In this document: positions 1-64,000 of the stretch, in pieces | Layout of the letters: each line of letters starts with the position of its first letter | Position numbering within the stretch: position 1 is the stretch's first letter | Source of the DNA: Rhodothermales bacterium | GTDB lineage: Bacteria > Bacteroidota > Rhodothermia > Rhodothermales > Bin80 | Length of the DNA: 64,000 nt | Assembly (NCBI GenBank): GCA_965262785.1 | Contig: OZ253559.1 | Coordinates: 923,571 to 987,570 of the forward strand | Direction of reading: 5' to 3' | Program-made: the position numbers and the translations under genes | Notes under the pieces: generated by a model | What the model saw: the letters and a program-made list of their open reading frames with translations, nothing else | The model's database searches: none | Told to the model about the DNA's origin: nothing

Positions 1-282
1 GTTGGGGTAATTCTTGGCAGCGTTGATGCCCCCTTGCGCCGCTATGGAGTGCGCACGCCGAGCAGAGTCCTGAATACAAAAATTCTTGACCTTGTAGCCG
101 AGGCCCGCCAGGGTCGCCGCAGCGGAGCCGCCGGCCAGTCCCGTTCCCACCACGACGATGGTGTGCTTACGCTTGTTGGCCGGGCTTACGAGCCCTACTG
201 TGTCCTTGTAGGCGTCCCATTTGTCCTGTAGCCGACCGGAGGGCACCTTGGCTTGCAGCGTGCTACGGGTAGGATTCTCCAT
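1..282 (-). CDS. sdhA: Succinate dehydrogenase/fumarate reductase flavoprotein subunit, N-terminal 94 codons (gene runs off the window start)
   Basis: Absent from the ORF track because it is open at the window edge. My translation of the reverse complement of 1..282 is [94 protein letters not shown]. It has the GxGxxG FAD fold and the [14 protein letters not shown] block typical of SdhA/FrdA. The ATG at 280-282 overlaps the stop of the upstream cytochrome b gene (ATGA). Confidence 0.9.
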
Positions 283-986
283 CACGAAAACTGGCTGAAG
301 TAGATCCAGAGAGGGACAACAACAAAGCCGACCCCTACAAAAAGGCCAAGTGCTGCGCCTGCCGGATACAAAATGGTGCTCAGCTTGGGTGATGTGAGAC
401 TCAGTGACTGCAAGGCGCTCCAGAAGCCGTGCCGCAGGTGGAACCCCAACAGGATGATGACTGCCGGGTATCCGAATGCATACAGTGGAGATTGAAACTT
501 CTCCGTCATCAGGCGCCGCAAGTCGCGAATCTGCTCTCCATCCACCGTAGCCACATAGCCTTCCGTCATGCCCGGTCCGAACTTGAAGTGGATCAGGTGC
601 AGTACAAGAAATACCAGGAGCACGATGCCCGAAATGATCATCGTCTTTGATGCTAGCGTCTGCCGACTCGGCGTGCCCGCGCTTCTGTACCTGGCATAGC
701 TGCCTCCTCGTGCCTTCCGCTTGCGGAGATATATGTTGACGCCAATGTAGGCGTGCAAGGCAAAGAATGCTGCCAGTCCGATTTCCAGGATGTAGAGTAC
801 GACGCCGTAGCTGGCCAGCTTATGCGCATACAGATTATACGCGTCTCCGCCTTGGAGGTAGGTGAGGTTGCCCAACATATGTACGATCACAAAAAGCACC
901 AAGCCGAGGCCCGTAAGGCCGGTAAGCACCTTACGGCCTACAGGCGACACGAGCGCATGGAGCAAGGACTTTGCGCGGTTCGACAT
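282..986 (-). CDS. sdhC: Succinate dehydrogenase/fumarate reductase cytochrome b subunit (Bacteroidetes type)
   Basis: 234-aa ORF with multiple hydrophobic helices and conserved His positions ([36 protein letters not shown]). It lies directly upstream of sdhA and is translationally coupled to it. Confidence 0.85.
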
Positions 987-1674
987 AGCGTATCAGACGG
1001 ACGGCGATAAAGGTAGCAGAATTACGACTATCATGCATCTCGGCGCCGTTGGTCAGCTTGCATCACCGAACGGGTGTCAGGCAGGGTCCTACGTGGCGCC
1101 TCGGTGATACGATGTGGGCCGTACTGAGGTCCGGCCTGCGGTACCGTGCGCATGGCAACGCGAGCAGAAGACTCCTCCAGAAGTCATGGACATGCGGCGT
1201 CAGCAACCGGCCAAAGAGCCCTAGATCAGCAACCTTGATCACAAGGGGGCGTCACTGGTTTGCACCTGTGGTTACGTCCGGATTCAGTGCGAAGCTGGCA
1301 CTGGTAGATGTGGCCACCAATGTGAATCGCTTATGCCGAGTATAGAGCGCAAGTGCATCGCATACCGAATGGTCCGCCCGCAGATGGTAGCGCAACTGAG
1401 CGAGAGGACACGCGCGCATGCGCCATCAGGCACGACTCGGTAGGGCTATCCTGAAGAAAGCATCCATCGGGAGGTGCCGGGACATCGGATGCCCGGCGTG
1501 TTGTCAGCGCATGGTCGCACACGTGGCCGTGTCCAGCGCGGGGCGCCACGCACCACTGAATTGGCAAGTAGTCGGGATGAGCTGTTCCGGAGGCCAGACT
1601 CTGGCGGGCGAAGAGGACACCAATTCGTGCAAATGACGCAATACGTGCCCACTGGGCGCCCGGCCAGACAACAC

Positions 1675-2865
1675 CTACCGATGGCCAATGGGTACCACGC
1701 TCAAGTGGCGCGGCCCGCTGTAGCGAGCCCGCGGCCGGATCAGCCGATTCTCGTGCCACTGCTCCAGCAGATGCGCCATCCAGCCGGTGATGCGGCTCAT
1801 GGCGAAGATCGGCGTATAGAGGTCTACTTCAATGCCGAGCATGTAGTACATGGGCGCGGTGTAGAAGTCCACATTCGGGTTGAGGCCCTTCTCCGTTTCC
1901 ATCACATGCCGAATCTCCTCGCAGATCTTGCCCCACTTCTCTGCGTTACGCTCCTTGGCCAAGGCCATCATCATCTCACGCAGAATGGTGGCACGCGGGT
2001 CAATGACCCTGTAAACTCGATGCCCAAACCCCATAATGCGCTCCTTGCGTGCAAGCCTTGTGCGCACATAACTGGCCGGACTCTCGCCGGACTGATCGAT
2101 CTGGAGCAGCATCTTCATCACGCGCATGTTGGCACCACCGTGGAGTGGGCCGGAAAGGGCGCCGATAGCCCCCGAAGCCGCCGCATATACATCTGCCAAC
2201 GTGGAGCCGACAACGCGACCCGCGAAGGTGGACGCGTTAAGGCTGTGCTCAGCATGTAAGACGAGCGCGGTGTCCAAGGTCTTCTCGGCCTGCGGTCCTG
2301 GCCGCTCGCCGCTTAGCATGTATAGAAAGTTGAATGCGGTGGATCCGGTTCTAAGCGGCGTGATGGGGTCCTTACCGCAGCGCAGACGCGCAAAGGCCGC
2401 AACAATAGCCGGAATCCTGGCGGTCAGCCGAATTGACTTGCGGAGGTTGGCCTCTGCGCTCATGTCGCCCGCTTCCCCGTCAAAGTGGGCCAGCGCCGAA
2501 ACACATGTGCGCATTGCCGCCATAGGCGCCGCGTCTTCGGGCGTCAGCCGCAAGATGTCCAGTACCATTGGCGGCAGAATTCGCTCTGCACACAGGCGTG
2601 CCTCAAGGTCTTCCAGCTGGCTTCGCGTTGGCAGCGCGTCGCGCCAAAGCAGGTAAGCCACCTCTTCAAATGAGACATGGCGTGCCAGCGTGCGGATATC
2701 GTAACCCCGGTAGACAAGCTCGCCCTTTTGGCCGTCAATAAAGCAAATCGACGACTCCAGTGCGACTACGCCCTCTAGACCAGGTGTGCTTCGTGCCGGA
2801 GCAGCATTGCGCTTGATGCCATCACGTGCGGGGGCGGTCGAAAGGGCCATTGAGGAAGTGCACAC
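1675..2865 (-). CDS. gltA: Citrate synthase
   Basis: 396-aa ORF with citrate synthase signatures: GPLHGGAN and IMGFGHRVYRVIDPRA, plus a C-terminal SRITGWMAH block. The start could instead be the internal Met at 2850. Confidence 0.9.
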   Translation of the reverse strand: MCTSSMALSTAPARDGIKRNAAPARSTPGLEGVVALESSICFIDGQKGELVYRGYDIRTLARHVSFEEVAYLLWRDALPTRSQLEDLEARLCAERILPPMVLDILRLTPEDAAPMAAMRTCVSALAHFDGEAGDMSAEANLRKSIRLTARIPAIVAAFARLRCGKDPITPLRTGSTAFNFLYMLSGERPGPQAEKTLDTALVLHAEHSLNASTFAGRVVGSTLADVYAAASGAIGALSGPLHGGANMRVMKMLLQIDQSGESPASYVRTRLARKERIMGFGHRVYRVIDPRATILREMMMALAKERNAEKWGKICEEIRHVMETEKGLNPNVDFYTAPMYYMLGIEVDLYTPIFAMSRITGWMAHLLEQWHENRLIRPRARYSGPRHLSVVPIGHR

Positions 2866-3196
2866 TTACGTTGAACGGTATACGCAGGCAAGGGAACAAA
2901 GTGCCTGCATTGAGCAAGCGGGATCCTACGGGCACCCCGGCGGGTAGTACGACGGATCGCGTATCAGAAATACCCGAATTAAGCGCGATGAACCCGACTT
3001 CAATGGCCCGTTTTGTGGCCCTTTTCTTAATAACTCCAAGCCTTTGCGCGCTTTGTAGCGAGCGGCGCACCGTGTTGATTCTGCGCTCCCTCTGGAGCTG
3101 GATCCGCACGGGCTTGCACATCCGCCCGAGGATACGCCTGAGCATGCCTGAATTTTCAAGGGGTATGCACAGCACGCGCGCGCACCAGTTTTTGTC

Positions 3197-4861
3197 ATGG
3201 CCAAAGAGATCATCATCAACGCGGAGAAAGCACAGACGCAGATTGCCATCGTGGAAGATGGCACGCTGGCGGAACTCCATGTGGAGCACGCCAAGAGTGA
3301 GCGAACCGTGGGCGACATTTACCTCGGTCGGATCCGACGCCTTGTGCCAAGCATCAAGGCTGCCTTTGTAGACATTGGGCAGTCTCAAGATGCCTTTTTG
3401 CACTACACCGACTTGGATGAAAATCTGGCGCAGTTACTTTCTTATGCACAGGAAGAGGCGCCCAGCCTGCAGGAGAATCCTCCGCAGCTAGCGACACCGA
3501 AGCCCAAACGAAGCGCACGGCCCGGTTGGAAGCGCCGTAAACACGGGTCGCTGGACCTTCTGAAGAAGAACCAGCGCATCCTCGTGCAAGTCGTCAAAGA
3601 ACCGATCTCGACCAAGGGTACACGTGTGACCACCCGCATATCGCTGGCCGGTCGCTTTCTGGTGCTGGTTCCAGTGGCGGACCTCACCGCCGTGTCGCGC
3701 AAAATTTCTTCTCAGAAAGAACGCCGCCGCCTGCGTACCCTGGTGCAGCGACTCCGGCCGGCAGGCTTCGGCATCATTGTGCGCACGGTGGCCAAGGGAA
3801 AGGATCGCGCTGCGATAGAAAACGACCTGAAGTTGCTCTTGAAACGGTGGAGGCAACTGGAAAAGCAGATAGCCGGTACCGAGAAGGTGCCCGCCAAGGT
3901 GCATGCGGATGTCAACATGGTTTCGTCGATTATCCGGGACCTCTTTTCCAATGATTACGACCGAATCCTGGTCGATGAGCCTCGTATGCATCGCAACATT
4001 CAGCGGTACATCCAGGCTGTAGCGCCGCATCTGGCCCGTGTCGTGAAGCTGCACAAAGACAGTCGCCCCATATTCCAGGTTACCAAGCTCCAGTCGACCA
4101 TTGAAGACGTCTTTAGCCAGAACGTGCAGCTGCCCTCGGGTGGTTACCTCGTCATTGAGCAGACGGAGGCGATGCATGTCATTGACGTAAACTCGGGAAG
4201 CGGTCGACAGACGAGAAACATGAGTCACGAGGAATACGCGCTCAAGGTGAACCTGGAGGCCGCGCGCGTTGTGGCTCGACAGGCGCGACTGCGCGACCTG
4301 GGCGGCATCATTGTGGTCGACTTTATTGATATCCGCGACTTGAAAGATCGCCAGAAGGTCTTTGAGGTGCTCAAGGAGGGTTTTCAATCGGACCGCGCGG
4401 CGACCAAAGTCTTGCCGATGAGCGACATCTGTCTCATCCAGATCACGCGGCAGCGCACGCGCCCGAGCATCACAGCGCGAGACGGCTCGGCGTCCGATGA
4501 ACCGCTCCGAGGCGGACATGCCTCGCCACGAGACCTGGTCGCCTCAATGGAGGCATGGTTGGGTGCCCATTGTAACGGCTCCTCCGCTAAGCTCTTCCTG
4601 CATGTGCATCCCTTTACGGCGGCTTACCTCAAGCGCGGAGTTACGAGCCTATGGCTCCAGTGGCAGCTGCGCCACAAGGTGCGTATAGTACTTAAGGAAA
4701 AGCCCAAAATGAATGTGATGGGCTATCGTTTTGAATTGCCCAGCGGTCCGCGCCAGAATCGCGCACCGGTTGACGTTTCACAGCAGCGCAGCGGGAGCGG
4801 CAACGGAGCGAGGCACTCCAGGAAGCGGCCGGTAGTAGCAGCCGAGGAGGATGCAGCGTGA
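3197..4861 (+). CDS. rng: Ribonuclease E/G family endoribonuclease
   Basis: 554-aa ORF. The N-terminal S1-like block is DIYLGRIRRLVPSIKAAFVDIG. The catalytic core (HVIDVNSG, GGIIVVDFID) is typical of RNase E/G. It has a basic C-terminal tail. Confidence 0.85.
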   Translation: MAKEIIINAEKAQTQIAIVEDGTLAELHVEHAKSERTVGDIYLGRIRRLVPSIKAAFVDIGQSQDAFLHYTDLDENLAQLLSYAQEEAPSLQENPPQLATPKPKRSARPGWKRRKHGSLDLLKKNQRILVQVVKEPISTKGTRVTTRISLAGRFLVLVPVADLTAVSRKISSQKERRRLRTLVQRLRPAGFGIIVRTVAKGKDRAAIENDLKLLLKRWRQLEKQIAGTEKVPAKVHADVNMVSSIIRDLFSNDYDRILVDEPRMHRNIQRYIQAVAPHLARVVKLHKDSRPIFQVTKLQSTIEDVFSQNVQLPSGGYLVIEQTEAMHVIDVNSGSGRQTRNMSHEEYALKVNLEAARVVARQARLRDLGGIIVVDFIDIRDLKDRQKVFEVLKEGFQSDRAATKVLPMSDICLIQITRQRTRPSITARDGSASDEPLRGGHASPRDLVASMEAWLGAHCNGSSAKLFLHVHPFTAAYLKRGVTSLWLQWQLRHKVRIVLKEKPKMNVMGYRFELPSGPRQNRAPVDVSQQRSGSGNGARHSRKRPVVAAEEDAA

Positions 4862-5544
4862 AGAGCCGCCCAGCCGCTCTTGCTGTTGCGCTAGGCCTGT
4901 GCCTGCTGGCGCCTGTGCCAGTGGCTTCACAGCCCGTCGCAGTGCGTGCAGTGAGTGTGGCAGTCGGCGCCGTGGGCTTTGCCCATACCGGAAACAGCGC
5001 TGCGGGCCGGCACTACGAATACGAAGGGCCGGTGCTGGCGGTTGTTTACCAGCAGCCCAGCCTAATTGCTTCGGCTGCGCTGGGAACGGGTAGCCCTACG
5101 CTGCTGGACTTAGCAATATCCGGCTGGTTGGGCTTGCGCGCGCTGGAAGTCCAGAAACGCGGCCTGAAAGTACCCGTAATTCTGACAATCGGCCACCGTC
5201 GCGCCTACACAAGTAGTAAGGCATGGTGGGACGCTACGCGGTTTGGGGTGGGCGTGGGCGTTCAATGGGCGCCCCCGCAAACAGATCTGACAGTGCGTGC
5301 CAACCCTACGCTAAGCGTGGTGACGAGTACGTTGGCTACAGGCTATGGCTTTGCTCCAGGGGCGGAAGCGGACGCAGCCCTGGTGCTAGCGCAGGTGCGA
5401 CCTGGAATGTACCTGGAGCTGGGTTACAACTTCAGGTTTCAGGTTTGGAATATCAATCCGCCACGGGATGTGACCTCAGAGCTAAGTCGCTCCCTTGACT
5501 ATGAGTGCGTGATGCATGTCGCGCGTCTGGGGCTCCGCTTCTAG
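4858..5544 (+). CDS. Hypothetical secreted / outer-membrane beta-barrel-like protein
   Basis: GTG start overlaps the rng stop (GTGA). Signal peptide KSRPAALAVALGLCLLAPVPVASQ, alternating beta-strand-like pattern, C-terminal aromatic residue (..RLGLRF). I do not recognise a family. Confidence 0.55.
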   Translation: MKSRPAALAVALGLCLLAPVPVASQPVAVRAVSVAVGAVGFAHTGNSAAGRHYEYEGPVLAVVYQQPSLIASAALGTGSPTLLDLAISGWLGLRALEVQKRGLKVPVILTIGHRRAYTSSKAWWDATRFGVGVGVQWAPPQTDLTVRANPTLSVVTSTLATGYGFAPGAEADAALVLAQVRPGMYLELGYNFRFQVWNINPPRDVTSELSRSLDYECVMHVARLGLRF

Positions 5545-5545
5545 T

Positions 5546-5809
5546 ATGCGTCTTAAGCCACGGCGGCTGGTTCGGGCAATGGAAGACGCTGCCACGCGGC
5601 TCGGCGTCACCATTCGGTGGGAAAAAGGACAGTTCCACGGGGGACGCTGTACAATTGAAGGCAAGGAAATCGTAGTCCTCAACAAGCGGAATCCAGCAGA
5701 AACGCAATTGGCCATCCTTGCGGAAGTGCTGCAAGAACTCCCCTTGGATTCCATATACATTCGTCCGGCCGTGCGCGAGGACATCAACGCCCTCCTTGTA
5801 AAGGACTGA
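5546..5809 (+). CDS. Hypothetical small protein (87 aa)
   Basis: The internal ATG at 5546 sits 1 nt after the stop of the preceding gene. The ORF ends 1 nt before the next gene, so it is packed into the operon. No family recognised. Confidence 0.45.
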   Translation: MRLKPRRLVRAMEDAATRLGVTIRWEKGQFHGGRCTIEGKEIVVLNKRNPAETQLAILAEVLQELPLDSIYIRPAVREDINALLVKD

Positions 5810-5810
5810 C

Positions 5811-6593
5811 ATGCGGGTCACTCTCCTGGGGACGGGGACATCGGTAGGCATTCCGATTATCGGCTGTACCTGCACGGTCTGTACGTCAACAGATCCGCGG
5901 GACGTGCGTACGCGCTGCTCCTGCCACATCCAGATGCCCGGGCTAAGCATCGTCATTGATGCGGGCCCCGACTTCCGGCAGCAAGCGCTCCGTGAAAGTC
6001 TTATCTCCATTGACGCGCTGCTGATCACCCATCACCACAATGACCATGTCGCGGGGCTGGATGAACTCAGGCCGTATTTCTTTGACAACCGGAAGCCCTT
6101 GCCGTGCTACGCCAGCGACGCGGCGCAGCGAACACTGCGGCAGATGTTTCCATGGATATTTGATCCTCACGCCAGGTACGCCGCGGCACCCAAACTGCAG
6201 CTGAAGGCATGTACGCACCCGTTTCAGGTGCGTAGCCGTTACGGCGGCCCTGCATCGGTACTCGTTTGGCCCATAGAACTGCGCCACGGAAACATGGACG
6301 TGCTCGGCTTCCGGATCGAACGTTTTGCGTACCTTACTGACACCAGCCATGTGCCCGAGAAAGCATACGACGACCTGCAAGACCTGGATGTACTTGTCAT
6401 AGATGCCTTGAGGCATAAGCCGCACAGCAAGCACCTAACTATCGGAGAGGCGGTTGCGGTGGCGGCACGTGTGAGAGCGCGCCAGACGATTTTGATTCAT
6501 ATGACCCACGGCGTAAAGCATTCCGAGGAGGATGCCAAGCTGCCTGACGGGGTCATGTTAGGGTATGACGGCCTTTCCTTTGGTGTGCACTGA
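5811..6593 (+). CDS. MBL-fold metallo-hydrolase (PhnP-like)
   Basis: 260 aa. N-terminal LLGTGTSVGIP and a Cys cluster CTCTVC. Metallo-beta-lactamase motif HHHNDHVAG. Confidence 0.8.
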   Translation: MRVTLLGTGTSVGIPIIGCTCTVCTSTDPRDVRTRCSCHIQMPGLSIVIDAGPDFRQQALRESLISIDALLITHHHNDHVAGLDELRPYFFDNRKPLPCYASDAAQRTLRQMFPWIFDPHARYAAAPKLQLKACTHPFQVRSRYGGPASVLVWPIELRHGNMDVLGFRIERFAYLTDTSHVPEKAYDDLQDLDVLVIDALRHKPHSKHLTIGEAVAVAARVRARQTILIHMTHGVKHSEEDAKLPDGVMLGYDGLSFGVH

Positions 6594-6598
6594 CTACT

Positions 6599-7018
6599 GT
6601 GAAGATTCTCATTCTTAATGGACCCAACCTTAACCTGCTCGGCGAGCGGGACCCCGGAGTCTATGGGTTTTTTTCGCTCAAGACCATTGAGGAGAACCTG
6701 GTCCGGGCATTTGAACAGGTGGATTTCGAGTTTTTTCAGAGCAACTCGGAGGGCGCCTTGATCGATCGGTTGCACGCAGCGCATGCCGACAAGGTGGTTG
6801 GTGTGGTGTTTAACCCAGGCGCGTATACTCACACATCGGTGGCGCTTCGGGATGCCATTGCAGCCATCACGCCGCCGGTCGTGGAGGTGCACATCTCCAA
6901 CATCTACGCGCGCGAGGAATATCGGCACCGCTCAATAACTGCGCCCGCGTGTGCAGGACAGATTTCAGGTCTTGGTACGCGCGGCTACATCCTGGCCGTG
7001 GCCTACCTCATCCAATAA
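6599..7018 (+). CDS. aroQ: 3-dehydroquinate dehydratase, type II
   Basis: 139 aa. ILILNGPNLNLLGERDPGVYG and FNPGAYTHTSVALRDA are classic AroQ blocks. Confidence 0.92.
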   Translation: MKILILNGPNLNLLGERDPGVYGFFSLKTIEENLVRAFEQVDFEFFQSNSEGALIDRLHAAHADKVVGVVFNPGAYTHTSVALRDAIAAITPPVVEVHISNIYAREEYRHRSITAPACAGQISGLGTRGYILAVAYLIQ

Positions 7019-8665
7019 GGCTGACCGGTGGTCCCAGCGCATGACGACGGGCAGGTGCCTCCCCGCACCAAAGGCTTTGGATGTGACTCTCAGGCAAGGT
7101 GAAGCCTGCCTTCTTTTGTATTCGTTGCGATCAACCTGGCGGAGCGTCTTTGCTACGAGGGCTTCGTCAAAACCTGTGGCTTGAGAAATCTGCTGCAAAT
7201 TCTGCTGCTCTTCTATGTACCTGCGCAGCACTTCATCGAGAACCTCGTAAGGAGGCAGGGAATCCTGGTCCGTCTGGTTGGGGCGCAGCTCAGCGGAGGG
7301 CGCCTTGCAGATGGTGTTCTCCGGGATTCTTGTACCGCACCGGTTTATGAAGCGGGCAAGCCGGTAGACGTGGCCCTTCAATACATCGCCGAGCACACTC
7401 AGCCCGCCATTCATGTCACCATAGAGCGTGGCATAGCCCACCGACAACTCGCTCTTGTTGCCAGTAGACAGCAGGAGGTAGTTGAACTTGTTGGATAGCG
7501 CCATCAGGATAGTACCCCGTGCCCTGGCCTGGATGTTCTCTTCGGCAACATCCGGCGCGGTGCCCGCAAAGGAACTTGCCAGCGCCTTGCCAAAGGCGGC
7601 CACGGCACCCTTGATCGGAATGGTGACCAGCGGGATCTCCAGCGCACCCGCCAGGGCCGCGGCATCATCGACGCTGTGCGCTGAAGAATACTTTGACGGC
7701 ATAGACACACCTACAACCCTGTCTGAACCCAGAGCGCGCACGGCCAGCGCACAGGTGACGGCGGAGTCAATGCCACCCGAAAGCCCGATTACTACCTTGG
7801 TAAAGACATCCGCCTTGCAGAAGTAGTCACGTATTCCGAGCACCAGGGCATCGTGGAGCCGAGCAATGGAATCCGCTGGCGGCGCAGGCGTGCCAGCAGA
7901 CCCGTCTGTGTCCCAGAGTGCCAGTGCTTCCTCAAACGCCTTCATGCGCAGCAGCACCTGGCCGCCCGGCCCAAAAACGCAGCTGGTTCCATCAAAGACG
8001 AGCTCCGTATTCGCGCCGACCTGGTTCACGAAGACGTACGGGATGCCGTGCGTCCTGGTGCTATGGGCGATAAGCTCCTCGCTTCCAGCGCGCGTGCCAA
8101 TTGCAAAGGGGGACGCGCAGATGTTTACGAATAAGTCTGCCCCGGCGGCAGCAAGCTCTGCGACGGGATTCGCGTCATACAACATGTGGGCCGCGGGCTT
8201 GGTGTTCCAGAGGTCTTCGCAGACATGAATGCCAAGGGCCAAGCCGCGCCAGCGGACGGCATCGCGGCGAACGCCCGGCTCGAAGTGGCGGCGCTCGTCA
8301 AACACGTCATATGTAGGCAACAGTGCCTTATGTACTTCGCCTAGCTTTTTGCCGTCTTCGTACAGAAACGCGGCATTGTGCAGGGGCTTGCCTGCCCCGC
8401 GCTCATTTGGCGCGAGCCCGCCCACGATGAGGCCCAGCGAGGGTGCGATGGCCTTGGCCAGTGCCTCGCGCGTCCTTTTCTCTTCTCTTACGAAGGGGGC
8501 GTGCTCAAGCAAGTCGTGCGGCGGGTAGCCGACCAGCGAGAGTTCAGGAAATACCACCAGGTCCGCCGATTGCTCGTGTGCCTTGTGGCAAAAGGCAAGT
8601 ATTTTGTCGGCATTACCGCGCAGGTCTCCGACAAGGGGGTTAATCTGGGCCAGTGCTATTTTCAC
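6965..8665 (-). CDS. nadE: Glutamine-dependent NAD+ synthetase
   Basis: 566 aa. N-terminal CN-hydrolase domain (MKIALAQINP.., FPELSLVGYP) and C-terminal NAD synthase domain with the SGGIDS PP-loop (GLSGGIDSAV). Its 3' end overlaps aroQ convergently by 54 nt. Confidence 0.92.
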   Translation of the reverse strand: MKIALAQINPLVGDLRGNADKILAFCHKAHEQSADLVVFPELSLVGYPPHDLLEHAPFVREEKRTREALAKAIAPSLGLIVGGLAPNERGAGKPLHNAAFLYEDGKKLGEVHKALLPTYDVFDERRHFEPGVRRDAVRWRGLALGIHVCEDLWNTKPAAHMLYDANPVAELAAAGADLFVNICASPFAIGTRAGSEELIAHSTRTHGIPYVFVNQVGANTELVFDGTSCVFGPGGQVLLRMKAFEEALALWDTDGSAGTPAPPADSIARLHDALVLGIRDYFCKADVFTKVVIGLSGGIDSAVTCALAVRALGSDRVVGVSMPSKYSSAHSVDDAAALAGALEIPLVTIPIKGAVAAFGKALASSFAGTAPDVAEENIQARARGTILMALSNKFNYLLLSTGNKSELSVGYATLYGDMNGGLSVLGDVLKGHVYRLARFINRCGTRIPENTICKAPSAELRPNQTDQDSLPPYEVLDEVLRRYIEEQQNLQQISQATGFDEALVAKTLRQVDRNEYKRRQASPCLRVTSKAFGAGRHLPVVMRWDHRSALLDEVGHGQDVAARTKT

Positions 8666-8720
8666 GCGGGATCAACGCTTTGATGCTCCTGTACCACTTC
8701 ATTCACCGATAGGCCGAGCC

Positions 8721-10031
8721 ATGAAACTCCTTTGCACCTTCTTACTATCGGCAACCGTTTTTGCTGCCTCTGCGGGCGCGGCGCAGGATGTTGCTTTTGT
8801 GAACGCTAACGTGATCACGATGGAAGATCATGAAGTGACGCCCGGCGCAACGGTGCTGGTCAGTGGGGACCGCATAGTAGCGGTGGGTCCGGACGTTGCG
8901 GTGCCGGCAGGTGCCTTGCGCGTCGACGCCACCGGAAAATTCCTGTTGCCGGGTCTTGCCGAGATGCACGGGCATGTGCCGCGCCCGGATGAACCAGCAC
9001 AGTATACCGAGGATGTGCTCTTCCTGTATGTGGCCAACGGTATCACAACTGTGCGCGGCATGCTTGGCGCCCCGGGACAGCTGGAATTGCGCAGGCGTGC
9101 CAACAGCAGCGAAATCGTTGCGCCTACCTTGTATCTGGCCGGCCCTAGCTTCAGCGGTGGTTCCATCAGTTCGCCGGAGCAAGCCGTGGAACGGGCGCGC
9201 CGCCAGAAGGAAGAAGGGTGGAATTTGCTTAAGATCCACCCCGGTTTGACTATGGAGGAGTACGACGCCATGGCCACCACGGCGCAGGAAGTCGGCATAC
9301 GCTTTGGCGGCCATGTGCCGGCAGATGTGGGCCTGATGCACGCCATAGACCGGGGTCAGGAGACCTTCGACCATGTCGACGGGTACGTGGAGTATCTGCG
9401 GACCATGAATGCCGACGAGATCGATGAAGAGGCACTGGCGCACGCAATAGCACGTACGAAAGAGGCTGGGGCGTGGGTCGTGCCAACCATGGCGTTATGG
9501 GAATATCTCTTTGGTTATGTTGACGCCGATGTCCTCGACGCTTATCCAGAGCTCAAGTACATGCCGCCGGGCGTGGTCGAAAGCTGGTCCCGTCGTACCC
9601 GCCGCGTGCAGAGTGATTTGGATCGCGCGGCTGCGGAGGAGCTTATCGCTTGGCGCATGCACGTTCTGGGTGCGTTGCATCGTGAGGGCGCGCGTATCCT
9701 GATGGGTACCGATGCACCACAGGTTTTCAGCGTTCCGGGTTTTTCGCTGCACCGCGAACTCACGCGCATGGTGGATGCCGGCATGGATCCGTATTCAATT
9801 CTCGTTTCAGGGACGGTTAATGTCGGTGAGTACTTTTCCAATGAGGACACGTTTGGCACGGTGACGGCAGGCGCACGTGCGGACTTGCTCTTGGTCGACG
9901 GCAACCCACTGGAAGATGTAGCACATCTTGCGGGGCCTTCGGGAGTGATGGTCCGTGGCCATTGGCTTTCGCGGGAGGCGCTTGATGCTGGCTTGGCAGC
10001 CATCGCTGCCCGCTACGCGATTAACCCTTAG
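8721..10031 (+). CDS. Secreted amidohydrolase family protein
   Basis: The track ORF starts at 8583 inside nadE antisense sequence. I prefer the ATG at 8721, which gives the signal peptide MKLLCTFLLSATVFAASAGAAQ. It has the amidohydrolase metal motif GLAEMHGHV and a C-terminal GARADLLLVDGNP block. Confidence 0.8.
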   Translation: MKLLCTFLLSATVFAASAGAAQDVAFVNANVITMEDHEVTPGATVLVSGDRIVAVGPDVAVPAGALRVDATGKFLLPGLAEMHGHVPRPDEPAQYTEDVLFLYVANGITTVRGMLGAPGQLELRRRANSSEIVAPTLYLAGPSFSGGSISSPEQAVERARRQKEEGWNLLKIHPGLTMEEYDAMATTAQEVGIRFGGHVPADVGLMHAIDRGQETFDHVDGYVEYLRTMNADEIDEEALAHAIARTKEAGAWVVPTMALWEYLFGYVDADVLDAYPELKYMPPGVVESWSRRTRRVQSDLDRAAAEELIAWRMHVLGALHREGARILMGTDAPQVFSVPGFSLHRELTRMVDAGMDPYSILVSGTVNVGEYFSNEDTFGTVTAGARADLLLVDGNPLEDVAHLAGPSGVMVRGHWLSREALDAGLAAIAARYAINP

Positions 10032-10035
10032 CGGT

Positions 10036-12639
10036 ATGCTGCCTCCCTTGCGCCGCTTGGCATGCGGGGTCATTGCCTTGTGCGTAGCGTGGTGCTGCGA
10101 CTGCGCCTGGGCACAGCCGGCGAGTGAGCTGCTCAACACTGGGCAGTACAGCCGGGCCCGGGCGGAATTTCAAGGCTTGCTGGCCCCGGAGGCTGGCGAT
10201 GCCATCGAAGGGTACTTTGAGACGTTCCTCCAAACGGGGGACTACGAGGCCGGTCTGGCACAGGCGGAGCGCTTCCATTCCCGTTGGCCCAACAACGCAC
10301 ATGTACACTATGCTCAGGGTCGCCTGCTGTGGGCCGTGGGCCGTCTGGCCGAGGCTGAAGCGGCCTTTGTCAACGCTATCCGAGCAAAGCCCGACTACTG
10401 GCGTGCAGGGTTTGAAGTGGCCGACCTGTTTGCCGCCACGGGGCAGGAGCGGCGCGCCCGCGGGCTGTATTCCACACTTCGCAACAACCTTCGGCAGGGC
10501 ATATTTACCACGGCAGCCGATATGGCGGTGGGTGCGCAGGCTGCAGCGCGGCTTGAGGAGTACCACGATGCCAACGATGCGCTGTCGACGGCGCTGGCGC
10601 TGGACGAAGGCAACGTTCAGCATCTCCTCTGGCGTGGCGATTTGTACCGCATCACGTACGACGCGGCGCAGGCGCAGGCGCTGTACGAGGAAGCAATGGC
10701 GATCAACCCCCACCGGGCCGAGCTTAGTGTAGCGCTCGCACAGGCTACTGGCAGCTACGCGCGCAAAGAGTCGCTTGCACGTGACGCGCTCAAGAATATG
10801 CCAAACAGCGTCGATGCGCTCAGCCTGCTGGCGTACCTGCATATACTGGACGGACAGATGGACGCGGCCACCTTGCGCCTTCAGGAGGCCCTGGACATTA
10901 ATCCTGCGTCCATGACCGCGCTGGCCCACCTGGCAACAGCACACCATCTGCGGGGCGACACTGCCGCCTTTGCCGAGGTTGAGCTGCGGGCGCACAAGAT
11001 CAACGCGCGACCTTCGGACTTTTATCTGGCGATCAGTGAGGGACTTGCGCTGCGGTTTCGGTACCCGGACGCGGCGTCTATGGCGCTCAAGGCGGTTGAG
11101 GCGGACGCCAACAATGCGGCTGCCAATGCTGAGCTGGGCACCGCGCTTCTGCGGCTCGGCAACAGCGGGCAAGCCCGGCGCTACCTGGAGCGGGCCTATG
11201 AGCGAGACGCATTCAATCTCTTTGTGGCGAACACGCTGAGCCTTTTGGATGAGGCTACGGAGTTTCGGGAGATGGAGAGTGAACACATACGGCTTCGCAT
11301 CCACCACTCGGAGGCAGACGTCTTGGGGCCGGCCATGCTTCGCGAGGCTGAAGCCGCATTCCGGGCGATGGCCTCGCGCTATCCATACCGACCCCAACAC
11401 AAGATTGTTATTGAGGCCTACAACGATGCTGATGACTTTGCTGTCCGCGTTGCGGGAGTCCCGCATATCGGGCTGTTGGGCGTGAGCTTTGGCGACGTCC
11501 TTGCCGTCAATACTCCAGAGGCGCGGGGTGACACGCCGTACAACTGGGCACGGACGCTATGGCATGAAATCGCCCACACGATGGCGATTGGAACGAGCGA
11601 ATTCCATGTGCCGAGGTGGCTTACAGAAGGGCTGTCGGTCTACGAGGAGCAGCGTGCGCACCCTGAGTGGGCGCGCGAGTACGAGCTTCGCTTCTTTATG
11701 GCCTTCGACCGGGACCGGTTGCACCGCCTGGAGGAAATTGACCGGGGGTTTACACGTCCGGCTTTTCCGGGGCAGGTAATGATGAGCTACTACCACGCCT
11801 ACAAGGTCGTGGACTATGTCGTGGAGCATCACGGCTTCGATGCTGTGCTGGATCTCTTGCGTGCGCTGCGCAGCGGCACCACCGAGGAGCAGGCGGTGCA
11901 AGACATTCTGGGTATGACGCGTGCCGCGCTGGATGATGAGTTTCGGAGATCGCTGCGTGTCAGGCGGGCTGAGCTTGCTGATGTGCTGCAGGGATGGCCT
12001 GACATGCTGGCGGAGGAGGTAGCCGGCGGTTCATTGGAGGAGTGGCTGAAGCAGCAGGGGAAGAATTCACTTCTTGGCAGCCTGCAGGCAGGAGCGGAGG
12101 CGCTCTCGCGCAACGAGGACGATGAGGCCGAGGCACGCTTCAAGGAGGCACTGGAAGTCTACCCGCATTTCACCAGTGCGGGCAATGCGTATCAGGGCCT
12201 GGCTGCCGTATACCGGCGGCGCGGCGACGAAGCGGCCCTGGCGAATACGCTGGAGGCCTACCTTGCAGTGACGCCATTCGGGGCAGAAGAGGCGCGAGAG
12301 CTCAGCGCGTTGCATGAGAAGCGCGGGGATTTGGACCGAGCCTTGGAACTCTTGCAGCGCTCGCGCATGACGGCGCCGTATAGTGAGGACGCGCTAACAA
12401 GGGTGGCGGAGCTGTCTGCAGCTCAGGGAGATTTTGCGGCCGAGGTCGAGGCGCGCCGGGCGCTCTTGGCACTGAGTCCGGTGGATATGGCGAGTGCATA
12501 CTTTGAGCTGGCCCAGAGCCTGTATAACGACGATCAGGTTGCCCAAGCCAAGCGGGCAGTGCTGCAGTCGCTGGAGATTGCACCGGGATTTCGGGAGGCA
12601 CAGCAGCTGCTTCTCGCCTGCGTCGGGGAGGGGCGATAG
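10036..12639 (+). CDS. TPR-repeat protein with internal MA-clan zinc peptidase-like domain
   Basis: I prefer the ATG at 10036, which gives the signal-like MLPPLRRLACGVIALCVAWCCDCAWAQ. TPR-like repeats lie at both ends. Centrally there is HExxH plus a downstream Glu (WHEIAHTMAIG...WLTEGLSVYEE). Confidence 0.75.
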   Translation: MLPPLRRLACGVIALCVAWCCDCAWAQPASELLNTGQYSRARAEFQGLLAPEAGDAIEGYFETFLQTGDYEAGLAQAERFHSRWPNNAHVHYAQGRLLWAVGRLAEAEAAFVNAIRAKPDYWRAGFEVADLFAATGQERRARGLYSTLRNNLRQGIFTTAADMAVGAQAAARLEEYHDANDALSTALALDEGNVQHLLWRGDLYRITYDAAQAQALYEEAMAINPHRAELSVALAQATGSYARKESLARDALKNMPNSVDALSLLAYLHILDGQMDAATLRLQEALDINPASMTALAHLATAHHLRGDTAAFAEVELRAHKINARPSDFYLAISEGLALRFRYPDAASMALKAVEADANNAAANAELGTALLRLGNSGQARRYLERAYERDAFNLFVANTLSLLDEATEFREMESEHIRLRIHHSEADVLGPAMLREAEAAFRAMASRYPYRPQHKIVIEAYNDADDFAVRVAGVPHIGLLGVSFGDVLAVNTPEARGDTPYNWARTLWHEIAHTMAIGTSEFHVPRWLTEGLSVYEEQRAHPEWAREYELRFFMAFDRDRLHRLEEIDRGFTRPAFPGQVMMSYYHAYKVVDYVVEHHGFDAVLDLLRALRSGTTEEQAVQDILGMTRAALDDEFRRSLRVRRAELADVLQGWPDMLAEEVAGGSLEEWLKQQGKNSLLGSLQAGAEALSRNEDDEAEARFKEALEVYPHFTSAGNAYQGLAAVYRRRGDEAALANTLEAYLAVTPFGAEEARELSALHEKRGDLDRALELLQRSRMTAPYSEDALTRVAELSAAQGDFAAEVEARRALLALSPVDMASAYFELAQSLYNDDQVAQAKRAVLQSLEIAPGFREAQQLLLACVGEGR

Positions 12640-12642
12640 CGC

Positions 12643-13359
12643 ATGGCAGCCATCGGTATCTTGCGTTTAGCGCTGTGCGGGCTCGCGCTCCTGGTAGCGG
12701 GCGAGGTGTACGCCCAGGCAGACTATGGCTTTCGCTTTGCGCGCATACGGTTTGAGAGCCCCTACGGAGGGCGCGGCAGGGGAGGCGCCGTCTGGGCGCA
12801 CGACTACCCCACGGCAGAGGAAAACTTCTACACCGCACTGGAGCGCACCACGACCATCCATGTTGAAGAGCCCTACCTGGTACTTGATCTTAAGGATGAT
12901 CGCATCTTTGATAACCCCGTGCTGTACCTGTGTGAGCCTGGCTACTGGCAGATGGATGACGAGGATGCTGCGCAGCTGCGCAAGTATCTGGAGCGTGGCG
13001 GGTTTATCCTGTTTGATGATTTCAGAGGGGACTACGAGTGGGTCAACCTCTATGAGCAGATGCAGCGTGTCCTCCCGGGCAACGAGCCTGTGGAGCTCCC
13101 TCCAACACATCCCATATGGTCGATCTATTTTGACATCGATCCGGTGGCGGCTCCGTCCCTTGTCAGCGGATACCAAGGTTCCACGACGGCGGATCGGTAT
13201 ATGGGCTATTTTGACGAGGCGGGGCGCCTGATGGCGTTGGCAAATCACAACCAGGACATTGGAGACGGCTGGGAGTATCCCAACAGAGACTTCGCCAACG
13301 CGTCCACGGTGAGCTTTCAGATGGGCATCAACTTCGTCATGTATGCGCTGACGCACTAG
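12643..13359 (+). CDS. DUF4159 domain-containing protein
   Basis: 238 aa with a signal peptide. The blocks FARIRFES...WAHDYPTAEENF, NPVLYLCEPGYW and GGFILFDDFRGDYEW match my recollection of DUF4159 proteins, which neighbour MoxR/Bat-type loci. Confidence 0.7.
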   Translation: MAAIGILRLALCGLALLVAGEVYAQADYGFRFARIRFESPYGGRGRGGAVWAHDYPTAEENFYTALERTTTIHVEEPYLVLDLKDDRIFDNPVLYLCEPGYWQMDDEDAAQLRKYLERGGFILFDDFRGDYEWVNLYEQMQRVLPGNEPVELPPTHPIWSIYFDIDPVAAPSLVSGYQGSTTADRYMGYFDEAGRLMALANHNQDIGDGWEYPNRDFANASTVSFQMGINFVMYALTH

Positions 13360-13483
13360 CCTCCGCGGGCAGTGGCACATTCGCGGCAGCACCGTGTATT
13401 ACTGCCGCTGCAACGCAGGCCGGCGACAGCACGTTTTCGCAGGCTGATCCCGAGCAGCATTCATAGAACACTACATATACCCG

Positions 13484-14500
13484 GTGGCTTTTTCAACGAA
13501 CAACGATAGCACGCAGCTGGAGCGCATGCGTGAAGGCAAGGCGCGCATTCTGAACCAAGTGCGCCGGCGGATTGTAGGCCAGGAGGCGGTCATTGAGCAG
13601 GTGCTCATGGCGCTGTTTGCCGGAGGGCACTGCCTGATCACGGGCGTTCCGGGCTTGGCCAAGACGCTTCTGATTAAGTCGCTGGGAGAGATCCTCGACC
13701 TGTCTTACAAGCGGATTCAGTTCACGCCGGACCTCATGCCCGCTGACATTACGGGCATAGAGATGCTGGAGGACGATCCGGCCACCGGTACGCGCCATCT
13801 GCGCTTTGTGAAAGGCCCCGTCTTTGCAAACATAATTCTGGCGGACGAAATCAACAGGACCTCGCCTAAAACACAGGCGGCGCTACTTGAGGCCATGCAG
13901 GAGTACCAAGTGACCAGCGGCGGCGATGTCTACGTGCTCGACAAGCCGTTTTTCGTGCTTGCTACGCAGAACCCGATTGAGCTTGAAGGCACTTACCCCC
14001 TGCCTGAGGCGCAACTCGACCGGTTCATGTTCAACATCGTGATTGACTACCTGTCGGCCGACGATGAGCTTGAGGTCGCTCTGCAGACTACCTCGCGCGA
14101 AGAGGCAATGCTGGAGACTGTGCTCAGCGGCAAGGACATCTTGGACTTCCAGTCTTTGGTCAAGAAAGTATACGTTCCACAGAATGTCGCGCAGTTTGCG
14201 GTGGACCTCGTGCGCGGCACGCGCCCGAAAGAGCCCGCTGCGCCAGACTTCATCAAGAACTGGGTGAGTTGGGGCGCGGGGCTGCGCGCCGCGCAGTACC
14301 TGCTCTTGGGCGGGAAGGTACGGGCAGCGTTTCGCGGACGCTACAACGTAGCCATTGAGGACATCCGCGCGTTGGCGCACCCGGTACTGCGGCACCGCGT
14401 CATCACGAACTTCTACGCGGAGAGCGAAGGTGAGACGGTAGAGGGTGTCATCGACCGGTTGCTGGAGGTGGTGCGGGAGCCGGTATCTGGGCTGGTATAG
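13484..14500 (+). CDS. moxR: MoxR-family AAA+ ATPase
   Basis: 338 aa. Walker A GVPGLAKT, FTPDLMPADITG, Walker B ILADEINR, and TQNPIELEGTYPLPEAQLDRF typical of MoxR. Confidence 0.92.
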   Translation: MAFSTNNDSTQLERMREGKARILNQVRRRIVGQEAVIEQVLMALFAGGHCLITGVPGLAKTLLIKSLGEILDLSYKRIQFTPDLMPADITGIEMLEDDPATGTRHLRFVKGPVFANIILADEINRTSPKTQAALLEAMQEYQVTSGGDVYVLDKPFFVLATQNPIELEGTYPLPEAQLDRFMFNIVIDYLSADDELEVALQTTSREEAMLETVLSGKDILDFQSLVKKVYVPQNVAQFAVDLVRGTRPKEPAAPDFIKNWVSWGAGLRAAQYLLLGGKVRAAFRGRYNVAIEDIRALAHPVLRHRVITNFYAESEGETVEGVIDRLLEVVREPVSGLV

Positions 14501-14561
14501 CGGGCACGGGTGGCCATAACGTTGCATCCAGCATCCATTGAATTCGGCCTTGTTGGCGCTG

Positions 14562-16659
14562 CTGTACGGAACTTTGTCACTTTATTTTTTCCAAGAGCCA
14601 GTAAGTACCCTTCAGACAGTCACTTACGAAAACTGTCTTTTTCTATAGCACTACCATTTCAGGGTCGTTTTGTGTGCGCCTTGTAGGTGTAGTTGTGAGG
14701 CTTGAGGCCCATAATCATGGCGATCTGGCGCTGGAGCGGACCTTGGTCTGCATCCTTCTTCAACAGAATGCAGGAGCGCCGGTCTGTTGGCAATACGGTC
14801 GTGATCCGGTGCCACCGGTTCAGCTCAAACTGCAGCGTGGTCCAGCTGCTGTGGAGGTCATACTGCTTCAGCTTCGTGCGAATGAGTTGCACCGCCTGAT
14901 AGGCCAGTACCGAGAGGAAGATGTGTGTCCGGATGCGCTCATCCTTGCTGTGGTATAGGGGACGCATGCCCAACTCGGACTTCAGCGAACGAAACGTGCG
15001 CTCGATGTCTGCAAGCTTCCAGTATGTGCGTGCGATTTGCGAGGCAGACCAGTCCGTGTGGCTGGTATGCAGGATGTAGCCGCCCGATGCTTGCGTCTGC
15101 TGCTCAAACGCAGACAGGTGCGTAAAGGTGACCGCCTTCGCGTGCGTACTGTCCTTTTTGCGCAAGACATCGATCTTGTACTGGTACGAGACGCGCTTAT
15201 GCCTTTCGAGCTCGCGACCGAGTCTGCGTTGCACCTTGTCGTATTCCTTGACGCAGCGGGGCTTGGAGAGTCCCTCGTGCAGGGTCTTCAGCGCAGCCTC
15301 GAACTTTGCGCGCCTGGTGTTCAGTATGCGATCACCGGTGGCCTTGCGTGCCTCGCTATGCAGGTAGACTTGCAGCGTTCCCTCTTGCTGCTCCAGGCGC
15401 CAGGCTTTGATGGAGACCCCGCTTTGTGTATTCCAGCACTCCTCCGGCGGGCGTTCAGGGGGTGGCGGCGCCTGCGTGCGCTGCACACAGATCCAATCCA
15501 GTCCCTTCGACCGCAAGTACGCCACATTGGCGCGCGTGGCTATGCCCGCGTCCATGATGACGGTCGCACGAGCGCCATTGAGCCTCTCCATGGCCTGTTG
15601 AAGCGTCTTTGGTTCGCTGGCATTGCCAGCAAGGACGGCTGCGCCACGCACAAAGCCGGACGCGTCCAGCATTAAGGCCAACGTCACCAACGGACAATCC
15701 GATCGCTTTTCCTTGCTTCGTCCATACGCCAGGAGCGCGCCTTTCTTGCGACCCGTGTAGAATGTGTTGGTCAGATCATACAAGATGAGCGTCTCACTAA
15801 AGCCCAACAGCCGCTGCGCATTGCCATAGAGTCCGTCCATAAGCGCTTCGCGCAGCGCATACAGCCGATCGCCTACGCGGTACAGCGTACTTGCGCACGG
15901 GGCCTCCAGCTGCACCAGCTCCAAAATGGCGGAGGCCTTCATCATCCACTGGTACGTATGCGCCTCACTTCCGGGCGACAACATGCGCCCAACCACCAGA
16001 ACCAGGGCCATGCGAATAGCATCTTCTCGCATGCCCAGCGCGCGTAGCAGCGCCGTGAAGCCGAGTTGCTCCAAGGCTTGCAGGCATACGCGCTCGCCGC
16101 CGACCGTGCGTGTATCCGGATGATGCACTGCGTCGGTAATGATGGCGTCGCGGTCGTCGCGTCCGGCGTCCACATCGTAGTCCTTCTCACGCAGCCGGCG
16201 CACGATCTCGTCCACGGCGCATTCGATCTTCTCATCCTCCAGCGGTAGTGCGCGCTGTCCGCGCAGTGCCAGCTCAACCCGCTTGGTTACGGTGGGCCAG
16301 TCGGCTTCGGCAATGTCAAAGTCCTGTCCAAGGTTCAGGATGGTTTTTTGATTGGGCTGGCCATTGACACGTCGGCATTCGAGCAGTCCGTATCCGGTGC
16401 GTTGCGTTGCATCTTTGAGCTTGTAGACTCTCCTGCGGATGTACACGGCGCAGTCGTATTGGCCTGCGCCCAATATAGCGGGTGGGGGCGTTGTCTGTGT
16501 GAAGTATTGATGAATAACACTAAAATAGCACTACAACAGACTTCGTCAATAATAACGGTTATAAACCCTATGAGTAATAGATGATACTCGAATTCAAATC
16601 GCCTATTTTACCCGTGCCAACACCTCGTCCCTCGGCAAAAGTGACAAACTTCCGTGTAG
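14562..16659 (-). mobile_element. IS1634-family insertion sequence (about 2.1 kb)
   Basis: Imperfect terminal inverted repeats: ctgtacggaactttgtcacttt (14562..14583) against the reverse complement of aaagtgacaaacttccgtgtag (16638..16659), with 3 mismatches in 22. Alternative reading: a 14-bp IR (cggaactttgtcac) flanked by a TGTA direct repeat at 14563-14566 and 16655-16658. It encloses one transposase gene. Confidence 0.7.
14659..16473 (-). CDS. IS1634-family DDE transposase
   Basis: 604 aa. The N-terminus YIRRRVYKLKD...GYGLLECRRVNGQPNQKTILNLG is the typical IS1634 N-terminal pattern. The DDE region includes VIMDAGIAT. Confidence 0.8.
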   Translation of the reverse strand: MGAGQYDCAVYIRRRVYKLKDATQRTGYGLLECRRVNGQPNQKTILNLGQDFDIAEADWPTVTKRVELALRGQRALPLEDEKIECAVDEIVRRLREKDYDVDAGRDDRDAIITDAVHHPDTRTVGGERVCLQALEQLGFTALLRALGMREDAIRMALVLVVGRMLSPGSEAHTYQWMMKASAILELVQLEAPCASTLYRVGDRLYALREALMDGLYGNAQRLLGFSETLILYDLTNTFYTGRKKGALLAYGRSKEKRSDCPLVTLALMLDASGFVRGAAVLAGNASEPKTLQQAMERLNGARATVIMDAGIATRANVAYLRSKGLDWICVQRTQAPPPPERPPEECWNTQSGVSIKAWRLEQQEGTLQVYLHSEARKATGDRILNTRRAKFEAALKTLHEGLSKPRCVKEYDKVQRRLGRELERHKRVSYQYKIDVLRKKDSTHAKAVTFTHLSAFEQQTQASGGYILHTSHTDWSASQIARTYWKLADIERTFRSLKSELGMRPLYHSKDERIRTHIFLSVLAYQAVQLIRTKLKQYDLHSSWTTLQFELNRWHRITTVLPTDRRSCILLKKDADQGPLQRQIAMIMGLKPHNYTYKAHTKRP

Positions 16660-16844
16660 AATTGCTGGCCGGTGCTCGGTGCCAGGAATCGGGGTTGGCA
16701 CTGGTCCAGCTATGGCGCAGCCACGTCGATCCCTCCATGCTGGCCGCGCGCGGATCAGCCAGATGATATTTTGGTGCCCAGGTGGGCCGGAATGAGGCGT
16801 TGCGGAGCGACACCGCAGCCGCTGGACTTCGTCCGCGACGTGCC

Positions 16845-18236
16845 CTACAGCTCTATGCCCTGACCCATTTCGGGCACCAGTACCTCCGTGCCAGGGCATG
16901 CTTTGGCAATGGCTTCGGCCATCCATGCGCGGGCTGCGGTTTCCCCGTGGACCAGGACGGTCTTTTTCGGGCGCAGGTGGCCGACCAAACCGACCAGCTC
17001 CCTGCGGGTGCTGTGACCGCTGAACCGGAACCGCTCAACCTGACAGGCAAGCGGCTGCATGCCCGTTTGCCGGTCCAGGATTACGCCGTCCTGACCTTGC
17101 TCGTTAGCCTGTAGCAGGCGGCCGCCCGGTGAGTCTTCCTTGCAAAAGCCGACCATCAGAATGGCATGCTTTTCTTCCTCCACGAGTAGCTGCGCGAGCT
17201 TGTTCGACATCGTTTTTTCGAACAGCATCCCGCTGGCTAAGACAAAGATGGATGGCTGGTGCGTAGCTTTCAGAATCTTGGCCTGCTTAAATGGAAAGCG
17301 CCGCTGGTCAACCTGATAGACTTCAAACTCCTCATTGATACGCGGCGTGTCATGTCGCGTCTGGTCATAGATCCTGGACACCTCGCGCAGCCCGCCCGCG
17401 GTATACACGGGTACATTCTTGGGTAGCCGTCCCTGTCGTTTGAATCGATCGATAACAGCCAAAACTTCCTGCGCGCGTCCCAGCATGAACACCGGCACCA
17501 GTGCACATCCTTCGCGTGCAATAACGCCTTGGAGTGCCTCGCAGAATCGGTGCTCTTCGGCCTTGCGCGTGGTTAACTCCGCGCGAGGGTCGGCGCCAAG
17601 CGTCGTCTCCGTAATCAGTATATCAATGGGGGGCTCGGGGTAGCACCCGCCGGGGATAATTGCCTGCGAACGCGTATTGGTGTCGCTGGTGTAGAAGAGC
17701 CGACGCTCGCTTCCCTTTTCTGAAAACTGGATCAATACGCCCGAAGATCCAAGCACATGGCCCGCGCTATAGAATTCCGCGGACACTTGTTGGTGGCCCT
17801 GCTGAAGCACGAACGGTGCCTCGTAGTCATGCGTGGAAAAGCGCGCCAGCGTATCCTCCAGTTGTTCTGCATCGAATAGCGGCAAATGCATCGAGGAACC
17901 CTCCCGATACTTGCGCTCCTGCAAGCGTGCGGAAGCAAACAGCATGAATTCCACCAGCGCACGAGTCGCATGCGTCAGGTGCACGTGGACCTGCGGAAAG
18001 TTCTCCACCAATGTGGGCAACCCACCAATATGGTCATGGTGGGCATGCGTGACAAAGACATGGCTGGCATGGTCTGCACCGTAGAGGCTCCGAATCAGGT
18101 CGTACCGTGGCAGGCTGGGAACACCCTCGGCGTTTGGGTCCGCACCGGCATCCAGAACCAGACCGCCCCCGGCAATAGACAGAAAGTGACAACTGGCTCC
18201 GATCTCGTCGGAGCCGCCTAAGCTCAAGAATTGCAT
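16845..18236 (-). CDS. beta-CASP family MBL-fold ribonuclease/hydrolase
   Basis: 463 aa. MQFLSLGGSDEIGASC, THAHHDHIGGLP, and later beta-CASP motifs (..TETTLG.., FSGHSTRREL). Confidence 0.8.
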   Translation of the reverse strand: MQFLSLGGSDEIGASCHFLSIAGGGLVLDAGADPNAEGVPSLPRYDLIRSLYGADHASHVFVTHAHHDHIGGLPTLVENFPQVHVHLTHATRALVEFMLFASARLQERKYREGSSMHLPLFDAEQLEDTLARFSTHDYEAPFVLQQGHQQVSAEFYSAGHVLGSSGVLIQFSEKGSERRLFYTSDTNTRSQAIIPGGCYPEPPIDILITETTLGADPRAELTTRKAEEHRFCEALQGVIAREGCALVPVFMLGRAQEVLAVIDRFKRQGRLPKNVPVYTAGGLREVSRIYDQTRHDTPRINEEFEVYQVDQRRFPFKQAKILKATHQPSIFVLASGMLFEKTMSNKLAQLLVEEEKHAILMVGFCKEDSPGGRLLQANEQGQDGVILDRQTGMQPLACQVERFRFSGHSTRRELVGLVGHLRPKKTVLVHGETAARAWMAEAIAKACPGTEVLVPEMGQGIEL

Positions 18237-18246
18237 GCAGTATGAT

Positions 18247-18276
18247 AGGCCGCCCGTGCCTTGGCCCGGGCGGCCT
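18247..18276 (-). terminator. GC-rich hairpin downstream of the transaldolase gene
   Basis: aggccgcccg (18247..18256) pairs perfectly with cgggcggcct (18267..18276), giving a 10-bp stem and 10-nt loop, 27 nt after the stop at 18303. There is no U-tract, so the terminator function is only suggested. Confidence 0.35.
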
Positions 18277-18302
18277 GCTAAAGAGTTTGCTACGGCATTG
18301 GC

Positions 18303-18965
18303 CTAGGACTTGAAGCTCTTCCAGTCTGCCAGAAAGCGCGCCAGGCCAATGTCCGTGAGCGGGTGTTTGAGCAGCTTTTTGATGACGCCCAGCGGCATCG
18401 TGGCCACGTGCGCTCCCATTAGTGCCGCCTCAACGACATGAATGGGATGTCGAATCGAAGCGGCCAGCACCTCCGTCTGGAAGTCGTATTGGTTGTATAT
18501 GGTGATGATTTCTTCCAGCAGCTTCAGGCCGTCGGATGAAATGTCGTCAACGCGTCCAAGAAAGGGGCTGATATAGGCGGCACCGGCCTTCGCTGCAATC
18601 AGCGCCTGCGATGGCGAAAAGCACAGAGTGCAGTTGACGCGGATGCCTTCTGCATCCAGCGCCTTGATAGCTTTGATGCCTTCAAGGATAAGCGGGACCT
18701 TTACCACGACATTGCTGTGGATGGCAGCGAGCGCATGCGCCTCGTGCATGATGCCGGCAAAGTCGACAGCCGTAACCTCCGCGGACACGTCACCGTCGAC
18801 CATCTCGCAGATTCGCAATATTTGCGCATGAAAGTCCAGCGTGCGGCCCACCTTGTCGGCGGCCTTCCTCATGAGCGAAGGGTTGGTGGTGACGCCATCA
18901 AGGACGCCCATATCCTGGGCTTCTTTGACCTCGTCAAGGTCTGCGGTGTCAATGAAGAATTTCAT
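18303..18965 (-). CDS. fsa: Fructose-6-phosphate aldolase / short transaldolase (TalC/Fsa type)
   Basis: 220 aa. MKFFIDTADLDEVKEA, DGVTTNPSL and VVVKVPL are typical of the short transaldolase family. Confidence 0.9.
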   Translation of the reverse strand: MKFFIDTADLDEVKEAQDMGVLDGVTTNPSLMRKAADKVGRTLDFHAQILRICEMVDGDVSAEVTAVDFAGIMHEAHALAAIHSNVVVKVPLILEGIKAIKALDAEGIRVNCTLCFSPSQALIAAKAGAAYISPFLGRVDDISSDGLKLLEEIITIYNQYDFQTEVLAASIRHPIHVVEAALMGAHVATMPLGVIKKLLKHPLTDIGLARFLADWKSFKS

Positions 18966-20716
18966 GTCTGCTCATTGTTGCGAAACGACCCGTTTTGTCT
19001 GCTGTCCTCGGCCTTCAAGATAATCATTGTCCGGTCATCGCTTAGAAAGCTCACTGGCCCCGTAAACGACTCGACATCTTCCTGGATCAGCTCCAACAAC
19101 TCGTGCGCGCTCCTGGTGCGGTGTTGCAGGGCAAAAGACTGCAGGCGGCGGTCCGTGTACTCTTCCTGCTCCTTGCCCATGGCCTCGGTTACGCCATCGG
19201 TAAACAAAATCACTACATCGCCGGGGTTGAGCGTCACGCTGCCTCGCGCATAAGCAAGCGCCGGCAGGATGCCCAGAAGCAGGCCGCCGGCCTCCAACTG
19301 CGCGATGCTGCCGTCTGCGCGGATGAGCAGTGGCGGCTCATGGCCGGCATTGACATACTCGAACCGGCGTGTCTCGGCCTCGTAAACCCCCGCAAAGGCG
19401 GTAATGAACTTGTCAGGGGGTGTGTTTTCGTAAATGACGCGGTTGATGTTGCCTACCGCCTGGTCCAGTGCCATGCGCATCGGTAGCATGATGTGCGTGC
19501 ACGCGTGGATGCTGGACATCAGCAGTGCAGCGGGCATGCCTTTGCCTGTGACATCGGCGATGATGACATGGACTCTCCCTCCCTCCAGCGACAACACATC
19601 AAAGTAGTCTCCGCCTACCTCGCGGCTGGGCAGTGCCATCGTCGCGATCTGCAAACCCTCAACTTTTGGGATTGCGCTGGGCAGGAGGCCCTGCTGGATG
19701 TCGCGGGCGAGACGCAGCTCCTCTTCAAGGCGCTCTTTTTCGATACGCTCTTCGACCAGATCCGCGTTCTGTATTGACACGCTGGCCAAGCTGCCAAGCG
19801 AGTACAAGAACTCTATCTCGTTGGCCTCGTAGCTCTGCCTGGTCATCTTGGGACCCAGGCACAGTACGCCTTGCACCTTGCCCTGCTGTTTCAGCGGGAG
19901 GGCCAGCACCAGGCCGTGACGGTTAAGTGCGTCGCGTACCAAGGTGGAGCCGGAGGGTCCATCGGCCAGGGTCAGCTCCGTGACCGCGTCAAAAAAAGCC
20001 GCCGCAAACGAGGGGTTGGGGACACCTTGCGCCGAGACTACGTCAAAAGAAGGCTGGGCCCGCTTCAAAAAAAAGATGTGCTTGCTGACCATCATCTGTC
20101 CCATGAGGGCAAACGAGAACAGGCGCACCAGGCGGGAACGCTCTGGCGTAGCATTGAATTCCTGTGACAGGTCAAACAGCGTGTTGAGCTGCTGCACGCG
20201 GTAGTCCAAATCACGGTTGGCCTGCTGAAGCTCTTCAACAACCATAGAGTTGTGAATGGCCGCGGCGGAAATGTGCACCAGTGACTGGACAAATTTCAGC
20301 TCAGCTTTGTCAAAAGGCTGGCGTGTGGCTTTGCGCCCCAGCCCGACAAGGCCGATGTGGCGGTCCTGGTAGCGTATCGACAACACCAAGGCGATGCCGT
20401 GGGTCATCAGCTTCTGCGGAATTGCATCATTCTGTAGCATCTCGCCGGTGGAATGGTCTCCAAGTGCGAGTTGCGTGTCTTTCTGAATGTCCCGTATCCC
20501 TTTGACAATCGCCACGCGGTATCGCGATTCAATCGGCATGTACAAGAGAACCATGCCGCGCGTCACCAAGAGCTTGCTCATGGTGGTCAGCAGCAGGTTT
20601 CGCAGCACAAAGTCCAAGTCCAAAGAGCTGCTCAGGACCCGACTTGTCTCAAATAGCGAATGAAGGTCGTAGCGCTGCGTGCGCTCCGCGCGTCGCATAG
20701 CCGTTACTGCGTCCAC
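18962..20716 (-). CDS. GAF-domain PP2C (SpoIIE/RsbU-type) serine phosphatase
   Basis: 584 aa. Two GAF-like N-terminal regions, then a PP2C core (VGGDYFDV, IADVTGKGMPAALLMS, LFTDGVTEA). The stop overlaps the fsa start (ATGA). Confidence 0.85.
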   Translation of the reverse strand: MDAVTAMRRAERTQRYDLHSLFETSRVLSSSLDLDFVLRNLLLTTMSKLLVTRGMVLLYMPIESRYRVAIVKGIRDIQKDTQLALGDHSTGEMLQNDAIPQKLMTHGIALVLSIRYQDRHIGLVGLGRKATRQPFDKAELKFVQSLVHISAAAIHNSMVVEELQQANRDLDYRVQQLNTLFDLSQEFNATPERSRLVRLFSFALMGQMMVSKHIFFLKRAQPSFDVVSAQGVPNPSFAAAFFDAVTELTLADGPSGSTLVRDALNRHGLVLALPLKQQGKVQGVLCLGPKMTRQSYEANEIEFLYSLGSLASVSIQNADLVEERIEKERLEEELRLARDIQQGLLPSAIPKVEGLQIATMALPSREVGGDYFDVLSLEGGRVHVIIADVTGKGMPAALLMSSIHACTHIMLPMRMALDQAVGNINRVIYENTPPDKFITAFAGVYEAETRRFEYVNAGHEPPLLIRADGSIAQLEAGGLLLGILPALAYARGSVTLNPGDVVILFTDGVTEAMGKEQEEYTDRRLQSFALQHRTRSAHELLELIQEDVESFTGPVSFLSDDRTMIILKAEDSRQNGSFRNNEQT

Positions 20717-20749
20717 CTTATCTTGTATTGATGGGAGTTGCCTAGTGCA

Positions 20750-21433
20750 CTACAGCGAAAGGCTTTCGCCGGGAGCCAGCACCCGCGCGGGCAGCCCGGC
20801 ACGGTCCATGGCAGATGTCCACGTGCCAATGTCCATCTCAATGGGAGGGAATGTGTTGTAATGCATTGGAACATTCAGCTTGGCCTGCACCATCCGTGCG
20901 GCGCGCACGCTGCCTTGAATTCCCATCGTGAAGCAGTCGCCCACGGGCATCATCATTACATCGACCGCGTGGTCCTCGCCAATCCAGGCCATCTCGCCAA
21001 ATGCGTCGGTGTCTCCCGCGTTGTAGATGCATTTTCCCTCGGCATGTATCAGGTACCCATTCGGATTGCCGCCGTAGGTGCCATCCGGAAAGGACGATGA
21101 ATGGCGCGCGTAGGTCTGCGTCGCACGGCCCCACGGAAACTGCCAAGTGCCGCCGGTGTTGAGCGAGAGGACGTTGGCGTGTCCTTGCGCCTGGACGTAG
21201 TTGGCGATTTCAAAGTTTGCCACCACGAGGGCGCCGCTGCGCCTGGCGATATCCATGGTATCGCCCCAATGGTCACCGTGTGCATGTGTCAGAACAATTA
21301 CATCGGGGTGCAGCTCGGCCGGTGTGATGACACCTTCGGAGTGCTTGTTACCCGTCAGAAATGGGTCGAAGAGCAGAGTGGTTTTCCCCGCTGCGAGTTG
21401 GAAAGTAGAGTGCCCGTAATAGGTGAGCGTCAT
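20750..21433 (-). CDS. UPF0173-type metal-dependent hydrolase (MBL fold)
   Basis: 227 aa. MTLTYYGHSTFQL, DPFLTGN, THAHGDHWGD. Confidence 0.85.
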   Translation of the reverse strand: MTLTYYGHSTFQLAAGKTTLLFDPFLTGNKHSEGVITPAELHPDVIVLTHAHGDHWGDTMDIARRSGALVVANFEIANYVQAQGHANVLSLNTGGTWQFPWGRATQTYARHSSSFPDGTYGGNPNGYLIHAEGKCIYNAGDTDAFGEMAWIGEDHAVDVMMMPVGDCFTMGIQGSVRAARMVQAKLNVPMHYNTFPPIEMDIGTWTSAMDRAGLPARVLAPGESLSL

Positions 21434-21443
21434 GGCAGCTGTG

Positions 21444-23114
21444 CTACTTCATCAGTAATATCTTGCGGGTCTGCGCCCGCCCGTCTTTGCCTACCAGCCG
21501 CACAAAGTAGGTGCCGCTGGGCAGGTCTTCTCCGTTGAACCCCACTTGCCAGATGCCTGGCTTGCGCGAACCCGACACGAGGTTTTGTACGAGCTGTCCG
21601 GATACGTCCCATACTGAAAGGCGCACGGTTTGCTCCTCGGTGATTTCGAAGCTGATGGTCGTTGCCGGATTAAACGGATTGGGGTAGTTGTCCAGAATCT
21701 GCGCGGTGAGCGCATTACCCGCGCCCACGGCGAGTCCAAGCTTTATGGTTCCCGACAGTTGCTCCAAGCCATTGCCATACCGTTGGCGCAGCCGATAAAA
21801 CACTACCTGACTCGCTACGCTTTCATCGACGAAAGAGAATTTGTTTTCTCCTTTAGCATACACGACATCTACCTCATCAAAGTCCTTGCCGTTAAAGGAG
21901 CGCTCGATAATATAGGCGGGCTTTAGGCCTTGGGGGGCATCCCACGAAAGGCTGACGCCAAGCGGCGTAACTTCGCCCCTGAAGTTCTGGGCTGGCACGT
22001 AGAAGGCAAGGTTTGTCCCTACGGCGGTACTCCCTGTGGCGGGCCGAAAGACCAGGGGTGAGGTTTCTGGTCGGTCGAAGCTTAGAACTGCCAGACCTTC
22101 ACGTGTTGATTCGGACCGGCGCATCGTGGAGCGGATATCAGTCCTGCTGCGCGCAGTGGACCAGACTCTGACTTCATCAATCTCGCCCTCAAACCGCGGG
22201 ATTCTTGCGTTTCGATCTGCGCCGGCCTCCAGGCGGTGACCCACGGCAAGGTGCAAAGCTTCGTCTGGTCCCTGTGTTGCTGCATCGTGAATGGAGTCGG
22301 CGGGCTCACCGTCAAGATACAGGCGCGTTGACCAGTCTTCAGGGTTATGTACCAAGGCCACATGATGCCACTGGCCATCGGCAACGGGCCGGTGCGAGGC
22401 TATGGATACGTGGTTTGGTCCCTGTTTGTGGTAGCTGCGAACGCGGCCGTAGGTGTCAATGATGAGCTCCAGCGGATAGCGCGACTCGTTTACTCCATTC
22501 CACGTAGAAAGCACGATGCGCTCGCGTGCAACGGTCTTTATCCAAGCTTCTACCGTGAAGGCTGCGTCCCTGCGGATCGGCGGCAACCGCTCCTTATCAA
22601 GCACAAGCGGCGTGCCGGGCCGATTTAGGCGCAATGCTCGGTTTGTCCAGCGAATAAGCGGTGTGTCCTGCCGTACCTCCTGCATGACACGATACGCGTC
22701 CTGCGGTGCTGGCCGGCCTTCGTCGGTTGCCAAGGCGGGTGCCAAGCTCCAGGTGGCAAGGCCTCCGGAGCCGTGCGTACCGGCGCCAAGCACCAGCTCA
22801 AAGGAACCTCTAAGCGGCCGAGCAGCTGAGACCCAGTAACGCCCAGACTGCTGTTCCTTTACCTCCAGCGGTATCTGAAGGTACCCGTGACGCAGCACGA
22901 AAGCGTCGTTGAGGGTCCAGCCGGGCGGAAAGTCAACGAAGAAACCTGCCACCGCAAGCCGTCCCGTCCATTGCGCGAAAATGGTACAGGGCTCCCCCGC
23001 CACTACTTCGTCGGGACCCCAGACCTCGGAAAACTGTCCAACGGCGGGCATCACCGCGCAGCAGCCTAGTGCCCACAGCATGGAAACACGCGCAGAAGCG
23101 CCAATAGCGCCCAT
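21444..23114 (-). CDS. Secreted LamG/concanavalin-like domain protein with T9SS C-terminal sorting domain
   Basis: 556 aa with a signal peptide. LamG-like core (FTVEAWIKT.., WHHVALVHNP.., LYLDGEP, IDEVRVWS). The C-terminal ~80 aa (NYPNPFNPATTISFEI..VRLSVWDVSGQLV..GTYFVRL) is the Por/T9SS sorting domain pattern. Confidence 0.85.
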   Translation of the reverse strand: MGAIGASARVSMLWALGCCAVMPAVGQFSEVWGPDEVVAGEPCTIFAQWTGRLAVAGFFVDFPPGWTLNDAFVLRHGYLQIPLEVKEQQSGRYWVSAARPLRGSFELVLGAGTHGSGGLATWSLAPALATDEGRPAPQDAYRVMQEVRQDTPLIRWTNRALRLNRPGTPLVLDKERLPPIRRDAAFTVEAWIKTVARERIVLSTWNGVNESRYPLELIIDTYGRVRSYHKQGPNHVSIASHRPVADGQWHHVALVHNPEDWSTRLYLDGEPADSIHDAATQGPDEALHLAVGHRLEAGADRNARIPRFEGEIDEVRVWSTARSRTDIRSTMRRSESTREGLAVLSFDRPETSPLVFRPATGSTAVGTNLAFYVPAQNFRGEVTPLGVSLSWDAPQGLKPAYIIERSFNGKDFDEVDVVYAKGENKFSFVDESVASQVVFYRLRQRYGNGLEQLSGTIKLGLAVGAGNALTAQILDNYPNPFNPATTISFEITEEQTVRLSVWDVSGQLVQNLVSGSRKPGIWQVGFNGEDLPSGTYFVRLVGKDGRAQTRKILLMK

Positions 23115-23235
23115 CTTCCGGGTATTTTTCTGAGCGAAAGGCCCTCAAGAATACGCAATCGGGCTGGCAAACGCTAACCGCACAGCGTTCGGACGGGTTC
23201 AGCTATGAATGCAAACCACAGGGCCCGGATGGAAG

Positions 23236-23694
23236 CTATTCCCAGCTTGCCGCGTTGAGCTGGGTGACATCAGGCGTAGCCGACCCAATATGGTCTTCAG
23301 AATCGGGGTCCCCAAGGAGGTAAATGGCGACGCGGCCCGTGTCGTTTAACGAATACTCAAACTTTGAGCCGGTACGAGGCGAATAGACAAGCGAATCGAG
23401 AGCTAGGCCCTCTGTTCCAAAGAGACTGTCGGTGGCGACCAGCACCAGAGAGTCCTGCGCCAGCCACATCATCAGCGAGTCGAGCGAGCCGGGGAATTCG
23501 TCTAACTGCTGCTCATAGTAAACAAGCGCTGCGCGTACGTTGCCCATGCGGGCTTGCGTCATCTCGGTGACGGCGCGCGCTCGCTCTACCTCTTTCCAAG
23601 GTCCGGTGATGGATTGGACAAGCCAATAGCTCAAGAAGATAATTAGGAGGCCCAGACCGACCTGTATCGCGACCTTCATGCCTTGAATTCCCAT
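23236..23694 (-). CDS. Hypothetical single-pass membrane protein
   Basis: I trimmed the track ORF (to 23910) to the internal Met at 23694 (or 23679). This gives the N-terminal TM segment MKVAIQVGLGLLIIFLSYWLV. The upstream extension is Arg/Cys-rich and implausible. Confidence 0.5.
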   Translation of the reverse strand: MGIQGMKVAIQVGLGLLIIFLSYWLVQSITGPWKEVERARAVTEMTQARMGNVRAALVYYEQQLDEFPGSLDSLMMWLAQDSLVLVATDSLFGTEGLALDSLVYSPRTGSKFEYSLNDTGRVAIYLLGDPDSEDHIGSATPDVTQLNAASWE

Positions 23695-23863
23695 AGGATA
23701 GCGCAGAGAGTAGCGCAGTATATCGCGTGGATGTGCGGCCAAAATACACGTTGCAGAACTGCAATTGCAACCGCGGGGTCGCGGTTTCATACAAAGGCCG
23801 CACGGGATATGTACCGAGGATGCACGAAGCCCTGAAAAGTTGCCCGGACGGCAGCGGAAAGCC

Positions 23864-24589
23864 TTGACGCGCCTGTTGATCAACATTGACCATGTCGCCA
23901 CGCTGCGCAATGCGCGCAGGGAGTCCTTTCCCGATCCTGTAGCGGCAGCCGTGCTTTGTGAGGCGGCCGGTGCAGACGGGATCGTATTTCATCTGCGGGA
24001 GGATCGCCGGCATATCAATGAACACGACGTGGCGCGCCTGAGGGAATCCGTGCGGGGAACGCTGGACTTTGAGCTCTCGGTGGCTCCCGAGGTTGTCAGC
24101 ATCTGTTGTGCCACGCGCCCCGGCCTGGCGACGCTTGTGCCGGAGCGCCGCGAGGAGGTAACCACCGAAGGGGGTTTGGATGTGCTGCGTCATCTGGACA
24201 CGATTCAGACCACTACGACGCGACTTTTTGATGCTGGAATTCCGAAAGTGGCGCTGTTTGTAGATCCAGATGAGGCGCAGCTCGAGGCGGTCTGTGCAAC
24301 CGGCGCGAACGCTATTGAGCTGCATACCGGAGACTTTGCTACGGCGCCTACGCTGGCTGCCCAGCACGCCGAGGCGCGGCGGCTGGCCCAGGCCGCCGCG
24401 CAGGCCCGGGCCTTGGGGCTATCGATTCATGCAGGGCATGGGCTTGATTATCACAACTATCCCGTATTTGCGGCAGCAGTGCCACATGTGGAGGAGGTAT
24501 CAATAGGGTTTGCGGTCATGGCCCGAGCGATCCTGGTCGGCATGGACGAGGCCGTGCGCACGATGCGGTACCTTGTTAAAGGATACTAG
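23864..24589 (+). CDS. pdxJ: Pyridoxine 5'-phosphate synthase
   Basis: LINIDHVATLRNARR and the HLREDRRHI blocks are PdxJ signatures. The in-frame TTG at 23864 gives a typical length of about 241 aa. The track start at 23765 adds an unlikely 33-aa extension. Confidence 0.88.
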   Translation: MTRLLINIDHVATLRNARRESFPDPVAAAVLCEAAGADGIVFHLREDRRHINEHDVARLRESVRGTLDFELSVAPEVVSICCATRPGLATLVPERREEVTTEGGLDVLRHLDTIQTTTTRLFDAGIPKVALFVDPDEAQLEAVCATGANAIELHTGDFATAPTLAAQHAEARRLAQAAAQARALGLSIHAGHGLDYHNYPVFAAAVPHVEEVSIGFAVMARAILVGMDEAVRTMRYLVKGY

Positions 24590-24596
24590 GCGGGCG

Positions 24597-25469
24597 ATGG
24601 TTGAATTCCGCTGTGGCTACGTCGTGCTGGTGGGGAAGCCCAACGTGGGAAAGAGCACGCTGCTCAATCAACTGTTGGGCAGGAAGCTTTCAATCGTTAC
24701 CCCGAAGGCACAGACGACGCGACACCGCATTCTTGGCATCCTGTCGGAGCCTGCGCTGCAGATCATCTTTCTGGACACGCCGGGCGTGATCCGACCCCGC
24801 ACGCGTCTGCAGCAATCCATGATGCGGCGCGTCACGGGAGCAGTTGGCGAAGCGGACCTGCTCCTGTTCCTGGCGGATGCTCGTGCGGACAGCCCGGACA
24901 CGCTGAGCCTGGGCCGAACCAGCGGGCAGCCTGCCATTCTCGTAGTCAACAAGATCGACTTGATTCGACAGGCCGAGGTGCTGCCGCTAGTGCAAGCGTA
25001 CCTCGACCTGCGGGCCTTTGAGGCGGTTGTGCCGGTGTCCGCGCTAAAGGGGTTTAACGTAGATGTGCTGCGTGCGGAACTCAAGGCCCGCTTACCCCTT
25101 GGTGGGCCGTTGTATCCTGCCGACATGATCAGCGAGCATCCAGAGCGCTTTTTTGTCAGCGAGATCATCCGCGAAAAACTTTTTGAGCGCTTTCGGCAGG
25201 AAATTCCCTATTCCGTGGCGGTCAATATAAGTCGGTACGAAGAGCACCCAGGCCGCAAAGACTTCATCCAAGCGGACATCGTAGTGGAGCGCCAATCGCA
25301 GAAGGGCATCCTAATCGGAGCCGGCGGCCGCGCCCTCAAGGCCGCGGGCATCGCGGCGCGCAAGGATATTGAGGAATTTCTGGGCCGCCGCGTTTTCCTG
25401 AAGCTTTTCGTGCAGGTGCGTCCTAACTGGCGCAACCAGGACACGTTGCTGCGCTCCTACGGGTACTAG
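24597..25469 (+). CDS. era: GTPase Era
   Basis: The ATG at 24597 gives MVEFRCGYVVLVGKPNVGKSTLLN (G1), DTPG (G3) and NKID (G4), plus a C-terminal KH domain (ILIGAGGRALK). Confidence 0.92.
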   Translation: MVEFRCGYVVLVGKPNVGKSTLLNQLLGRKLSIVTPKAQTTRHRILGILSEPALQIIFLDTPGVIRPRTRLQQSMMRRVTGAVGEADLLLFLADARADSPDTLSLGRTSGQPAILVVNKIDLIRQAEVLPLVQAYLDLRAFEAVVPVSALKGFNVDVLRAELKARLPLGGPLYPADMISEHPERFFVSEIIREKLFERFRQEIPYSVAVNISRYEEHPGRKDFIQADIVVERQSQKGILIGAGGRALKAAGIAARKDIEEFLGRRVFLKLFVQVRPNWRNQDTLLRSYGY

Positions 25470-26629
25470 GGCACCAGGTGGACGCCCAGCCCATCTTTCA
25501 CAGCCACATGCAGAGCACTTGGCACCGAATTGGCGGGAATTTGGTGCCAACGAAACGCCCGCCGCCGAGGGTAGCTGATTCTGAGCGCACTAAAGCGTGT
25601 AGCCAGTGCATGGGGTGGCGCATTCAAGAGCGTCTTTGTGCGTGCATCGTCTGCGCGCAGGTCATACATGCGGCGCGTCAGTCCATCGAGCCATGCGGTC
25701 GCGTCCTTCGCATCGGCCGGCGGCGTCAGCACCAGCCGCGATGGGGGGCGCTCAACCGCTGCAAAGTTCCACAGAGGTACCAGCCCGAAATGCCGCGTAA
25801 CGGCCTGGTACAGTAGTATGGTGCCTCGGAGCTTTCCATCGTACGAGTGCCCCGCGATGTGGGGTGTGGCCAAACTGGCCGCGCGCATAAGGGAGAGGCT
25901 GGGGGCGGGTTCATTCTCCCAAACGTCCAGCACAGCGCCGCCAAGTGTGCCGTGACCAAGCGCTGAGCCTAGCGCAGCGCTATCGACAACAGCACCGCGC
26001 GCCGTGTTGATGAGCCAGGCACCCGGTTTCATCCGGCTAAGGGCAGATTGGCTTATGAGGTGGCGCGTGGCGTTTGACCCCGTGACCGTCAGCGGCACAT
26101 GGAGCGTGACGACATCGGATTCGCCAAGCAGCTTGTTCAACTCCACGTAGCTATGCGGCCCGCTGGATGCATCTGCCAGCGGGGGATCATTCCGCAGCAC
26201 GCGCATGCCAAGCGCTCGCGCACGACGTAGGACGCGGCTGCCGATGTCACCGCAGCCTACAATTCCCAGGGTTTTGACTTCCGGAGAAATTTTTTCCTGG
26301 CTGGCTATAACAATCAGGGCGGTAGTTACGTATTCAACGACCGCTTCGGCGCCAGCGCCTCGCGCGTGTGCAAAGGCTATGCCGCGCTCATGAAGTGCCG
26401 GGCGGTCGATGTGATCCGTGCCAATGGTAGCAGAGCCAACAAACTGGACGCAAGTGCCGGCAAGCAAATTGGCGTCAACGCGCGTGATGCTTCTTACCAG
26501 GAGGATGTCCGCTCCTTGGACGGCGGTGCGCGTGATGGCGCGTCCCGGCATCGTTCGCACGTTTCCGACATGCCGAAAGGCCTCATGCACATGCGGGATG
26601 TTCTTGTCAGCCAGGACGGTCAGTGCCAT
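25466..26629 (-). CDS. pdxB: 4-phosphoerythronate dehydrogenase
   Basis: 387 aa. The N-terminus MALTVLADKNIPHVHEAF..V.TMPGRAI resembles PdxB. It has a D-2-hydroxyacid dehydrogenase NAD fold (GIVGCGDIGSRV) and a PdxB-type C-terminal dimerisation extension. Confidence 0.8.
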   Translation of the reverse strand: MALTVLADKNIPHVHEAFRHVGNVRTMPGRAITRTAVQGADILLVRSITRVDANLLAGTCVQFVGSATIGTDHIDRPALHERGIAFAHARGAGAEAVVEYVTTALIVIASQEKISPEVKTLGIVGCGDIGSRVLRRARALGMRVLRNDPPLADASSGPHSYVELNKLLGESDVVTLHVPLTVTGSNATRHLISQSALSRMKPGAWLINTARGAVVDSAALGSALGHGTLGGAVLDVWENEPAPSLSLMRAASLATPHIAGHSYDGKLRGTILLYQAVTRHFGLVPLWNFAAVERPPSRLVLTPPADAKDATAWLDGLTRRMYDLRADDARTKTLLNAPPHALATRFSALRISYPRRRAFRWHQIPANSVPSALHVAVKDGLGVHLVP

Positions 26630-26721
26630 GTCGCGCGCGTTGCCGTTACGTATTTGTCAGCGCTAACGTGTACTTAGCGAACCGTTGCGCATGTTTCAGG
26701 AATTATTAGCATTTCAGTAGC

Positions 26722-27369
26722 ATGACTAGGGCCTTCAATTTGGTAACAAAGTGGGTAAGCGCTTCATTGATAGCGCTGGCCTGCGTCCTTGCCCCTTTCC
26801 GGTCTGCAGTAGCCCCACCGGCATCCGTTGACGATGTCCGGATCCTCCATCTGCCCCCATCCGAAGAGGCCGTTCGCGAAGCACTGTTCAACCCGTGGCA
26901 CGTGCAGCCGTTGCCAGCTGAATTAGTTGACTTGGAGACTCTATGGCTTGCGCGCCTAATGTATTCTGAGTCAAAGAGGGCCGGCGAGCAGGAATTGGTA
27001 GGCTGGGTGGCCCGCAACCGCGCGGAGACTGGTTTTCGTGGCCGGCATACCATCGAAGATGTCGCCCAGGATCCTTATCAGTTCAGCCCGTTTGTGGTGG
27101 GAAAAAGCACCTGGCACTATTACACCAGCCTGACGGTTGAGTCTAGTGCTCCAGGATGGCAGCGGGCACTGGCGCTGGCCTACTATGTGCGGCATGCCGA
27201 CGCATCACTACGCCCGTTTTCCCTGGACACGCGTCATTTCTTCAGTGAGCAGTCACTGGTCGTCGCAGACAGCCTGCCCGAATGGACGATTGGCCGGGAG
27301 GCGGTCGTACCGGCACGCCCAATGCAGTTGGAGCCCCAACGGTTTCGCTTCTTTGCGGGCGTATCATAA
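26722..27369 (+). CDS. SleB-like cell wall hydrolase domain protein
   Basis: 215 aa with a signal peptide. LARLMYSESKRAGEQELVGWVARNR...DPYQFSPF matches the Hydrolase_2 (SleB) pattern. Confidence 0.7.
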   Translation: MTRAFNLVTKWVSASLIALACVLAPFRSAVAPPASVDDVRILHLPPSEEAVREALFNPWHVQPLPAELVDLETLWLARLMYSESKRAGEQELVGWVARNRAETGFRGRHTIEDVAQDPYQFSPFVVGKSTWHYYTSLTVESSAPGWQRALALAYYVRHADASLRPFSLDTRHFFSEQSLVVADSLPEWTIGREAVVPARPMQLEPQRFRFFAGVS

Positions 27370-27987
27370 CCCCACCGAAAGGCGGAGCATGGCGGTGTTT
27401 AGCCGCTGCTGTCCTTCTGGAGTCAGCGTGACGAAATCAATCACGAGTTCATCTTGAATGAAATTGGTGAGCCCGAACGTGTACGCAATCTCCGGGTAAA
27501 GGCGGAGACCACCGATGGTGATCTGCAGGCCCAGGCCGGCCTCGGCTGCAACGGAGACGGGGGCAAGGTCATTGCTTAACACCTTGTCCGTGAATGACGG
27601 AAACCGAAAGACAGGTCCCGCGAACGCGTACGGCCCGATCACCGGCGAACTGATGCCGTAGCGGAAGAGCAGCGGTATTTCCACCATGCTCACGTCGAAC
27701 TGGTCGCGCGTGGCCGGAAAGGTGTCGTTGAGCCCCTCAAACAGATGGCCAGCGTCCAGATAGCGCAGGCCGGGTCGAACGCCCACGGGGCCTAGCGAAA
27801 ACTCGAACCAGGCGCCCACATGCCAGCCTTCCTTGCTCTTGAATCGGGTTTCAAGGCTGTTATAGGAGACGTCGGAAAGCTGCTGATAGTTCAGGCCGAC
27901 GGTAACGCCGAAGCGCTGGGCGGTGGCTTCGGGGCCGCGCACTGCGCTTACCAGCAGGATGCCACATACGAGGAAGCGAAGCTTCAT
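27364..27987 (-). CDS. Outer-membrane beta-barrel (porin-family, OMP_b-brl_2-like) protein
   Basis: I prefer the Met at 27987 (MKLRFLVCGILLVSAVRG). It has alternating beta-strand sequence with aromatic girdle residues. Confidence 0.7.
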   Translation of the reverse strand: MKLRFLVCGILLVSAVRGPEATAQRFGVTVGLNYQQLSDVSYNSLETRFKSKEGWHVGAWFEFSLGPVGVRPGLRYLDAGHLFEGLNDTFPATRDQFDVSMVEIPLLFRYGISSPVIGPYAFAGPVFRFPSFTDKVLSNDLAPVSVAAEAGLGLQITIGGLRLYPEIAYTFGLTNFIQDELVIDFVTLTPEGQQRLNTAMLRLSVGL

Positions 27988-28061
27988 AGCAGGAAGATTG
28001 GGACAAGCCTGCAACAAGAGCGGTTGATTCGTGTTTCCGTGAGAGCTATGTGACGGAAACT

Positions 28062-29201
28062 ATGAACATCGGAATCACTTGTTATCCGATCTATGGTGGT
28101 AGCGGCGTAGTTGCAACGGAGCTCGGCAAGGCGCTTGCACGCCGCGGGCATCAGATCCATTTCATCTCGTATCAGATGCCGTTTCGTCTGGGTGCGCTAA
28201 CGGATAACATCTATTTCCACGAGGTTGGTGTTAGGAGATACCCGATTTTTGAATACCATCCCTATTCGCTTGCGCTTAGCAGCACGATGGTGGATGTTGC
28301 TCGTTACCATGCGCTGGATCTGCTGCATGTTCATTACGCAATTCCGCATGCCACCAGCGCCATCCTTGCGCGGGACATCCTCCGCGGCCATGGAATCGAG
28401 GTGCCGGTCGTGACAACGCTGCACGGCACGGACATCACCATCGTGGGTCAGGATCCGAACTTTGCGCCGGTGGTGACACACTCGATCAACGCGTCCGATG
28501 GTGTGACGGCGGTTTCCGAAGCGCTTAGGCAGGAGACGTATCAGGCGTTTGGGGTGTGTGGCGACATCACAGTCATCCCCAACTTCATCAATGCAGACCA
28601 GTTTTCCAGGCGTACCGCCTGTGCAATTCGTGACCGGTTTTGCCCCAAAGGCGAGAAGGTCCTTGTGCATGTCTCGAATTTCCGGAAGGTCAAGAACACG
28701 CCTCACGTAGTTCAGGTTTTTAGCAACTTGCGACGCCGGGGGATTGCGGTAAAGCTGCTTCTGGTCGGTGATGGGCCTGACCGTTCTTCGACCGAGCGCC
28801 TAGCGCGGTCACTTCACGTGCACGAGCACGTGCGGTTTTTGGGCAAGCAGGATCCAGTCTCTGAGATTCTTTCGATGTCGGATGTCTTCATTATGCCGAG
28901 TGGATTCGAGTCCTTCGGACTTGCGGCATTGGAGGCCATGGCCTGTGGGGTGCCCGTCGTGTGCTCCGACATCGGTGGTCTACCAGAGTTGTTGGCCGGA
29001 AGCGGTGGCGGGTTTCTTTGCCCGCTGGATGACATTGCGGCTTTTACAGATTGCACCGCGCTCCTTCTTCAGGACGATGCGCTGCGTGAAAAGATGTCCA
29101 CCGCGGCCCGCACCCATGCGGTGCGCTATTTTAACGAGGATTCTATAGTCCCGCGCTACGAGGCTTACTATGACAGCGTGCGTGTTGGCGTGGCCGCTTA
29201 G
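28062..29201 (+). CDS. bshA: N-acetyl-alpha-D-glucosaminyl L-malate synthase (bacillithiol biosynthesis glycosyltransferase)
   Basis: MNIGITCYPIYGGSGVVATELGKALARRGH, HVHYAIPHA and a GT4 C-terminal E-x7-E region (GLAALEAMACGVPVV). I prefer the ATG at 28062 over the GTG at 28050. Confidence 0.85.
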   Translation: MNIGITCYPIYGGSGVVATELGKALARRGHQIHFISYQMPFRLGALTDNIYFHEVGVRRYPIFEYHPYSLALSSTMVDVARYHALDLLHVHYAIPHATSAILARDILRGHGIEVPVVTTLHGTDITIVGQDPNFAPVVTHSINASDGVTAVSEALRQETYQAFGVCGDITVIPNFINADQFSRRTACAIRDRFCPKGEKVLVHVSNFRKVKNTPHVVQVFSNLRRRGIAVKLLLVGDGPDRSSTERLARSLHVHEHVRFLGKQDPVSEILSMSDVFIMPSGFESFGLAALEAMACGVPVVCSDIGGLPELLAGSGGGFLCPLDDIAAFTDCTALLLQDDALREKMSTAARTHAVRYFNEDSIVPRYEAYYDSVRVGVAA

Positions 29202-29220
29202 CCCTTTGGTGGCCGAGCGT

Positions 29221-29772
29221 CTATGGCGTGCTTGGCGGCGGATCGCTGTGCGCATTGCAGCGGCTGCGGTATGTCACAAAGGAACAGCCATCACCAGGTT
29301 CTTCGGCGACCCATTCGTACCGAGTTCCAATGAGGTGCGCGTAGGGCGGAAAGTACGTGTCCCCTTCGAAGGTTCCCTCTACCAGCGTGAGCTCAAGCCG
29401 GTCGGCCAGCAGCAGCGCTTCGGTGTACGGGCGCGCACCGCCGCCAATGAAGACAATGGACTCGTTTCTTGCGGCCCGGATAGCCTGGGGCAGTGAAGAA
29501 AAGGTCTCTACGTCGGGAAAGTCCGGGACCGGGCCCCGGGACGTGAGCACAACCATGCGGCGCTCAGGCAACGGCTTGCCAAACTGGCGGATGATGCTTT
29601 CGAACGTTGTGCGACCCACGATTAGCGCGTGCCCGCGCGTGAGCCACTTGAAGCGCTTCAAGTCGTCCCTGAGCGGGGGCCAAGGCAAATTGTGGCCGCG
29701 TCCTATCAGGCGATCTCGCGAGGCGAGGGCAGCGATGATAACGGTTTCCGGGCGCGTGGAGGCGGAAGGCAT
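29221..29772 (-). CDS. folA: Dihydrofolate reductase
   Basis: 183 aa. IIAALASRDRLIGRGHNLPW..LRDDLKRFKWLTRGHALIVGRTTFESI, and GGGARPY. Confidence 0.9.
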   Translation of the reverse strand: MPSASTRPETVIIAALASRDRLIGRGHNLPWPPLRDDLKRFKWLTRGHALIVGRTTFESIIRQFGKPLPERRMVVLTSRGPVPDFPDVETFSSLPQAIRAARNESIVFIGGGARPYTEALLLADRLELTLVEGTFEGDTYFPPYAHLIGTRYEWVAEEPGDGCSFVTYRSRCNAHSDPPPSTP

Positions 29773-29777
29773 CCAAC

Positions 29778-30818
29778 CTACATGTCTTCCCAGTACTGCT
29801 TCGGCATATCCTCTGCCAGCGCGAGAGCTCCTTCCGCACCGACAAAGAGCGGATCTTCCACGGTCGTGATTCGAAAGCTGCCATAGTCTGCCAAGGCCGT
29901 TGCGATGGCATCAGCTAGGCCCTTGGTCTGGCTGCCGCCGCCAGCCAGGTAGATGTTCTTATGCACGCGTTCTTGCAGCATGGGCTCGTAGCGCCCGACC
30001 AGGTCGATTAGCGTTTCGGCTATGGGTTCCACCAGGCTTTCGCACGCCTGGGTGACCTCGGAAGTGATGTCGTGCTCGACGAACTTGCCAGATACCGGCA
30101 TCATTACCTTGATGCGACCCTTAGCTTTACCAACCCTGCCGAACTCTTCCTTAAATTGGCGAATCATTGTTGCACTCATCCGCGTGTCCGGGTACTTCTC
30201 GCGCAAGAGGTCACATAGCTGCTTGTCGACAAAGTCGCCTGCGCTAAGTAGCGACCGCTGGTCATCTTCGGAGGGCATGGTCCCGTGCATGATGCAGAAG
30301 TCGACCGTGCCCGCACCAATGTCAACTACACAGGCGTTACTCAGGGCGCCCAAGCGGTACGCCACTGCAAACGGTTCGGAGACGACCATGAGCGTGTCTG
30401 CGTGTTCGCGCGCAGCTTCACGGATGGCCAGCTTGTTTACGTTCAGCGCTTCGGCCGGGACCCCGATGGCAGCGTATATTTTCTGACCCTTGAGCGGTTT
30501 GGCCAGCTGGATAAGGTGGTGAATCAGCTGCTTGACAGCTTCCTCGTCGCGCTGCACACCATCGCGTATCACGCCAAACTCCAGCGGGCGTACCAGGTTC
30601 ACCGAGAGCCGGTGTTTTATCGCCTCTTCGCCGAAGATGATGTCTTTGCCCAGCATTTTGCGCGCGATGAAGTCTTTGGGCCAGCCCACATAGCTGTACT
30701 CCCAGTGCCGCTGTCCGTTATTGGCTGCGACAGCACTTCGCGAAGTGCCGAGGTCGATGCCGATGCGCAGGACTTCCGGAGCCTGCTTTTCGTTGTTACC
30801 CGAGCTGTTGGTAGCCAT
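29778..30818 (-). CDS. MamK-family actin-like ATPase
   Basis: Actin/Hsp70 fold motifs: IGIDLGTS, VSEPFAVAY, VVDIGAGTVDF, YLAGGGSQTKGLA. From my memory of Magnetospirillum MamK it also shares VGWPKDFIARKMLGKDIIFGEEA (MamK: VGYPKDVIGLKLLGRPYVVGDEA) and the C-terminal DP.F.GAEGALALAEDMPKQYW (MamK: DPTFDGCRGALRLAEELPPQYW). The ATG at 30818 gives 346 aa, which is MamK-like in length. The track start at 30866 is a TTG. Confidence 0.8.
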   Translation of the reverse strand: MATNSSGNNEKQAPEVLRIGIDLGTSRSAVAANNGQRHWEYSYVGWPKDFIARKMLGKDIIFGEEAIKHRLSVNLVRPLEFGVIRDGVQRDEEAVKQLIHHLIQLAKPLKGQKIYAAIGVPAEALNVNKLAIREAAREHADTLMVVSEPFAVAYRLGALSNACVVDIGAGTVDFCIMHGTMPSEDDQRSLLSAGDFVDKQLCDLLREKYPDTRMSATMIRQFKEEFGRVGKAKGRIKVMMPVSGKFVEHDITSEVTQACESLVEPIAETLIDLVGRYEPMLQERVHKNIYLAGGGSQTKGLADAIATALADYGSFRITTVEDPLFVGAEGALALAEDMPKQYWEDM

Positions 30819-30984
30819 TTCCAAGGCCTTATAGTGATGGGTTTGGCGCGCCTGTTCAGCGATCAACCACGTGTCTGCTGCTGTAAGTTACAAAGTCTTG
30901 GGCGTTTTCGGAAGGGGTTTATATACTTACCTGTAACTTTTCTCCGATTGAGTCGTATGAGGATTAGACCAGATCGGGGGAATC

Positions 30985-31920
30985 ATGACAGGGCCAGGCA
31001 GATCACACCGCAAGGGAATCACACTTTTAGCGTTGGCACGGCGGTATCCGAGCGAGGGGGCCGCCCGGGAATGGTTTGAGGCCATCTATTGGCCGGAAGG
31101 CCGCTTTTGCCCGCAATGCAGGGGCACCGATACCTATGCTTGCCCGAAACAGACCATGCCGTACCGTTGCCGCACGTGCCGCAAGCGGTTCAGTGTTCGG
31201 ACGGGAACGGTGCTGCAAGCCTCACGGTTGCCATTGCTCAAGTGGACCTACGCCATTTATATTGAAATGACCTCGCTCAAGGGCGTATCCAGCATGAAGC
31301 TTCACCGCGACCTGGGCATAACGCAAAAGTCGGCGTGGTTCATGCTGCAACGGATTCGGGAGGCGTTCGTGCCGTTAGCCGCCGCCGCGTTTGAAGGCCC
31401 GGTTGAAGCCGACGAGACGTATGTTGGGGGCAAGGAGGCCAACAAGCACGCGCACAAGAAGCTGAAAGCGGGACGCGGAACGGTTGGCAAGACGGCTGTA
31501 GCGGGGCTGAAAGACCGCGGTACCGGCCAGATTCGGGCCAAGGTCGTTGAGGACACAAGCGGCCCGACGTTGAAGCAGTTCGTGTATAACCACACCGAAA
31601 TCGGCGCAACGGTCTACACGGATGACGCCACCGCTTACAAGGGCATGATCGGTATGGAGCATGAGACGGTCAAACACAGCGTGGGCGCATGGGTCAACGG
31701 CATGGCCCACACGAACGGGCTGGAGTCGTTCTGGGCCACGCTGAAGCGGGCGTACCATGGCGTGTACCACAGAATGAGCGCCAAGCACTTGCAGCGGTAC
31801 GTGCACCAGTTTGCGCAAAAGCACAACGTCCGGGACATGGACACGCTCGAACAAATGCAGCACGTGGTGGCCGCACTGGCAGGGCGGCGGCTTATGTACA
31901 AAGATCTGATTGAGAAATGA
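30985..31920 (+). CDS. IS1595-family (ISXO2-like) transposase
   Basis: 311 aa. N-terminal zinc-ribbon (CPQCRG..YRCRTCRKRF) and the ISXO2-like DDE domain (VEADETYVGGKE...VYTDDATAYKG). Confidence 0.9.
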   Translation: MTGPGRSHRKGITLLALARRYPSEGAAREWFEAIYWPEGRFCPQCRGTDTYACPKQTMPYRCRTCRKRFSVRTGTVLQASRLPLLKWTYAIYIEMTSLKGVSSMKLHRDLGITQKSAWFMLQRIREAFVPLAAAAFEGPVEADETYVGGKEANKHAHKKLKAGRGTVGKTAVAGLKDRGTGQIRAKVVEDTSGPTLKQFVYNHTEIGATVYTDDATAYKGMIGMEHETVKHSVGAWVNGMAHTNGLESFWATLKRAYHGVYHRMSAKHLQRYVHQFAQKHNVRDMDTLEQMQHVVAALAGRRLMYKDLIEK

Positions 31921-32108
31921 GAAGGGTCAAGGATACGAAGGACGCGTTACACGCTGTGTTTGAGCGGATCGACAACACGCCCAGTCCGAATCCGCGCTAT
32001 CGCGGACTAACGATACAGAAGGCGGTAAGGCAACTGGTGAAGGCCAAGCCGAAACCAAAGCAAGCGGCAGATTTGAGGGCAAGAAACGACGAGCTTCGGC
32101 ACGTCTAA
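31917..32108 (+). CDS. Small ORF inside the IS1595 element (63 aa), possible passenger/accessory
   Basis: The start overlaps the transposase stop (ATGA) and the ORF lies inside the right IR. It is basic and Lys-rich. No family recognised, so it could be spurious. Confidence 0.3.
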   Translation: MRRVKDTKDALHAVFERIDNTPSPNPRYRGLTIQKAVRQLVKAKPKPKQAADLRARNDELRHV

Positions 32109-32573
32109 GCCCCAAGCAGTGTACAGTTAAGTATATATTCCCCTTTCGGAATCCCAGCTGGAGAAAACCCAGTGTGTCATTTTACCAGCGGACGTGGGCG
32201 CTCGAAGTTGTTTCCCGGCGGATTTCAACGGGCGGATCAGCCGCCCTGTGTGGGTGTGCGCATAGACGTATGCAAACAGGCGGTAGCATGTAGTCAGGTT
32301 TTCTGCTGCGCGAATGCGCAGAGGAGAAGCATTTCCCTGGCGGAGTCTGCTTCCGAGTTGGCACTCCCGCGGACTGACTGGCTGCACACGGTGACAAAGC
32401 TGGCAGTCACGCCGTAAGCACAGCAATTCAATGCACGACCGAATGAAGCCTTCAACCGGCATAGCACCGGATGGGGCCACAAATTCTCGAAGTGCCTCCA
32501 GTCCGGCTTGTGTCGAAGTACGGGCCGCGACTTCCTGGTGACTGTCACAATTCCAGTCTGCTACTGGCGATTG

Positions 32574-33680
32574 TTACTTGGTGTCATTCTGGCCTTGCGC
32601 AACCTGGGACTCAGTCGCTACAGCGACTGCATCTCGCGGAGCGTTTTCATGGTCCTCCGCGACACCAGTATCTGGAGACGATACGAATCTAATTATACCT
32701 TCAAACAGCGCACCCGCGATCGCTTCCCGGAACTCATCGGACTCGAGTAGCGCTTCGTCATGCCGATAGTTGATGACAGAGATCTCGGTCAGGATCGACG
32801 GGATCGCGAGCGCTGCCGGGCCTTCCTCGAAGCGCCACCGGTCTGAAAGCACGGCAAACGGTCCGCCCTTGGTGCCCCAGTCTTCCACCGTCGGACTGAA
32901 CTGCCGTACGGTCTCATATAACTCCGTCTGAACGGATTTCGCCAGGCGCTGCGACTCTTCCTGCTTTACGGTGTTTGCCAACTCGCGTACACTACTTCGC
33001 CAGTTCGCGATGGTATAGCCGGAGTTGACATTTTCACGCCGGGCAAGACGCTCTGTGGTTTCCGAACCTCGCGGACTGAAATAGAACGTCTCAACGACCG
33101 ACCTTGGCGAGGACACCAGGGCATTAACGTGGATTGAGATCAGTATGTCTGCGTTCTCTTCCACGGCGAATTTCACGCGTTCTTTGATGGTCATGCTGAC
33201 GTCGGTGCGTCTGGTCAGACGTACCTGAAAGCCGTGCGCTGTCAGACGCCGCTCCAGGCGACGGGAGACATCAAGTGCAATGACCTTCTCCGTCAGTCCC
33301 GATGGCCCGACAGCGCCGGGGTCTCGCCCTCCATGGCCAGGGTCCAGAATGATCGTTCTGATGCCAAGGCCGAAAACGCTCGCCAGCGATACGTCAGCAT
33401 CCGCTGACAGCTGCAGTCCCGGATCGTCCTCGGCTCCAAAGCGCTGCTCAATTTGCTCTTCCGTCGTTACGGGTGCCACCGGCTCCAGCTGGCTGGTGGA
33501 GGGCCCAATGCCGCCGAATATGGTGACCACCAGTGCAGCCAGGAAGAAAATGCGGTTTCCCCATCCTGGCCCAAGGTCTTCCTTCGACCGGGTTCGCGAT
33601 GATGACTTGGTGAGTCCGAGGTTGTCCTCGTACACACCGCGCAAAAGTGCCGCGTTGGCTTTGGGGCGTCTTGTTGGCAT
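32574..33680 (-). CDS. N-acetylmuramoyl-L-alanine amidase (Amidase_3, AmiC-like), membrane anchored
   Basis: 368 aa. N-terminal TM segment (IFFLAALVVTIFGGI). Amidase_3 motifs IILDPGHGGRDPGAVG, SIHVNA and a C-terminal E..F.NY region. Confidence 0.85.
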   Translation of the reverse strand: MPTRRPKANAALLRGVYEDNLGLTKSSSRTRSKEDLGPGWGNRIFFLAALVVTIFGGIGPSTSQLEPVAPVTTEEQIEQRFGAEDDPGLQLSADADVSLASVFGLGIRTIILDPGHGGRDPGAVGPSGLTEKVIALDVSRRLERRLTAHGFQVRLTRRTDVSMTIKERVKFAVEENADILISIHVNALVSSPRSVVETFYFSPRGSETTERLARRENVNSGYTIANWRSSVRELANTVKQEESQRLAKSVQTELYETVRQFSPTVEDWGTKGGPFAVLSDRWRFEEGPAALAIPSILTEISVINYRHDEALLESDEFREAIAGALFEGIIRFVSSPDTGVAEDHENAPRDAVAVATESQVAQGQNDTK

Positions 33681-33686
33681 CGCTCG

Positions 33687-34580
33687 CTAAACGGCTACTG
33701 GCGCCTTGATAGCTGGATGATGGCAATATTCATGCAACACAAAGTCTTCGAATTGGTATTCAAACATGGACGGAGCACGCCGGACGATTTCCAATCGCGG
33801 TAAAGCATACGGCGTACGGGTCAGCTGCTCCCTGATCTGAACCAGATGGTTCAGGTAGGCGTGTGCATCCCCAATTGTATAAACCAATTCCCCCACTTCA
33901 AGATCAACCTGCTGCGCCACCATGTGTGTGAGCAGCGCATACTGCGCGATGTTGAATGGTGCGCCCAGAAAGAGGTCATTGGATCGCACGTAAAGCTGAC
34001 ACGACAAGCGTCCGCCTGCCACGTAGAACTGGTAGAACATATGGCAGGGAGGAAGTGCCATCTCGGGCGTCTCCGGCGGGTTCCACGCACACACTATATG
34101 TCTTCGGCTGTAGGGGTTTGCGCACAGGCTCTCTATGACACGGGTTATCTGGTCAGCACCTTGAAAATCACGCCACTGCTTGCCATAAACGGGTCCAAGC
34201 ACTCCGTGTTGGGCCGCAAACTCCTCCTCGTTGCGGACACGCGTCTCAAAATGTTTCATCCAAGCCATCCACTCCTTCGAGCCAGAGGACGGGACTGGAT
34301 GCCCATTGCTCTCCAGGTACCGCCTAAGCGGCCAGGCGGTCCAGATGGAGATCTTCCGGTCTACCAGCCATTTGATGTTGGTATCGCCAGACAGGAACCA
34401 AAGCATCTCGCAGGCGAGCCCGCGAAACCACACGCGCTTGGTAGTGCAAAGCGGGAAGCCTTCGGCAAGATCAAACCGCATCTGGTAGCCGAACACGCTA
34501 AGCGTGCCCGTCCCGGTCCGGTCTTCTCTACGGACGCCCTTTTTCAGCACGGTGTGGAGCAACTCCAAGTACGGTCTCAT
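33687..34580 (-). CDS. thyA: Thymidylate synthase (ThyA)
   Basis: 297 aa. [27 protein letters not shown] and the catalytic LPPCH..YQFYV block. It has an insertion relative to the 264-aa E. coli form. Confidence 0.92.
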
Positions 34581-34697
34581 TCGCTATGCGGAACGCCTGA
34601 GGACTCCCGTGGGTTCTTCGCGGCTAATAACCATGCCATGCAGTCGAGGCATTCTATCACGGCTGCACCCTAGAGTAAAATATACTATTCGACGCTG

Positions 34698-34958
34698 ATG
34701 GATCCCAATCTGCACCAAAAGAAGGGCATTGAGCACCTGAACAAGGTTTTGCGGTACGCTCCGATGGTTGCCACGGACGGTAAGGCCACCATACACCTAA
34801 CCCATGAGGACTGGCATGTTGTCGCCGACACGCTCTTCCGAATGAATACGTCGCGGAAGGCGTTGCCGGAGGCAATTGTGGACTACCGCCTAGGGCCGCA
34901 GCACAGGAGCATCGAGCTTGTTACCACTGCGCTGGAAATCACGGTTGAGATGTTCTAG
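34698..34958 (+). CDS. Hypothetical 86-aa protein
   Basis: ATG preceded by an AT-rich stretch (tagagtaaaatatactattcg). Composition looks protein-like, not Arg-rich. No family recognised. The stop overlaps the receptor gene stop convergently. Confidence 0.3.
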   Translation: MDPNLHQKKGIEHLNKVLRYAPMVATDGKATIHLTHEDWHVVADTLFRMNTSRKALPEAIVDYRLGPQHRSIELVTTALEITVEMF

Positions 34959-37234
34959 AACAGGAGCCGGTACGTTAGCCGGATGTCGCGTCCTGGCAGT
35001 GGCACGATATCCTTCAAGAATGAAGTGTGCGGCCGGCCTATCACGTTGGTCAGGTTGCGACCCTGCAGCGAAATCACGTGGCCCGTGTTGCCGGGAAAAA
35101 GCTTGTACTGCGCCGACGCGCCCAAGTCCATGTATCCGTCAGTGGACGTCTCGAACTGCGCAACACGTTTCTGGGCGCTTATAGACTTCATCGAAACGGC
35201 GAGCTTGAGCGCGCCCACCTCGTAGGACAGCTTGCCACCTATCCTCATGGGTGGAATGCGCGGCAGAGGCTCATCGCTGTCTGTCCGATGCGCGCGCGTA
35301 TAGTCACTCCAAATGCGTACGGCCGCATGCTGGTTGCCAATGTGAAACAGCTCACCTTCGACCTCGACCTCAAAGCCAGTGAAGGATGCTTCACCTTGGG
35401 ACACGCGAAACACGGCCTCCCCGTCCTCCCGCTCCTGCGTGTGGCGCAGGTAGATAAAGTCTGAGTACCGGTTCGAAAAGCCCGAAGCACTCGCTTCAAA
35501 CCTTTCGTGGTGCACATGAACGGAGGCATCAAGGCTGAATGCCATTTCAACGTTCAGGTCTGCATTACCAATCTCAAAGGCCTGCGTTGCCACGTGATGG
35601 CCATTGGCATAGAGTTCGCCAGGGTGTGGAATCTTGATGTTCCTGGCTGACCTAAGGGCCATGGTCAGCATTTCAGAGTACTGATAATTGACACCGACGC
35701 CTGCAGAAACGCCCGAGAACGTCCGCTCTCTGCCTATGTCGGGGGTGAGACTGGCACGCTCATAACGCAGGCCGCCTTCCAGACTGAAGGGCCCAGCGTC
35801 CAGTCTTTCCAGCAGGAAGGCGGCGAACCTGTTGCTTTCGGAGCCGGGCATAAACGCCTCGTGGCCAGCGAGCACCAGCATTCGCTGATCCATTTGCAGG
35901 CCCGCCACACCGTGAAAACCACTTGAAAGCGCATGATCAATTTCCAGCCGGCCCTCCACCACATCATTGTCAAAGGTGGTTCCCACGTCACCGTGTTCCA
36001 GCTCATCATGCGCGTAGTCACTAGACCCAAGACGGAAGCGCACGCCATGTAGAAACTCCCGGTCCGCGCGCCAGAGTCCTTCAAAATCGACGGAGACTTT
36101 TGCCATGTCAACACGGACACCTTCTTCTTCCTCCTCCTCTTCGTGTCCATTCCCATCGTCGTGATCGTCGTCGTGGTCTTCATGCCCCGGAAGTCCGTAT
36201 TTGGTGCCATGCAGCGTAACTGCTGCACCAACGAATCCCCAAGATTCAATGTAAGACAGTCCGCCAAAGCCACTATTCAGCGTAACGTTGCTGTTGACGA
36301 TAGTGTTCTCATCGTGATCTTCATGCCCGTCAATACTGCCTGCGGGCACTTTGAATTCTTCCGTGGCCCGGGAGAGGCCCCCAAGGGTCCAGGCAATATT
36401 GCCACGGGTGCCACGAAGCTTCAGGGCACCTGTGCGCCCTAGCGAAACGGAGTTCAGACGACCTGTAAAGACGCCCGTGATGGGGCTGGTGGGCTTCTCG
36501 TTTGGTACGCGACCGTCCAGCACATTGATAACGCCTCCAATCGCGTTACTTCCGTAAAGAAGCGTGGCCGGTCCCCGTATAAACTCAATGCGTTCCGCCA
36601 GTAGTGCCTCGACTGCCGGTGCGTGGTCCGGGCCGATATCTGATGCGTCTGCGTTGCTCAGTCCTTGTTGAAGAATGCTGACGCGGTTGCCGCCAACCCC
36701 GCGAATAACCGGTCGGCTTGACCCCGGACCAAAGTAAGTTGAATTGATGCCAACCTTGCCTTTGAGGCTTTCCCCCAAACTCGCTGCACTGGCATCTACG
36801 AGATCCTGGTAGGACAGTGCGTCGGCGGGACGAACGGCTTCGGAACGCGTCATTTCTATGGGTCCAGCCGATACGACGACCTCGTCAAGACCGACATGCG
36901 CCAGCACCTCGAAGGTTACGTCTGTGGTTTGGCCGCTCTCAACGCTAACTTCGAGGATGCTGCGTCCCCATCGTGGACTCAGCGCCTCCAAGAGATGTGG
37001 TCCGCTCCGAAGATCGTTAAACTCAAAGGCGGCTGCCTCATCGACTGCAGTCAGAATTCCCTTAGCAACAAGGCGAACTTCTGCGTCGATGGCAAGGTCG
37101 CCGCTGGAATTGTATACGACGCCTTGAATTCGCCCGGTGTCCTGGGCCTGGGCGGCTGTCGATGCGGCAAAGAAAAGGCCAACGGCAACTGCGACTCGGC
37201 GGGCGCATTCGTAAAATCGGGTTCTGCTGTGCAT
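34955..37234 (-). CDS. TonB-dependent receptor, ZnuD-like, with His/Asp/Glu-rich loops (copy A)
   Basis: 759 aa. Signal peptide, N-terminal carboxypeptidase-regulatory-like domain, plug (RPVIRGVGGNRVSILQQG), C-terminal TonB-box-C ending ..RDIRLTYRLLF. Loop tracts GHEDHDENT and GHEDHDDDHDDGNGHEEEEEEEG. Confidence 0.9.
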   Translation of the reverse strand: MHSRTRFYECARRVAVAVGLFFAASTAAQAQDTGRIQGVVYNSSGDLAIDAEVRLVAKGILTAVDEAAAFEFNDLRSGPHLLEALSPRWGRSILEVSVESGQTTDVTFEVLAHVGLDEVVVSAGPIEMTRSEAVRPADALSYQDLVDASAASLGESLKGKVGINSTYFGPGSSRPVIRGVGGNRVSILQQGLSNADASDIGPDHAPAVEALLAERIEFIRGPATLLYGSNAIGGVINVLDGRVPNEKPTSPITGVFTGRLNSVSLGRTGALKLRGTRGNIAWTLGGLSRATEEFKVPAGSIDGHEDHDENTIVNSNVTLNSGFGGLSYIESWGFVGAAVTLHGTKYGLPGHEDHDDDHDDGNGHEEEEEEEGVRVDMAKVSVDFEGLWRADREFLHGVRFRLGSSDYAHDELEHGDVGTTFDNDVVEGRLEIDHALSSGFHGVAGLQMDQRMLVLAGHEAFMPGSESNRFAAFLLERLDAGPFSLEGGLRYERASLTPDIGRERTFSGVSAGVGVNYQYSEMLTMALRSARNIKIPHPGELYANGHHVATQAFEIGNADLNVEMAFSLDASVHVHHERFEASASGFSNRYSDFIYLRHTQEREDGEAVFRVSQGEASFTGFEVEVEGELFHIGNQHAAVRIWSDYTRAHRTDSDEPLPRIPPMRIGGKLSYEVGALKLAVSMKSISAQKRVAQFETSTDGYMDLGASAQYKLFPGNTGHVISLQGRNLTNVIGRPHTSFLKDIVPLPGRDIRLTYRLLF

Positions 37235-37270
37235 TAAATCTATCCGGCTGGACCACCCGCCAGAGTAAAT

Positions 37271-37687
37271 CTATGCCGTGCTTAGCGCAAGAATACCCGG
37301 CGGCGGCCATGAATGGGCATGTTCAGAGTTTACGGTATTCGCCGCCGGAGGAGCCCGTATAGGCCGCTGCGTGAGAACCGAGTGTACCGCGGCTATGAGT
37401 GGCGCCGAGGCTATGCGCGTTTCGAAGGCCCAGATTTCGGTATTCCGGAGCCCAATCTGATATTCGTCCACGTCACGTCGGCAAAGCAGACAATCGTCCT
37501 CAGCTAGAAACTCAAAGTCAGGATGCCAGCCACTATGTGTGTGGTCGCAGTCGCCACTGTAGTGCGACGCCAAGCGGAGCCCGTGATGTACGAGGTGAAC
37601 GGAGGGCGAAACTGTGCCTCCCACGAGGAACGCCACGAGAAGAACCGTGGCTCTCTTACGGACTGTATGGACGAAAGCTAGTTGCAT
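37271..37687 (-). CDS. Small membrane-anchored Cys/His-motif protein (copy A, 138 aa)
   Basis: I trimmed the track ORF (to 37804) to the ATG at 37687, which matches its paralog in length. One N-terminal TM segment, then VHLVHHG..LASHYSGDCDHTHSGWHPDFEFLAEDDCLLCRRD. It lies 36 nt upstream of receptor copy A. Conservation with 40620..41039 supports it being coding. Confidence 0.6.
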   Translation of the reverse strand: MQLAFVHTVRKRATVLLVAFLVGGTVSPSVHLVHHGLRLASHYSGDCDHTHSGWHPDFEFLAEDDCLLCRRDVDEYQIGLRNTEIWAFETRIASAPLIAAVHSVLTQRPIRAPPAANTVNSEHAHSWPPPGILALSTA

Positions 37688-38222
37688 TGACTTCTGATCA
37701 AAAGCTTCCAGAATCAAGTAGCAGGAAAATGCCCATACCACAGGCAAACGGAATACAGGGCGCAAGTTCCATGTCTCGGCTGAATCACCTTTCCCATACT
37801 CCATGTGCTTTCACCGAATTGACAGCGGCATGTTTCCGGCGAGGTGGTCGGTTGCAGACCGAAATTCCACATTATGGGGTGAACCTTCGGCAGAGCATGG
37901 GCGTCCACTGATCACTATGAGGGTCGGACTGCTGTGGGCGCCTGGCGCGCGGCCCGACTGAGGACGGAGGTTGCCCTGCGACCTGTCGTGTGAGGGCAGG
38001 CATTGAGCCCGCAAATAGCGTCTTGCGAAATGCATCGACGGAACCAAGGGGCGCAAGGTCACAGCGCAACTGATCAATGGTGACCAGCATGCCGCCGTGT
38101 GGCCGACCATTTGCACAGCTGCATCTCATCAGACTCTGCCCGAGATGATCATTTAGCGATTCCGTGAGCAGCGGTACCCGGGCACGAGGTCTGTTTCCCC
38201 TGGGCTGCAACCCACTGATGTT

Positions 38223-40574
38223 CTAGAACAGAAGTCGGTATGTCAGCCGGATATCCCGCCCCGGCAGTGGAACGAGATCCTTCAGGAATGAAGTATGCGG
38301 CCGGGCAACGGCATTGGTCAGGTTGCGACCCTGCAGGGAAATCACGTGGCCCGTGACGGTTTGGAAGAACCGGTATTGAATGGCCGCGCCCAAGTCTATA
38401 TAACTGTCGGTAGTTTCCTCGAATTGTGCGACACGCTTTTGTGCGCTTACGGACTTGATTGAGGCGCTGAATTCCAACGAGCCGGTGTCAAAGGTCATTT
38501 CGCCACCGACTCTAAGTGGCGGGATCCGCGGCAGCGGCTCGTCATTGATGGACCGCTGCGCGCGCGTATAGTCACTCATGAGGCGCAAGGCCACATGGTG
38601 ATAGCCCTCATGATACAACTCGAATTCGGCTTCTACCTCGAAACCTCTGAAGGAGGCCTCCCCCTGCGACACGCGATACACCGCCGCTCCGTCCTCTGTG
38701 TCCTGCGTGTGACGTAGATAGATGAAGTCTGAGTACTGGTTGGAGAAAACCGAAGCCGTGGCTTCAAACCGATCGTGATGCACATGGGCGGACAAGTCAA
38801 CGCTTAAGGCCGTTTCGACGCCAAGGTCTTCGTCGCCGACCTCGAACGCTTGGGTAGCAACATGGAGGCCGTGGGCATAGAGTTCGCCCGGGTGCGGAAA
38901 TTTGATGCTCCTAGCCACGCCAATCGACACGGACACGTCATCGGTGTACTGATAGTTGACGCCTCCCCCAACAGAAACAGCGGAAAAGGTCCGATTTCTT
39001 CCCTGGTCCGGCGAGATGTTGGCACGCTCGTAGCGCAAGCCGCCTTCCAGTCCAAAGGCGCCCGTGTTCAGCCGCTCAAGCAGGAACAGGGATGCCCGGC
39101 TGGTTGAGGATCCGGGCATGAATGCCTCGTGGCCTGTCAGCGTCAGTGTTCGCCGGTCCAACTGCATGCCTACGACTCCGTTGAATCCAGCGGCAAGGAC
39201 ATGATCCATCTCCAGGCGGCCCTCAATCAAATCATTTTCGAAGGTGGTTCCCACTTCACCGCCTTCTAACTCATCGTGCGCGTAGGCTGAGGAGCCAAGT
39301 CGAAAGCGCAGGCCTCGCAGAAAATCCCCGTGCGCGCGCCAGTGCCCTTCCAGGTCAACGGATATCTGCCCCATGTCGACGCGAACATCTTCATCTTGTT
39401 CTTCGTGACCATGACCCTCATCATCTTCTTCCTCCTCCTCTTCATGTTCGCCTTCTTCTTCGTGGTGCTCCCTGTGCCCCGGAAGCCCGTACTTAGTGCC
39501 GTGCAGCGTAATGGCTGCGCCGATGTAGCCCCAGGACTCAACATAGGACAGTCCTGCAGAGCCTCTGTTCAGCGAGACATTGCTGTTTGCGATTGAATTC
39601 ACAACTTCATCCTGATCATTATCGTTGTCGTGACTATTGCCATTTTCATCGTCGTGGTCCTCTTCCTCTACGATGCTTCCCTTGGGTACTCTGAATTCTT
39701 CCGTTGCCCGTGTCAGGCCGCTAAGGGCCCAGGCAAGGTTACCACGGCCACCGCGCAGCTTGAGCGCACCCGTGCGACCCCGCGAAACGGAGCTGAGACG
39801 CCCTGTAAACGTGCCCGAAATGACGCTGGTGGACTCTTCGCTCGGAACGCGGCCATCGTACAGGTTAACCACGCCACCGATTGCGCTGCTGCCATAGAGC
39901 AGTGTGGCCGGACCGCGAATGATTTCGATGCGATCAGTCAAGAGTGCCTCAACTGCCGGGGCGTGGTCCGGGCTGATGTCCGACACATCCGCAACCGTGA
40001 GGCCCTGCTGCAAGACGCTTACCCTATTGCCCCCTACGCCGCGAATGATCGGCCGACTGGAGCCTGGCCCGAAATAGGTAGCTGTGATTCCGACCTTATT
40101 TCTTAGGGTTTCGCCCAAGCTCCCCTCGCTGGCCTCAACCAGGTCCTGATGCGACAGTGCGTCGGCAGGTTGAACGGCACCTGAACGCGTCACCGCCACC
40201 GGTCCTGCTGACACGACGACTTCTTCCAGATCGACATGCACTACGACTTCAAGGGTGACCTCACTGGTCTGACCGTCTTTGACGGATACCTCCAGAATGC
40301 CACGCCCCCATCGTGGGCTGACTGCCTCCAGGATGTGCGCTCCATCAGGCAGATAGCTAAAAGAAAAGCTGGCTTCTTCGTCCACTTTGGTTAGGAGTCC
40401 CATCCCTACGACGCGGACCTCCGCATCCAGGGCCAGGTCACCGGCGGTGTTGTAGACAATGCCCTGAATATGCCCACCTTTCTGAGCCCAAGCGGTATTG
40501 GTACAGGCAGCGATTAGCGGAATGGCAAGCGCGACGCAAAAAAGTGCGCCGGTATATTGATTTTTGCAAAGCAT
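38223..40574 (-). CDS. TonB-dependent receptor, ZnuD-like, with expanded His/Asp/Glu-rich loops (copy B)
   Basis: 783 aa. Collinear paralog of 34955..37234. Loop tracts EEEDHDDENGNSHDNDNDQDE and GHREHHEEEGEHEEEEEEDDEGHGHEEQDED. Same ending RDIRLTYRLLF. Confidence 0.9.
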   Translation of the reverse strand: MLCKNQYTGALFCVALAIPLIAACTNTAWAQKGGHIQGIVYNTAGDLALDAEVRVVGMGLLTKVDEEASFSFSYLPDGAHILEAVSPRWGRGILEVSVKDGQTSEVTLEVVVHVDLEEVVVSAGPVAVTRSGAVQPADALSHQDLVEASEGSLGETLRNKVGITATYFGPGSSRPIIRGVGGNRVSVLQQGLTVADVSDISPDHAPAVEALLTDRIEIIRGPATLLYGSSAIGGVVNLYDGRVPSEESTSVISGTFTGRLSSVSRGRTGALKLRGGRGNLAWALSGLTRATEEFRVPKGSIVEEEDHDDENGNSHDNDNDQDEVVNSIANSNVSLNRGSAGLSYVESWGYIGAAITLHGTKYGLPGHREHHEEEGEHEEEEEEDDEGHGHEEQDEDVRVDMGQISVDLEGHWRAHGDFLRGLRFRLGSSAYAHDELEGGEVGTTFENDLIEGRLEMDHVLAAGFNGVVGMQLDRRTLTLTGHEAFMPGSSTSRASLFLLERLNTGAFGLEGGLRYERANISPDQGRNRTFSAVSVGGGVNYQYTDDVSVSIGVARSIKFPHPGELYAHGLHVATQAFEVGDEDLGVETALSVDLSAHVHHDRFEATASVFSNQYSDFIYLRHTQDTEDGAAVYRVSQGEASFRGFEVEAEFELYHEGYHHVALRLMSDYTRAQRSINDEPLPRIPPLRVGGEMTFDTGSLEFSASIKSVSAQKRVAQFEETTDSYIDLGAAIQYRFFQTVTGHVISLQGRNLTNAVARPHTSFLKDLVPLPGRDIRLTYRLLF

Positions 40575-40619
40575 GATGTCTGTCTGTCTGCGCCGCTGCC
40601 AGAGGACATCAGTACTGCG

Positions 40620-41039
40620 CTAAGCGTACAGCAAAGTAGCGGGCGCCCCGGCGGCGGCCGTGAATTGGAGTCTCACTGTGTGTGCTGACATGACTACCGG
40701 GGGGCCGCGAATAGACTTCGGCGAATGACGGACGAGCGCCACTGTGCCGGCCGGCGCCTTTGAAGCGCCTGCTTCGCCATGGAAGACCGCTGTTGACGCC
40801 AGCATAACCTGTGAAACGTCCAGGTCGCGCTGGCAGAGAAGGCAGTCTTCCTCGTCTAGAAACTCAAAGTCCGGATGCCAACCACCGTGCGTGTGGTCGC
40901 AGTCGAGACCATAATGCGCCGCAAGTTGATAACCGTGGTGGACGCGGTGCACGACCGGAAGCACGGTGCCGCCCAGCAGAAACGTCACCAGAAGGACGGC
41001 CGCACTCCTACAGACGGTATGGGTGTTTCCCAGACGCAC
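40620..41039 (-). CDS. Small membrane-anchored Cys/His-motif protein (copy B, 139 aa)
   Basis: GTG start at 41037-41039. TM segment AAVLLVTFLLGGTV, then VHRVHHGYQLAAHYGLDCDHTHGGWHPDFEFLDEEDCLLCQRD. It lies 45 nt upstream of receptor copy B. Confidence 0.6.
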   Translation of the reverse strand: MRLGNTHTVCRSAAVLLVTFLLGGTVLPVVHRVHHGYQLAAHYGLDCDHTHGGWHPDFEFLDEEDCLLCQRDLDVSQVMLASTAVFHGEAGASKAPAGTVALVRHSPKSIRGPPVVMSAHTVRLQFTAAAGAPATLLYA

Positions 41040-41044
41040 GAATT

Positions 41045-41070
41045 TCAGATAAGGAGCTCAGATAAGGAGC
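41045..41070. repeat. Perfect 13-bp tandem direct repeat (tcagataaggagc x2)
   Basis: Read directly: 41045..41057 equals 41058..41070. It lies 6 nt upstream (minus-strand sense) of the GTG start of the small Cys/His protein. A GGATCC-gat-GGATCC pair follows at 41083..41097. Confidence 0.9.
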
Positions 41071-41193
41071 AACAAGGCATGCGGATCCGATGGATCCCAC
41101 TTGAAAAGTATTACGAATCGCATGAGACAGGTTCCGATTCGCTAGTGAAATTCTTCCGCGTGTCGAATAACTTACGAAGACAATCGACACGGA

Positions 41194-42405
41194 ATGGACC
41201 CAGCGATCTTACTGGTTGGCACGCTAGACACCAAGGGGCGTGAGTTTGCCTTTGCACGCGAGCTGATAAATGCGCGTGGGATTCCCACGACCCTGATGGA
41301 TGCCGGTGTGCTCGGCGCGCCCGGCGCGGAGCCGGACATCGGCGCGGAGGCCGTCGCCCGCTCGGGTGGAGGGAGCCTTGAGGTCCTCAGGGCAGGTGGC
41401 GACCGTGGCGCAGCGCTGGATGTCATGACACGCGGCGCGTGTGCGCTGGCCGAAGAGCTGTACGGCCAACGGCGGCTCGCCGGGGTCCTGGGACTTGGAG
41501 GAAGCGGGGGCACGGCGATTGCTACCGCAGTCATGCGCGCGTTGCCGGTGGGCGTGCCCAAGGTCATGCTTTCCACCCTGGCATCCGGCGATGTGGGGCC
41601 GTATGTGGGGGCAATTGATATCGCGATGATGCATTCGGTGGTGGACATCGCGGGTCTGAACAGGATTTCGCGACCCATAATCGCCAATGCGGTGGGGGCG
41701 GTCTGCGGAATGGTGGAGCAGGATGTGCCAGCGAGCATGGACAAGCCGCTGATAGCGGCGACGATGTTTGGCGTCACGACGCCATGCGTGATGCGCCTGC
41801 AGCAGGCGATGGCGGAGGAAGGCTACGAGCTTGTCGTTTTCCACGCGACCGGCACCGGCGGACGTGCCATGGAAGCCCTGATCGATAGCGGGTTCTTCGT
41901 CGCGGTGGCGGACGTCACGACCACTGAATGGTGCGATGAAGTGGTGGGCGGCGTGCTGAGTGCGGGCCCGGATCGTTTGGGGGCCGCCGCGAGGAGCGGC
42001 ATCCCCCAGGTAGTGTCGTGTGGAGCGCTTGATATGGTGAACTTCCGCGGGCCGGACACCGTGCCAGTGCAGTTTCAGGCGCGCAACCTGTTCAAGCACA
42101 ACGCCAACGTGACGCTCATGCGCACGAGTCCGGCGGAGTGCCAGGTGATAGGAGAGCGCATTGCCCGGCAGATCAGCCGCGCAAAAGGGCCGGTCAAGCT
42201 TCTGCTTCCGCTACAGGGCGTGAGCGCAATTGACAAGGAGGGCAAGGCGTTTCATGACCCGGCGGCCGATGCGGCGCTCTTTGGTGCGCTGCGTAAGAAT
42301 GTGGCGGCGAGCGTGGAAGTGGTGGCGCTCGACCTTCACATCAACGATGAGGCCTTTGCGCTTTCCCTTGCGGAACACCTATTGGCACTCTTGGCCGCAA
42401 CCTGA
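41194..42405 (+). CDS. UPF0261 / Tm-1-like ATP-binding domain protein
   Basis: 403 aa. ILLVGTLDTKGREFAF.., MLSTLASGDV, ATMFGVTTPCV, VFHATGTGGRAMEAL and GIPQVVSCGALDMVNF are the UPF0261 family blocks as I remember them. Confidence 0.8.
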   Translation: MDPAILLVGTLDTKGREFAFARELINARGIPTTLMDAGVLGAPGAEPDIGAEAVARSGGGSLEVLRAGGDRGAALDVMTRGACALAEELYGQRRLAGVLGLGGSGGTAIATAVMRALPVGVPKVMLSTLASGDVGPYVGAIDIAMMHSVVDIAGLNRISRPIIANAVGAVCGMVEQDVPASMDKPLIAATMFGVTTPCVMRLQQAMAEEGYELVVFHATGTGGRAMEALIDSGFFVAVADVTTTEWCDEVVGGVLSAGPDRLGAAARSGIPQVVSCGALDMVNFRGPDTVPVQFQARNLFKHNANVTLMRTSPAECQVIGERIARQISRAKGPVKLLLPLQGVSAIDKEGKAFHDPAADAALFGALRKNVAASVEVVALDLHINDEAFALSLAEHLLALLAAT

Positions 42406-42511
42406 ACTACGGAGGACATGGCGTGTCGCCTTTACACGGCGCCGCACTATATTGCGACAAGGAAGCACGGCCCTTTGGAGCGCCGACGCTTGCCTGCAAA
42501 CGACAACAGGA

Positions 42512-42919
42512 ATGCAAAGTATTGGTAGCTGCAAGGTCGTCTATGGCGCCGATGTGGAAACGCTTGTATTCGACTGGGGCACGATCCGGATTCTGGGGGA
42601 GCCTGCGCTTACGGGGGGCACCACGATGACCTTTGCTGAGGTCGAAGTGCTGCCTGGCACGGGCCATGAACGTCATAAGCACGACGACGCGGATGAGGTC
42701 ATCTACGTCATTGAGGGGGAAGCGCTGCAGATGCTGGATGACCTGCCGCCGGTGCCAGTGGGTCCAGGTGCAAGCATATTCGTTCCGCGGGGTACCTTCC
42801 ATGGAACGCAGAACACGGGCCAGAACGTGCTGCGACTGGTAGTCGTCTACGCCCCTGCGGGCGAAGAAAAGGTACTGAGGGCGCTGCCAGGCGTGCGGCT
42901 CAAACCTGCCATACGATGA
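42512..42919 (+). CDS. Cupin domain protein
   Basis: The ATG at 42512 gives 135 aa. Cupin motif 1 is GHERHKHDDADEVIYVIEG and motif 2 is GTFHGTQN. The track ORF start at 42230 lies inside the previous gene. Confidence 0.7.
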   Translation: MQSIGSCKVVYGADVETLVFDWGTIRILGEPALTGGTTMTFAEVEVLPGTGHERHKHDDADEVIYVIEGEALQMLDDLPPVPVGPGASIFVPRGTFHGTQNTGQNVLRLVVVYAPAGEEKVLRALPGVRLKPAIR

Positions 42920-45900
42920 GACGCATACTTTTTTTGCTCATTTTTTGCGCTGCCTGCCAAGCGCCGCAGCCAGATGACCGGGTACCCCGCCGCATTGAGG
43001 TACTGTTTTTGGGGCACGAGAGCCAGCACCACGATGCCCAGACCTATGCGCCACTGCTGGCGTCGGCATTGGCCACGCACGGCATCAATATCTCCTACAC
43101 CAACGAGGTGTCATCGCTGAACAGGGAAACCCTTCAGCACTACGACGCGCTCCTGCTGTATGCCAACCACGACTCCATCACGAAGTCTCAGGAGCGGGCA
43201 TTGCTCGACTTTGTCGCCTCCGGCAAGGGCTTCTTGCCGGTACACGCTGCCAGCTACTGCTTCCGAAACTCGGACGCATTCGTGCAACTGGTAGGTGCGC
43301 AGTTTGAGAGCCACGGCACGGGCACGTTTGTTGCCGACATCGTGGCGCCGGACCACGCAGCAATGGTAGGCGTGGCGGCATTTGAGACATGGGACGAGAC
43401 GTATGAGCATACGCTGCACGGGGAGGACCGTACGATCCTGATGGAGCGCCGGGAAGGTGAGCATGCTGAGCCTTGGACCTGGACGCGCACGCACGGCAAG
43501 GGACGCGTATTTTATACGGCCTACGGACACGACGAACGCACGTGGAACAGCCCTGGGTTCCACGCACTGATGCGCCGCGGAATCCTGTGGGCGGTAGGTG
43601 ATCCTGTGCGGGCTTTGGCTGAAGCCTACGAAATAGCAGATCTGGGGTACATCCCGCACGACAGCATTCCCAACTATGAGCGGCGGGATCCGCCGCCGAT
43701 GTTCCAGTTGCCGCTGGGTCCGGAAGCCTCACAGCGGCACATTCAGATCCCGCCCGGCTTTTCACTGGAGGTCTTTGCTGCCGAGCCTGACATAGTGAAC
43801 CCTATGGCGATGGCCTGGGATGATAAAGGCCGTCTCTTTGTGATCGAAACAGTTGATTATCCCAATGCACGCAAGGACTGGCCCGATGGTGAAGACAGGA
43901 TCAAAATCCTGGAGGATACAGATGGCGACGGGCGGGCCGACACGGTAAAGGTGTTTGCCGATGGGTTAAGCGTCCCGACCAGCCTGACCTACGCCAAAGG
44001 CGGCTGGGTTGTGTCGCAGGCTCCAGACATGCTTTTTTTGAAGGATACCGACGGAGATGACCGCGCGGATGTGCGCGAGGTGCTCTTTACAGGCTTCGGC
44101 ACGTACGACACCCACGCGGGCCCGTCAAACCTGCGGTACGGCATTGACAACTGGATATGGGGCACGGTGGGGTACGCCGGCTTCAGGGGCGCTGTCGGCG
44201 CGGATTCTTTCCGTCTGGGTCAGGGAGTCTACCGCTTTTCGCCGGCAGGCGAACAGCTCGAACCCATAGCGACATTTACCAACAACACGTGGGGTCTGGG
44301 ATTCTCGGAGACATTCGACGTATTTGGTTCTACGGCCAACAACGAGCACAGCGTTTTTGTGGCCATCTTTGATCGCTACTACGCCGGGGTGCGGGGCCTT
44401 ACGGGCGATGGAAAGGTCAAGATTGATGGTCACTACGCCATTCGACCGGTAACGAAGAACATCCGCCAGGTTGATGTCTGGAACGGTCTCACGGCAGCGG
44501 CGGGCCACAGCCTTTACACTGCAAGAGACTTTCCGGAGGAATACTGGAATCGTATTGCTTTTGTCAGCGAGCCGACTGGGCATCTGCTGCATCAGGCTAT
44601 TGTTGAGCCCAGCGGCGCAGGCTATGCGGAGCGGGATGGTTGGAACCTCCTGGCAAGTAGCGACGAATGGGTTTCACCGGTTCAGGCGGAGGTGGGGCCG
44701 GATGGTGCAGTATGGATCCTCGATTGGTACAACTTCATTGTGCAGCACAACCCCACGCCGGAAGGCTTTGGCACCGGCGCAGGCAACGCGCACATCAATA
44801 TGTTGCGCGACAAGCAGCATGGTCGCATCTACCGGCTTGCCTACAAAGGCGCGGCGCCGGAGCCGTATCCCGAACTTAGCGGGGCCGAGGACCTGGTACA
44901 GGCGCTAAAGCACACGAACATGTTTTGGCGCACGGTGGCGCAGCGCCGAATCGTAGAGGGCGAGATGGTAGCTGCAGGGCCGGGCCTTGTCAGGCTTATC
45001 AAGTCGCGCGGAATGGATGAAGTCGGCCTAAACAGTCCCGCCGTGCACGCGCTATGGACGTTGCGCGGTCTGGGCCTTTTGAACGGCTCCGATCAGGCAG
45101 CGCTTTCGGCGGCGTACGGCGCCCTAGCGCATCCGGCTTCAGGAGTCCGGAAGAATGCCTTGCGCGTGGTGCCCCGCGACGCCGCATCGCTGCAGGCAAT
45201 CATGGATTCGGGCACCTTGGAAGACGAGGATCTTGGCGTTCGCCTTGCAGCGCTGTTAGCAGTGAGCGAAATGCCCCCGTCGGATGCAGCCGGACGGCGC
45301 CTCTACGCGATAAGCACTCACGAAGTAGCGAGGGAGGATGTTTGGCTTTCGGAGGCGCTGTACATTGCGGCCAGCGCGCATCGGGACGGCTTCCTTGCTG
45401 CCTATGCGGAAGATGAAGGGCAAGTCGACGCTGACGCGTTTGCTACTGCAGACTGGTCCGGCATGGACCTTGACGACAGCGACTGGCGGACCATGACGCT
45501 CCCCGTGGCATGGCGCCAAACCGAGCATCTGCAGTCCTTTGACGGCGTGGTTTGGTTCAGAAAGGAGGTGACACTGCCGGCCACCACGCACGCCCTATCG
45601 CTGGGCCTTGGCGGGATTTACGACAGCGATGTGGCGTACGTCAACGGGACGGTAGTCGGGGCATCCAAGAATGCATATGCCACCAAGCGGGCCTATTCCG
45701 TACCGCAGTCAGTCCTTCGCGAAGGGCGCAACGTGATTGCCATTCGCGTAGAAGACATCTTCGGAAATGGAGGTTTTCGGGGCGAACCTGAGGACTTGCA
45801 CCTGCGTGGCGGGGGCTTGGACATGCCCTTGGCCGAGGTATGGCGATACAAGGTTGAAACCGAGTATCCGGGCGGCAAGAAGGCCGACCTTAGCAGCCGC

Positions 45901-46335
45901 ATCCCGTTGGCGGCCCAGTTTGCACAGAGGCATCAGGAAGGCGCCGCCGGCGAAGAGGAAGACATTGCTGTATCTCAGGAGGTGGCGCTTTCGGTCTTGC
46001 CGGGTCTTTTGCGGTTTGATATGCCATCGTTTACGGTAACGGCTGGCACCATCGTGCGACTGACCTTCACCAATCCGGGTGACATGCCGCACAATACCGT
46101 GTTCATTGCGCCGGGCAGCACAGATGCTGTGGGGATGGCCGCGGACCGGCTGACCGCCGGTGATTACGTGCCGGACATGGAGGCGGTGCTCTTTGCTACG
46201 CCGATGCTGGATCCTGGCGGATCGGCCTCTAGAGTATTTGAGGCACCGGCGGAGCCGGGCGACTATCCGTACCTCTGCACCTTTCCCGGGCATTGGCGTC
46301 TGATGCAGGGTACGATGATTGTGACTGCCCCGTAG
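42916..46335 (+). CDS. Multidomain exported protein: ThuA-like + membrane-bound-dehydrogenase beta-propeller domain + HEAT repeats + jelly-roll domain + C-terminal cupredoxin
   Basis: 1139 aa with a lipoprotein-like signal (LLIFCAAC). ThuA blocks (LLLYANHD.., GKGFLPVHAA.., GRVFYTAYGH). Dehydrogenase-domain blocks (PPGFSLEVFAAEPDIVNPMAMAWDDKGRLFV, DGDGRAD). HEAT-like repeats lie at about aa 690-800. The C-terminal type-1 copper ligand pattern is H...C-x4-H-x4-M (MPHN ... YLCTFPGHWRLMQG). Confidence 0.8.
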   Translation: MRRILFLLIFCAACQAPQPDDRVPRRIEVLFLGHESQHHDAQTYAPLLASALATHGINISYTNEVSSLNRETLQHYDALLLYANHDSITKSQERALLDFVASGKGFLPVHAASYCFRNSDAFVQLVGAQFESHGTGTFVADIVAPDHAAMVGVAAFETWDETYEHTLHGEDRTILMERREGEHAEPWTWTRTHGKGRVFYTAYGHDERTWNSPGFHALMRRGILWAVGDPVRALAEAYEIADLGYIPHDSIPNYERRDPPPMFQLPLGPEASQRHIQIPPGFSLEVFAAEPDIVNPMAMAWDDKGRLFVIETVDYPNARKDWPDGEDRIKILEDTDGDGRADTVKVFADGLSVPTSLTYAKGGWVVSQAPDMLFLKDTDGDDRADVREVLFTGFGTYDTHAGPSNLRYGIDNWIWGTVGYAGFRGAVGADSFRLGQGVYRFSPAGEQLEPIATFTNNTWGLGFSETFDVFGSTANNEHSVFVAIFDRYYAGVRGLTGDGKVKIDGHYAIRPVTKNIRQVDVWNGLTAAAGHSLYTARDFPEEYWNRIAFVSEPTGHLLHQAIVEPSGAGYAERDGWNLLASSDEWVSPVQAEVGPDGAVWILDWYNFIVQHNPTPEGFGTGAGNAHINMLRDKQHGRIYRLAYKGAAPEPYPELSGAEDLVQALKHTNMFWRTVAQRRIVEGEMVAAGPGLVRLIKSRGMDEVGLNSPAVHALWTLRGLGLLNGSDQAALSAAYGALAHPASGVRKNALRVVPRDAASLQAIMDSGTLEDEDLGVRLAALLAVSEMPPSDAAGRRLYAISTHEVAREDVWLSEALYIAASAHRDGFLAAYAEDEGQVDADAFATADWSGMDLDDSDWRTMTLPVAWRQTEHLQSFDGVVWFRKEVTLPATTHALSLGLGGIYDSDVAYVNGTVVGASKNAYATKRAYSVPQSVLREGRNVIAIRVEDIFGNGGFRGEPEDLHLRGGGLDMPLAEVWRYKVETEYPGGKKADLSSRIPLAAQFAQRHQEGAAGEEEDIAVSQEVALSVLPGLLRFDMPSFTVTAGTIVRLTFTNPGDMPHNTVFIAPGSTDAVGMAADRLTAGDYVPDMEAVLFATPMLDPGGSASRVFEAPAEPGDYPYLCTFPGHWRLMQGTMIVTAP

Positions 46336-46962
46336 CGCAGATACCCGACCGAGAGGCGCGCGCTCCCTGCACGAATTCGTGGCTTCGCCTGATGCATTCA
46401 AATGCCAGCGCGAACAATTCAAAAAGGTCGGGAGTGCAGGGCGGCGAGGCACCCGCTGTACATGGTTGCCGCTCAGGTGCCAGCTTTGTCAGGTACGGCC
46501 GCATGTGAATCACGAACATCAGGTCCGGGCGAAGCACAAGATCCACCCCCAGTGCAAAAAGGGCGCAGGGCGGGCACAAATGTGCCTCGTCTCAAGATTA
46601 CGGACAGCCTACTCGTATTCCGTCCCGAGAGAATGTGCGATTCTGCAGGACAACCCATTTTATCAGTCGGGTCGGTAAGATGGTAGCCTGCAAGAGATCA
46701 AACAGGGCCAATTGCGCTGCTTTGCTGGCGACGGTGTAGCATTCGGGACCTAGAGGCCTCACGTTTGACTACGCAACAGGCCTAGCCTTCAGCTCATTTG
46801 GTGGCGTGCGCGTAGAGTGCCCCCGTGCCTGTGGCCGCGCCGCGCTCCAAAGTCCTTGGCTACCTCCCATCTCGTGTGGAGTAAGCGAATGGTCTGATGA
46901 GCATAATGCCGAAGATAGCGACCTGACAAAAGGCGGCGCGGAGCTGCGACCTTGCGAGCGAA

Positions 46963-47640
46963 TCAGTTTTCATTCGTTTTGCAGAAGAATTTAATACCCC
47001 CATTCTCTCTGTCAGCAACGCGCGTTTGATTCTTGCAAGGTAAACTCATCACGCACTCACTAAATTCGATGCGCTGCTGCCTAGTTGCAGTGCCCGATAA
47101 CACACACACGGAGGGGACGGGCTTACTACAGTAGACTGCCTCATTTCCATTCTCTTCATCAAGGAAGCGCGTAGGGTTCTCACATGGTAGTTTCTTCTTG
47201 CACTCAGCGAATTTGGCGCGCCGCCGCTTCGTTGCGTTGCCCGGCAATACGCATAAGGGGGCAGAGGCCGGCTGGACGAAAGGCATAGCTCCCACCGGCA
47301 GCCGTGGCTGGCTGCCATTGACCGTTAGTCGGGCTGGCATGCCATAGCCAAGCGGTGCGTGTTTGCTGTCAATGTTGTCTGAGAGGATCCCCAGCATGGG
47401 TTTGCCTGGCTGAATTGTCATCGGCGAGCTGGCGAAGCCGGTTTCGGCAGCACTGACCAGGGTGTGTCTTGGCGCACATGAAACCATCGGATTCTGGCAG
47501 CTGCTGGAATAGTCTCCACTACCGATGCCTTCGACGGCATTGTGATATGCATGTTGTTGACCAAGCGCCTCTACAGAAAACGCCCCTCCCAGCAGTATTG
47601 GCACCGCCGCAAAGAGGAAAAGGTTGCAAGTGGTCTTCAT
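46963..47640 (-). CDS. Secreted protein with two 4-Cys repeat modules (hypothetical)
   Basis: 225 aa. Signal peptide MKTTCNLFLFAAVPILLGGAFSVEALGQ. Two ~42-aa repeats share the spacing C-x16-C-x5-C-x17-C: CVLPGNATKRRRAKFAECKKKLPCENPTRFLDEENGNEAVYC and CVLSGTATRQQRIEFSECVMSLPCKNQTRVADRENGGIKFFC. The local DNA looks more AT-rich than the flanks. Confidence 0.55.
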   Translation of the reverse strand: MKTTCNLFLFAAVPILLGGAFSVEALGQQHAYHNAVEGIGSGDYSSSCQNPMVSCAPRHTLVSAAETGFASSPMTIQPGKPMLGILSDNIDSKHAPLGYGMPARLTVNGSQPRLPVGAMPFVQPASAPLCVLPGNATKRRRAKFAECKKKLPCENPTRFLDEENGNEAVYCSKPVPSVCVLSGTATRQQRIEFSECVMSLPCKNQTRVADRENGGIKFFCKTNEN

Positions 47641-48039
47641 GGCATAAGGTCCCTCTCGGAACAGGTTAGTGGATGCGCAAAGCGTCTGGTATTTCCAGCA
47701 ATTCGGCGCAAGGGAGCAGCAGGCTCCCTCTTGGACCCTGCCACTGCACTTATACTACTACCCGCTGCACAGCTACACGTAGTCCGCAGAAACAAAAACT
47801 CTTAGCCCACGCGCGACTTTGCACCGGACCTAAATATTCTCCGTAACCACCTGGTAGTCCGAAGAACGTTACTAACCCGCATCGCTCACCAGGGTCTTGA
47901 ATGGCCATGATTCGAGGCGTCTGCAGCCAATGGGTCACGGTCTGGGCATGCATATGCTGATTCCCGCCTTCTGGAGCGTTTAGTTGGCGGCAGTAAGCGC
48001 CGCTTCGGGCACGCTTCGAGCGGGAATCAGCCCTTTTGT

Positions 48040-49760
48040 TCGTGCACCGGTGCTTCTTGGATACACGTATCCAGCAACCACCATGTGGCTCCTGGCAATC
48101 TGTGGGACAAGTCGTGTCAGGAAGTGCCTATGAGGGTGAGGCGCGCGCGCCGACCGTGGTGGCGTGCACAGCGCCGCGCAGGTTGCTTAGTACGCGCGCG
48201 AACAATTGCTGCCACGGATACGTCTTGGGGAAGTACAGGCGGACTCTGCGCACGCTTACCATGACCAGTGCGGCGATCTTCAGCAGCCGCACTCGGATGG
48301 TGCCGCACTGCGCCTTAGCCATCGCGGTGCCCTGCAAGCCAACGGTCTTGATGATGGTCATCAGGGTGTTGGCGACCGTAGAGAAGTACAGGCGCAGCTG
48401 GCTGCTCTGCATCATGGACGTAGAGGTTCGGTCAGCGAACAGGGTCTGCTGCTGCTCCTTGAGCCGGTTCTCCATGTCTCCACGCGCACAATACAAATCC
48501 TCGTATAGCGTGCGCGCGTCGTACGCGTCTTCGCTGAAACTGGTGACCACGAATCGTGCGTTGTAGCCGCGCGGTCCAGGCAGCCATTCCGCCTTGGCTA
48601 TCACGCGCCGCGCACAGCTCCAGCTGTCCTTCGTTCGGTACTCGAAGCTGCGGAAGCGCCGCGAAGGCTGCCCGCTGGCCTCGCAGGTGGCCTGACTCTG
48701 CTGCATAGCCCCCTCAATGATGCGTGTCAGCCGCGCATTGCGCGGCATACCAATGATGTAGTGCAGGCCCTGCGCTTCGCACCATGCCATGATATCATCG
48801 CGGCAGAATCCTGCATCTGCACGAATCCAGATGGGCACCTGCGGCCACCGCGCTCGGATACGCGCTACCACGGGCGCCAACTCCTCTATCGTGCCCGCTG
48901 ATGCATCAATGTTGGAGGGGCGCAGACGAGCGGCCAGCACATGCTTACCGCTAACGATGTACAGCGGTAAGTAGCAATAGTGGCCATAGTAACCATGAAA
49001 GAAGCGCCCCTCCTGCTGGCCGTGTATCGCGTCATCGGTAGCATCGAGATCCAACACGATGTTCTCTGGCTCCTCGCCCGTGATATCCATGAACAAGTCC
49101 GCGAGCATGGTGTCGATCTTTTCAGGGTCCGCTACGATGCGCTTGTACCTGTGCGATGCGGCCCCTTCTTTTGAGCCGAGCTCCAGTCGGTTCAGTGTAC
49201 TGGAACTCGCCAGCGGATGTCCCTGGTCGCGTTCCCGTGCCCGGTGCGCACCTGTTACATCCTCGCAGCCCACGCCCATGGCCAACACGGGATCGTCCCG
49301 CAGGCGGTCATGGTCGTTCACGTCTTCGTAGCCCAAGCATATCGCGAAAACCCGTTGCCTGAGCATCGCCTCCACGGTGTGCTCGACCCTGCTGGGATCA
49401 CGGTGGTCGGTGAAGCAGGCGGCCAAGCGGCCAATGACGTCGAACATCCGGTCGGCCTCCCGTAACAGCAGTGCACCTGCGTCCGAGGACATAGGGCCGC
49501 CATCGAACTTTCCGACCACTTTCCGCCGTCCCAAGTCCTCGAAACGAAGCGCTTCAGTATGACAGTCTGTGTTGTTCACTCGCAGTGCAGAAGGGGGTTA
49601 TAAATGACTAAATATCCTACACTTACGTGACGCTATGGTTCCAATTATCGCTACCCTGGTGATTTATCCGGGCTAAGGCACGCATGTCTTTCATTAGCAG
49701 ACTAAGATCACATCGCATAGCTGCCTGCGTATGCGATACCGGCCGACCATCGTTGCCAAG
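48040..49760 (-). mobile_element. IS1380-family element (boundaries approximate)
   Basis: The element must extend beyond the transposase CDS, but I could not identify convincing terminal inverted repeats by eye. I found only a weak ttcttgg match near 48047 and 49745. The coordinates are a rough guess. Confidence 0.3.
48128..49579 (-). CDS. IS1380-family transposase
   Basis: 483 aa. The N-terminal block FDGGPMSSDAGALLLREADR...LRQRVFAICLGYEDVNDHDRLRDDP is the characteristic IS1380 signature. The DDE region includes IVLDLDATDD. Confidence 0.85.
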   Translation of the reverse strand: MNNTDCHTEALRFEDLGRRKVVGKFDGGPMSSDAGALLLREADRMFDVIGRLAACFTDHRDPSRVEHTVEAMLRQRVFAICLGYEDVNDHDRLRDDPVLAMGVGCEDVTGAHRARERDQGHPLASSSTLNRLELGSKEGAASHRYKRIVADPEKIDTMLADLFMDITGEEPENIVLDLDATDDAIHGQQEGRFFHGYYGHYCYLPLYIVSGKHVLAARLRPSNIDASAGTIEELAPVVARIRARWPQVPIWIRADAGFCRDDIMAWCEAQGLHYIIGMPRNARLTRIIEGAMQQSQATCEASGQPSRRFRSFEYRTKDSWSCARRVIAKAEWLPGPRGYNARFVVTSFSEDAYDARTLYEDLYCARGDMENRLKEQQQTLFADRTSTSMMQSSQLRLYFSTVANTLMTIIKTVGLQGTAMAKAQCGTIRVRLLKIAALVMVSVRRVRLYFPKTYPWQQLFARVLSNLRGAVHATTVGARASPS

Positions 49761-50081
49761 AACGCGATCCTGCGCCGCAGCCTCCTAGTCTCGAATCTCG
49801 CCGCCCTCTTCATGTAACTTTCATTGTTGCTGGCCCCAATTACAGTTGATGTTGGAGAGGCATATCAAGCAGTTGAGGGACAGCCAGCCGAAAAGCGACT
49901 GCTCAAAGAGGGGGAAAGCCTGTGCGGACACGGGATCGGAATTCCCCTGGTCCAACGTTCGCCATTTTGGGAACCCACTGCTGCTCAGGTTTTGTCTCAG
50001 CCGACCCAGGTATTCAACGGCTGGTCGATGTCGAATGGATCGCTCTTGGGAGCCCATGCCACAAACCGGACTCGAGGTGGC

Positions 50082-50273
50082 AGAGGCAGGTGCCGGGTCC
50101 GGTAGTCGGATTCTTGCCCGCGTCGGGACGTTGAAAGCGCTGCCAACGACAATTGCTTCCCCAGGGGCCAGGATGGTAATCTGATCCATCAACCTCCGAG
50201 ATTGGAAGGGTACGATCTTGCGGAAGTGATCGATGTCTTCAGGATTCTGGAGGCGGTGAACAACGAAGTTTGC
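50082..50273 (-). pseudogene. C-terminal fragment of a HerA/DUF87-like ATPase
   Basis: In the frame of track ORF 49821..50615: ANFVVHRLQNPEDIDHFRKIVPFQSRRLMDQITILAPGEAIVVGSAFNVPTRARIRLPDP. This resembles the C-terminal end of HerA/DUF87 ATPases (..HRL.N..D...., L..GEAIVVG....P..V.I). There is no upstream ATPase core, and it abuts the truncated res gene. Confidence 0.4.
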
Positions 50274-50833
50274 GCACTGCGATCCCCGATGACGAGCACG
50301 TTCTTGGCGAACCGGGCATCTCGAGGGTTTGCCACCTTGTTGAGGGCATGCCAGGCGATGACTATTGCCATGACGACGGTCTTGCCCGAGCCGGTCGCCA
50401 TCTTGGCGCATAGCCGGGTATATGCGCCGCCGTCGGACGGGATATCGATGCCCACTCGCTCGACCGGCGGCGCTTCGGTGAGCCAGATCAGCGTTTCGGG
50501 CGCCTCGAGCTGGCAGAAGAAGAACCGGCGGTTCTCGAACTCCTCGGGATCGTGCCAGTGCTCCAACAGGCGCTTCGTAATTCCCGTCACGCCGGCGTAG
50601 CCAGCGGCGCGCCACGCCTAAACCCGCGCTCGAATTCGATTGACCAGGGGAATCTCACGGAACACGCCGGGATCGTCGAACACCCGGGACTCTCCCGATG
50701 CTACCACGTATCCAGCAGGCCTGCGACCATCCAAAAGATCGAACAGGCGTGTCGCCCGATCATACCGCCCATGCTGCGTCGGCTCCTCGTAAGGAGAATT
50801 GACAATCAGCCGGTCGATGGCCGCGCGCGGCAC
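50189..50833 (-). pseudogene. res: Type III restriction enzyme Res subunit, N-terminal remnant with in-frame amber
   Basis: The GTG at 50831-50833 overlaps the HepT stop. It reads ..AAIDRLIVNSPYEEP.. then TAG at 50618..50620. The same frame continues AWRAAGYAGVTGITKRLLEHW..FFFCQLEAPETLIWL..AKMATGSGKTVVMA (Walker A). Recognisable Res similarity ends near 50275, and the frame stops at 50189. A full Res would be several hundred aa longer. Confidence 0.7.
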
Positions 50834-51177
50834 TATCCAGCCTCCGGTGGAATCAGAGGCTCCAATCGGGCAATCAGAACCGGGAGGTCGTCGCACACCG
50901 TATCCCAGACGAGCCGCAGGTCGATGTCGAAGTAGGCATGCACGAGGCGATTGCGCATGCCTACGATTTCCCGCCACGGGATGGCCGGGTGCGCCCGCGC
51001 CGTGTCTTCGCCCACATGCGCGGCAGCCTCGCCAACGATCTCCACCGACTTCAGAACAGAGAGCTGAGTCCGCCGGTCCCGCACGAATTCGTCGTACGAC
51101 ATGCCTTCCGTGAAGGACAATGCATCACGTGCGGCAAGCAGCATGTCCAACAGGTATGCCAAGTCATCACGCGGCAT
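50833..51177 (-). CDS. hepT: HepT-like (DUF86) RNase toxin
   Basis: 114 aa. The R-x4-H-x-Y motif is present (RNRLVHAY). It overlaps the upstream MNT gene by 11 nt. Confidence 0.85.
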   Translation of the reverse strand: MPRDDLAYLLDMLLAARDALSFTEGMSYDEFVRDRRTQLSVLKSVEIVGEAAAHVGEDTARAHPAIPWREIVGMRNRLVHAYFDIDLRLVWDTVCDDLPVLIARLEPLIPPEAG

Positions 51178-51529
51178 AGACCACCTGCGCGGTTTCCAGA
51201 ATCGCCTTCCGGCGAATGTAGTTTCGGCTTGCCTCGATGGCCGCGCGGGTTACCAAATCGACCTTGCGACCGAACAAGTCGCCCAGTTCCCACTCCATTT
51301 CGGCGATCCCGAACAGGCCCGGCGTGCGTACGGTCCTGAAACGGATCAGGACGTCTATGTCACTGTGAGGCCCAAAGTCATCACGCAGCAGGGAGCCGAA
51401 CAGTGCCAGTTCCTCCACTTGCCAACGGTCGCAAAACGCCGCGATGGCATTCATAGGTACGCCGATACGGGAAGCCAGCCGCTCCTGATCGTGGAAAGTA
51501 TTGGTCTCCGGTTGCACTGAAGCCTCCAT
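51167..51529 (-). CDS. mntA: MNT-type nucleotidyltransferase antitoxin
   Basis: 120 aa. Nucleotidyltransferase motif LFGSLLRDDFGPHSDIDVLI. The ATG at 51527-51529 overlaps the mod TAA stop by 1 nt. Confidence 0.85.
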   Translation of the reverse strand: MEASVQPETNTFHDQERLASRIGVPMNAIAAFCDRWQVEELALFGSLLRDDFGPHSDIDVLIRFRTVRTPGLFGIAEMEWELGDLFGRKVDLVTRAAIEASRNYIRRKAILETAQVVYAA

Positions 51530-52977
51530 TACTCCAACTCCACGATCTTGACCGCTCCGCGTTCGTGCTCGCCACGCTCGAAGGATAGCGAAACAGTACC
51601 CTTATAAGCTGCCATTAGAGTCGCGTCGAGCTCTGCCTTGAGGCTCCGCGCCAGCTTGGCCCAACCATTCTTCGTGCTAGCCATCGGGAAGCATTGCTTG
51701 GCCAAAGCGGCTGCCACTCGCGACGTATCGCAGGCGGCCCAGATGTTGTTGATCCGCCGACCAGGAATCTCGTCCTCGTACTTCTTCCACATCAACGAAG
51801 TCTGCCCCTCCAAGTCCTCCAGCCTCTTCAGCTTGGCCAGCCGGTCCATGCCCTCCTGGGGGACCGCCCATTGCCGGGCAGTGCCGCAACGGAAGACGCG
51901 ACCCTCGTATTGATAGGGCTCTGAACGTCCGGCTGTGGAGACGCCCTGCGAGTCAAGGGGCATCCGCCTGTAGACACGTGCATCTGGGGGCAGGTGCCTG
52001 TCAGGGTAGAAGCGTTTTTCCGGCGTCGGCTTGCGGCATTGCCCGTGGGGCAATTCCACCATCACGTGCCAACTGAAGGACCCGATCACCTCGCGCCGGG
52101 TGAGTGGCTCGTACAACTGACGGTACTTTGGCAGTTTCCGGTCCTTCGCGTACCAGAGCAGATAGTCGGCCACTTGCGGCAGTGTGTTGGCCGAACTGCC
52201 CCCGGTGGTCGCGTAGGAGATGGTAGCCATCCAGTTGTCTGCACCGAAGATGTCGTCCATGACCACGTTGACGCGATGGACGTTCTCGTCGCCGATCCGC
52301 ACAAAGCAGCTTCCGCTCTCATGCAGGAGCTCGCGCGTTAGCAACAGGCGGTCCTGCAGATAGGAGAGACAGGAATGAATCCCGAGCTCCCAGGTGTCGC
52401 GGAATGCACGAATCTGCTCGGGTTCAGCCGATAGGTCTGCATCCATGCCGTCCGTCACGTCGCGCCGATTCACGAAAGGCTGGATGTTGGAGCCGTAGCG
52501 GATGCGGTAGGGTGGGTCCATGTAGACCATCTGGGCCTGTTCGCCCATACCCTCCTTTTCGATCAGGCTTTTCATGACCAGAATGCTGTCGCCGGCGATT
52601 AGCCGGTTGCTCCAGTTGTACCGGTGCCTGTAGAACCCGATGGCTTGGCGGAGCGGCGGATTCTCCTCCGGTGCGTCAAACAGGGGTAATTGGTGCTTGG
52701 TGACGCCTCGCTTCTGCACTGCTTCAATGATGGTGCGCGGGTCGATTCGCTCGTGTACGTGGAGCGAGACGGTCGGAAACTCGAACGAAGTGTACTCCGC
52801 CTTGCCGGACCAGGAGAGCTGAAGGTCGAGATGCGGGTCATAGGCGTAGGATTTGGCGCCGGCGCCACCATCCGTTTTCGGCGTGACGAGACCGACAGGC
52901 AGGTTATTCACGGGCTCCTTGCCACTGTGCACGAAAGTGTCAGTGTCCCGCCCTACCTTGTTGCGCCGCCGCGCCAT
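51529..52977 (-). CDS. mod: Type III-like N6-adenine DNA methyltransferase (Mod), probably inactive
   Basis: I prefer the ATG at 52977 (MARRRNK..). The track start at 53193 is a GTG with an implausible extension. Motif IV MVYMDPPY is present, as are ESGSCFVRIGDENVH and the TRD. I cannot find an FxGxG/GSGTT motif I anywhere. The sequence jumps from ..PGRRINNIWAA straight to CDTSRVAAALAKQ. Confidence 0.75.
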   Translation of the reverse strand: MARRRNKVGRDTDTFVHSGKEPVNNLPVGLVTPKTDGGAGAKSYAYDPHLDLQLSWSGKAEYTSFEFPTVSLHVHERIDPRTIIEAVQKRGVTKHQLPLFDAPEENPPLRQAIGFYRHRYNWSNRLIAGDSILVMKSLIEKEGMGEQAQMVYMDPPYRIRYGSNIQPFVNRRDVTDGMDADLSAEPEQIRAFRDTWELGIHSCLSYLQDRLLLTRELLHESGSCFVRIGDENVHRVNVVMDDIFGADNWMATISYATTGGSSANTLPQVADYLLWYAKDRKLPKYRQLYEPLTRREVIGSFSWHVMVELPHGQCRKPTPEKRFYPDRHLPPDARVYRRMPLDSQGVSTAGRSEPYQYEGRVFRCGTARQWAVPQEGMDRLAKLKRLEDLEGQTSLMWKKYEDEIPGRRINNIWAACDTSRVAAALAKQCFPMASTKNGWAKLARSLKAELDATLMAAYKGTVSLSFERGEHERGAVKIVELE

Positions 52978-53092
52978 GATGATCCTGGGATGCCGGGGCA
53001 CTGGGTCGGGAGTGCCGGTGCCCGCCTTGACTGTGGGGCGAGCCGCTTGCCCATTCGCGTCTCGCGAAATGCCTCGAAGATCAATACCAAAA

Positions 53093-53123
53093 TTCGCTCG
53101 TTTCGCTCGTTTCGCTCGTTTCG
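53093..53123. repeat. 9-bp tandem repeat (ttcgctcgt x3 plus partial copy)
   Basis: Read directly: 53093..53101, 53102..53110 and 53111..53119 are identical, followed by ttcg. It lies 116 nt upstream of the mod ATG, at the junction with the transposase remnant. Confidence 0.9.
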
Positions 53124-53196
53124 GGCGAGGCACCAAGCGAACGAACTCGGGGGCGCCAGGATCCCAGCCTGCTTCAAAGCATCGGCCTGGCACCTC

Positions 53197-54177
53197 ATGC
53201 GTAGACTGGGTGGCATCAAGGCATTGGACGCATTACTGGGCCGTGGCACCTCCTTCGATTTGGACTTCCACACCATTCCCTATCACGGCGACCGGGCCCT
53301 GGTCGAGAAGCACTACGTCTCCAAGCGCAGCCGGCGCCAGCGGGGCATCCTGGCCTTCGTGGCCCGCGATGCCGCCAGCCGCACCTTCGCCTATGCCCAC
53401 GCCCAGGTCCGCAAGGAAGGGCAAATGGACGAGATCCTGCACTTTGTCGATGGCTGGCAGCAGCGGACGGGCCGCAGGCCGGCCGAGCTGGTCTTCGACA
53501 GTCGCCTGACCACCTACGCCAATCTGGCCAAGCTCCATCAGTGGGGCATCCGCTTCCTTACCCTGCGCCGGCGGACGGCTAAGCTGCTGGAGACGCTGAT
53601 GGCCCTGCCCGCGGAGTCCTGGCGCACCATCCGGCTCTCCAACGTAGGGCGGGCCTATCGCACTCCGCGCGTGTTTGAAGAAATGATTCAGCTGAAAGGC
53701 TACCCCGAAAAGCTCCGGCAAATCGCCATCACGCAGCTGGGACATGAAAAGCCGACGCTGCTGATAACCAATGACATGAAGACCTCGGCGGCGAAGCTCA
53801 TAGACCGCTATGCCCGACGCATGATCATTGAAAACAACCTTGCCGATGCCATCGACTTCTTCCATATGGACGCGCTCTCCGCGGCGGTGCCCAAGAAGGT
53901 CGACGTCGACCTGCAGCTGACCCTCATGGCCAGCGCGCTCTAGCGAATGCTGGCCCACCGCGTAGGCGAGTTCTATGCTAAGAGCAAGGCGCGCACGCTC
54001 TTCCGCAAATTCGTCCACGCCTCCGCCTCCGCCACCGTCACGCTGAGCGAAGAGCAGGTCACCGTACGGCTGGGAATGCGCGCCCACAACGGAGCACTGC
54101 TCAAAGCCGGCTACCTGGACATGACCGATCCCATCCCGTGGCTCCAGAATCGATGGCTGCGCATCGACTTTGTCTGA
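53197..54177 (+). pseudogene. DDE transposase remnant (IS4/IS1634-superfamily-like), 5'-truncated with in-frame stop
   Basis: ..LDLDFHTIPYHGD.., LVFDSRLTTYANLAKLHQWGIRFLTLRRR, EKPTLLITND, YARRMIIENNLADAIDFFHMDALS are transposase-like blocks. There is an in-frame TAG at 53941..53943 (..LMASAL*RMLAHRV..), and the same frame continues to 54177. The N-terminal third or so of a full transposase is missing. The exact family is uncertain. Confidence 0.6.
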
Positions 54178-54227
54178 CGGGGAAACACGGCGTCCTTAAT
54201 GCGAGTTGCTGCTCATGGAGATTCCGG

Positions 54228-55743
54228 CTAGGCAAGGATGCCCCGAACGACATGCGCCTGCTCAACACCTGTAAGTTTGTGGTCCAGTCCGCGAAACTTC
54301 ACGGTCAGGTGCTCGTGGTCTATGCCAAGTTGATGTAGCAACGTGGCGTTAAGGTCGCGAATGTGTACGGGATTCTCCAAAATGTTGTACGAAAAGTCAT
54401 CGGTTATTCCGTACTCAAATCCTGGTTTGATACCTCCTCCTGCCATCCACAGCGAAAAGCACCGCCCATGGTGATCCCTTCCGGAACTGGGATGGCCCAA
54501 GGCGCCCTGGCTGTACACCGTGCGTCCAAATTCGCCGCCCCAGACGACTAGGGTTTCGTCAAGCAAACCGCGCCGCTTAAGGTCTTTTACCAGGGCCGCG
54601 GAGGCCTGGTCTACGTCCCGGCACTGAGAAGGGAGCTGCTGCTGCAGGGCGATGTGCTGATCCCAGCCGCGGTGGAATAGCTGCACAAAGCGTACGCCCC
54701 GTTCGATCATGCGTCGCGCAAGCAGGCAGTTGGCGCTGTAGCTGCCTGGCTTGCGCGATTGGGGACCATACAACTCAAAAACCTCGGAGGGCTCATCGGA
54801 CAGGTCCATGAGCTCTGGAACTGCCGTCTGCATCCGGAAGGCCATCTCATAGGCTTCCACACGCGCCAGCGTTTCTGCATCGCCAACCTCCGCCGCCTGC
54901 CGAAGGTTGAGCGCAGCCAAGTCGTCCAGCATCTTCCTACGTTGGACTCGAGTGACTCCCGGCGGGTCTTGCAGGTATAGCACCGGGTTGACACCAGGTC
55001 TAAGAAGCACACCTTGATGGCTGGAAGGCAAGTAGCCACTGCCCCAAAGGCGAGCGAAGATGGGCTGACCCGGATTCTTGCCGCTTCCCTGCGAAAGCAG
55101 TACCACGTACGCTGGAAGGTTTTCATTTTCCCTGCCCAGCCCGTAACTGAGCCATGCGCCGAGGCTGGCATGCCCAATTTGCTGGGACCCCGTGTTGATG
55201 AAGGTGATGGCAGGGTCGTGGTTGATAGCCTCCGTATACATCGACTTGACGATGCATATGTCGTCGGCTATTGTCTGAATGTGCGGCAGCAGGTCGCTGA
55301 TCCATGTGCCGTGTGTTCCGCATCGTCGCATAGGCCACCACAGGAAACGAGTTCTGCCCCGCCGTCATGCCTGTCAGCCGCTGCTGTCCGCGCACCGAAG
55401 GCGGGAGCTCCGACGCGTGAAGATCTCGCTGCGCAGGCTTGTAGTCAAAGAGATCTACGTGCGACGGACCGCCCGACTGAAAGAGGTAGATGACGTGCTT
55501 GGCCTTGGGCACAAAGTGCGGCCCGCGCGTTGGCCGGCCCGACCCCGGAATAACAGGCTGGGATGCCGGTGAGAAAAGTCCAGGAAAGAGCAGCGAGGCA
55601 AGTCCCAAGCGGCCGATGCCGCGCGACGCCTGGCCCAAAAACGTACGCCGCGTCAGGACCTGTTCGTGCTCGCAAAGAGGATGCATCAGCTGCGTGTAAT
55701 GGTCTCGCTTAGGTTTAGCAACAGGCTGGCTACGACCGTCCAA
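54228..55743 (-). pseudogene. DUF1501 (sulfatase-like) protein interrupted by a frameshift
   Basis: The N-terminal part is in frame with 55686 (MHPLCEHEQVLTRRTFLGQASRGIG.., Tat-like signal, [37 protein letters not shown]). The C-terminal part is in another frame from about 55331 (..[40 protein letters not shown]..). The frame switch is within about 55320..55345. The likely start ATG at 55684-55686 overlaps the upstream gene's TGA. Confidence 0.75.
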
Positions 55744-58700
55744 GCCGCATGCTCGGCTATGTCCAATGCCTCATTGCGGGGGGACTCGCCTACGCTCAGG
55801 TAGGATAGCGCGCGCTGCGGGTCAACACTGAAAGTCGCACGCTCTTCTTCAAGGCGTTGTGCAAGGATTCTCTTCATCTCCCGACCAGCCTCCCGGCCGG
55901 TAACTTCATTGACGGCGAACGCTATTCGCTCTTCTGGCGGAACCAGCAGGATCCGTTCGGCGAGCGCTCGGCTGGCTTCCACGAACTGCGGATCGTTAAG
56001 CAGCACCAGGGCCTGGAGCGGCGTGTTGGTTCCACCTCTGGTCACCGTACACACCTCGCGCGTAGGCGCGTCAAATGCCATCATTGCTGGCGGCGGCGCG
56101 GTGCGTTTCCAATACGTATAGAGGCTGCGGCGGTACAGTTTCTCTCCGTGATCCTGCACGAAGGCCTGGGCGGTGGCCGGTGTGCTGCCGTAGTGGCTTA
56201 CCTCCTTCCATAAGCCAGGTGGCTGGTATGGATTGACACTGGGGCCGCCCAGGCGGGGCACAAGCAGCCCGCTGACTTTGAGCGCACCGTCACGAATGAA
56301 TTCCGCCGGCAAGCGGAACCGCGCACCGCGTGCAAGGAGCTCGTTGTTGGGATCGGCCGCCAATAGCTCAGGCGAGGCGCTGGAAGACTGGCGGTAGGTG
56401 GCCGACATCACAATCATCTTGAGCAAGCCCTTGACGTCATAGCCAGACGCAATGAATGCCGTTGCCAGGTGGTCCAGCAGCGCCGGGTGGGAGGGCAGTG
56501 CGCCGCGTGCTCCGAAGTCTGCAGGTGTTGCGACCAGGCCGCGGCCAAAAAGCAGGTGCCAGAACCTGTTGACGGCCACACGGGCCGTGAGCGGATGGTC
56601 TGGCCGGAAGAGCCACTCGGCCAGCTCCAGGCGCGAGAGCGATGAGTCTGCGGACACTGGGGGCAAGAATGCCGGCACGCCAGGCGATACCGTCTCCGTG
56701 GGCTGATCATATTGCCCGCGGTGCAGCACATGCGTTGGGCGCGCTGCCGCTGCACGCGCCATCACCATGGTCGGGAATGCCTCTGTCAAGACCGCCAGAC
56801 GCTCCTCCAGGTTCTCTTCCTCGTACCTGAGTGACGCGGCAGCATCGGAGGTGGAGGCAAACGTGGCCTGCAGAAGCTCCTGCTGCGCAACATCGCGCGC
56901 CTCGGGGGCGGTCAGTAGCGCAGCCTGTACCGGTGGCGGGTGAACCGATCCGTCGTCCTTGCCCTCCATCGCAAAGATGCGAAAATGCCCCGCGATCTGA
57001 TTGTTGCCCTCACCAAAGCTGAACATCACGGTAATATGCCGCGTCACTGCGGGATCAAGCGGGGCTTCCAGCGTCAGGGTGATGTGCTGCGCTTCGCTAT
57101 TGTTGGACGAAGGTGACCATCCGTTGATGCGCCGGTCATCCAGTGCATCCAGCGCAGGATAGTCGGCGCTCGCAGATGTAGCCGTTATGCGATGGATTGG
57201 CAGGGCCAAGTGCGGATCTACCTGCTCAGAAGGCTGCGAGCCCGCACTCACATGGACACTGGTCAGAATGAAGCCGCCCTCCGGGCCATGGCCGACGCGT
57301 CCGGCTTGGGATGGATAAAACACTATTCGCAGTCCCGTGATGGGCTGCCCGAGACCTTCGGAACCCAGCGAAACATTGTACGCAGCCAGCCAACCCGGCT
57401 CCGCGATACGTACCGATCCATCCTCAAGCACCTCTCCAGTATACCCACTGTTTGGTGTCGTTACGCCCCGAGCACGAAGCGCATGCAGGGCCAATCCCTC
57501 TCCGCGCTGTGCCAAGACCGCGCGTTGCCGTTCCTCCCAAGCTCTCTGTCTTGGACTGGGCGCGCGAAGCTCTTCGCGGACACGAGCCAAAGCAGCTTTG
57601 ACTTCAGCGATCTCCTCTTCTGTAGCAAGAACGGTCCTGGCCTTAAGAGAAGGAACAGGGTTGATGCCGCTGTTGCCATCCAGCCCGCGCTCCTCGATCG
57701 TGTTGAAGAACGCAAAGAGCCGGTAGTAGTCGCGCTGTGTGATTGGATCGTACTTATGGTCGTGGCACTGCGCACAAGCCAACGTAAGTCCCAAAAACAC
57801 TTCTCCCGTCGTCTTTACGCGGTCCGCGACGTAGTTGGTGAGGTTTTCTTCAGGTATTGTTCCGCCCTCATGCGTGATCATGTGATTCCGATGGAATCCC
57901 GTAGCCACGTGCTGCATCTCGGTCGAATTGGGCAGCAAATCGCCGGCCAGCTGCTCCGTAACGAATGCATCAAAGGGCATGTTGGCGTTAAAGGCACCTA
58001 TGACCCAGTCCCGCCAAATCCACATGTGCCGCCCGCCGTCTATAGAATAGCCATTGGTGTCAGCATAGCGCGCGAGGTCCAGCCAATGCAGCGCCATACG
58101 CTCACCATAGTGAGGCGAGGACAATAGCCGATCCACCAGGACTTCGTAGGCGCCGCGATTCCCCCTCGACACAAACTCGCGTACCTCTTCCGCTGACGGC
58201 GGCAGTCCGGTAAGGTCCCAATACAGTCGTCGAATCAGTGTTCGGCGGTCAGCTACTTTGGACGGCTTCATCCCCTCGCGCTCCAGGCGAGACAGAACGA
58301 ATCGATCGATGCCATTCCGCGGCCAGCTCCCATCCCGTATGGAGGGTGAGGCCACTGCTTCAGGCGGCAGGAATGCCCAATGAGGCTTCCACTTAGCGCC
58401 CTGTTCAATCCAGCGCCGCAAGATGGCGATGTCCGCGTCCGAAAGCTGCCGCGGCGCTTCCGGCGGCGGCATGCGCTCCTTCGCTATGGGCGAAGCAATG
58501 CGCCGTACAAGCTCGCTTTCGGCCGCCATGTTCGGCACGATGACAAATCGGCTGGAGTCATCTTTAAGTGCAGCAAAAAGCCCTTCCTGCGTGTGCAATG
58601 AGAGGTCTTTCTTGCGGCTCTCTGGATCGTGGCCATGGCACAAAAAGCAATGCTCCGCCAGGATCGGCTTGACGTGGAAGTTGTAGTCAACGACCTCCGG

Positions 58701-58814
58701 CGGCTGACCGTGCTCACGCGGCGCACACGACATGACGCACAGGACGCTGAGAACGGCGACGTAGCCTGCGATCCTTATGTGCCACAGCGAAGCCACGGGG
58801 GTATTGCAGTACAA
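55686..58814 (-). CDS. PSD1 / DUF1549 / DUF1553 protein with N-terminal planctomycete-type cytochrome c motif
   Basis: 1042 aa. CFLCHG (CxxCH) near the N-terminus. DUF1549-like block IDRFVLSRLEREGMKPS..LIRRLYWDLTGLPP. DUF1553-like C-terminal region. This is the classic partner of DUF1501 genes. Confidence 0.85.
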   Translation of the reverse strand: MYCNTPVASLWHIRIAGYVAVLSVLCVMSCAPREHGQPPEVVDYNFHVKPILAEHCFLCHGHDPESRKKDLSLHTQEGLFAALKDDSSRFVIVPNMAAESELVRRIASPIAKERMPPPEAPRQLSDADIAILRRWIEQGAKWKPHWAFLPPEAVASPSIRDGSWPRNGIDRFVLSRLEREGMKPSKVADRRTLIRRLYWDLTGLPPSAEEVREFVSRGNRGAYEVLVDRLLSSPHYGERMALHWLDLARYADTNGYSIDGGRHMWIWRDWVIGAFNANMPFDAFVTEQLAGDLLPNSTEMQHVATGFHRNHMITHEGGTIPEENLTNYVADRVKTTGEVFLGLTLACAQCHDHKYDPITQRDYYRLFAFFNTIEERGLDGNSGINPVPSLKARTVLATEEEIAEVKAALARVREELRAPSPRQRAWEERQRAVLAQRGEGLALHALRARGVTTPNSGYTGEVLEDGSVRIAEPGWLAAYNVSLGSEGLGQPITGLRIVFYPSQAGRVGHGPEGGFILTSVHVSAGSQPSEQVDPHLALPIHRITATSASADYPALDALDDRRINGWSPSSNNSEAQHITLTLEAPLDPAVTRHITVMFSFGEGNNQIAGHFRIFAMEGKDDGSVHPPPVQAALLTAPEARDVAQQELLQATFASTSDAAASLRYEEENLEERLAVLTEAFPTMVMARAAAARPTHVLHRGQYDQPTETVSPGVPAFLPPVSADSSLSRLELAEWLFRPDHPLTARVAVNRFWHLLFGRGLVATPADFGARGALPSHPALLDHLATAFIASGYDVKGLLKMIVMSATYRQSSSASPELLAADPNNELLARGARFRLPAEFIRDGALKVSGLLVPRLGGPSVNPYQPPGLWKEVSHYGSTPATAQAFVQDHGEKLYRRSLYTYWKRTAPPPAMMAFDAPTREVCTVTRGGTNTPLQALVLLNDPQFVEASRALAERILLVPPEERIAFAVNEVTGREAGREMKRILAQRLEEERATFSVDPQRALSYLSVGESPRNEALDIAEHAAWTVVASLLLNLSETITRS

Positions 58815-60653
58815 TTACCAGGCGATACCGTAGTCTTCACCGTGATGGCTGGCACCGCCCCAGAGAGTGCCATGCTCCCGGTCAAAGAAAATGGCAGTGA
58901 TGGGCCCGGAGGTTCGGGCACTAAACGTGGTAGTATACCCCATTTCGCGCAACTCTGCCCGTACCCATGGCGGCGTGGCGTCCTGAAGCAGCAGGCGCCC
59001 CGGGCGCGACGTGTGCTCCCCAAAGGAGCCGCGCAGCTGGAAGCTGTTGATGTTGGCGGCCTCCACGGACTGCTGCACGTTCATGTCGAACTCCACGACA
59101 TTCAGAAAAAACTGAAGCAGATTCTGATCCTGACTGTCACCGCCCTGTACTGCGAAAGACAGGTACGGCTTGCCGTCTTTCAGCGCCATTCCCGGCGTCA
59201 AGGTGGCGCGTGGACGCTTGCCGGGTTCCACAACGTTATAAGGATTCTCTGCCGGGTCCAGCACAAAGCTCTGCATCCTTTGACTGAGGCCGATGCCGGT
59301 CCTGCCGGCGATGACTGCCGGTATCCACCCGCCGCTGGGCGTCACCGATACAACCCATCCTTCTTTGTCTGCAGCCTGAATCGAGGTGGTGCCGGCGTAG
59401 AAGTCGGCCTCGTAGCCAGCGTCGCTGGTCTCTCCTCCAGGATCCGGTGTCCACTCGTCCAGATAGTGGAGGAACGGGTTTTCGCCGCCCTGGAAGGGAT
59501 ACGGGTCGCCCGGTTTGGCGTCAGGATTATTCTGTTCCCAGTCGATGGTCTCACTGCGCGACTTGGCGTATTCTTTGGACAGGAGGCCTTCGAGCGGCTC
59601 GGCGGGAGGGTAGTAGGGGTCACCGTAGTAGAAGTCGCGATCCGCAAACGCCATATTCATGACCTGATACAGGGTATGGATGTAGCGGGTACTATTGTAC
59701 CCCATCGCCTTCAAGTCGAAGTTTTCGAGCATGTTGAGCGCCTGAAGCATGACCGGGCCTTGCACCCAAGACGTTAACTTGTACACCTCGATGCCGCTAT
59801 AGGTAGTCATGGCGGGCTCTTCCTGGTACACTTGCCACTGATCCAGGTCCTCCATGGTGATCAGGCCGCCTTGCTCCTGCGTTCCCCGTACGATCTCTTC
59901 GGCTATGTCTCCGCGGTAGAAGCGGTCGTAGGCCGCGTAGATCGCTGCTTGGCGAGACTTGCCTGCCGCCAGCGCCTCGGCTTCGGCGTCAATTAGCCTT
60001 TGCAGGGTCTTCGCGAGGTCCTTCTGCCTGAAGATCTCCCCAGGTTTGGGAGCTTCGAACTCCTCGCCAAAGTTGGGCAGCATCACGCTCCGTGAATACG
60101 GCCACTGTTTCAGCTTATCCTTTTGTCCCTCAATGCTTTGCGAAGCTTGAGCCTCGATGGCATACCCTTCAGCCATCTGGAGCGAGGGCCCAAGAACATC
60201 GGCGAGGCTGAGCGAGCCATACTCCGCGAGCATGACCATGAGTCCGCCGGGCGTGCCGGGGGTTACAGCGGCCAGTGGCCCGAACTCTGGAGGGTACTTC
60301 AGGTCCTTTTCCTTGAAGAATATCGCAGTCGCACCCGAGGGTGCAGTGCCCAGGGCATTGATGCCGATGACCTTGCCCGTGTTGGGGTTGTAGATGAGCG
60401 CCTGGGTTTCGCCGCCCCAGCTTAGGACATCCCACATCGTGGCGGTGGCCCCGAGCATCGCGCACGCGGCATCAACGGCATTGCCACCTTTGGCAAACAT
60501 CATCGCGCCGGCGGTGGCCCCAAGCGGCTTGCCGGTAATGGCCACCCAATGTCGTCCATGAAGAACGGGTTTCACTGTACGCTGGGCTAGGGCCGCCGAA
60601 GGCAGCAGCAGCGCAATGGCTGCCAGCGCAGAAATGCAGCGTGCCTGGTTCAT
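58815..60653 (-). CDS. ggt: Gamma-glutamyltransferase
   Basis: 612 aa with a signal peptide. GGNAVDAA block. Autoprocessing/nucleophile region ..FYAGTTSIQAADKEGWVVSVTPSGG. The stop abuts the start of the next gene. Confidence 0.88.
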   Translation of the reverse strand: MNQARCISALAAIALLLPSAALAQRTVKPVLHGRHWVAITGKPLGATAGAMMFAKGGNAVDAACAMLGATATMWDVLSWGGETQALIYNPNTGKVIGINALGTAPSGATAIFFKEKDLKYPPEFGPLAAVTPGTPGGLMVMLAEYGSLSLADVLGPSLQMAEGYAIEAQASQSIEGQKDKLKQWPYSRSVMLPNFGEEFEAPKPGEIFRQKDLAKTLQRLIDAEAEALAAGKSRQAAIYAAYDRFYRGDIAEEIVRGTQEQGGLITMEDLDQWQVYQEEPAMTTYSGIEVYKLTSWVQGPVMLQALNMLENFDLKAMGYNSTRYIHTLYQVMNMAFADRDFYYGDPYYPPAEPLEGLLSKEYAKSRSETIDWEQNNPDAKPGDPYPFQGGENPFLHYLDEWTPDPGGETSDAGYEADFYAGTTSIQAADKEGWVVSVTPSGGWIPAVIAGRTGIGLSQRMQSFVLDPAENPYNVVEPGKRPRATLTPGMALKDGKPYLSFAVQGGDSQDQNLLQFFLNVVEFDMNVQQSVEAANINSFQLRGSFGEHTSRPGRLLLQDATPPWVRAELREMGYTTTFSARTSGPITAIFFDREHGTLWGGASHHGEDYGIAW

Positions 60654-60731
60654 GGCAATAGGAGTTGTGTTACAGCTATGGTGCTATCCCCAAGAAGGTA
60701 ATCCAAACAAAGTACTGTCCTTGCAGTGGAC

Positions 60732-61973
60732 TCACAGGGTGCGCCGTAGCGGGGCGCCTTCTCCGAGGTCCGGCAGGATGTGGCCCATCCTGTCGCGCTT
60801 AGTGCGCAGGTAGGATGCATTCGTCTCATTGGCGGGAACCTCAATAGGCACGCGCTCTGTTATTTCGAGCCCGTATCCATGCAGCCCGACCCGCTTGGTC
60901 GGGTTGTTCGTCATCAGCTTCAGCTTCTTGATCCCAAGGGCTCGCAGGATCTGGCAACCGATGCCGTAGTCCCGGTGATCCATCCTGAACCCAAGTGCTT
61001 CGTTTGCCTCAACGGTATCCAGGCCCTGCTCTTGAAGCTCGTAGGCGCGCAGCTTGTTCAGCAGCCCGATGCCGCGCCCCTCTTGTTTCATATAGAGAAT
61101 GACGCCTGCGCCTTCGGACTCGACATGCTGGATGGCCTTTCGCAACTGGTCGCCGCAGTCGCAGCGATGCGATCCGAAAATGTCGCCCGTGACGCATTGG
61201 GAATGGACGCGCGTAAGCACCGGATCCTTCTCGGTCCAGGTTCCCTTGTAGAGGGCCAGGTGCACCTCTTGCGTAAGTTCTTCCTCAAAGGCGGCCAGTT
61301 TGAAATGTCCGAATTTTGTCGGCAGTTTCACATCTGCCACGCGACGAATCAACGTCGTGCGCTGCATCCTGTACGCGACCAGATCGCTGATCGTGACGAT
61401 CCGCATGGCATGGCGCCGGGCCATGTTCAAGAGCTCCGGCACGCGGGCCATGGTGCCGTCCTCGTTCATGATTTCGACCAGCGTGCCTACGGGCTGAAGT
61501 CCGGCGAGCCGGCAGAGGTCCACAGTGGCTTCAGTATGCCCGGTGCGCCGAAGCACGCCACCTCGGTGTGCCCGCAGGGGAAAGACATGGCCGGGCCTTG
61601 CAAAGTCACCCGGCTTGGCCGCCGGGTCAGCGAGCGCGCGGATCGTCGCCGCACGATCTGCGGCGCTGATGCCCGTGGAGGTGTTGCGCCGGTAGTCTAC
61701 CGAAACCGTAAAAGGCGTGTCGTACAGGCCTGTATTGCGCTGGACCATCATGTCCAACTCGAGCGCGTTCGTGCGCTCCGCGGTCATCGGAACACAGATG
61801 AGGCCGCGCCCGATGGTGGCCATAAAGTTGACCAGTTCGGGCGTGATAGTTTGAGCTGCGCCGATGAAGTCGCCTTCGTTCTCGCGATCTTCGTCGTCAA
61901 CGACAATGACGAGCTTGCCGGCGCGAATGTCGGCGATAGCATCTTCGATGGCATCGAAGGTATCGCTCTGCAT
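60732..61973 (-). CDS. ribBA: Bifunctional 3,4-dihydroxy-2-butanone-4-phosphate synthase / GTP cyclohydrolase II
   Basis: 413 aa. [10 protein letters not shown] and GHTEA (RibB half). [20 protein letters not shown] and EGRGIGL (RibA half). Confidence 0.92.
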
Positions 61974-62053
61974 GGCATGCGGCTTTATGCGGCCCGCACC
62001 GGCGTTGGTACCGCATGGGAGAGCGGTATGGGCGCGGCGCCACTCCCCGGGGA

Positions 62054-62359
62054 TTACCCTCTTGGTTTCACAGTAGCGAGGGCGCTCTTTTCAATACGCA
62101 GCTTGACGTTGGTGTACACCTCGGCCAGAACGCTTTCGTCGTCTACCTGGAGCACTGTGCCATGGATGCCGCCGGCGGTTATCACCTTGTCATGCTTACG
62201 TACTGCCGCAATCATGGCCTTGCGGTCCTTTTCGCGCTTCTTCTGCGGGCGAATGATAAAAAAGTAGAAGATCAGAAAGAGAAGGAGGATCGGCAGCAGC
62301 ATAGTAGCGAAGCTACCCTGGCCTGTCCCTGCCTGAATCAAAACAAGAGTGAGAAACAT
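62054..62359 (-). CDS. yajC: Preprotein translocase subunit YajC
   Basis: The internal Met at 62359 gives 101 aa: a TM segment, then [39 protein letters not shown]. The longer track ORF (to 62476) would run into the SRP RNA. Confidence 0.85.
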
Positions 62360-62443
62360 GATGCTGGCGCTGGGGAAATTAGCCCATGAAAATACGATGC
62401 CATCGCCCCATTTGCACGGGACGTCCGCTGCATGTATCTGAGT

Positions 62444-62560
62444 AAAAAAAAGAAGGGTAAGCGTACCGCATCGCATCGCTACGACCTCCTACCGCTGCTG
62501 CCTTCCGGCCCTGACGGGGTTCAGAGGGAGCTGACCGCGCGGGACTCACCCTTCAGCCCC
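62444..62560 (-). ncRNA. ffs: Signal recognition particle RNA (small bacterial 4.5S type)
   Basis: The minus strand reads ..GCUGAAGGGUGAGUCCCGCGCGGUCAGCUCCCUCUGAACCCCGUCAGGGCCGGAAGGCAGCAGCGGUAGGAGGUCGUAGCGAUGCGAUGCGGUACGCUUACCCUUCUUUUUUUU. The block GUCAGGGCCGGAAGGCAGCAGC matches the universally conserved domain IV of 4.5S RNA (E. coli GUCAGGUCCGGAAGGAAGCAGC) with its GGAA tetraloop. GAAGGGUGAG pairs with CUUACCCUUC to close a long hairpin. It ends in a U8 run. The ends are uncertain by about 5 nt. Confidence 0.8.
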
Positions 62561-62580
62561 CCAAACGTACCACGTTGGGG
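62559..62580 (-). terminator. Hairpin just downstream of priA / upstream of the SRP RNA
   Basis: The minus strand CCCCAACGU-GGU-ACGU(U)UGGGG forms a 9-bp stem with one bulge and a 3-nt loop, 16 nt after the priA stop. There is no U-tract, so the function is uncertain. It may be part of the ffs 5' end or promoter context. Confidence 0.3.
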
Positions 62581-62595
62581 ACGGTTCCGCGCCCT

Positions 62596-64000
62596 TTAGA
62601 AAGTGCCAATGGCGTCGACATTGATGGCGACGCGGTAGCCACCGGGAACGGCGCCAAAGTCGTTCCTTACCTGCCGCAACCAGCTGCTGAGACCGCGGAA
62701 TGATCGTGGCGCCTTGATCATTATGTGAAATCGCCACTTGGTCTTCACGCGTGCGATAAAAGCCGGTTCTGGTCCCAGCATCTGGAGACCAGTGGGGAGC
62801 TGCTTGGCCGCCAGGTCCCTCCACTGCTTCGCGATTTTGGCGGTGCGCCCCTCATCCGGTCCTCGTACCTCTATGTTGACCAGGCGCCCGAACGGTGGGT
62901 AGAACAGCTGGTCCCGCGCCTCCAGGAGCGTTTGAGCAAATCCGCTGTAGTCATGCTCTCTGACGTGATCGAAGATGGGATGGTCCGGGCGGCGGGTCTG
63001 GAGCATGACTTCGCCGCGTAGCGCATGACGCCCGGCACGTCCGGAGACCTGCATCAGCAGTTGGGCCGCGCGTTCTTCAGCCCTGAAGTCCGGCAGTCCC
63101 ATGCCTACGTCGGCGCTGACCACGCCGACCAGCGTTACGCGGCCAAAGTCGAGTCCCTTGGCCACCATTTGCGTCCCCACCAGGATGTCTGCGTGGCCTT
63201 GCCCGAATTCGCTCAGGATGGCGTAGTGCGCGTCTTTTCGGTGGGTAGTATCCAGATCCATGCGCAGCACCCGCGCATCGGGAAAGAAGCGCTTGAGTTC
63301 TTCCTGGACGCGCTGCGTACCGGCCCCCAGCTGTGCAAAGTCGTCGGCCCCGCACTCGGGGCACGCAGGCGGCAGGCGCGTAGAGTAGCCACAGTAGTGG
63401 CAACGCAGTGTTTCTCTTGCCCGGTGATACGTAAGCGTAACCGAGCAGTCGGTGCACGCAGGCAGCCAGCCGCAACGCTGGCATTCCCATATCGGTGAGT
63501 ATCCACGTCGATTCTGAAGCAGGATTACCTGCTCCTTGCGTTCAAGGCGCAGCGCTATGGCTTGGCGCAAGGATTTTGACAACGCACTTTGCCGTCGGCC
63601 GGAGCGCCGCTCGGCCCGAAGATCTATGAGCTGAATGTCTGGCAATGGCGCGGCCTCCAAGCCTGGCACTGGTACCCGTTCCTTCATGGTGAGGAGACCA
63701 TACTTGCCGGTGTGCACATTGTGCAGGCTTTCCAGCGACGGCGTTGCCGAGCCCAAAATGCATACTGCGCCGTCCATCTTAGCGCGCATCACGGCGACAT
63801 CCCGCGCGTGATAGCGAGGCGCCGGGTCATGCTGCTTGTATGACGAGTCGTGCTCTTCATCGACCACGATGAGGCCGAGGTTGGACATGGGCGCCAGAAT
63901 GGCAGACCGCGGCCCAATTGCTACGGAGCAGCGGCCGCTGCGCAACAGGCGCCACGCATCGTAGCGCTCGCCGAAGCTCATTCGTGAGTGCAGCACTGCG
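62596..64000 (-). CDS. priA: Primosomal protein N' (replication restart helicase PriA), C-terminal part; gene continues beyond the window end
   Basis: The frame is open to position 64000. It has the DEAH-type VVDEEHDSSYKQ, the PriA zinc-binding Cys cluster (CQRCGWLPACTDCSVTLTYHRARETLRCHYCG...CPECG) and helicase motif VGTQMVAKGLDF. Confidence 0.9.
   Translation of the reverse strand, partial: AVLHSRMSFGERYDAWRLLRSGRCSVAIGPRSAILAPMSNLGLIVVDEEHDSSYKQHDPAPRYHARDVAVMRAKMDGAVCILGSATPSLESLHNVHTGKYGLLTMKERVPVPGLEAAPLPDIQLIDLRAERRSGRRQSALSKSLRQAIALRLERKEQVILLQNRRGYSPIWECQRCGWLPACTDCSVTLTYHRARETLRCHYCGYSTRLPPACPECGADDFAQLGAGTQRVQEELKRFFPDARVLRMDLDTTHRKDAHYAILSEFGQGHADILVGTQMVAKGLDFGRVTLVGVVSADVGMGLPDFRAEERAAQLLMQVSGRAGRHALRGEVMLQTRRPDHPIFDHVREHDYSGFAQTLLEARDQLFYPPFGRLVNIEVRGPDEGRTAKIAKQWRDLAAKQLPTGLQMLGPEPAFIARVKTKWRFHIMIKAPRSFRGLSSWLRQVRNDFGAVPGGYRVAINVDAIGTF

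Follow-up and report, generated by a model that had tools for sequence, protein, structure and literature searches.

A MamK-like actin gene paired with a membrane-anchored amidase gene in a Rhodothermales genome

Introduction

What does an actin of the MamK type do in a bacterium that has no magnetosome genes? MamK itself forms two-stranded, ATP-dependent filaments that align magnetosomes. In a 64,000-nt stretch of the chromosome of a Rhodothermales bacterium (referred to throughout as the window), the initial annotation had picked out a MamK-like gene lying among thyA, a cell-wall amidase gene and folA. It proposed that a MamK-like filament had been recruited to another job, perhaps in the envelope or in cell division as the amidase neighbour suggested, or that the gene was a remnant of another positioning system. 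The question touches on the spatial control of dangerous wall hydrolases, which is central to bacterial cell biology and to antibiotic research, and for which the known autolysin controls include FtsEX with EnvC, NlpD, and bactofilin with LmdC. If the reading given below is true, a conserved actin-plus-amidase module would be a new answer to this problem.

Results

The gene encodes an intact MamK-family actin

The MamK-like gene (29778..30818, minus strand) is intact and encodes a 346-residue actin-fold ATPase of an amidase-linked subfamily. This length is counted from the ATG at 30818, within a longer open reading frame that starts with TTG (29778..30866, minus strand). The actin-fold assignment made on first inspection is borne out by the intact frame and by the best fold match in the PDB, which is a MamK filament, and the three sequence blocks that had been cited as specific to MamK are all present in the translation. 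At the level of profile HMMs, the protein hits the NCBIfam MamK model NF040964 at its cut-off of 400 bits (399.8 bits in the protein scan and 400.3 bits in the genome search), far above its score for MreB. The chains of MamK in the PDB, 5ljw and 5jyg, match it at an E value of approximately 1e-75, and BLASTP aligns it to the MamK of Magnetospirillum AMB-1 at 40% identity over 337 residues with no gap, within the range of 40–44% identity that it shows to true MamKs.

Other assignments within the superfamily were considered and rejected. Both MreB models score far under their cut-offs (NF010539, 78.8 bits versus 293; TIGR00904, 64.7 bits versus 365.75), and the genome encodes a separate MreB (C1:3498002). 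The BeeR model of NCBIfam gives 200.6 bits versus a cut-off of 530, and the N-terminal extension of BeeR is absent. A plasmid-segregation actin of the ParM/Alp7A kind would be suggested by a marginal Pfam match only (Alp7A_like_C, 22.5 bits versus a cut-off of 22), and the locus is chromosomal, housekeeping and conserved across the order. A role in defence was likewise set aside, as a PADLOC scan of the actin and amidase proteins gave no significant match for either.

The AlphaFold model of the protein is predicted with a pLDDT of 88.9 and with disorder confined to residues 1–12. In the fold ranking of this model, the MamK filament 5ljv comes first (TM 0.89/0.95), ahead of BeeR (0.82) and MreB (0.80), and the model superposes on the filament-form MamK 5ljv with an rmsd of 1.7 Å. 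The phosphate-binding and adenosine-binding motifs are kept, and E148 and D166, the equivalents of the catalytic residues E143 and D161 of MamK, are invariant in the alignment. Among 125 highly conserved positions the window copy departs at three, each time conservatively; by comparison, of the 42 relatives examined for this, all but one have between 0 and 6 departures. MamK with the A278D mutation (PDB 5ljw) fails to polymerise, and the MamK-like protein carries a Glu at this position. We dropped the resulting argument against polymerisation because true magnetosome MamKs themselves vary here, with E, D, S or G.

Amidase-linked actins form a clade apart from magnetosome MamKs

The reported lack of magnetosome genes holds for the window and also for the whole genome, a single contig of 4.25 Mb that is 97% complete. 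MamI, MamL, MamM, MamN, MamP, MamS, MamT, MamH and MamJ are absent from it, as is any magnetochrome domain, and a tblastn search with the mamAB operon of Magnetospira QH-2 returned only scattered generic matches to HtrA, TPR, LemA and CDF proteins. The view that a MamK-family actin resides in a non-magnetotactic genome is upheld by sequence match, fold and genome-wide gene search alike: the protein falls into no MreB, ParM or Hsp70 clade, and no magnetosome genes lie elsewhere in the genome.

In a maximum-likelihood tree, the actins linked to amidases form one clade (support 100/97, 33 rows), inside which the window sequence nests within Rhodothermales. This clade stands apart from the magnetosome MamK clades of Nitrospirota (100/100) and of proteobacteria, and BeeR-like sequences form another clade. 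Further clades of the MamK family also exist, one of them with long N-terminal fusions. As to the earlier idea of a recruited MamK-like filament, membership of the MamK family stands, whereas descent from MamK does not follow, given a clade of its own (100/97) and a backbone between the amidase-linked and magnetosome clades that has no resolved order.

With NF040964, members of the amidase-linked clade obtain 384–441 bits and true Nitrospirota MamKs 447–473 bits, and the cut-off of 400 bits runs through the amidase-linked clade. Gene context separates the two types. In a sample of 301 Nitrospirota genomes, the 11 other, magnetosome-type genes of the family all have no amidase alongside. Magnetochrome domains were found 2–3 kb from mamK in four of five Nitrospirota genomes checked, and on another contig in the fifth. 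In five amidase-type genomes checked, no magnetochrome match exceeded the cut-off, and no mam gene lies within 6 kb at any of 80 loci related to the window locus. Within the Nitrospirota sample, the amidase-linked type occurs in more genomes (18) than the magnetosome type (10). Since the amidase type is the commoner one there and the MamK cut-off splits its clade, hits to MamK models, and surveys that use mamK as a marker, should not be taken as evidence of magnetotaxis.

The amidase and MamK-like genes are a conserved module

The neighbours of the MamK-like gene are as first described. The folA gene (29221..29772, minus strand; dihydrofolate reductase, Pfam DHFR_1) begins 5 nt downstream, and the amidase gene (32574..33680, minus strand) and thyA (33687..34580, minus strand; thymidylate synthase by Pfam and NCBIfam) follow one another upstream. 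Between the amidase and actin genes lies an insertion sequence of the IS1595 family (30906..32151, plus strand), whose transposase (30985..31920) is recognised by Pfam DDE_Tnp_IS1595 and NCBIfam IS1595. Imperfect inverted repeats of 30 nt mark its ends (30906–30935 and 32122–32151), and inspection of its flanks gave no clear target-site duplication.

Comparison with related genomes shows that the conserved unit is the amidase gene followed by the MamK-like gene, and that the amidase is indeed the telling neighbour. At all 80 related loci, drawn from approximately eight phyla according to the record titles, an amidase orthologue lies upstream of the MamK-like gene on the same strand, and at 79 of them it is directly adjacent. 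The median distance from the amidase stop codon to the first aligned actin residue is approximately 0 nt, and the two reading frames often overlap. The same pairing is seen at 18 of 18 amidase-type loci of the Nitrospirota sample and, save for one case at a contig end, among the relatives of the window genome (30 of 31). The two genes are immediate neighbours in 18 relatives, and are split by an insertion sequence in the window's genus only, where both genes are intact. Relatives that have no actin gene have no amidase orthologue either. The amidase and MamK-like genes are thus a two-gene module, for which our literature search found no descriptive paper. The suggestion of a remnant of another positioning system is accordingly unlikely, with the pair conserved in approximately eight phyla and only three conservative changes at 125 conserved positions.

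By comparison, the thyA/folA frame, which had been offered as meaningful context, proves incidental, with thyA and folA flanking the module in only part of Rhodothermales. In genomes of the same order that have no actin gene, thyA adjoins folA or lies less than 1.1 kb away, and no amidase match is found between them; the two overlap in one such genome (L028) and are 0.7–1.1 kb apart in two others. In other phyla, the pair stands among other neighbours, and no further gene is conserved with it. At loci of Nitrospirota, of Deltaproteobacteria-labelled genomes and of Thermoanaerobaculia, the next gene encodes a periplasmic SPOR domain, and three of five such proteins scanned also have a cytoplasmic receiver-like domain. 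SPOR domains bind denuded glycan, the product of amidases. The Rhodothermales version of the module has no SPOR gene, and any septal reading therefore rests on the other phyla.

The insertion sequence places the amidase 1.75 kb from the actin gene in this genome, so that the two would no longer be transcribed together from one promoter, and their stoichiometry may be disturbed. A scan of the minus strand before the actin gene gave no sigma-70 promoter, a scan that is blind to promoters of the Bacteroidota type, and an Rfam search of 24000..38000 gave no riboswitch or other regulatory RNA near thyA or folA at E ≤ 0.1. Both species of the genus have an undamaged actin reading frame. Between these species its dN/dS is 0.45 on 10 substitutions, a value that is uninformative because the block of actin gene and insertion sequence is approximately 99% identical between them. 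In the same genome folA provides the only DHFR_1 match, and a search for ThyX found none.

The amidase carries a conserved cytoplasmic tail

The partner gene encodes a bitopic N-acetylmuramoyl-L-alanine amidase of 368 residues (Amidase_3; Pfam, 132 bits over residues 110–330), laid out as a cytoplasmic tail, one predicted transmembrane helix, a linker and a periplasmic catalytic domain. The predicted helix (residues 44–59, IFFLAALVVTIFGGIG; 33504..33551, minus strand) is a hydrophobic stretch read from the translation, and the orthologues are likewise hydrophobic in the aligned region. The best PDB match of the amidase is E. coli AmiA (8c2o), aligned over the whole domain, and the DPGHGG, SIH and LTE motifs, which hold zinc ligands and catalytic residues, are retained. 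With its Amidase_3 domain, zinc ligands, catalytic Glu and insert site, the protein displays the hallmarks of the AmiA/B/C type. At the site where AmiA/B/C have their regulatory insert, which is autoinhibitory, it has approximately 90 extra residues, which the alignment to 8c2o also covers; short amidases that are free of the insert align to it in two pieces approximately 90 residues apart. Judged from the sequence, these residues suggest that the activity may be regulated.

The tail contains a conserved peptide (residues 7–23, KANAALLRGVYEDNLGL; 33612..33662, minus strand) with the consensus +xxILRGVYE[DE]NL+I. It is conserved in 17 Rhodothermales orthologues of the amidase, and with a relaxed pattern it is recovered from 70 of 71 full-length sequences, which come from approximately eight phyla; the Asn is invariant. 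By comparison, this pattern matches only twice in 933,472 residues of other open reading frames. In one relative, G006, a syntenic amidase directly precedes folA, and neither the actin gene nor the tail motif is left.

Discussion

The amidase-linked clade and its gene pairing in non-magnetic bacteria of many phyla point to a so far undescribed cytoskeletal system that would direct the cutting of the wall from within the cell. The protein represents a distinct and widespread branch of MamK-type actins whose conserved partner at the gene level is a membrane-anchored amidase, and we consider it rather probable that its filament, by binding the amidase tail, sets the place or activity of the enzyme. 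In such a mechanism, the ATP-binding actin-like protein would polymerise at the cytoplasmic face of the membrane, where the amidase would offer its short tail peptide, joined through one transmembrane helix to a periplasmic domain of the AmiA/B/C type. The most likely function that we infer for the filament is to bind this tail and thereby position or regulate the amidase; binding would decide the place at which the enzyme removes peptides from the glycan, or whether it does so at all, and this place would probably be the septum or another defined site of wall remodelling. The tail peptide is short and easily mutated, which makes the idea directly testable. As a broader and more tentative possibility, the module may be a third actin system of wall biology beside MreB and FtsA, present in at least eight phyla, with MamK as a specialised offshoot of this older cytoskeleton, or the reverse.

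The history of the locus may be read along the same lines. The two-gene module would have entered some ancestor within Rhodothermales. It sits between thyA and folA in the sublineage of the window, and in the window's genus its genes have since been parted by IS1595 with damage to neither. This genome is thus a natural experiment in which an insertion sequence has separated the two partners.

Several other explanations deserve consideration. The actin-like protein might act as a nucleotide-dependent switch comparable to FtsA or Hsp70, which would bind the tail or some other partner and so govern the activity or stability of the amidase across the membrane, or the tail might bind another cytoplasmic factor. 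The extra residues at the autoinhibitory insert site of the amidase and the receiver-like domain encoded next door in other phyla would fit a switch, and polymerisation within the amidase-linked clade is itself argued from relatives. However, the closest characterised relatives, MamK (5ljv) and BeeR (8r2n; PMC11929497), both form ATP-dependent filaments, and it is MamK in its filament form that gives the best superposition with the model, so that we regard a switch as unlikely but not negligible. It is much more doubtful that the genes merely travel together, in which case the amidase would be a bystander and the filament would serve an unrelated cargo, for example another organelle, DNA or storage granules. 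Actin-like proteins of this superfamily do carry varied cargoes, magnetosomes and plasmids among them, and the contact between tail and filament is a proposed one. Yet a bystander would hardly be expected to be paired at 80 of 80, 18 of 18 and 30 of 31 loci across approximately eight phyla, often with overlapping frames, to be missing wherever the actin gene is missing, to lose its tail motif along with the actin gene, as in G006, or to be the only gene conserved with it.

A further question is whether the copy in this particular genome still works, as IS1595 may have cut it off from the thyA–amidase promoter and left it silenced or decaying. The element ends 87 nt before the ATG in the opposite orientation, the minus strand there shows no sigma-70-like promoter in a scan that does not cover Bacteroidota-type promoters, and the dN/dS of 0.45 against the sister species, on its 10 changes, could be taken in the same sense. 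These points are outweighed by a frame that neither species of the genus has disrupted, by departures within the range of the relatives, and by folA, which starts 5 nt after the actin stop codon. As the only dihydrofolate reductase gene of a ThyA-dependent genome, folA has to be transcribed, for which a transcript shared with the actin gene is the simplest way, and silencing appears improbable. There is hardly any likelihood left for an ordinary mamK or the relic of a lost magnetosome island: a score at the NCBIfam MamK cut-off and 40–44% identity to true MamK speak for these readings, but the genome is complete and has neither the nine Mam genes sought nor magnetochrome, the clade lies apart from magnetosome-linked MamKs, and the housekeeping context is kept across families of the order.

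With a tail-bound filament as the preferred reading, the module can be compared with known systems. MamK (PDB 5ljv, 5ljw, 5jyg; NF040964) is the best structural match, with the same length and actin fold, a gapless alignment at 40% identity, and nucleotide-binding motifs and catalytic Glu and Asp common to both. The amidase-linked actin differs in that it occurs never beside mam genes and always beside an amidase, forms a separate clade, and has the amidase tail peptide as its presumed partner, whereas MamK has MamJ or MamY. BeeR (PDB 8r2n), a Verrucomicrobiota actin that forms three-stranded tubes, is the second-best match (E value 1.7e-37, TM 0.82). It is a MamK-related actin of non-magnetotactic bacteria with no known function, and its family is marked by a disordered N-terminal extension of 30–50 residues (PMC11929497). 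The window protein has no such extension, and BeeR-like sequences fall into a different clade.

The closest analogue in mode of working is BacA/LmdC, in which a cytoplasmic polymer is likewise combined with a bitopic hydrolase bearing a short conserved tail. In Hyphomonas neptunium and Rhodospirillum rubrum, the bitopic M23 peptidase LmdC reaches into the cytoplasm with its N-terminal tail, to which the bactofilin BacA binds, and in many species the gene of the polymer adjoins that of the hydrolase (PMC10945521). That pair consists of a nucleotide-independent bactofilin and an M23 endopeptidase, while the present one consists of an actin-like ATPase and an Amidase_3 enzyme; moreover, the tail motif of LmdC is a beta-hairpin, whereas the peptide described here is short and has a helix-like hydrophobic spacing.

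A similar arrangement is familiar from the E. coli divisome, with FtsA, the SPOR protein FtsN and AmiA/B/C, and from MreB/RodZ: an actin-family protein just beneath the membrane attaches to the N-terminus that a bitopic protein extends into the cytoplasm. In the divisome, septal peptidoglycan is the joint target of amidases and SPOR domains. The module resembles the divisome in the phyla where a SPOR-domain protein is encoded by its third gene, and it differs from the FtsN system in Rhodothermales, where the module contains no SPOR gene. It differs from FtsA and MreB in that the amidase itself bears the cytoplasmic tail and the actin is of the MamK type.

Identity of the actin-like protein

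The MamK-like actin gene extends over 29778–30866 on the minus strand when read from a TTG start, and an ATG at 30818 gives a product of 346 aa. The protein of this length described in the initial annotation was confirmed, and all three sequence blocks quoted there as MamK-specific are present in the translation from the ATG. Pfam assigns only a generic MreB/actin fold, while NCBIfam scores the protein at 399.8 bits with the MamK model (cut-off 400), at 200.6 bits with BeeR and at 78.8 bits with MreB. Among solved structures, Magnetospirillum MamK (5ljw, 5jyg and 5ljv) is matched at an E-value of about 1e-75, and weaker matches are found to BeeR (8r2n, 1.7e-37) and MreB (8.6e-13). By BLASTP, AMB-1 MamK aligns over 337 residues with 40% identity and zero gaps. 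The AlphaFold model of the protein, built with 43 relatives as input (pLDDT 88.9, pTM 0.85), has its closest structural match in 5ljv_A, a subunit of the MamK filament (TM 0.89/0.95, rmsd 1.7 Å), as compared with TM values of 0.82 for BeeR and 0.80 for MreB. The residues E148 and D166, which correspond to the catalytic E143 and D161 of MamK, are invariant in this protein and in the 32 amidase-linked relatives examined, that is, MamK-like proteins encoded directly after a bitopic amidase.

Despite this resemblance, the candidate role as a magnetosome protein was rejected. The 4.25-Mb genome, assembled as one contig and 97% complete, encodes one MamK-like protein and one MreB. A tblastn search of it with the Magnetospira QH-2 mamAB operon (locus L023; MamH, I, E, J, K, L, M, N, O, P, A, Q, R, B, S and T) returned only scattered generic matches to HtrA proteases, TPR proteins, LemA and, weakly, CDF, with no match to MamI, L, M, N, P, S, T, H or J anywhere in the genome, from which the magnetochrome domain PF18509 is also absent. 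The protein belongs instead to an amidase-linked subfamily of MamK-like proteins.

The amidase and actin genes form a two-gene insert

On the minus strand, the actin gene is followed after 5 nt by folA (29221–29772) and preceded by an Amidase_3 gene (32574–33680) and thyA (33687–34580); bshA lies downstream in convergent orientation. An IS1595 element (30906–32151) with imperfect 30-nt inverted repeats and a plus-strand transposase gene (30985–31920) sits between the amidase and actin genes. About 420 nt (32152–32573) separate its right end from the amidase stop codon, and neither a credible ORF nor an Rfam match was found in this segment; the amidase–actin spacing is also about 280–360 nt in near relatives, and there is almost none in most other lineages.

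An orthologue of the actin gene, 62–98% identical, was found in 31 of the 40 relatives searched. The order thyA, amidase, MamK-like gene, folA is kept at all 18 loci examined from other genera, wherever these genes fall within the short stretch fetched or within the contig, with bshA mostly convergent, and IS1595 at this position is confined to the genus of the window. Across 400 sampled genomes of the phylum, the actin gene occurs in 12 of 28 from the same order and in none of the 372 others. In same-order genomes lacking it (L024–L028), no amidase match lies between thyA and folA: the two genes overlap in L028 and are 0.7–1.1 kb apart in L026 and L027, and no folA was found within the fetched flank of L024 and L025. 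The amidase and actin genes therefore constitute a two-gene insert, for which thyA and folA are merely the surrounding frame. Of the operon setting proposed earlier, the pairing with the amidase is the conserved part; thyA and folA are incidental to it and flank the pair only in some Rhodothermales among the 80 loci described below.

An amidase orthologue (E ≤ 1e-54) adjoins the actin gene in every actin-bearing genome except G035, in which the contig ends 18 nt beyond the actin match, and in genomes without the actin gene the amidase matches are no more than distant paralogues (E ≥ 1e-19), except in G006, from the same family as the window genome. At the syntenic site of G006 (L142, contig C88, 1493–2972), the actin gene is gone and a 305-aa amidase directly precedes folA, bshA and an outer-membrane gene. 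This amidase is diverged, its 36% identity being confined to the catalytic domain, and in place of the tail peptide described below only a short basic stub precedes its membrane helix. In G006 the actin gene and the tail motif have thus been lost together, as a natural event.

A conserved peptide in the cytoplasmic tail of the amidase

In the amidase of the window, about 43 cytoplasmic N-terminal residues are followed by a single hydrophobic helix (residues 44–59), a variable linker and the Amidase_3 domain (residues 110–330). E. coli AmiA (8c2o) aligns across this entire domain, including about 90 residues at the site of the AmiA/B/C regulatory insert, and the DPGHGG, SIH and LTE motifs are retained. 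The otherwise variable tail carries a single conserved peptide, present in 17 of 17 Rhodothermales orthologues and reading KANAALLRGVYEDNLGL in the window. A relaxed pattern of this peptide, with an invariant Asn preceded by an acidic residue, is found in 70 of the 71 full-length amidases of the 80-locus set, the remaining one carrying a recognizable variant; all other ORFs of those loci, 933,472 residues in total, yielded only two matches.

Distribution and phylogeny of the module

A scan using one genome per species retrieved at least 578 related loci, of which the best 80 were analysed. Their record labels comprise Rhodospirillaceae; Desulfobulbaceae, Desulfobacteraceae and Syntrophobacteraceae; Nitrospirota; Gammaproteobacteria and Chromatiales; Acidobacteriota, Thermoanaerobaculia and Aminicenantes; Rokubacteria; Gemmatimonadota; Schekmanbacteria; and Rhodothermales. 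At all 80, an orthologous amidase lies upstream on the same strand; it matches a profile built from the Rhodothermales amidases with E-values of 1e-48 to 1e-144, except for weaker values where the gene is cut off at the end of a contig. It is directly upstream in 79, with the aligned part of the actin beginning at –70 to +95 nt relative to the end of the amidase gene (median about 0); the one exception is the sister species of the window genome, which carries the IS. No magnetosome gene was found within 6 kb at any of these loci.

SPOR domains bind peptide-stripped glycan strands, the product of amidases. At loci labelled Nitrospirota, Deltaproteobacteria and Thermoanaerobaculia (L048, L059, L060, L077 and L110), the product of the gene after the actin gene has a SPOR domain preceded by a hydrophobic stretch, with an N-terminal receiver-like domain in three of the five proteins scanned. 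This neighbour, which is missing from the Rhodothermales version, links the module to amidase action, with the septum as the likely site. At an Acidobacteriota and a Schekmanbacteria locus (L101 and L106), the corresponding position is occupied by an Rce1-like CAAX protease gene.

The Nitrospirota, in which 28 of 301 genomes carry a MamK-family gene, provide a control. One class consists of 18 genes (52–56% identical to the window protein, 408–441 bits), all amidase-linked; in the other, comprising 11 genes (40–46% identical, 447–473 bits), none is. In four of five genomes checked from the latter class, mamK has a magnetochrome pair on its own strand at a distance of 2–3 kb, and in the fifth the matches are on another contig, whereas none of five genomes checked from the former has a magnetochrome match over the cut-off. 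Two kinds of ‘MamK’ thus coexist within this phylum, cleanly separated by context.

In a maximum-likelihood tree (95 sequences, 355 columns, LG+C20+F+G4), the 33 amidase-linked sequences form one clade (support 100/97) and the Nitrospirota magnetosome MamKs another (100/100); proteobacterial magnetosome MamKs occupy a third, well-supported region, and BeeR-like sequences a clade on a long branch. The backbone is without resolution, and the MreB root is on a very long branch. The Rhodothermales sequences form one group (100/98) nested among other phyla within the amidase-linked clade. This nesting and the lack of the gene elsewhere in the phylum suggest that Rhodothermales acquired it by transfer.

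The 400-bit cut-off of the curated MamK model NF040964 cuts through the amidase-linked clade (384–441 bits), and source annotations consequently vary among ‘MamK family actin-like protein’, ‘rod shape-determining protein’ and ‘hypothetical protein’. Surveys using mamK as a marker gene may therefore pick up non-magnetotactic bacteria. In one clade from a representative search (P0275–P0297), proteins of 500–1232 aa have the MamK-family domain as their C-terminal third, and their long N-terminal parts have no Pfam match.

The IS1595 insertion and the state of this copy

IS1595 ends 87 nt before the actin ATG, facing away, and both the amidase and actin genes are intact despite the insertion. Of 125 positions conserved at 95% or more, the window actin differs at only 3 (T→V, V→I and V→A); among the 42 relatives compared, every one but a single exception shows 0–6 such differences. 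As the genome uses ThyA, no ThyX was found in it and folA gives its sole DHFR_1 match, the element precedes a presumably essential gene. Since folA begins 5 nt after the actin stop, we infer that a working promoter must exist downstream of or inside IS1595.

Relative to the sister species (L111), positions 29486–32185 and 27086–27985 are 97–99.7% identical in nucleotide sequence against a background of 88–93%; the former block holds the actin gene and IS1595, the latter an outer-membrane beta-barrel gene. The pattern points either to a recent exchange between the two lineages by recombination or to a sweep of the allele that carries the IS. In L111, an 8-bp deletion in the transposase gene (corresponding to 31464–31471) splits the reading frame, and the element is probably inactive in that species.

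Proposed mechanism and comparison with known systems

The initial annotation had interpreted the protein as a MamK-like filament recruited to another job. That interpretation holds in part: the MamK-like character of the protein, its non-magnetosome nature and the relevance of the amidase neighbour are supported, with the revision that it belongs to a separate subfamily. The best-supported reading of the pairing, co-loss, tail motif and SPOR neighbour is that the filament would bind the cytoplasmic tail peptide of the amidase and thereby position or gate the enzyme. Polymerization would be expected by analogy with MamK and BeeR, and direct tail binding by analogy with cytoskeletal proteins that bind the tails of bitopic wall proteins. 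Such precedents include FtsA with FtsN and MreB with RodZ. Similarly, the cytoskeletal protein BacA binds the N-terminal cytoplasmic tail of the bitopic wall protein LmdC (PMC10945521). MamK homologues in non-magnetotactic bacteria were noted earlier, according to a preprint (bioRxiv 10.1101/682252) that credits Lefèvre et al. 2013, and BeeR is a characterized MamK relative in non-magnetic bacteria (PMC11929497). Our literature searches on MamK and amidase found no paper on the pairing; the amidase/MamK-like module is undescribed in the literature searched, while its parts are of known kinds.

Follow-up and report, generated by a model that had tools for sequence, protein, structure and literature searches.

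Leader peptides that sense a metal and arrest the ribosome have so far been shown to act for copper only. In Bordetella pertussis, the TonB-dependent transporter BfrG has CruR (Bp2923, a DUF2946 protein) as its upstream regulator (Roy et al. 2022, PMC9426467), and the RAPP and CXXC motifs of CruR, together with the spacing between them, control this downstream transporter in a copper-responsive manner (PMC9426467). CutF from Rhodobacter capsulatus works via a stem-loop (Ozturk et al. 2023, PMC9973294); among Bacteroidota, CutF-like proteins occur commonly and often have TonB-type genes as neighbours, and the main text of that paper does not mention zinc, nor its supplementary text ZnuD (PMC9973294).

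Among arrest cores, RAPP and RGPP are the strongest, and the arrest that they cause is robust and resists EF-P; a strong exclusion from ordinary proteins is reported for them, while upstream open reading frames (uORFs) that carry them are enriched in front of TonB-dependent receptor genes (PMC12992588). This TonB-associated class has been described statistically, is linked to copper through CruR and comes without mention of zinc (PMC12992588). Release of arrest by zinc is known from an engineered ADR1a zinc finger-SecM fusion, in which Zn-dependent folding of the Cys2His2 domain frees the SecM arrest only at a sharply defined linker length (Nilsson et al. 2015, PMC4571824).

Here we describe a Rhodothermales locus in which two small genes, each in front of a ZnuD-like TonB-dependent receptor gene, probably encode metal-sensing, ribosome-stalling leader peptides that control the downstream receptor in cis.

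Two tandem modules and their receptors

The window (the whole 64-kb stretch of DNA that was analysed) contains two modules in the same orientation on the minus strand, each a small ORF with a TonB-dependent receptor behind it. The four reading frames named in the original prediction are present at the coordinates it gave, all on the minus strand, with the same gaps of 36 nt in module A and 45 nt in module B:

37271..37687, minus strand: small-A, 138 aa, paralogous putative arrest-peptide uORF
34955..37234, minus strand: receptor A, 759 aa, ZnuD-like TonB-dependent receptor
40620..41039, minus strand: small-B, 139 aa from a GTG start, putative arrest-peptide uORF that senses a metal
38223..40574, minus strand: receptor B, 783 aa, ZnuD-like TonB-dependent receptor

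At a distance of 2 kb there is a gene with a cupredoxin domain. An end-to-end alignment of the receptors gives 65% identity and 80% positives; as noted in the original prediction, their C-terminal ends are near-identical, here over ~43 residues. The small proteins share 49% identity (E 3e-43). A 12-nt palindrome, TGTTCTAGAACA, spans both receptor stop codons and has no other occurrence in the window, and identity between A and B at 4-fold sites is 0.48. By these comparisons the tandem duplication is real and old. It is also present in L004, a related Rhodothermales genome with 91% nucleotide identity. The whole unit of promoter, leader and receptor would have been duplicated in tandem, the locus being single-copy in a relative (L011), where the syntenic locus, flanked by UPF0261 and thyA, holds one module only.

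A separate promoter motif precedes the small ORF in each module. The pattern GGAACN15CGTW, read as a putative ECF promoter from its likeness to ECF consensus sequences, matches the 64-kb window at two places only, both on the minus strand and each 60-96 nt ahead of a small ORF:

41112..41135, minus strand: putative ECF-sigma-type promoter of module B, GGAAC-N15-CGTA
37747..37770, minus strand: putative ECF-sigma-type promoter of module A, GGAAC-N15-CGTT

The module B block is kept in L004 and L005 (as TGAAAC-N15-CGTA). A longer, 177-aa reading of small-A, starting at 37804, is also present; since the module A motif falls inside this variant, the 138-aa start at 37687 is favoured. In Neisseria, znuD is Zur-regulated. 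Operators of the Zur/Fur type, suggested earlier as something to seek here, were not found in the upstream regions, where the ECF-type motif stands instead; the proteobacterial and Firmicute Zur consensus sequences gave no match above chance in either upstream region, and the Rhodothermales box may differ from them.

The best NCBIfam model for both receptors is that of ZnuD (NF038289), which matches over the full length with 314.1 bits for A and 337.6 bits for B and leads every other model by more than 200 bits, both scores lying below its curated cut-off of 950 bits. By model score the receptors are ZnuD-like relatives rather than equivalogs. Their sole PDB relative at E<=1e-10 is Neisseria ZnuD (4RDR), which together with the NF038289 scores supports the earlier description of them as zinc-type receptors; by these matches they do not fall into a non-metal clade. 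The plug and β-barrel domains (PF07715 and PF00593) both score well over their gathering thresholds, whereas the N-terminal CarboxypepD_reg domain that had been assigned to both copies stays under its gathering score of 32.3 in copy A, with 20.6 bits, and does not appear in copy B. The His/Asp/Glu runs do occupy the same two alignment positions in both receptors and in the L004, L005 and L011 orthologs:

39597-39680 and 39387-39479, minus strand: His/acid insertions of receptor B
36308-36340 and 36119-36187, minus strand: His/acid insertions of receptor A

The second insertion (B residues ~366-396) is placed by sequence alignment only, in a predicted loop, beside the DDDNAHAHTHS stretch of ZnuD, and orthologs keep it at the same position.

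Anatomy and distribution of the small ORFs

Searches of Pfam and NCBIfam with the small ORFs gave no match to any curated family. A profile search of 1.84 billion representative proteins recovered a small-ORF family of 54 with a common architecture, and in all 11 lineages of this family a TonB-dependent receptor lies directly downstream, so that the pair holds as a conserved unit and homologs of the small ORFs do stand beside related receptors. An independent, receptor-seeded metagenome scan yielded 24 ZnuD-like receptor loci, 20 of which have some R[AG]PP ORF upstream. The original prediction called the small partner obligate, which goes too far: four of the 24 loci have no such ORF, and the ORFs of the others come from several sequence families. 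The small-ORF family of the window also has relatives in front of the L006-type receptor subtype, which has no His-rich loops, and the sensed metal therefore need not be zinc.

The CruR family, DUF2946 (PF11162, gathering score 23.7 bits), is the top Pfam match for relatives of the window ORFs, sub-threshold in 14 of 52 (best E 6.2e-4); other ZnuD-associated small ORFs score 13.7-18.2 bits against it, and small-A and small-B give no match even at E<=10.

Four parts could be distinguished in the peptide: an export signal or signal-anchor, a His/Cys/Asp module of ~40 residues, a 41-residue spacer and an IR[AG]PP arrest motif. Their positions are as follows:

40830..40949, minus strand: small-B sensor module, residues 31-70, with HRVHHG, DCDHTHGGWHP, an E/D run and CLLC (40833-40844)
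40710..40832, minus strand: small-B linker, 41 residues from CxxC to R, fixed in length and free in sequence
40698..40709, minus strand: small-B RGPP, putative arrest motif preceded by Ile, invariant in alignments A1 and A2
37481-37492 and 37346-37357, minus strand: CLLC and RAPP of small-A

At the N-terminus, a net charge of +2 to +3 (+2 in small-B) is followed by a 17-residue hydrophobic stretch (Kyte-Doolittle 1.9-2.4), a putative export signal or signal-anchor such as CruR-type peptides carry. The sensor motifs of the family are HxVHHG, DCDHTHxGWHP and CLLC, the latter at residues 66-69 in both small-A and small-B, and the ligands of the module comprise 11 His against 3-4 Cys. CxxC is also a classical Cu(I) motif. 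H31, C66 and P114 do not vary across 52 family members, at least 90% of which keep C69. Amino acid identity across paralogs and orthologs is 75-82% in the sensor module, where substitutions fall mostly at codon position 3, against 50-57% in the signal sequence; the linker has 12-25% identity and its substitutions lack codon-position bias, as do those of the tail after PP. From these alignments, protein-level selection is confined to the sensor module. AF2 predicts an N-terminal helix (residues 3-43), a helix-loop-helix sensor at moderate confidence, a linker coil and a disordered C-terminal half.

The linker is variable in sequence and rigid in length, with 41 residues between CxxC and R[AG]PP in 40 of 49 family members and a range of 40-43. 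The IR[AG]PP motif that ends it is invariant in the family, as RAPP in small-A and RGPP in small-B; R[AG]PP occurs just three times in the stop-to-stop segments of at least 100 aa in the window and is otherwise absent from the likely genes there. The ORF ends 3 residues past PP in 33 of 49 members, whereas in the clade of the window it runs 24-27 codons past PP into the former spacer, leaving 24 (A) and 25 (B) residues between motif and stop.

The original prediction could assign the small gene to no described system, yet its anatomy is that of the metal-sensing arrest uORFs of CruR/CutF type (PMC9426467, PMC9973294, PMC12992588). Because of this anatomy and of the restriction of protein-level selection to the sensor module, the small ORF is most likely a cis-regulatory leader, and the small genes are most likely to encode leader peptides and not partners of the receptor.

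RNA pairing and a proposed leader mechanism

Between the arrest motif and the receptor start lie RNA segments that could form two alternative helices:

40646..40668, minus strand: segment 2 GC block in the small-B tail, CCAATTCACGGCCGCCGCCGGGG, read as A-A-A-G
37296..37317, minus strand: segment 2 GC block in the small-A tail, CCCATTCATGGCCGCCGCCGGG, read as W-P-P-P-G
40583..40605, minus strand: module B spacer, segments 3 and 4, CCTCTGGCAGCGGC / GCAGACAGA, hairpin immediately before the start codon of receptor B
37243..37265, minus strand: module A spacer, segments 3 and 4, CTCTGGCGGGTGGTC / CAGCCGGA, hairpin before the start codon of receptor A

Segment 2 is one of just two stretches in which A and B have at least 85% nucleotide identity, against 0.48 at neutral sites, and its reading frame differs between small-A and small-B. 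Helix 2:3 is paired in 97.6% of alignment cells and has one compensatory change, and helix 3:4 is paired in 91.8% against 28-41% in slid controls; together, the two are paired in 92-98% of cells against 28-56%, the covariation drawing on roughly four independent lineages and on one compensatory pair. As the helices have columns in common, they are mutually exclusive. Thermodynamic modelling gave no clean switch, a ribosome placed on R[AG]PP leaving the receptor start region unopened, and the fold z-scores are weak (-0.09 and -1.69). Copper-dependent relief of arrest and Rho-dependent termination are traits of the CruR type; in the window modules, the stretch after PP is without a strong C>G bias (C 0.27-0.33, G 0.28). 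Most lineages keep 110-128 nt between PP and the receptor start, irrespective of a stop 4 or 24-27 codons past PP, and the L006/L009 type has 75 nt.

Each module would form one transcription unit, with the small upstream ORF as a nascent-chain metal sensor. The ribosome would stall on R[AG]PP, at which point the sensor module would sit just beyond the exit tunnel. Metal binding could then fold the module, pull on the chain and free the stall, as suggested by CruR and the engineered ADR1a-SecM, and without metal the ribosome would remain parked. The parked or released ribosome would select pairing 2:3 or 3:4 in the ~110-125 nt from the PP codons to the receptor start, and this choice may set either transcription read-through into the receptor or its translation initiation, such that the receptor is made under metal scarcity. 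In the clade of the window, the usual stop 3 codons past PP would have been lost and the ORF extended into the RNA element; if so, extension of the leader across the switch may have shifted the read-out from termination control to translational coupling. The metal, the polarity, the arrest and the RNA step of this scheme are inferred. Zn(II) is the likeliest metal because of the receptor type and the His-rich ligand set. It is possible, and put forward tentatively, that the window leaders are the first natural zinc-sensing nascent peptides, in which Zn(II)-driven folding releases the stall and an RNA switch shuts the receptor off, and that ZnuD-like receptors of environmental bacteria are commonly controlled in this way rather than by Zur alone, given the R[AG]PP leaders at 20 of the 24 surveyed loci.

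The view implied by the original prediction, that the small product is a stable, inner-membrane-anchored periplasmic metal-binding partner which acts as a chaperone or takes over Zn or Cu from the receptor, would account for the N-terminal hydrophobic helix, for protein-level selection on the His/Cys/Asp module, for the moderately confident AF2 helix-loop-helix and for the strict linkage to receptors. A chaperone role does not explain, however, why the exact 41-residue spacing and R[AG]PP are the sole conserved C-terminal features, and sequence constraint is lacking in half of the protein, the linker and tail, which AF2 models as coil. The frame of the tail differs between the two paralogs, and most relatives stop 3 residues past PP. 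Many ZnuD-like receptors have unrelated R[AG]PP ORFs or none, and the motif is reportedly excluded from ordinary proteins to a strong degree (PMC12992588). We regard such a partner as improbable, and a cis-regulatory leader as likelier than a membrane protein that works with the receptor in transport.

An arrest-peptide leader could instead sense copper, as do CruR and CutF, or periplasmic redox through CxxC, with receptors that import copper or another ligand. This finds support in CxxC being the copper-sensing motif of CruR, in the copper response of every experimentally studied member of the class, in the non-ZnuD receptor subtype that the same small-ORF family precedes, in weak partial matches to the copper-receptor model TIGR01778 and in the nearby cupredoxin-domain gene. 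It is nevertheless rather unlikely, given that the ZnuD model scores ~250 bits better than the copper receptor model, ZnuD is the sole PDB relative at the E-value threshold used, a His/acid insertion aligns with the His-rich region of ZnuD, and the His/Asp-dominated module suits Zn(II). A leader that, like SecM, VemP and ApdA, monitors the capacity for export or for Sec/SRP-dependent membrane insertion, with incidental His and Cys residues, would share an N-terminal export signal and R[AG]PP with the arrest peptides that monitor Sec and YidC (PMC10987492, PMC7897499), but is very improbable: the downstream gene encodes a metal receptor and no Sec or YidC component, the His/Cys/Asp module is better conserved than the signal sequence, and H31 and C66 are invariant.

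Comparison with described receptors and arrest peptides

The window receptors resemble the zinc-piracy receptor ZnuD/TdfJ (Neisseria, 4RDR, NF038289) over the full plug and barrel, and carry a His/Asp-rich insertion that aligns with the His-rich loop region of ZnuD. They differ in an extra N-terminal domain of ~100 residues, weakly CarboxypepD_reg-like, in a second acidic/His insertion, in scores of 314-338 bits against the curated cut-off, and in modules upstream of which a Zur box was not found.

Among the leaders, CruR is likewise the first gene of its unit, with a TonB-dependent receptor directly downstream, and is likewise small and predicted to be mostly unstructured, with an N-terminal export signal, CxxC, an R-A-P-P type motif and rigid spacing between the two; relatives of the window ORFs have DUF2946 as their best, if weak, Pfam match, whereas the window proteins themselves lack it. 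In CruR, CXXC and RAPP are 45 residues apart, conserved within 1-2, against an equally rigid 41 in the window family; RAPP lies 3 residues from the stop rather than 24-25; the intergenic gap is 162 nt rather than 36-45 nt; and the receptor is BfrG- or OprC-like rather than ZnuD-like. The window ORFs have the additional His-rich motifs HxVHHG and DCDHTHxGWHP, and RGPP as well as RAPP. They belong to a different phylum, Rhodothermota.

Like CutF, they would be small, exported sensor peptides that combine a Cys motif with a Pro-rich stalling motif on the C-terminal side, and they stand before a short intergenic region whose stem-loop near the downstream start codon would serve as expression platform; in size (138 and 139 aa), gap (36 and 45 nt) and hydrophobic N-terminus both fit the CutF-like pattern. 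In CutF, however, the Cys motif is CxxxC and PP falls within the last 15 residues, and the peptide activates a multicopper oxidase in the presence of copper. The conserved R[AG]PP of the window ORFs stands 24-25 residues before the stop. Small-B lacks PP over its final 15 residues and fails the operational filter for CutF-like proteins, and the PPP that small-A shows in that stretch is due solely to the different reading frame of its GC block.

The R-[A/G]-P-P core after Ile, comparable to GIRAGP of SecM, and its setting in small secretory or membrane proteins are also found in ApdA, ApdP and SecM-like peptides (Morici 2024, PMC10951233; Fujiwara 2024, PMC10987492; Fujiwara 2025, PMC12992588), and both small-A and small-B carry this core within a putative secretory or membrane protein upstream of a receptor, whereas the studied examples monitor the Sec and YidC pathways. 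Elongation arrest with the two Pro codons in the P and A sites defines this class. ADR1a-SecM, like the window leaders, has a small Cys/His domain and an arrest peptide separated by a fixed length of chain; the construct is engineered, its linker works best at 24-26 residues and it folds inside the tunnel, while the window element is natural, with a larger, ~40-residue module that follows a membrane-targeting helix and a 41-residue linker.

Two ZnuD-like receptor modules and their duplication

Both modules of the original prediction, A and B, each a small ORF followed by a TonB-dependent receptor gene, are present with all four of their ORFs:

37271..37687, minus strand: small-A, 138 aa (alternative 177-aa reading from 37804)
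34955..37234, minus strand: receptor A, 759 aa
40620..41039, minus strand: small-B, 139 aa, GTG start
38223..40574, minus strand: receptor B, 783 aa

The predicted gaps between small ORF and receptor, 36 nt in A and 45 nt in B, are confirmed, and the receptors, judged by eye to be two-thirds to three-quarters identical, align end to end at 65% identity, with the expected His/Asp/Glu runs forming insertions at identical two positions. Small-A and small-B are 49% identical, the identity being concentrated in the first 70 residues.

The plug and barrel domains of both receptors are detected by domain search, and an extra N-terminal domain is present as foreseen, although its resemblance to the proposed carboxypeptidase-regulatory-like domain (CarboxypepD_reg) is weak. 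The reading of these proteins as metal (Zn) receptors finds support. ZnuD (NF038289) is the top NCBIfam model, matched at full length with 314 and 338 bits and more than 200 bits over the next model, and Neisseria ZnuD (4RDR, E 1e-51) is the sole PDB relative at E<=1e-10, the second His/acid insertion aligning beside the ZnuD segment DDDNAHAHTHS; both scores are, however, far under the curated ZnuD cut-off of 950 bits, so the receptors are ZnuD-like relatives rather than equivalogs. Receptor orthologs at two comparison loci, L005 and L011, show the same ZnuD-like behaviour.

The closest genome is the Rhodothermales MAG OZ244626.1 (locus L004), with 91% nucleotide identity over the module and the same layout as the window: UPF0261, small-B and receptor B, small-A and receptor A, thyA. 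A second Rhodothermales MAG (L005 = L014) has one module, and L011 has a single, syntenic module between UPF0261 and thyA, which argues that the unit was tandemly duplicated at the window locus. Identity of A and B at 4-fold degenerate sites is 0.48 (chance 0.27), indicating that the duplication is old. A perfect 12-nt palindrome, TGTTCTAGAACA, lies over both receptor stops (34951-34962 and 38219-38230), with no third copy in the window; it was rejected as an operator since L004 retains it only behind receptor A, and it probably arises incidentally from the conserved LLF-stop end and does not serve for binding. A decayed copy of the UPF0261 5' end was considered for the 450-nt stretch separating the modules, which shows no significant similarity to it.

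None of the window neighbours (thyA, an Amidase_3 gene, IS1595, UPF0261, a cupin and a ThuA-DUF7133-cupredoxin fusion) is a metal-uptake gene, and the relative genome has no gene for Zur, znuABC or an ECF sigma factor within 10 kb. The fusion, 2 kb off the modules (42916-46335, plus strand), is 1139 aa long and ends in a plastocyanin/azurin-like cupredoxin domain; its counterpart region in OZ244626.1 (L039) is fragmented and lies beside a DDE_Tnp_1 transposase. The window also holds an intact IS1595-family transposase of 311 aa (30985-31920, plus strand), adjoining an MreB/actin-like gene (29778-30866, minus strand), and the copy in the relative genome is split into ORFs of 112 and 185 aa and is thus decaying there.

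Anatomy, selection pattern and receptor linkage of the small ORFs

Small-A and small-B have no Pfam or NCBIfam match even at E<=10, and a candidate family name, 'HYC_CC_PP', is absent from both the NCBIfam search and the literature search. A word-indexed search found 3 relatives; searched exhaustively with a profile, 1.84 billion representative proteins yielded 54, none with an assigned cluster name; family loci were located by a genome scan seeded with an alignment (A1). DUF2946 is the top Pfam match of the relatives, at sub-threshold level (14/52 members, best E 6e-4). From the N- to the C-terminus, the family consists of a basic N-terminus and hydrophobic helix (LLxxFxxGGxxxPxxHRVxHG), CDHxxH, CxLCxR, a variable linker and IR[AG]PP. 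CxxC and R are 41 residues apart in 40/49 members (range 40-43), the motif is RGPP in 32 and RAPP in 17, and the ORF ends exactly 3 residues past the prolines (PP) in 33/49, tails of 14-27 residues occurring only in the closest relatives of the window ORFs. Long stop-to-stop segments of the window contain R[AG]PP only three times, two of them in small-A and small-B; the third (29432-29443, plus strand) falls in a 170-aa GTG ORF that overlaps an opposite-strand 183-aa ORF and is probably a non-coding frame.

Selection pattern along the small ORFs (region; amino-acid identity; changes by codon position; reading)
Sensor module, residues 31-70; 75-82%; mostly position 3 (e.g. 3/3/22); translated, protein-constrained
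Linker, residues 71-110; 12-25%; unbiased (24/26/31); conserved in length only
R[AG]PP; invariant; conserved motif
Tail past PP; 24% (module B vs L005); unbiased (13/16/13); no protein-level constraint

The AF2 model has a confident N-terminal helix, a ligand-bearing helix-loop-helix and coil from residue 87 on. Selection pattern, predicted structure and rarity of the motif together are as expected for sensor, ruler and arrest motif, and not for a folded accessory protein. Their sequence anatomy matches that of CruR and CutF, published copper-responsive arrest-peptide leaders, so the earlier view that the small ORF could not be assigned to a described uptake system is not supported. Two other identities were rejected: an anti-sigma (ZAS) protein, as there is no H-x3-C-x2-C, no cytoplasmic N-terminal domain and no adjoining sigma gene, and a RiPP or metallophore precursor, as modification enzymes are absent nearby.

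The 41-spacing family lies upstream of a same-strand TonB-dependent receptor in 11/11 lineages examined (window A and B, L003, L005 (= L014), L011, L006-8, L009-10, L012-13, L040, L041 and L042), and the orthologous A and B modules of L004 have the same arrangement. The receptors behind it are of two kinds, either ZnuD-like with His/acid insertions or of a second subtype without them. In the reverse test, a metagenome scan seeded with the receptor N-terminus gave 25 ZnuD-like loci, of which 24 were usable. In 20/24, an upstream ORF on the strand of the receptor has R[AG]PP close to its stop and lies 73-236 nt ahead of the receptor start. At least four sequence families are represented among these ORFs; all combine an N-terminal helix with His/Cys motifs, and some match DUF2946 weakly. 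The R[AG]PP-leader arrangement appears widespread, because most ZnuD-like loci in this metagenome sample carry it. The other 4/24 loci have no such leader: the small-ORF family thus precedes a TonB-dependent receptor in every lineage examined but does not precede every ZnuD-like receptor, and the small partner, proposed to be "obligate", is not. A leader that is common yet not obligate is more in keeping with a regulatory role than with that of a transport subunit. One leaderless locus, L020, has a divergent 139-aa gene (1778-2197, minus strand) for a putative Fur/Zur-family-like protein, with a winged-helix-like N-terminal part and a C-terminal CxxC; this arrangement fits leader control and Zur control as alternatives.

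Upstream regions and the RNA beyond the putative arrest motif

The suggested search for Zur/Fur operators upstream of both modules, carried out by aligning these regions, scanning for inverted repeats and running two consensus searches, yielded chance-level matches only. The only upstream block common to both paralogs, L004 and L005 is GGAAC-N15-CGT[A/T], which occurs just twice in the 64 kb of the window, each time on the minus strand and 60-96 nt ahead of a small ORF. The ECF sigma consensus is GGAAC at -35 and CGT at -10, by which the block is a putative ECF-type promoter; if so, each module would be a separate transcription unit. The module-A motif lies inside the 177-aa variant of small-A, which argues that the 138-aa start is correct. 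In OZ244626.1, the small-A ortholog is annotated with a false 39-residue N-terminal extension overlapping this motif, and the small-B ortholog (L039 6925-7263, corresponding to window 40620-41039) was left uncalled by the gene caller. Under-annotation of such leaders is likely, and confirmation of the leader reading would point to a class of small ORFs that are overlooked, or given wrong starts, in gene calling.

Searches of the minus strand for sigma-70 promoters and intrinsic terminators gave nothing useful. The one terminator-like hairpin there (37746..37730), TGCCTGTGGTATGGGCA-TTTTCC with its T-run, lies directly 3' of the module-A -10 element in the presumed small-A 5' UTR; one is fewer than shuffled sequence yields, and it may be chance. 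Immediately 5' of the small-B GTG is a perfect 13-nt tandem duplication (GCTCCTTATCTGA x2; 41045-41070, minus strand), represented in L004 by one diverged copy, GCTCCTGACCTGA, which may alter the small-B translation-initiation region. The stretch from the divergent UPF0261 start (41194) to the module-B promoter motif contains an inverted repeat, CGTGTCGA-N17-TCGACACG (41159-41191). L004B has an identical copy and the region upstream of module A has none; the repeat may serve as an operator or form a hairpin in the 5' UTR of the UPF0261 mRNA.

The receptor start lies 111 nt from the PP codons in A, 123 nt in B and 110-128 nt in L003, L005, L011 and L012. The L011 ORF stops 4 codons after PP, leaving an intergenic gap of 101 nt, and long-tailed ORFs stop 24-27 codons after PP; since the distance stays in this range regardless of stop position, the ORF of the window clade reads through into former spacer. 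The tail contains a 22-nt GC block, CC[C/A]ATTCA[T/C]GGCCGCCGCCGGG, one of only two A/B stretches with at least 85% nucleotide identity, the other encoding DCDHTHxGWHPDFEF in the small ORF. The GC block reads W-P-P-P-G in A and A-A-A-G in B, in different frames, and the tail is, judging from these alignments, conserved as RNA rather than as protein. A paralog pair with one copy frame-shifted over a conserved RNA block is a natural experiment that separates peptide-level from RNA-level constraints.

Pairing between the RNA blocks that follow the PP codons (segments 2, 3 and 4, segment 2 being the GC block) was analysed by RNAalifold and pair counts in seven loci (about four independent lineages), with slid controls. 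Helix 2:3, formed by the GC block with a spacer block, is paired in 97.6% of cells vs 37-56% in the controls and has one compensatory change, C-G to U-A; helix 3:4, a hairpin just 5' of the receptor ATG, is paired in 91.8% vs 28-41%. The two helices share columns and are thus mutually exclusive, an arrangement that resembles an attenuator-type expression platform, on thin evidence. Helix 1:2, of the PP codons with the GC block, is no better than some slid controls, fold z-scores of single sequences are weak, and an Rfam search of 34700-41400 at E<=1 gave no match.

As for the read-out, a simple thermodynamic switch was rejected, as constraint folding with the ribosome on R[AG]PP did not open the receptor start region. 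With the ribosome placed at the stop codon, accessibility of the receptor start rose in 3/4 lineages (module A, L003 and L005). The read-out could be Rho/termination control, start-region sequestration or translational coupling. In L006 and L009, of a short-tailed subfamily, a terminator-like hairpin and U-run lie directly 3' of the leader stop (6364-6429 in each; CCCTCACC-AAGAA-GGTGGG-TTTTC and CCCCCACC-AAGGA-GGTGGG-TTTTC, respectively), which suggests transcription attenuation as the read-out there. This suggests that expression platforms differ between lineages, as the literature also proposes.

Proposed mechanism and relation to published systems

The anatomy, selection pattern, receptor linkage and nucleotide-level conservation of the post-PP RNA are directly supported, and the following steps would link them. 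The ribosome would arrest on IR[AG]PP at a point where the sensor module has just left the tunnel; metal binding would fold this module and the resulting pulling force would release the arrest, as proposed likewise for CruR; and ribosome occupancy would then choose between RNA pairings, such that the receptor would be made under metal scarcity. The sensed metal is most likely zinc, because the receptors are ZnuD-like and the sensor module is His/Asp-rich; its composition includes 11 His and 3-4 Cys. Less probably, the module may sense copper or redox state via its CxxC; the leader family occurs upstream of the non-ZnuD receptor subtype as well.

RAPP/RGPP leaders before TonB-dependent receptors are already known, with CruR as the paradigm. 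In CruR (DUF2946), studied by Roy et al., the CXXC, the C-terminal RAPP and the motif spacing control a downstream TonB-dependent transporter under copper via regulated translation arrest, and the authors remark that riboswitches for Cu or Zn are not known (PMC9426467). CutF combines arrest with a stem-loop shielding the next gene's ribosome-binding site (PMC9973294). RAPP and RGPP, the most robust of the arrest cores, show depletion across proteomes and enrichment among small exported proteins encoded upstream of TonB-dependent receptor genes (PMC12992588). Zinc is not mentioned in the main text of PMC12992588 or PMC9973294, the supplementary text of the CutF paper, as far as searched, mentions neither Rhodothermales nor zinc nor ZnuD, and a literature search of incomplete coverage found no prior description of RAPP motifs, zinc and TonB-dependent receptors together. 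What appears to be new is a sensor family that has no curated model and carries a 41-residue ruler, the tie of this and several other R[AG]PP leader families to ZnuD-type receptors, the read-through of a leader ORF over a conserved RNA element, and the paralog pair with its frame shift.

These observations suggest that an arrest-peptide device was adapted, at the window locus and its relatives, to serve ZnuD-type zinc receptors. If confirmed, this would offer a reason why many zinc-receptor genes are without recognisable Zur boxes. Metal-sensing arrest-peptide control has been demonstrated experimentally for copper only, in CruR (PMC9426467) and CutF (PMC9973294), and confirmation would add zinc to the ligands sensed by nascent chains. 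In an engineered system, a Cys2His2 zinc finger, separated from the SecM arrest peptide by a sharply defined distance, releases arrest through metal-driven folding (PMC4571824); the leaders described here would be the natural counterpart to this zinc-finger/SecM force sensor.

Follow-up and report, generated by a model that had tools for sequence, protein, structure and literature searches.

What are the two small, related Cys/His-rich proteins encoded directly ahead of TonB-dependent receptor genes in this Rhodothermales DNA, and do they work as mature proteins or only while they are being made? The window, i.e. the whole stretch of 64,000 nucleotides that was analysed, contains two such gene pairs (Table 1). 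The original prediction placed the conserved His/Cys core of both proteins in the periplasm and suggested a metal hand-off, sensor or chaperone element. Our analysis indicates that the small proteins are most likely divergent relatives of CruR and CutF, not periplasmic chaperones. We consider it quite likely that they are cis-acting, metal-sensing ribosome-arrest peptides of the CruR/CutF (DUF2946) superfamily, which control the ZnuD-like receptor gene behind them, and we therefore call them leaders. Each leader probably switches expression of the zinc-type receptor gene that follows it; which metal is sensed, and which way the switch works, we infer.

Table 1. Positions in the window of the leaders, their RNA elements and the receptor genes
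Feature	Position	Strand	Remarks
Leader ORF, copy 1	40620..41039	-	139 aa, GTG start
Copy 1 TM segment	40950-41006	-	residues 12-30
Copy 1 His/Cys block (putative sensor)	40833-40949	-	residues 31-69
Copy 1 linker, free sequence, 41 residues	40710-40832	-	residues 70-110
Copy 1 predicted arrest site	40698..40709	-	R-G-P-P codons CGC GGC CCC CCG
Copy 1 conserved RNA hairpin	40592..40658	-	covariation, RNAalifold
Copy 1 hairpin 5' arm GCCGCCGCCGGGG	40658-40646	-	inside ORF tail, read AAAG
Copy 1 stop codon in hairpin loop	40622-40620	-	
Copy 1 hairpin 3' arm CUCUGGCAGCGGC	40604-40592	-	intergenic
ZnuD-like TonB-dependent receptor 1	38223..40574	-	783 aa, two His/Asp/Glu-rich loops
Leader ORF, copy 2	37271..37687	-	138 aa, ATG start; GTG in same-genus genome
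Copy 2 TM segment	37598-37654	-	
Copy 2 His/Cys block	37481-37597	-	
Copy 2 linker	37358-37480	-	
Copy 2 predicted arrest site	37346..37357	-	R-A-P-P codons CGG GCU CCU CCG
Copy 2 conserved RNA hairpin	37252..37307	-	
Copy 2 hairpin 5' arm GCCGCCGCCGGGU	37307-37295	-	read WPPPG, frame differs from copy 1
Copy 2 stop codon in hairpin loop	37273-37271	-	
Copy 2 hairpin 3' arm	37265-37252	-	
ZnuD-like TonB-dependent receptor 2	34955..37234	-	759 aa, 65% identity to receptor 1

The two leader ORFs are paralogues (48% identity, BLASTP E 2e-42), as had been proposed, and their alignment reproduces the N-terminal consensus quoted at the outset. Each is followed on the same strand by its receptor gene after a gap of 45 nt (copy 1) or 36 nt (copy 2). 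Because the start-codon column (GTG/ATG) is kept across seven sequences, the starts at 41039 and 37687 are favoured over a longer ORF reaching 37804; gene callers often mis-start genes of this kind, with 122-, 113- and 177-aa versions on record. The single N-terminal hydrophobic segment that had been noticed is present in both leaders (residues about 12–30) with Arg residues ahead of it, and an N-in/C-out orientation was assigned from hydrophobicity, the flanking Arg residues and the AlphaFold2 helix. The AlphaFold2 model, built on a 12-sequence alignment, has low confidence overall (pLDDT 58.8) and is confident for the TM helix alone (helix 6–46, pLDDT 86–93; below 50 elsewhere), the remainder of the leader being predicted to be disordered. 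Pfam and NCBIfam scans of both leaders yielded nothing useful, their sole match (Pellino RING, E 0.16) being noise, and a sequence-profile search of the PDB with the leader returned glutaredoxin CxxC noise alone (E 0.27).

The pattern of substitutions between the two copies separates the leader into a constrained and a free part. The dN/dS ratio of the paralogues (Nei–Gojobori) is 0.155 over residues 2–75, with dS saturated, and 0.108 over residues 12–75, versus a nearly neutral 0.92 over residues 76–110; the orthologous comparison of genomes G000 and G001 involves too few changes to inform. The His/Cys block is under purifying selection (dN/dS 0.11–0.16), and the leaders are genuine coding sequences under selection, with a candidate Cys/His metal-binding core by the membrane segment, not antisense noise. 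A conserved block with a free stretch after it is thus confirmed, and the accompanying claim that the C-terminal half has diverged almost completely holds for the linker (76–110) but not beyond it, where IR[G/A]PP (residues 110–114), which the original prediction does not mention, and a nucleotide motif are kept in both copies. Across 24 sequences of the leader family, residues G23, H31, H35, C66, R111, P113 and P114 are invariant, and C69, which completes the CxxC (C66-L-L-C69), is found in at least 90%. The family layout comprises the N-in/C-out membrane segment, P-x2-H-x3-H, C-x-H, C-x2-C, a 41-residue spacer and R-[G/A]-P-P. The sequence of the linker drifts, yet its 41-residue length is constant across the family.

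The spacing between CxxC and RxPP is 41 residues (range 40–44) in all members measured, with 40–41 in the core family and 42–44 in a DUF2946-annotated Rhodothermales branch. Most relatives stop 2–4 residues after RxPP, whereas copies 1 and 2 continue for 25 and 24 residues, so that RGPP in copy 1 lies 25 codons ahead of the stop and 123 nt ahead of the receptor ATG, and RAPP in copy 2 lies 24 codons and 111 nt ahead, respectively. RGPP is the strongest of the RAPP-like arrest motifs and is enriched in small upstream ORFs before TonB genes; it is also among the motifs that bacterial proteomes avoid most, arrest use excepted, and in the CruR arrest, as mapped by toeprinting, the pair of Pro codons occupies the P and A sites (PMC12992588). 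The long ORFs of the present genome contain 8 RGPP and 10 RAPP versus 21 AGPP and 27 AAPP, which is no striking depletion. Around the stall codons, from −80 to +20 nt, a bubble of C>G skew is found in 86–95% of 22 members.

Homologues exist outside this genome. A leader match at E≤1 was obtained in 33 of 61 related genomes, and 16 representatives reached E≤1e-3 among 1.84 billion proteins; at the protein level the homologues span an order, plus metagenomes. Word-indexed protein searches, which are insensitive here, gave 3, 11 and 4 matches, and a locus search with the close-subclade alignment found four Rhodothermales MAG loci and no more. The resemblance to DUF2946 that had been suspected stands as remote homology and fails as a direct match to the Pfam family: the window leaders have no match to PF11162 at E≤1 (gathering score 23.7 bits), PF11162 run over all six frames of the genome matches neither leader locus, and 5 of 24 family members match it weakly (best E 0.004). 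The profile of the 24 relatives, however, aligns with four DUF2946-named Rhodothermales proteins (P0026–29; hhalign 97.2%, E 3.2e-11) over 118 columns, from the TM segment through RGPP; P0026 and P0027 carry PF11162.14, the NCBI name being DUF2946. Moreover, the HMM of the 24 relatives scores 49.4 bits on an ORF of genome G044 that passes the PF11162 cut-off. Judged by these profile comparisons, the leaders are remote homologues of the DUF2946 family, and the link is a transitive one since the window leaders themselves have no PF11162 match.

The receptors suggest zinc. Their best NCBIfam match is ZnuD (NF038289), at 338 and 314 bits against a cut-off of 950 bits, and ZnuD (4RDR, E 1e-51) is their sole PDB match at E≤1e-10. 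A copper receptor model scores 59 bits on the window receptor versus 338 for ZnuD, and no OprC-type receptor was found among the relatives' receptors tested; the partner receptors are thus ZnuD-like, of the putative zinc type, unlike the copper receptors that the original prediction mentioned in connection with DUF2946-type proteins. Zinc is our best guess for the metal sensed, on the basis of a receptor similarity that lies below the ZnuD cut-off. Nearly all relatives' loci have a TonB-dependent gene of receptor size downstream, on the leader's strand. Extra His-rich lipoproteins are encoded in the same operons as the leader in some relatives, and thyA follows receptor 2, as it does in several relatives. 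The genome has one FUR-family gene, scoring as Fur, and no recognisable Zur-like regulator; the upstream search for a shared operator or Zur box found only a recurring AATTCGT(G) heptamer. Consensus scans of the window revealed neither a coding-strand promoter nor a terminator between leader and receptor, and the genome encodes Rho. Two other functions were considered for the leaders and rejected. Against an anti-sigma or FecR-like role, there is no such domain and no gene for an ECF sigma factor in the neighbourhood; against a precursor of a RiPP or metallophore, the leader has 139 aa and a membrane segment, and the window has no maturation genes.

The leader tails are conserved at the RNA level. 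The nucleotide motif GCCGCCGCCGGG is common to both tails, in different reading frames, and RNAalifold predicts a hairpin of 13 pairs that spans the stop codon. Over nine sequences 93% of the cells are paired, versus 35–59% when the pairing is slid; compensatory changes occur at 5 pairs and the covariation score exceeds that of all 500 shuffles, while the folding energy is unexceptional for the G+C content (z −0.72 and −1.66). Homologues translate the 5' arm in all three codon phases (1, 2 and 3, as AAAG, SCCW and WPPPG), so that the arm is conserved as RNA, not as protein. The covariance model of the hairpin matches two metagenome contigs outside its training set (59.5 and 74.1 bits) and no short-tailed relative, which confines the hairpin to the long-tailed subclade; positions 37100–41300 are without an Rfam match. 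The hairpin begins 38–39 nt past the stall codons, beyond the reach of a stalled ribosome. Complementarity suggests that alternative pairings could form if the hairpin arms (segments 2 and 3) are considered together with two flanking segments, 1 and 4. The 1:2 duplex has dG −14 to −30 kcal/mol, with z between +1.1 and −4.4. In the 3:4 helix 80.6% of the cells are paired versus 27–42% when slid, with 0 compensatory changes, and the helix is weak in the window copies (dG −7.4 and −10.5, z about 0). Among the three pairings, 2:3 alone has covariation support.

If the leaders are arrest peptides, the stalled ribosome would have Pro113 in its P site and Pro114 in its A site. By then the CxxC, 44–47 residues back, would be just outside the exit tunnel, and the His/Cys cluster by the membrane segment would be exposed, so that metal binding to this Cys2His2-like cluster could fold or pull the nascent chain and thereby alter the duration of the stall. 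By analogy with CruR, low metal would give a lasting stall with the receptor on, and metal would relieve the stall and turn the receptor off; we favour this direction by a little over its opposite. The read-out could take two forms, possibly alongside each other: (i) a four-segment RNA switch, in which the stalled ribosome would cover segment 1 (the C-rich stall codons), so that segments 2 and 3 would pair as the conserved hairpin and the purine-rich region ahead of the receptor ATG would stay free, the 1:2 and 3:4 pairings being able to form when no ribosome is stalled; (ii) Rho loading in the region of C>G skew that surrounds the stall site. A fuller version, which we offer tentatively as a rather doubtful possibility, is that of zinc-responsive arrest peptides in which a Cys2His2-like site on the nascent chain and an ermC-like switch gate a ZnuD-type receptor without a recognisable Zur. 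The zinc site would then consist of H31, H35, C66 and C69, with or without C47 and H49, and the zinc level would be reported by cotranslational folding or pulling 41 residues from the RGPP stall.

A variant of this explanation, with the same class assignment, has the leaders respond to copper or another metal with CutF-like logic: metal would prolong the stall, and the stall would turn the receptor off by letting the downstream hairpin, or a terminator in relatives, form. Both characterised members of the family sense copper (PMC9426467, PMC9973294) and CxxC is a classical Cu(I) site, but the set of invariant residues includes extra histidines, giving a Cys2His2-like combination typical of zinc sites, and the receptors are, as seen above, far nearer to ZnuD than to the copper model and include no OprC type among those tested in relatives. 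As to the logic, the G+C-rich hairpins of short-tailed relatives begin 13–21 nt past the PP codons, several with T runs (a 10-bp stem with z −3.8 in L014; z −2.9 in L011 and −3.2 in L028), and a ribosome at the stop codon would break such a hairpin whereas one stalled at RGPP would not; in CruR, however, which is the sole receptor-linked prototype, metal relieves the stall. Altogether, we regard the copper or CutF-like variant as unlikely.

It is more unlikely still that the leaders are stable, inner-membrane-anchored periplasmic metal binders (chaperone, hand-off protein or sensor of the receptor), with RxPP and the hairpin incidental. The strong purifying selection on a His/Cys cluster placed directly after the membrane segment would suit such a protein, as would the constant co-occurrence of leader and receptor, and the His-rich lipoproteins in some relatives' operons show that these loci do take part in handling metal in the periplasm. 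Yet about half of the protein is neutral in sequence while fixed in length, AlphaFold2 gives no confident fold beyond the TM helix, the tail is read in three frames, and an RGPP-type motif that proteomes avoid unless for arrest (PMC12992588) is invariant here. CxxC, spacer, RxPP and hairpin are what is conserved, the rest being neutral or predicted to be disordered. Furthermore, the homologues CruR and CutF work only in cis, as nascent chains, their mature proteins being undetectable (PMC9426467, PMC9973294). The periplasmic hand-off or chaperone role initially suggested is thus not sustained. Finally, that the ORFs are chance or antisense frames, with only an RNA hairpin or promoter region being functional, would fit the plentiful spurious ORFs of G+C-rich genomes and the conservation of the tail as RNA, but this reading is already refuted by the selection analysis (omega 0.11–0.16 with dS saturated, residues 2–75) and conflicts with the protein homologues across an order and metagenomes, the kept start column and the invariant His, Cys, Arg and Pro residues amid free sequence, which leaves it next to no credit.

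Sensing of transition metals by a nascent leader has been shown experimentally for copper alone, with CruR and CutF, and the CruR authors state that neither copper nor zinc has a known riboswitch (PMC9426467). A leader family that combines ZnuD-like receptors with additional invariant histidines offers a concrete candidate for such control by zinc, and since the genome has no recognisable Zur, the leader could be a main route of zinc regulation. If this holds true, nascent-chain metal sensing extends from copper to zinc, and the leaders are a natural equivalent of the laboratory assay in which a zinc finger is coupled to an arrest peptide. In the long-tailed form the stall site, the spacer, the frame-tolerant tail and the hairpin can each be mutated separately. 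As for annotation, Pfam and NCBIfam miss these genes, for which regulatory leader would be a more apt label than hypothetical membrane protein.

The closest known system is CruR (Bp2923) of Bordetella pertussis (Roy et al. 2022, PMC9426467), which carries CXXC and RAPP at a fixed spacing, heads TonB-dependent receptor operons and requires RAPP for downstream expression. The window leaders share with it (i) the place of a small gene at the head of a TonB-dependent receptor operon, (ii) an export or membrane segment at the N-terminus, an invariant CxxC, a fixed spacer of free sequence and a RAPP-type motif, (iii) a poorly structured prediction, (iv) a C>G-rich stretch near the 3' end of the leader, and (v) remote homology, detected by profile–profile comparison via Bacteroidota DUF2946 proteins. 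They differ from CruR in lacking a Pfam match, in a spacer of 41 residues instead of the 45 (±1–2) of DUF2946 proteins (PMC9426467), in the added invariant HxxxH and CxH beside the membrane segment, in the RGPP of copy 1, and in the position of the motif, 24–25 codons before the stop versus 3 in CruR. The intergenic gap is 36 or 45 nt versus 162 nt in CruR, and the short gap contains a covarying hairpin extending across the stop codon. Furthermore, the receptor is ZnuD-like, not of the CrtA/BfrG type, there is no PepSY_TM gene, and the host belongs to the Rhodothermales (Bacteroidota), whereas that of CruR is a proteobacterium.

CutF of Rhodobacter capsulatus (PMC9973294) is likewise exported and senses metal as a nascent chain. 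It too has a Cys/His site and a proline stall motif at the C-terminus, and a stem-loop further down the mRNA takes part in the read-out. CutF has CxxxC, however, and induces a multicopper oxidase, its stalled ribosome melting a stem-loop that hides the ribosome-binding site of the next gene, whereas the hairpin described here is out of reach. CutF-like proteins vary in their Cys/His sites and are frequent among Bacteroidota (PMC9973294), and the survey of them includes many Bacteroidota members and TonB-type neighbours (PMC9973294; bioRxiv 10.1101/2025.02.05.636593). Set against the filter used for CutF-like proteins (<150 aa, N-terminal signal, Cys/His site, PP in the last 15 residues; PMC9973294), both copies agree in length, signal and Cys/His site but have PP 25 and 24 residues from the C-terminus; the short-tailed relatives would pass. 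With ermC and cat-type attenuators and SecM–secA, the leaders share a stalling ORF upstream of alternative pairings that would gate the initiation region of the next gene, and the RAGP of SecM and the RAPP of ApdA/ApdP resemble the RxPP core. The ermC, cat and SecM leaders are nevertheless non-homologous to those of the window, for which the proposed ligand is a metal on the nascent chain outside the tunnel, versus an antibiotic inside the tunnel or the pull of secretion. The window receptors resemble ZnuD of Neisseria meningitidis (4RDR) in their extracellular loop tracts rich in His, Asp and Glu, and differ from it by an N-terminal carboxypeptidase-regulatory-like domain, typical of Bacteroidota. 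What is new relative to CruR and CutF is the receptor partner of the putative zinc type, the stall motif 24–25 codons before the stop and the tail that overlaps a covarying 13-bp hairpin.

The minus strand of the window carries two-gene modules, two in tandem, each made of a small predicted leader ORF and a receptor gene; the source genome is a Rhodothermales MAG of 4.25 Mb in one contig. The two leaders (copies 1 and 2) share 48% identity (BLASTP, E 2e-42) in an alignment that reproduces the consensus quoted in the original prediction, and the two receptors share 65%. The leader start column reads ATG or GTG in 7/7 close sequences, and the upstream extension of a longer copy-2 ORF (to 37804) is weakly conserved. 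Database records of three leaders (P0003, P0005 and P0007; 122, 177 and 113 aa) have starts set inconsistently by gene callers; set against the conserved GTG/ATG column, this makes database lengths unreliable for the family. Immediately 5' of the copy 1 GTG start (41045-41070), a 13-nt unit (GCTCCTTATCTGA, minus strand) occurs twice in tandem; a same-genus genome has a single copy of this unit, so that the duplication is recent.

Features of the two leader-receptor modules
Feature	Coordinates	Strand	Remarks
Leader ORF, copy 1	40620-41039	minus	139 aa, GTG start; 45 nt to receptor gene
Receptor gene 1	38223-40574	minus	783 aa, downstream of leader copy 1
Leader ORF, copy 2	37271-37687	minus	138 aa, ATG start; 36 nt to receptor gene
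Receptor gene 2	34955-37234	minus	759 aa, downstream of leader copy 2
Hairpin 5' arm			G(C/U)(C/U)GC(C/U)GC(C/U)GGG, within leader ORF tail
Hairpin 3' arm			CUCUGG(C)AGCGGC, intergenic
C>G skew bubble	about 40680-40780 and 37330-37430		

The succession of a conserved core and a free stretch, which had been read as purifying selection rather than antisense noise, is real: the dN/dS ratio between copies 1 and 2 (Nei-Gojobori) is far below 1 over the motif block (0.155 for residues 2-75, 0.108 for residues 12-75, with dS about 1.4-1.7) and 0.92 for residues 76-110, a pattern that excludes antisense noise as its source. In a profile of 24 family members (A1), the conserved elements are a GG-containing hydrophobic segment, the blocks P28-x2-H31-R-x-H-H35-G, C47-D-H49 and C66-L-L-C69 (CxxC) and, past a stretch without sequence conservation, an invariant R111-[G/A]-P113-P114 motif (RxPP), a predicted ribosome-arrest site. 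Thus, the almost complete divergence claimed for the C-terminal halves holds for the linker but overlooked RxPP. CxxC and RxPP are separated by 41 residues (40-41) across the core family and by 42-44 residues in an adjacent branch: the linker varies freely in sequence and keeps a fixed length. The C-terminus lies 2-4 residues past RxPP in most members (short-tailed) and 24-28 residues past it in the subclade of the window (long-tailed). AlphaFold2 models the leader with low confidence except for the TM helix. Homologues occur beyond the source genome, with matches in 33 of 61 genomes (six-frame searches of 60 related genomes plus the source genome) and 16 proteins at E<=1e-3 when 1.84 billion representatives were searched exhaustively.

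The resemblance to DUF2946 suggested in the original prediction turned out to be remote homology rather than formal Pfam membership. The window leaders match nothing in Pfam or NCBIfam, a whole-genome search with the DUF2946 model PF11162 returned nothing at either leader locus, and 5 of the 24 relatives match this model weakly. In related genomes, small ORFs with this layout match PF11162 through its last profile position, and one of them (in G044), at 26.5 bits, exceeds the gathering score; at NCBI, this protein and one relative are named 'DUF2946 family protein' and carry PF11162.14. The A1 HMM scores 49.4 bits on the G044 protein (E 3e-11 at Z = 1e6), and hhalign aligns A1 with the G044-type clade over 118 columns that extend from the membrane segment to RGPP and include CxxC (probability 97.2%, E 3.2e-11).

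The prototypes CruR and CutF act during their own synthesis. In Bordetella pertussis, the nascent product of the upstream ORF CruR senses copper via a CXXC motif, which relieves translation arrest at a C-terminal RAPP and triggers Rho-dependent termination ahead of bfrG, a receptor gene whose expression is lost when RAPP is mutated; the 45-residue CXXC-RAPP spacing is conserved and functionally important, and the protein itself has little structure and is barely detectable (PMC9426467). Rhodobacter CutF is exported cotranslationally, and copper prolongs a stall that opens the stem-loop in which the cutO ribosome-binding site is hidden; a survey of CutF-like proteins gathered 5,334 sequences with assorted Cys/His sites, including many from Bacteroidota, with TonB-type genes as common neighbours (PMC9973294; bioRxiv 10.1101/2025.02.05.636593). 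RGPP and RAPP arrest ribosomes in many sequence contexts, RGPP most strongly. Proteomes avoid both motifs, but small exported proteins encoded upstream of TonB-related genes, among others, are enriched in them near the C-terminal end; in toeprints of the CruR arrest, the P and A sites are occupied by the two Pro codons (PMC12992588).

The 111-123 nt that separate the stall codons from the receptor ATG are conserved at the nucleotide level in the long-tailed subclade, and RNAalifold predicts from seven sequences a 13-bp stem whose loop always contains the leader stop codon. A covariance model built from these seven sequences recovers two metagenome contigs outside its training set (L056, 59.5 bits; L057, from TARA, 74.1 bits) and gives a weak match (17.5 bits) to a second G010 copy. 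Across nine sequences, which are few, related and aligned by fitting to the model, 93.2% of cells are paired versus 35-59% with slid partners, compensatory changes occur in five pairs, and none of 500 shuffles reaches the covariation score; the folding energy is unremarkable by itself (z -0.72 and -1.66). The distance from the PP codons to the start of the 5' arm is 38, 39 or 40 nt, so that every codon phase is represented in its translation: AAAG for copy 1, WPPPG for copy 2, with which SPLLG of G013 is grouped, and SCCWD for L057. Selection in the tail thus acts on RNA and not on peptide, as expected if ribosomes normally wait at RxPP. The window-type hairpin is absent from short-tailed relatives. 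In many of these, including L014, L011, L009, L028 and L008, a G+C-rich hairpin begins 13-21 nt past the PP codons, and several such hairpins are followed by T runs, like intrinsic terminators; the L014 hairpin has a 10-bp stem (z -3.8). This suggests that the short-tailed relatives represent a transcription-attenuation version of the same leader.

Two alternative pairings are less well supported than the hairpin itself: (i) in 8/9 sequences, a possible duplex between the stall-site RNA (RxPP codons plus 15 nt) and the 5' arm has a dG of -20 to -30 kcal/mol (-14 in L057, z +1.1; z from +1.1 to -4.4 across the set); (ii) the CUCUGG of the 3' arm can pair with a conserved GCCGGAG(G)A just upstream of the receptor ATG (80.6% of cells paired versus 27-42% slid, no compensatory change), a pairing that is weak in both window copies. 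Combined with the 2:3 hairpin, they would form a four-segment switch like that of ermC: ribosome stalling on segment 1 would favour this hairpin and leave the receptor initiation region free. Finally, 86-95% of 22 members have a C>G skew bubble (+0.14 to +0.22) that extends from -80 to +20 nt relative to the PP codons; it recalls the C>G region where the CruR rut site was mapped, but could also reflect the amino-acid composition of the linker.

The top NCBIfam family of both receptors is ZnuD (338 and 314 bits, under the 950-bit cut-off of the model), versus 59 and 51 bits for a copper receptor model; ZnuD 4RDR (E 1e-51) is their sole PDB sequence match at E<=1e-10, and both contain long His/Asp/Glu tracts. 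In relatives, a receptor of 740-830 aa follows the leader directly or past one or two small His-rich lipoprotein genes; it is ZnuD-like in the loci closest to the window and hemin/ZnuD-like in the others, none being of the OprC-like type. The order leader-receptor-thyA recurs, matching window copy 2. The interposed His/Asp/Glu-rich lipoproteins of L049, L050 and L052 (G037, G044 and G056) carry the motifs DDDHEEH and HGDH[AF]DF, match nothing in NCBIfam and nothing above threshold in Pfam (one weak T2SS-T3SS_pil_N match, E 4e-4), and may act as metal-binding partners in the periplasm or at the surface. A conserved lipoprotein of 185-218 aa (CDSTEPD ... VVLSHFDEEPKNGTD.SDETD), with no Pfam or NCBIfam match, lies 3' of the receptor in L039, L040, L044 and L054 (G014, G011, G048 and G007).

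The source genome encodes a full-length rho (488233-489978) and a second, shorter Rho-like frame (G000:C1:4185155-4186231, minus; 376 aa, 414 bits, under the TIGR00767 cut-off). Its one FUR-family gene at E<=1e-5 (L058, G000:C1:274879-275238, minus) scores best as Fur (93 bits versus 35 for Zur), so that no dedicated Zur is recognisable, and no regulator-binding site was identified upstream of the leaders. In five genomes, the heptamer AATTCGT(G) is found 5' of the leader or at its start (about 41040-41050 in the window; L036, L037, L038 and L046), which may be chance. A 145-codon frame elsewhere (G000:C1:2145327-2145761, plus), with an N-terminal membrane segment and a helical LTxxQ/Spy-CpxP-like region, ends in RRRGPPPQP, with RGPP four residues short of the C-terminus; this frame may be a further arrest-type leader or a chance motif.

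We propose that ribosomes are arrested at Pro113/Pro114. CxxC would then lie 44-47 residues from the peptidyl-transferase centre, just beyond the tunnel, with HxxxH and CxH beside the membrane segment farther out, possibly already past the translocon. Metal on this Cys2His2-like set would alter the conformation of the nascent chain or the force acting on it, and hence the lifetime of the arrest; in laboratory constructs, the zinc-dependent folding of a zinc finger close to the tunnel exit can release SecM arrest. Given that the receptor gene serves uptake and that the sole receptor-linked prototype is CruR, we lean towards a CruR-type logic, in which low metal would cause stalling and receptor expression, and metal would cause release and shut the receptor off. 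In a CutF-type logic, metal would instead prolong the stall and thereby turn the receptor off; this predicts the same physiology and fits the terminator-like hairpins of the short-tailed relatives, and both logics are compatible with the sequence. The sensed metal is probably zinc, a best guess based on receptor type and the extra histidines; copper is possible.

The window modules are most likely of a known kind, a CruR/CutF-type arrest leader ahead of a TonB-dependent receptor, and many such leaders across Gram-negative phyla were already anticipated in the literature. Compared to that kind, the window leaders lack a Pfam match, have a spacer of 41 residues, add the HxxxH/CxH set and are partnered with a ZnuD-like receptor, and in their subclade the stall site is internal, the tail after it is indifferent to frame, and a covarying hairpin extends across the stop codon.
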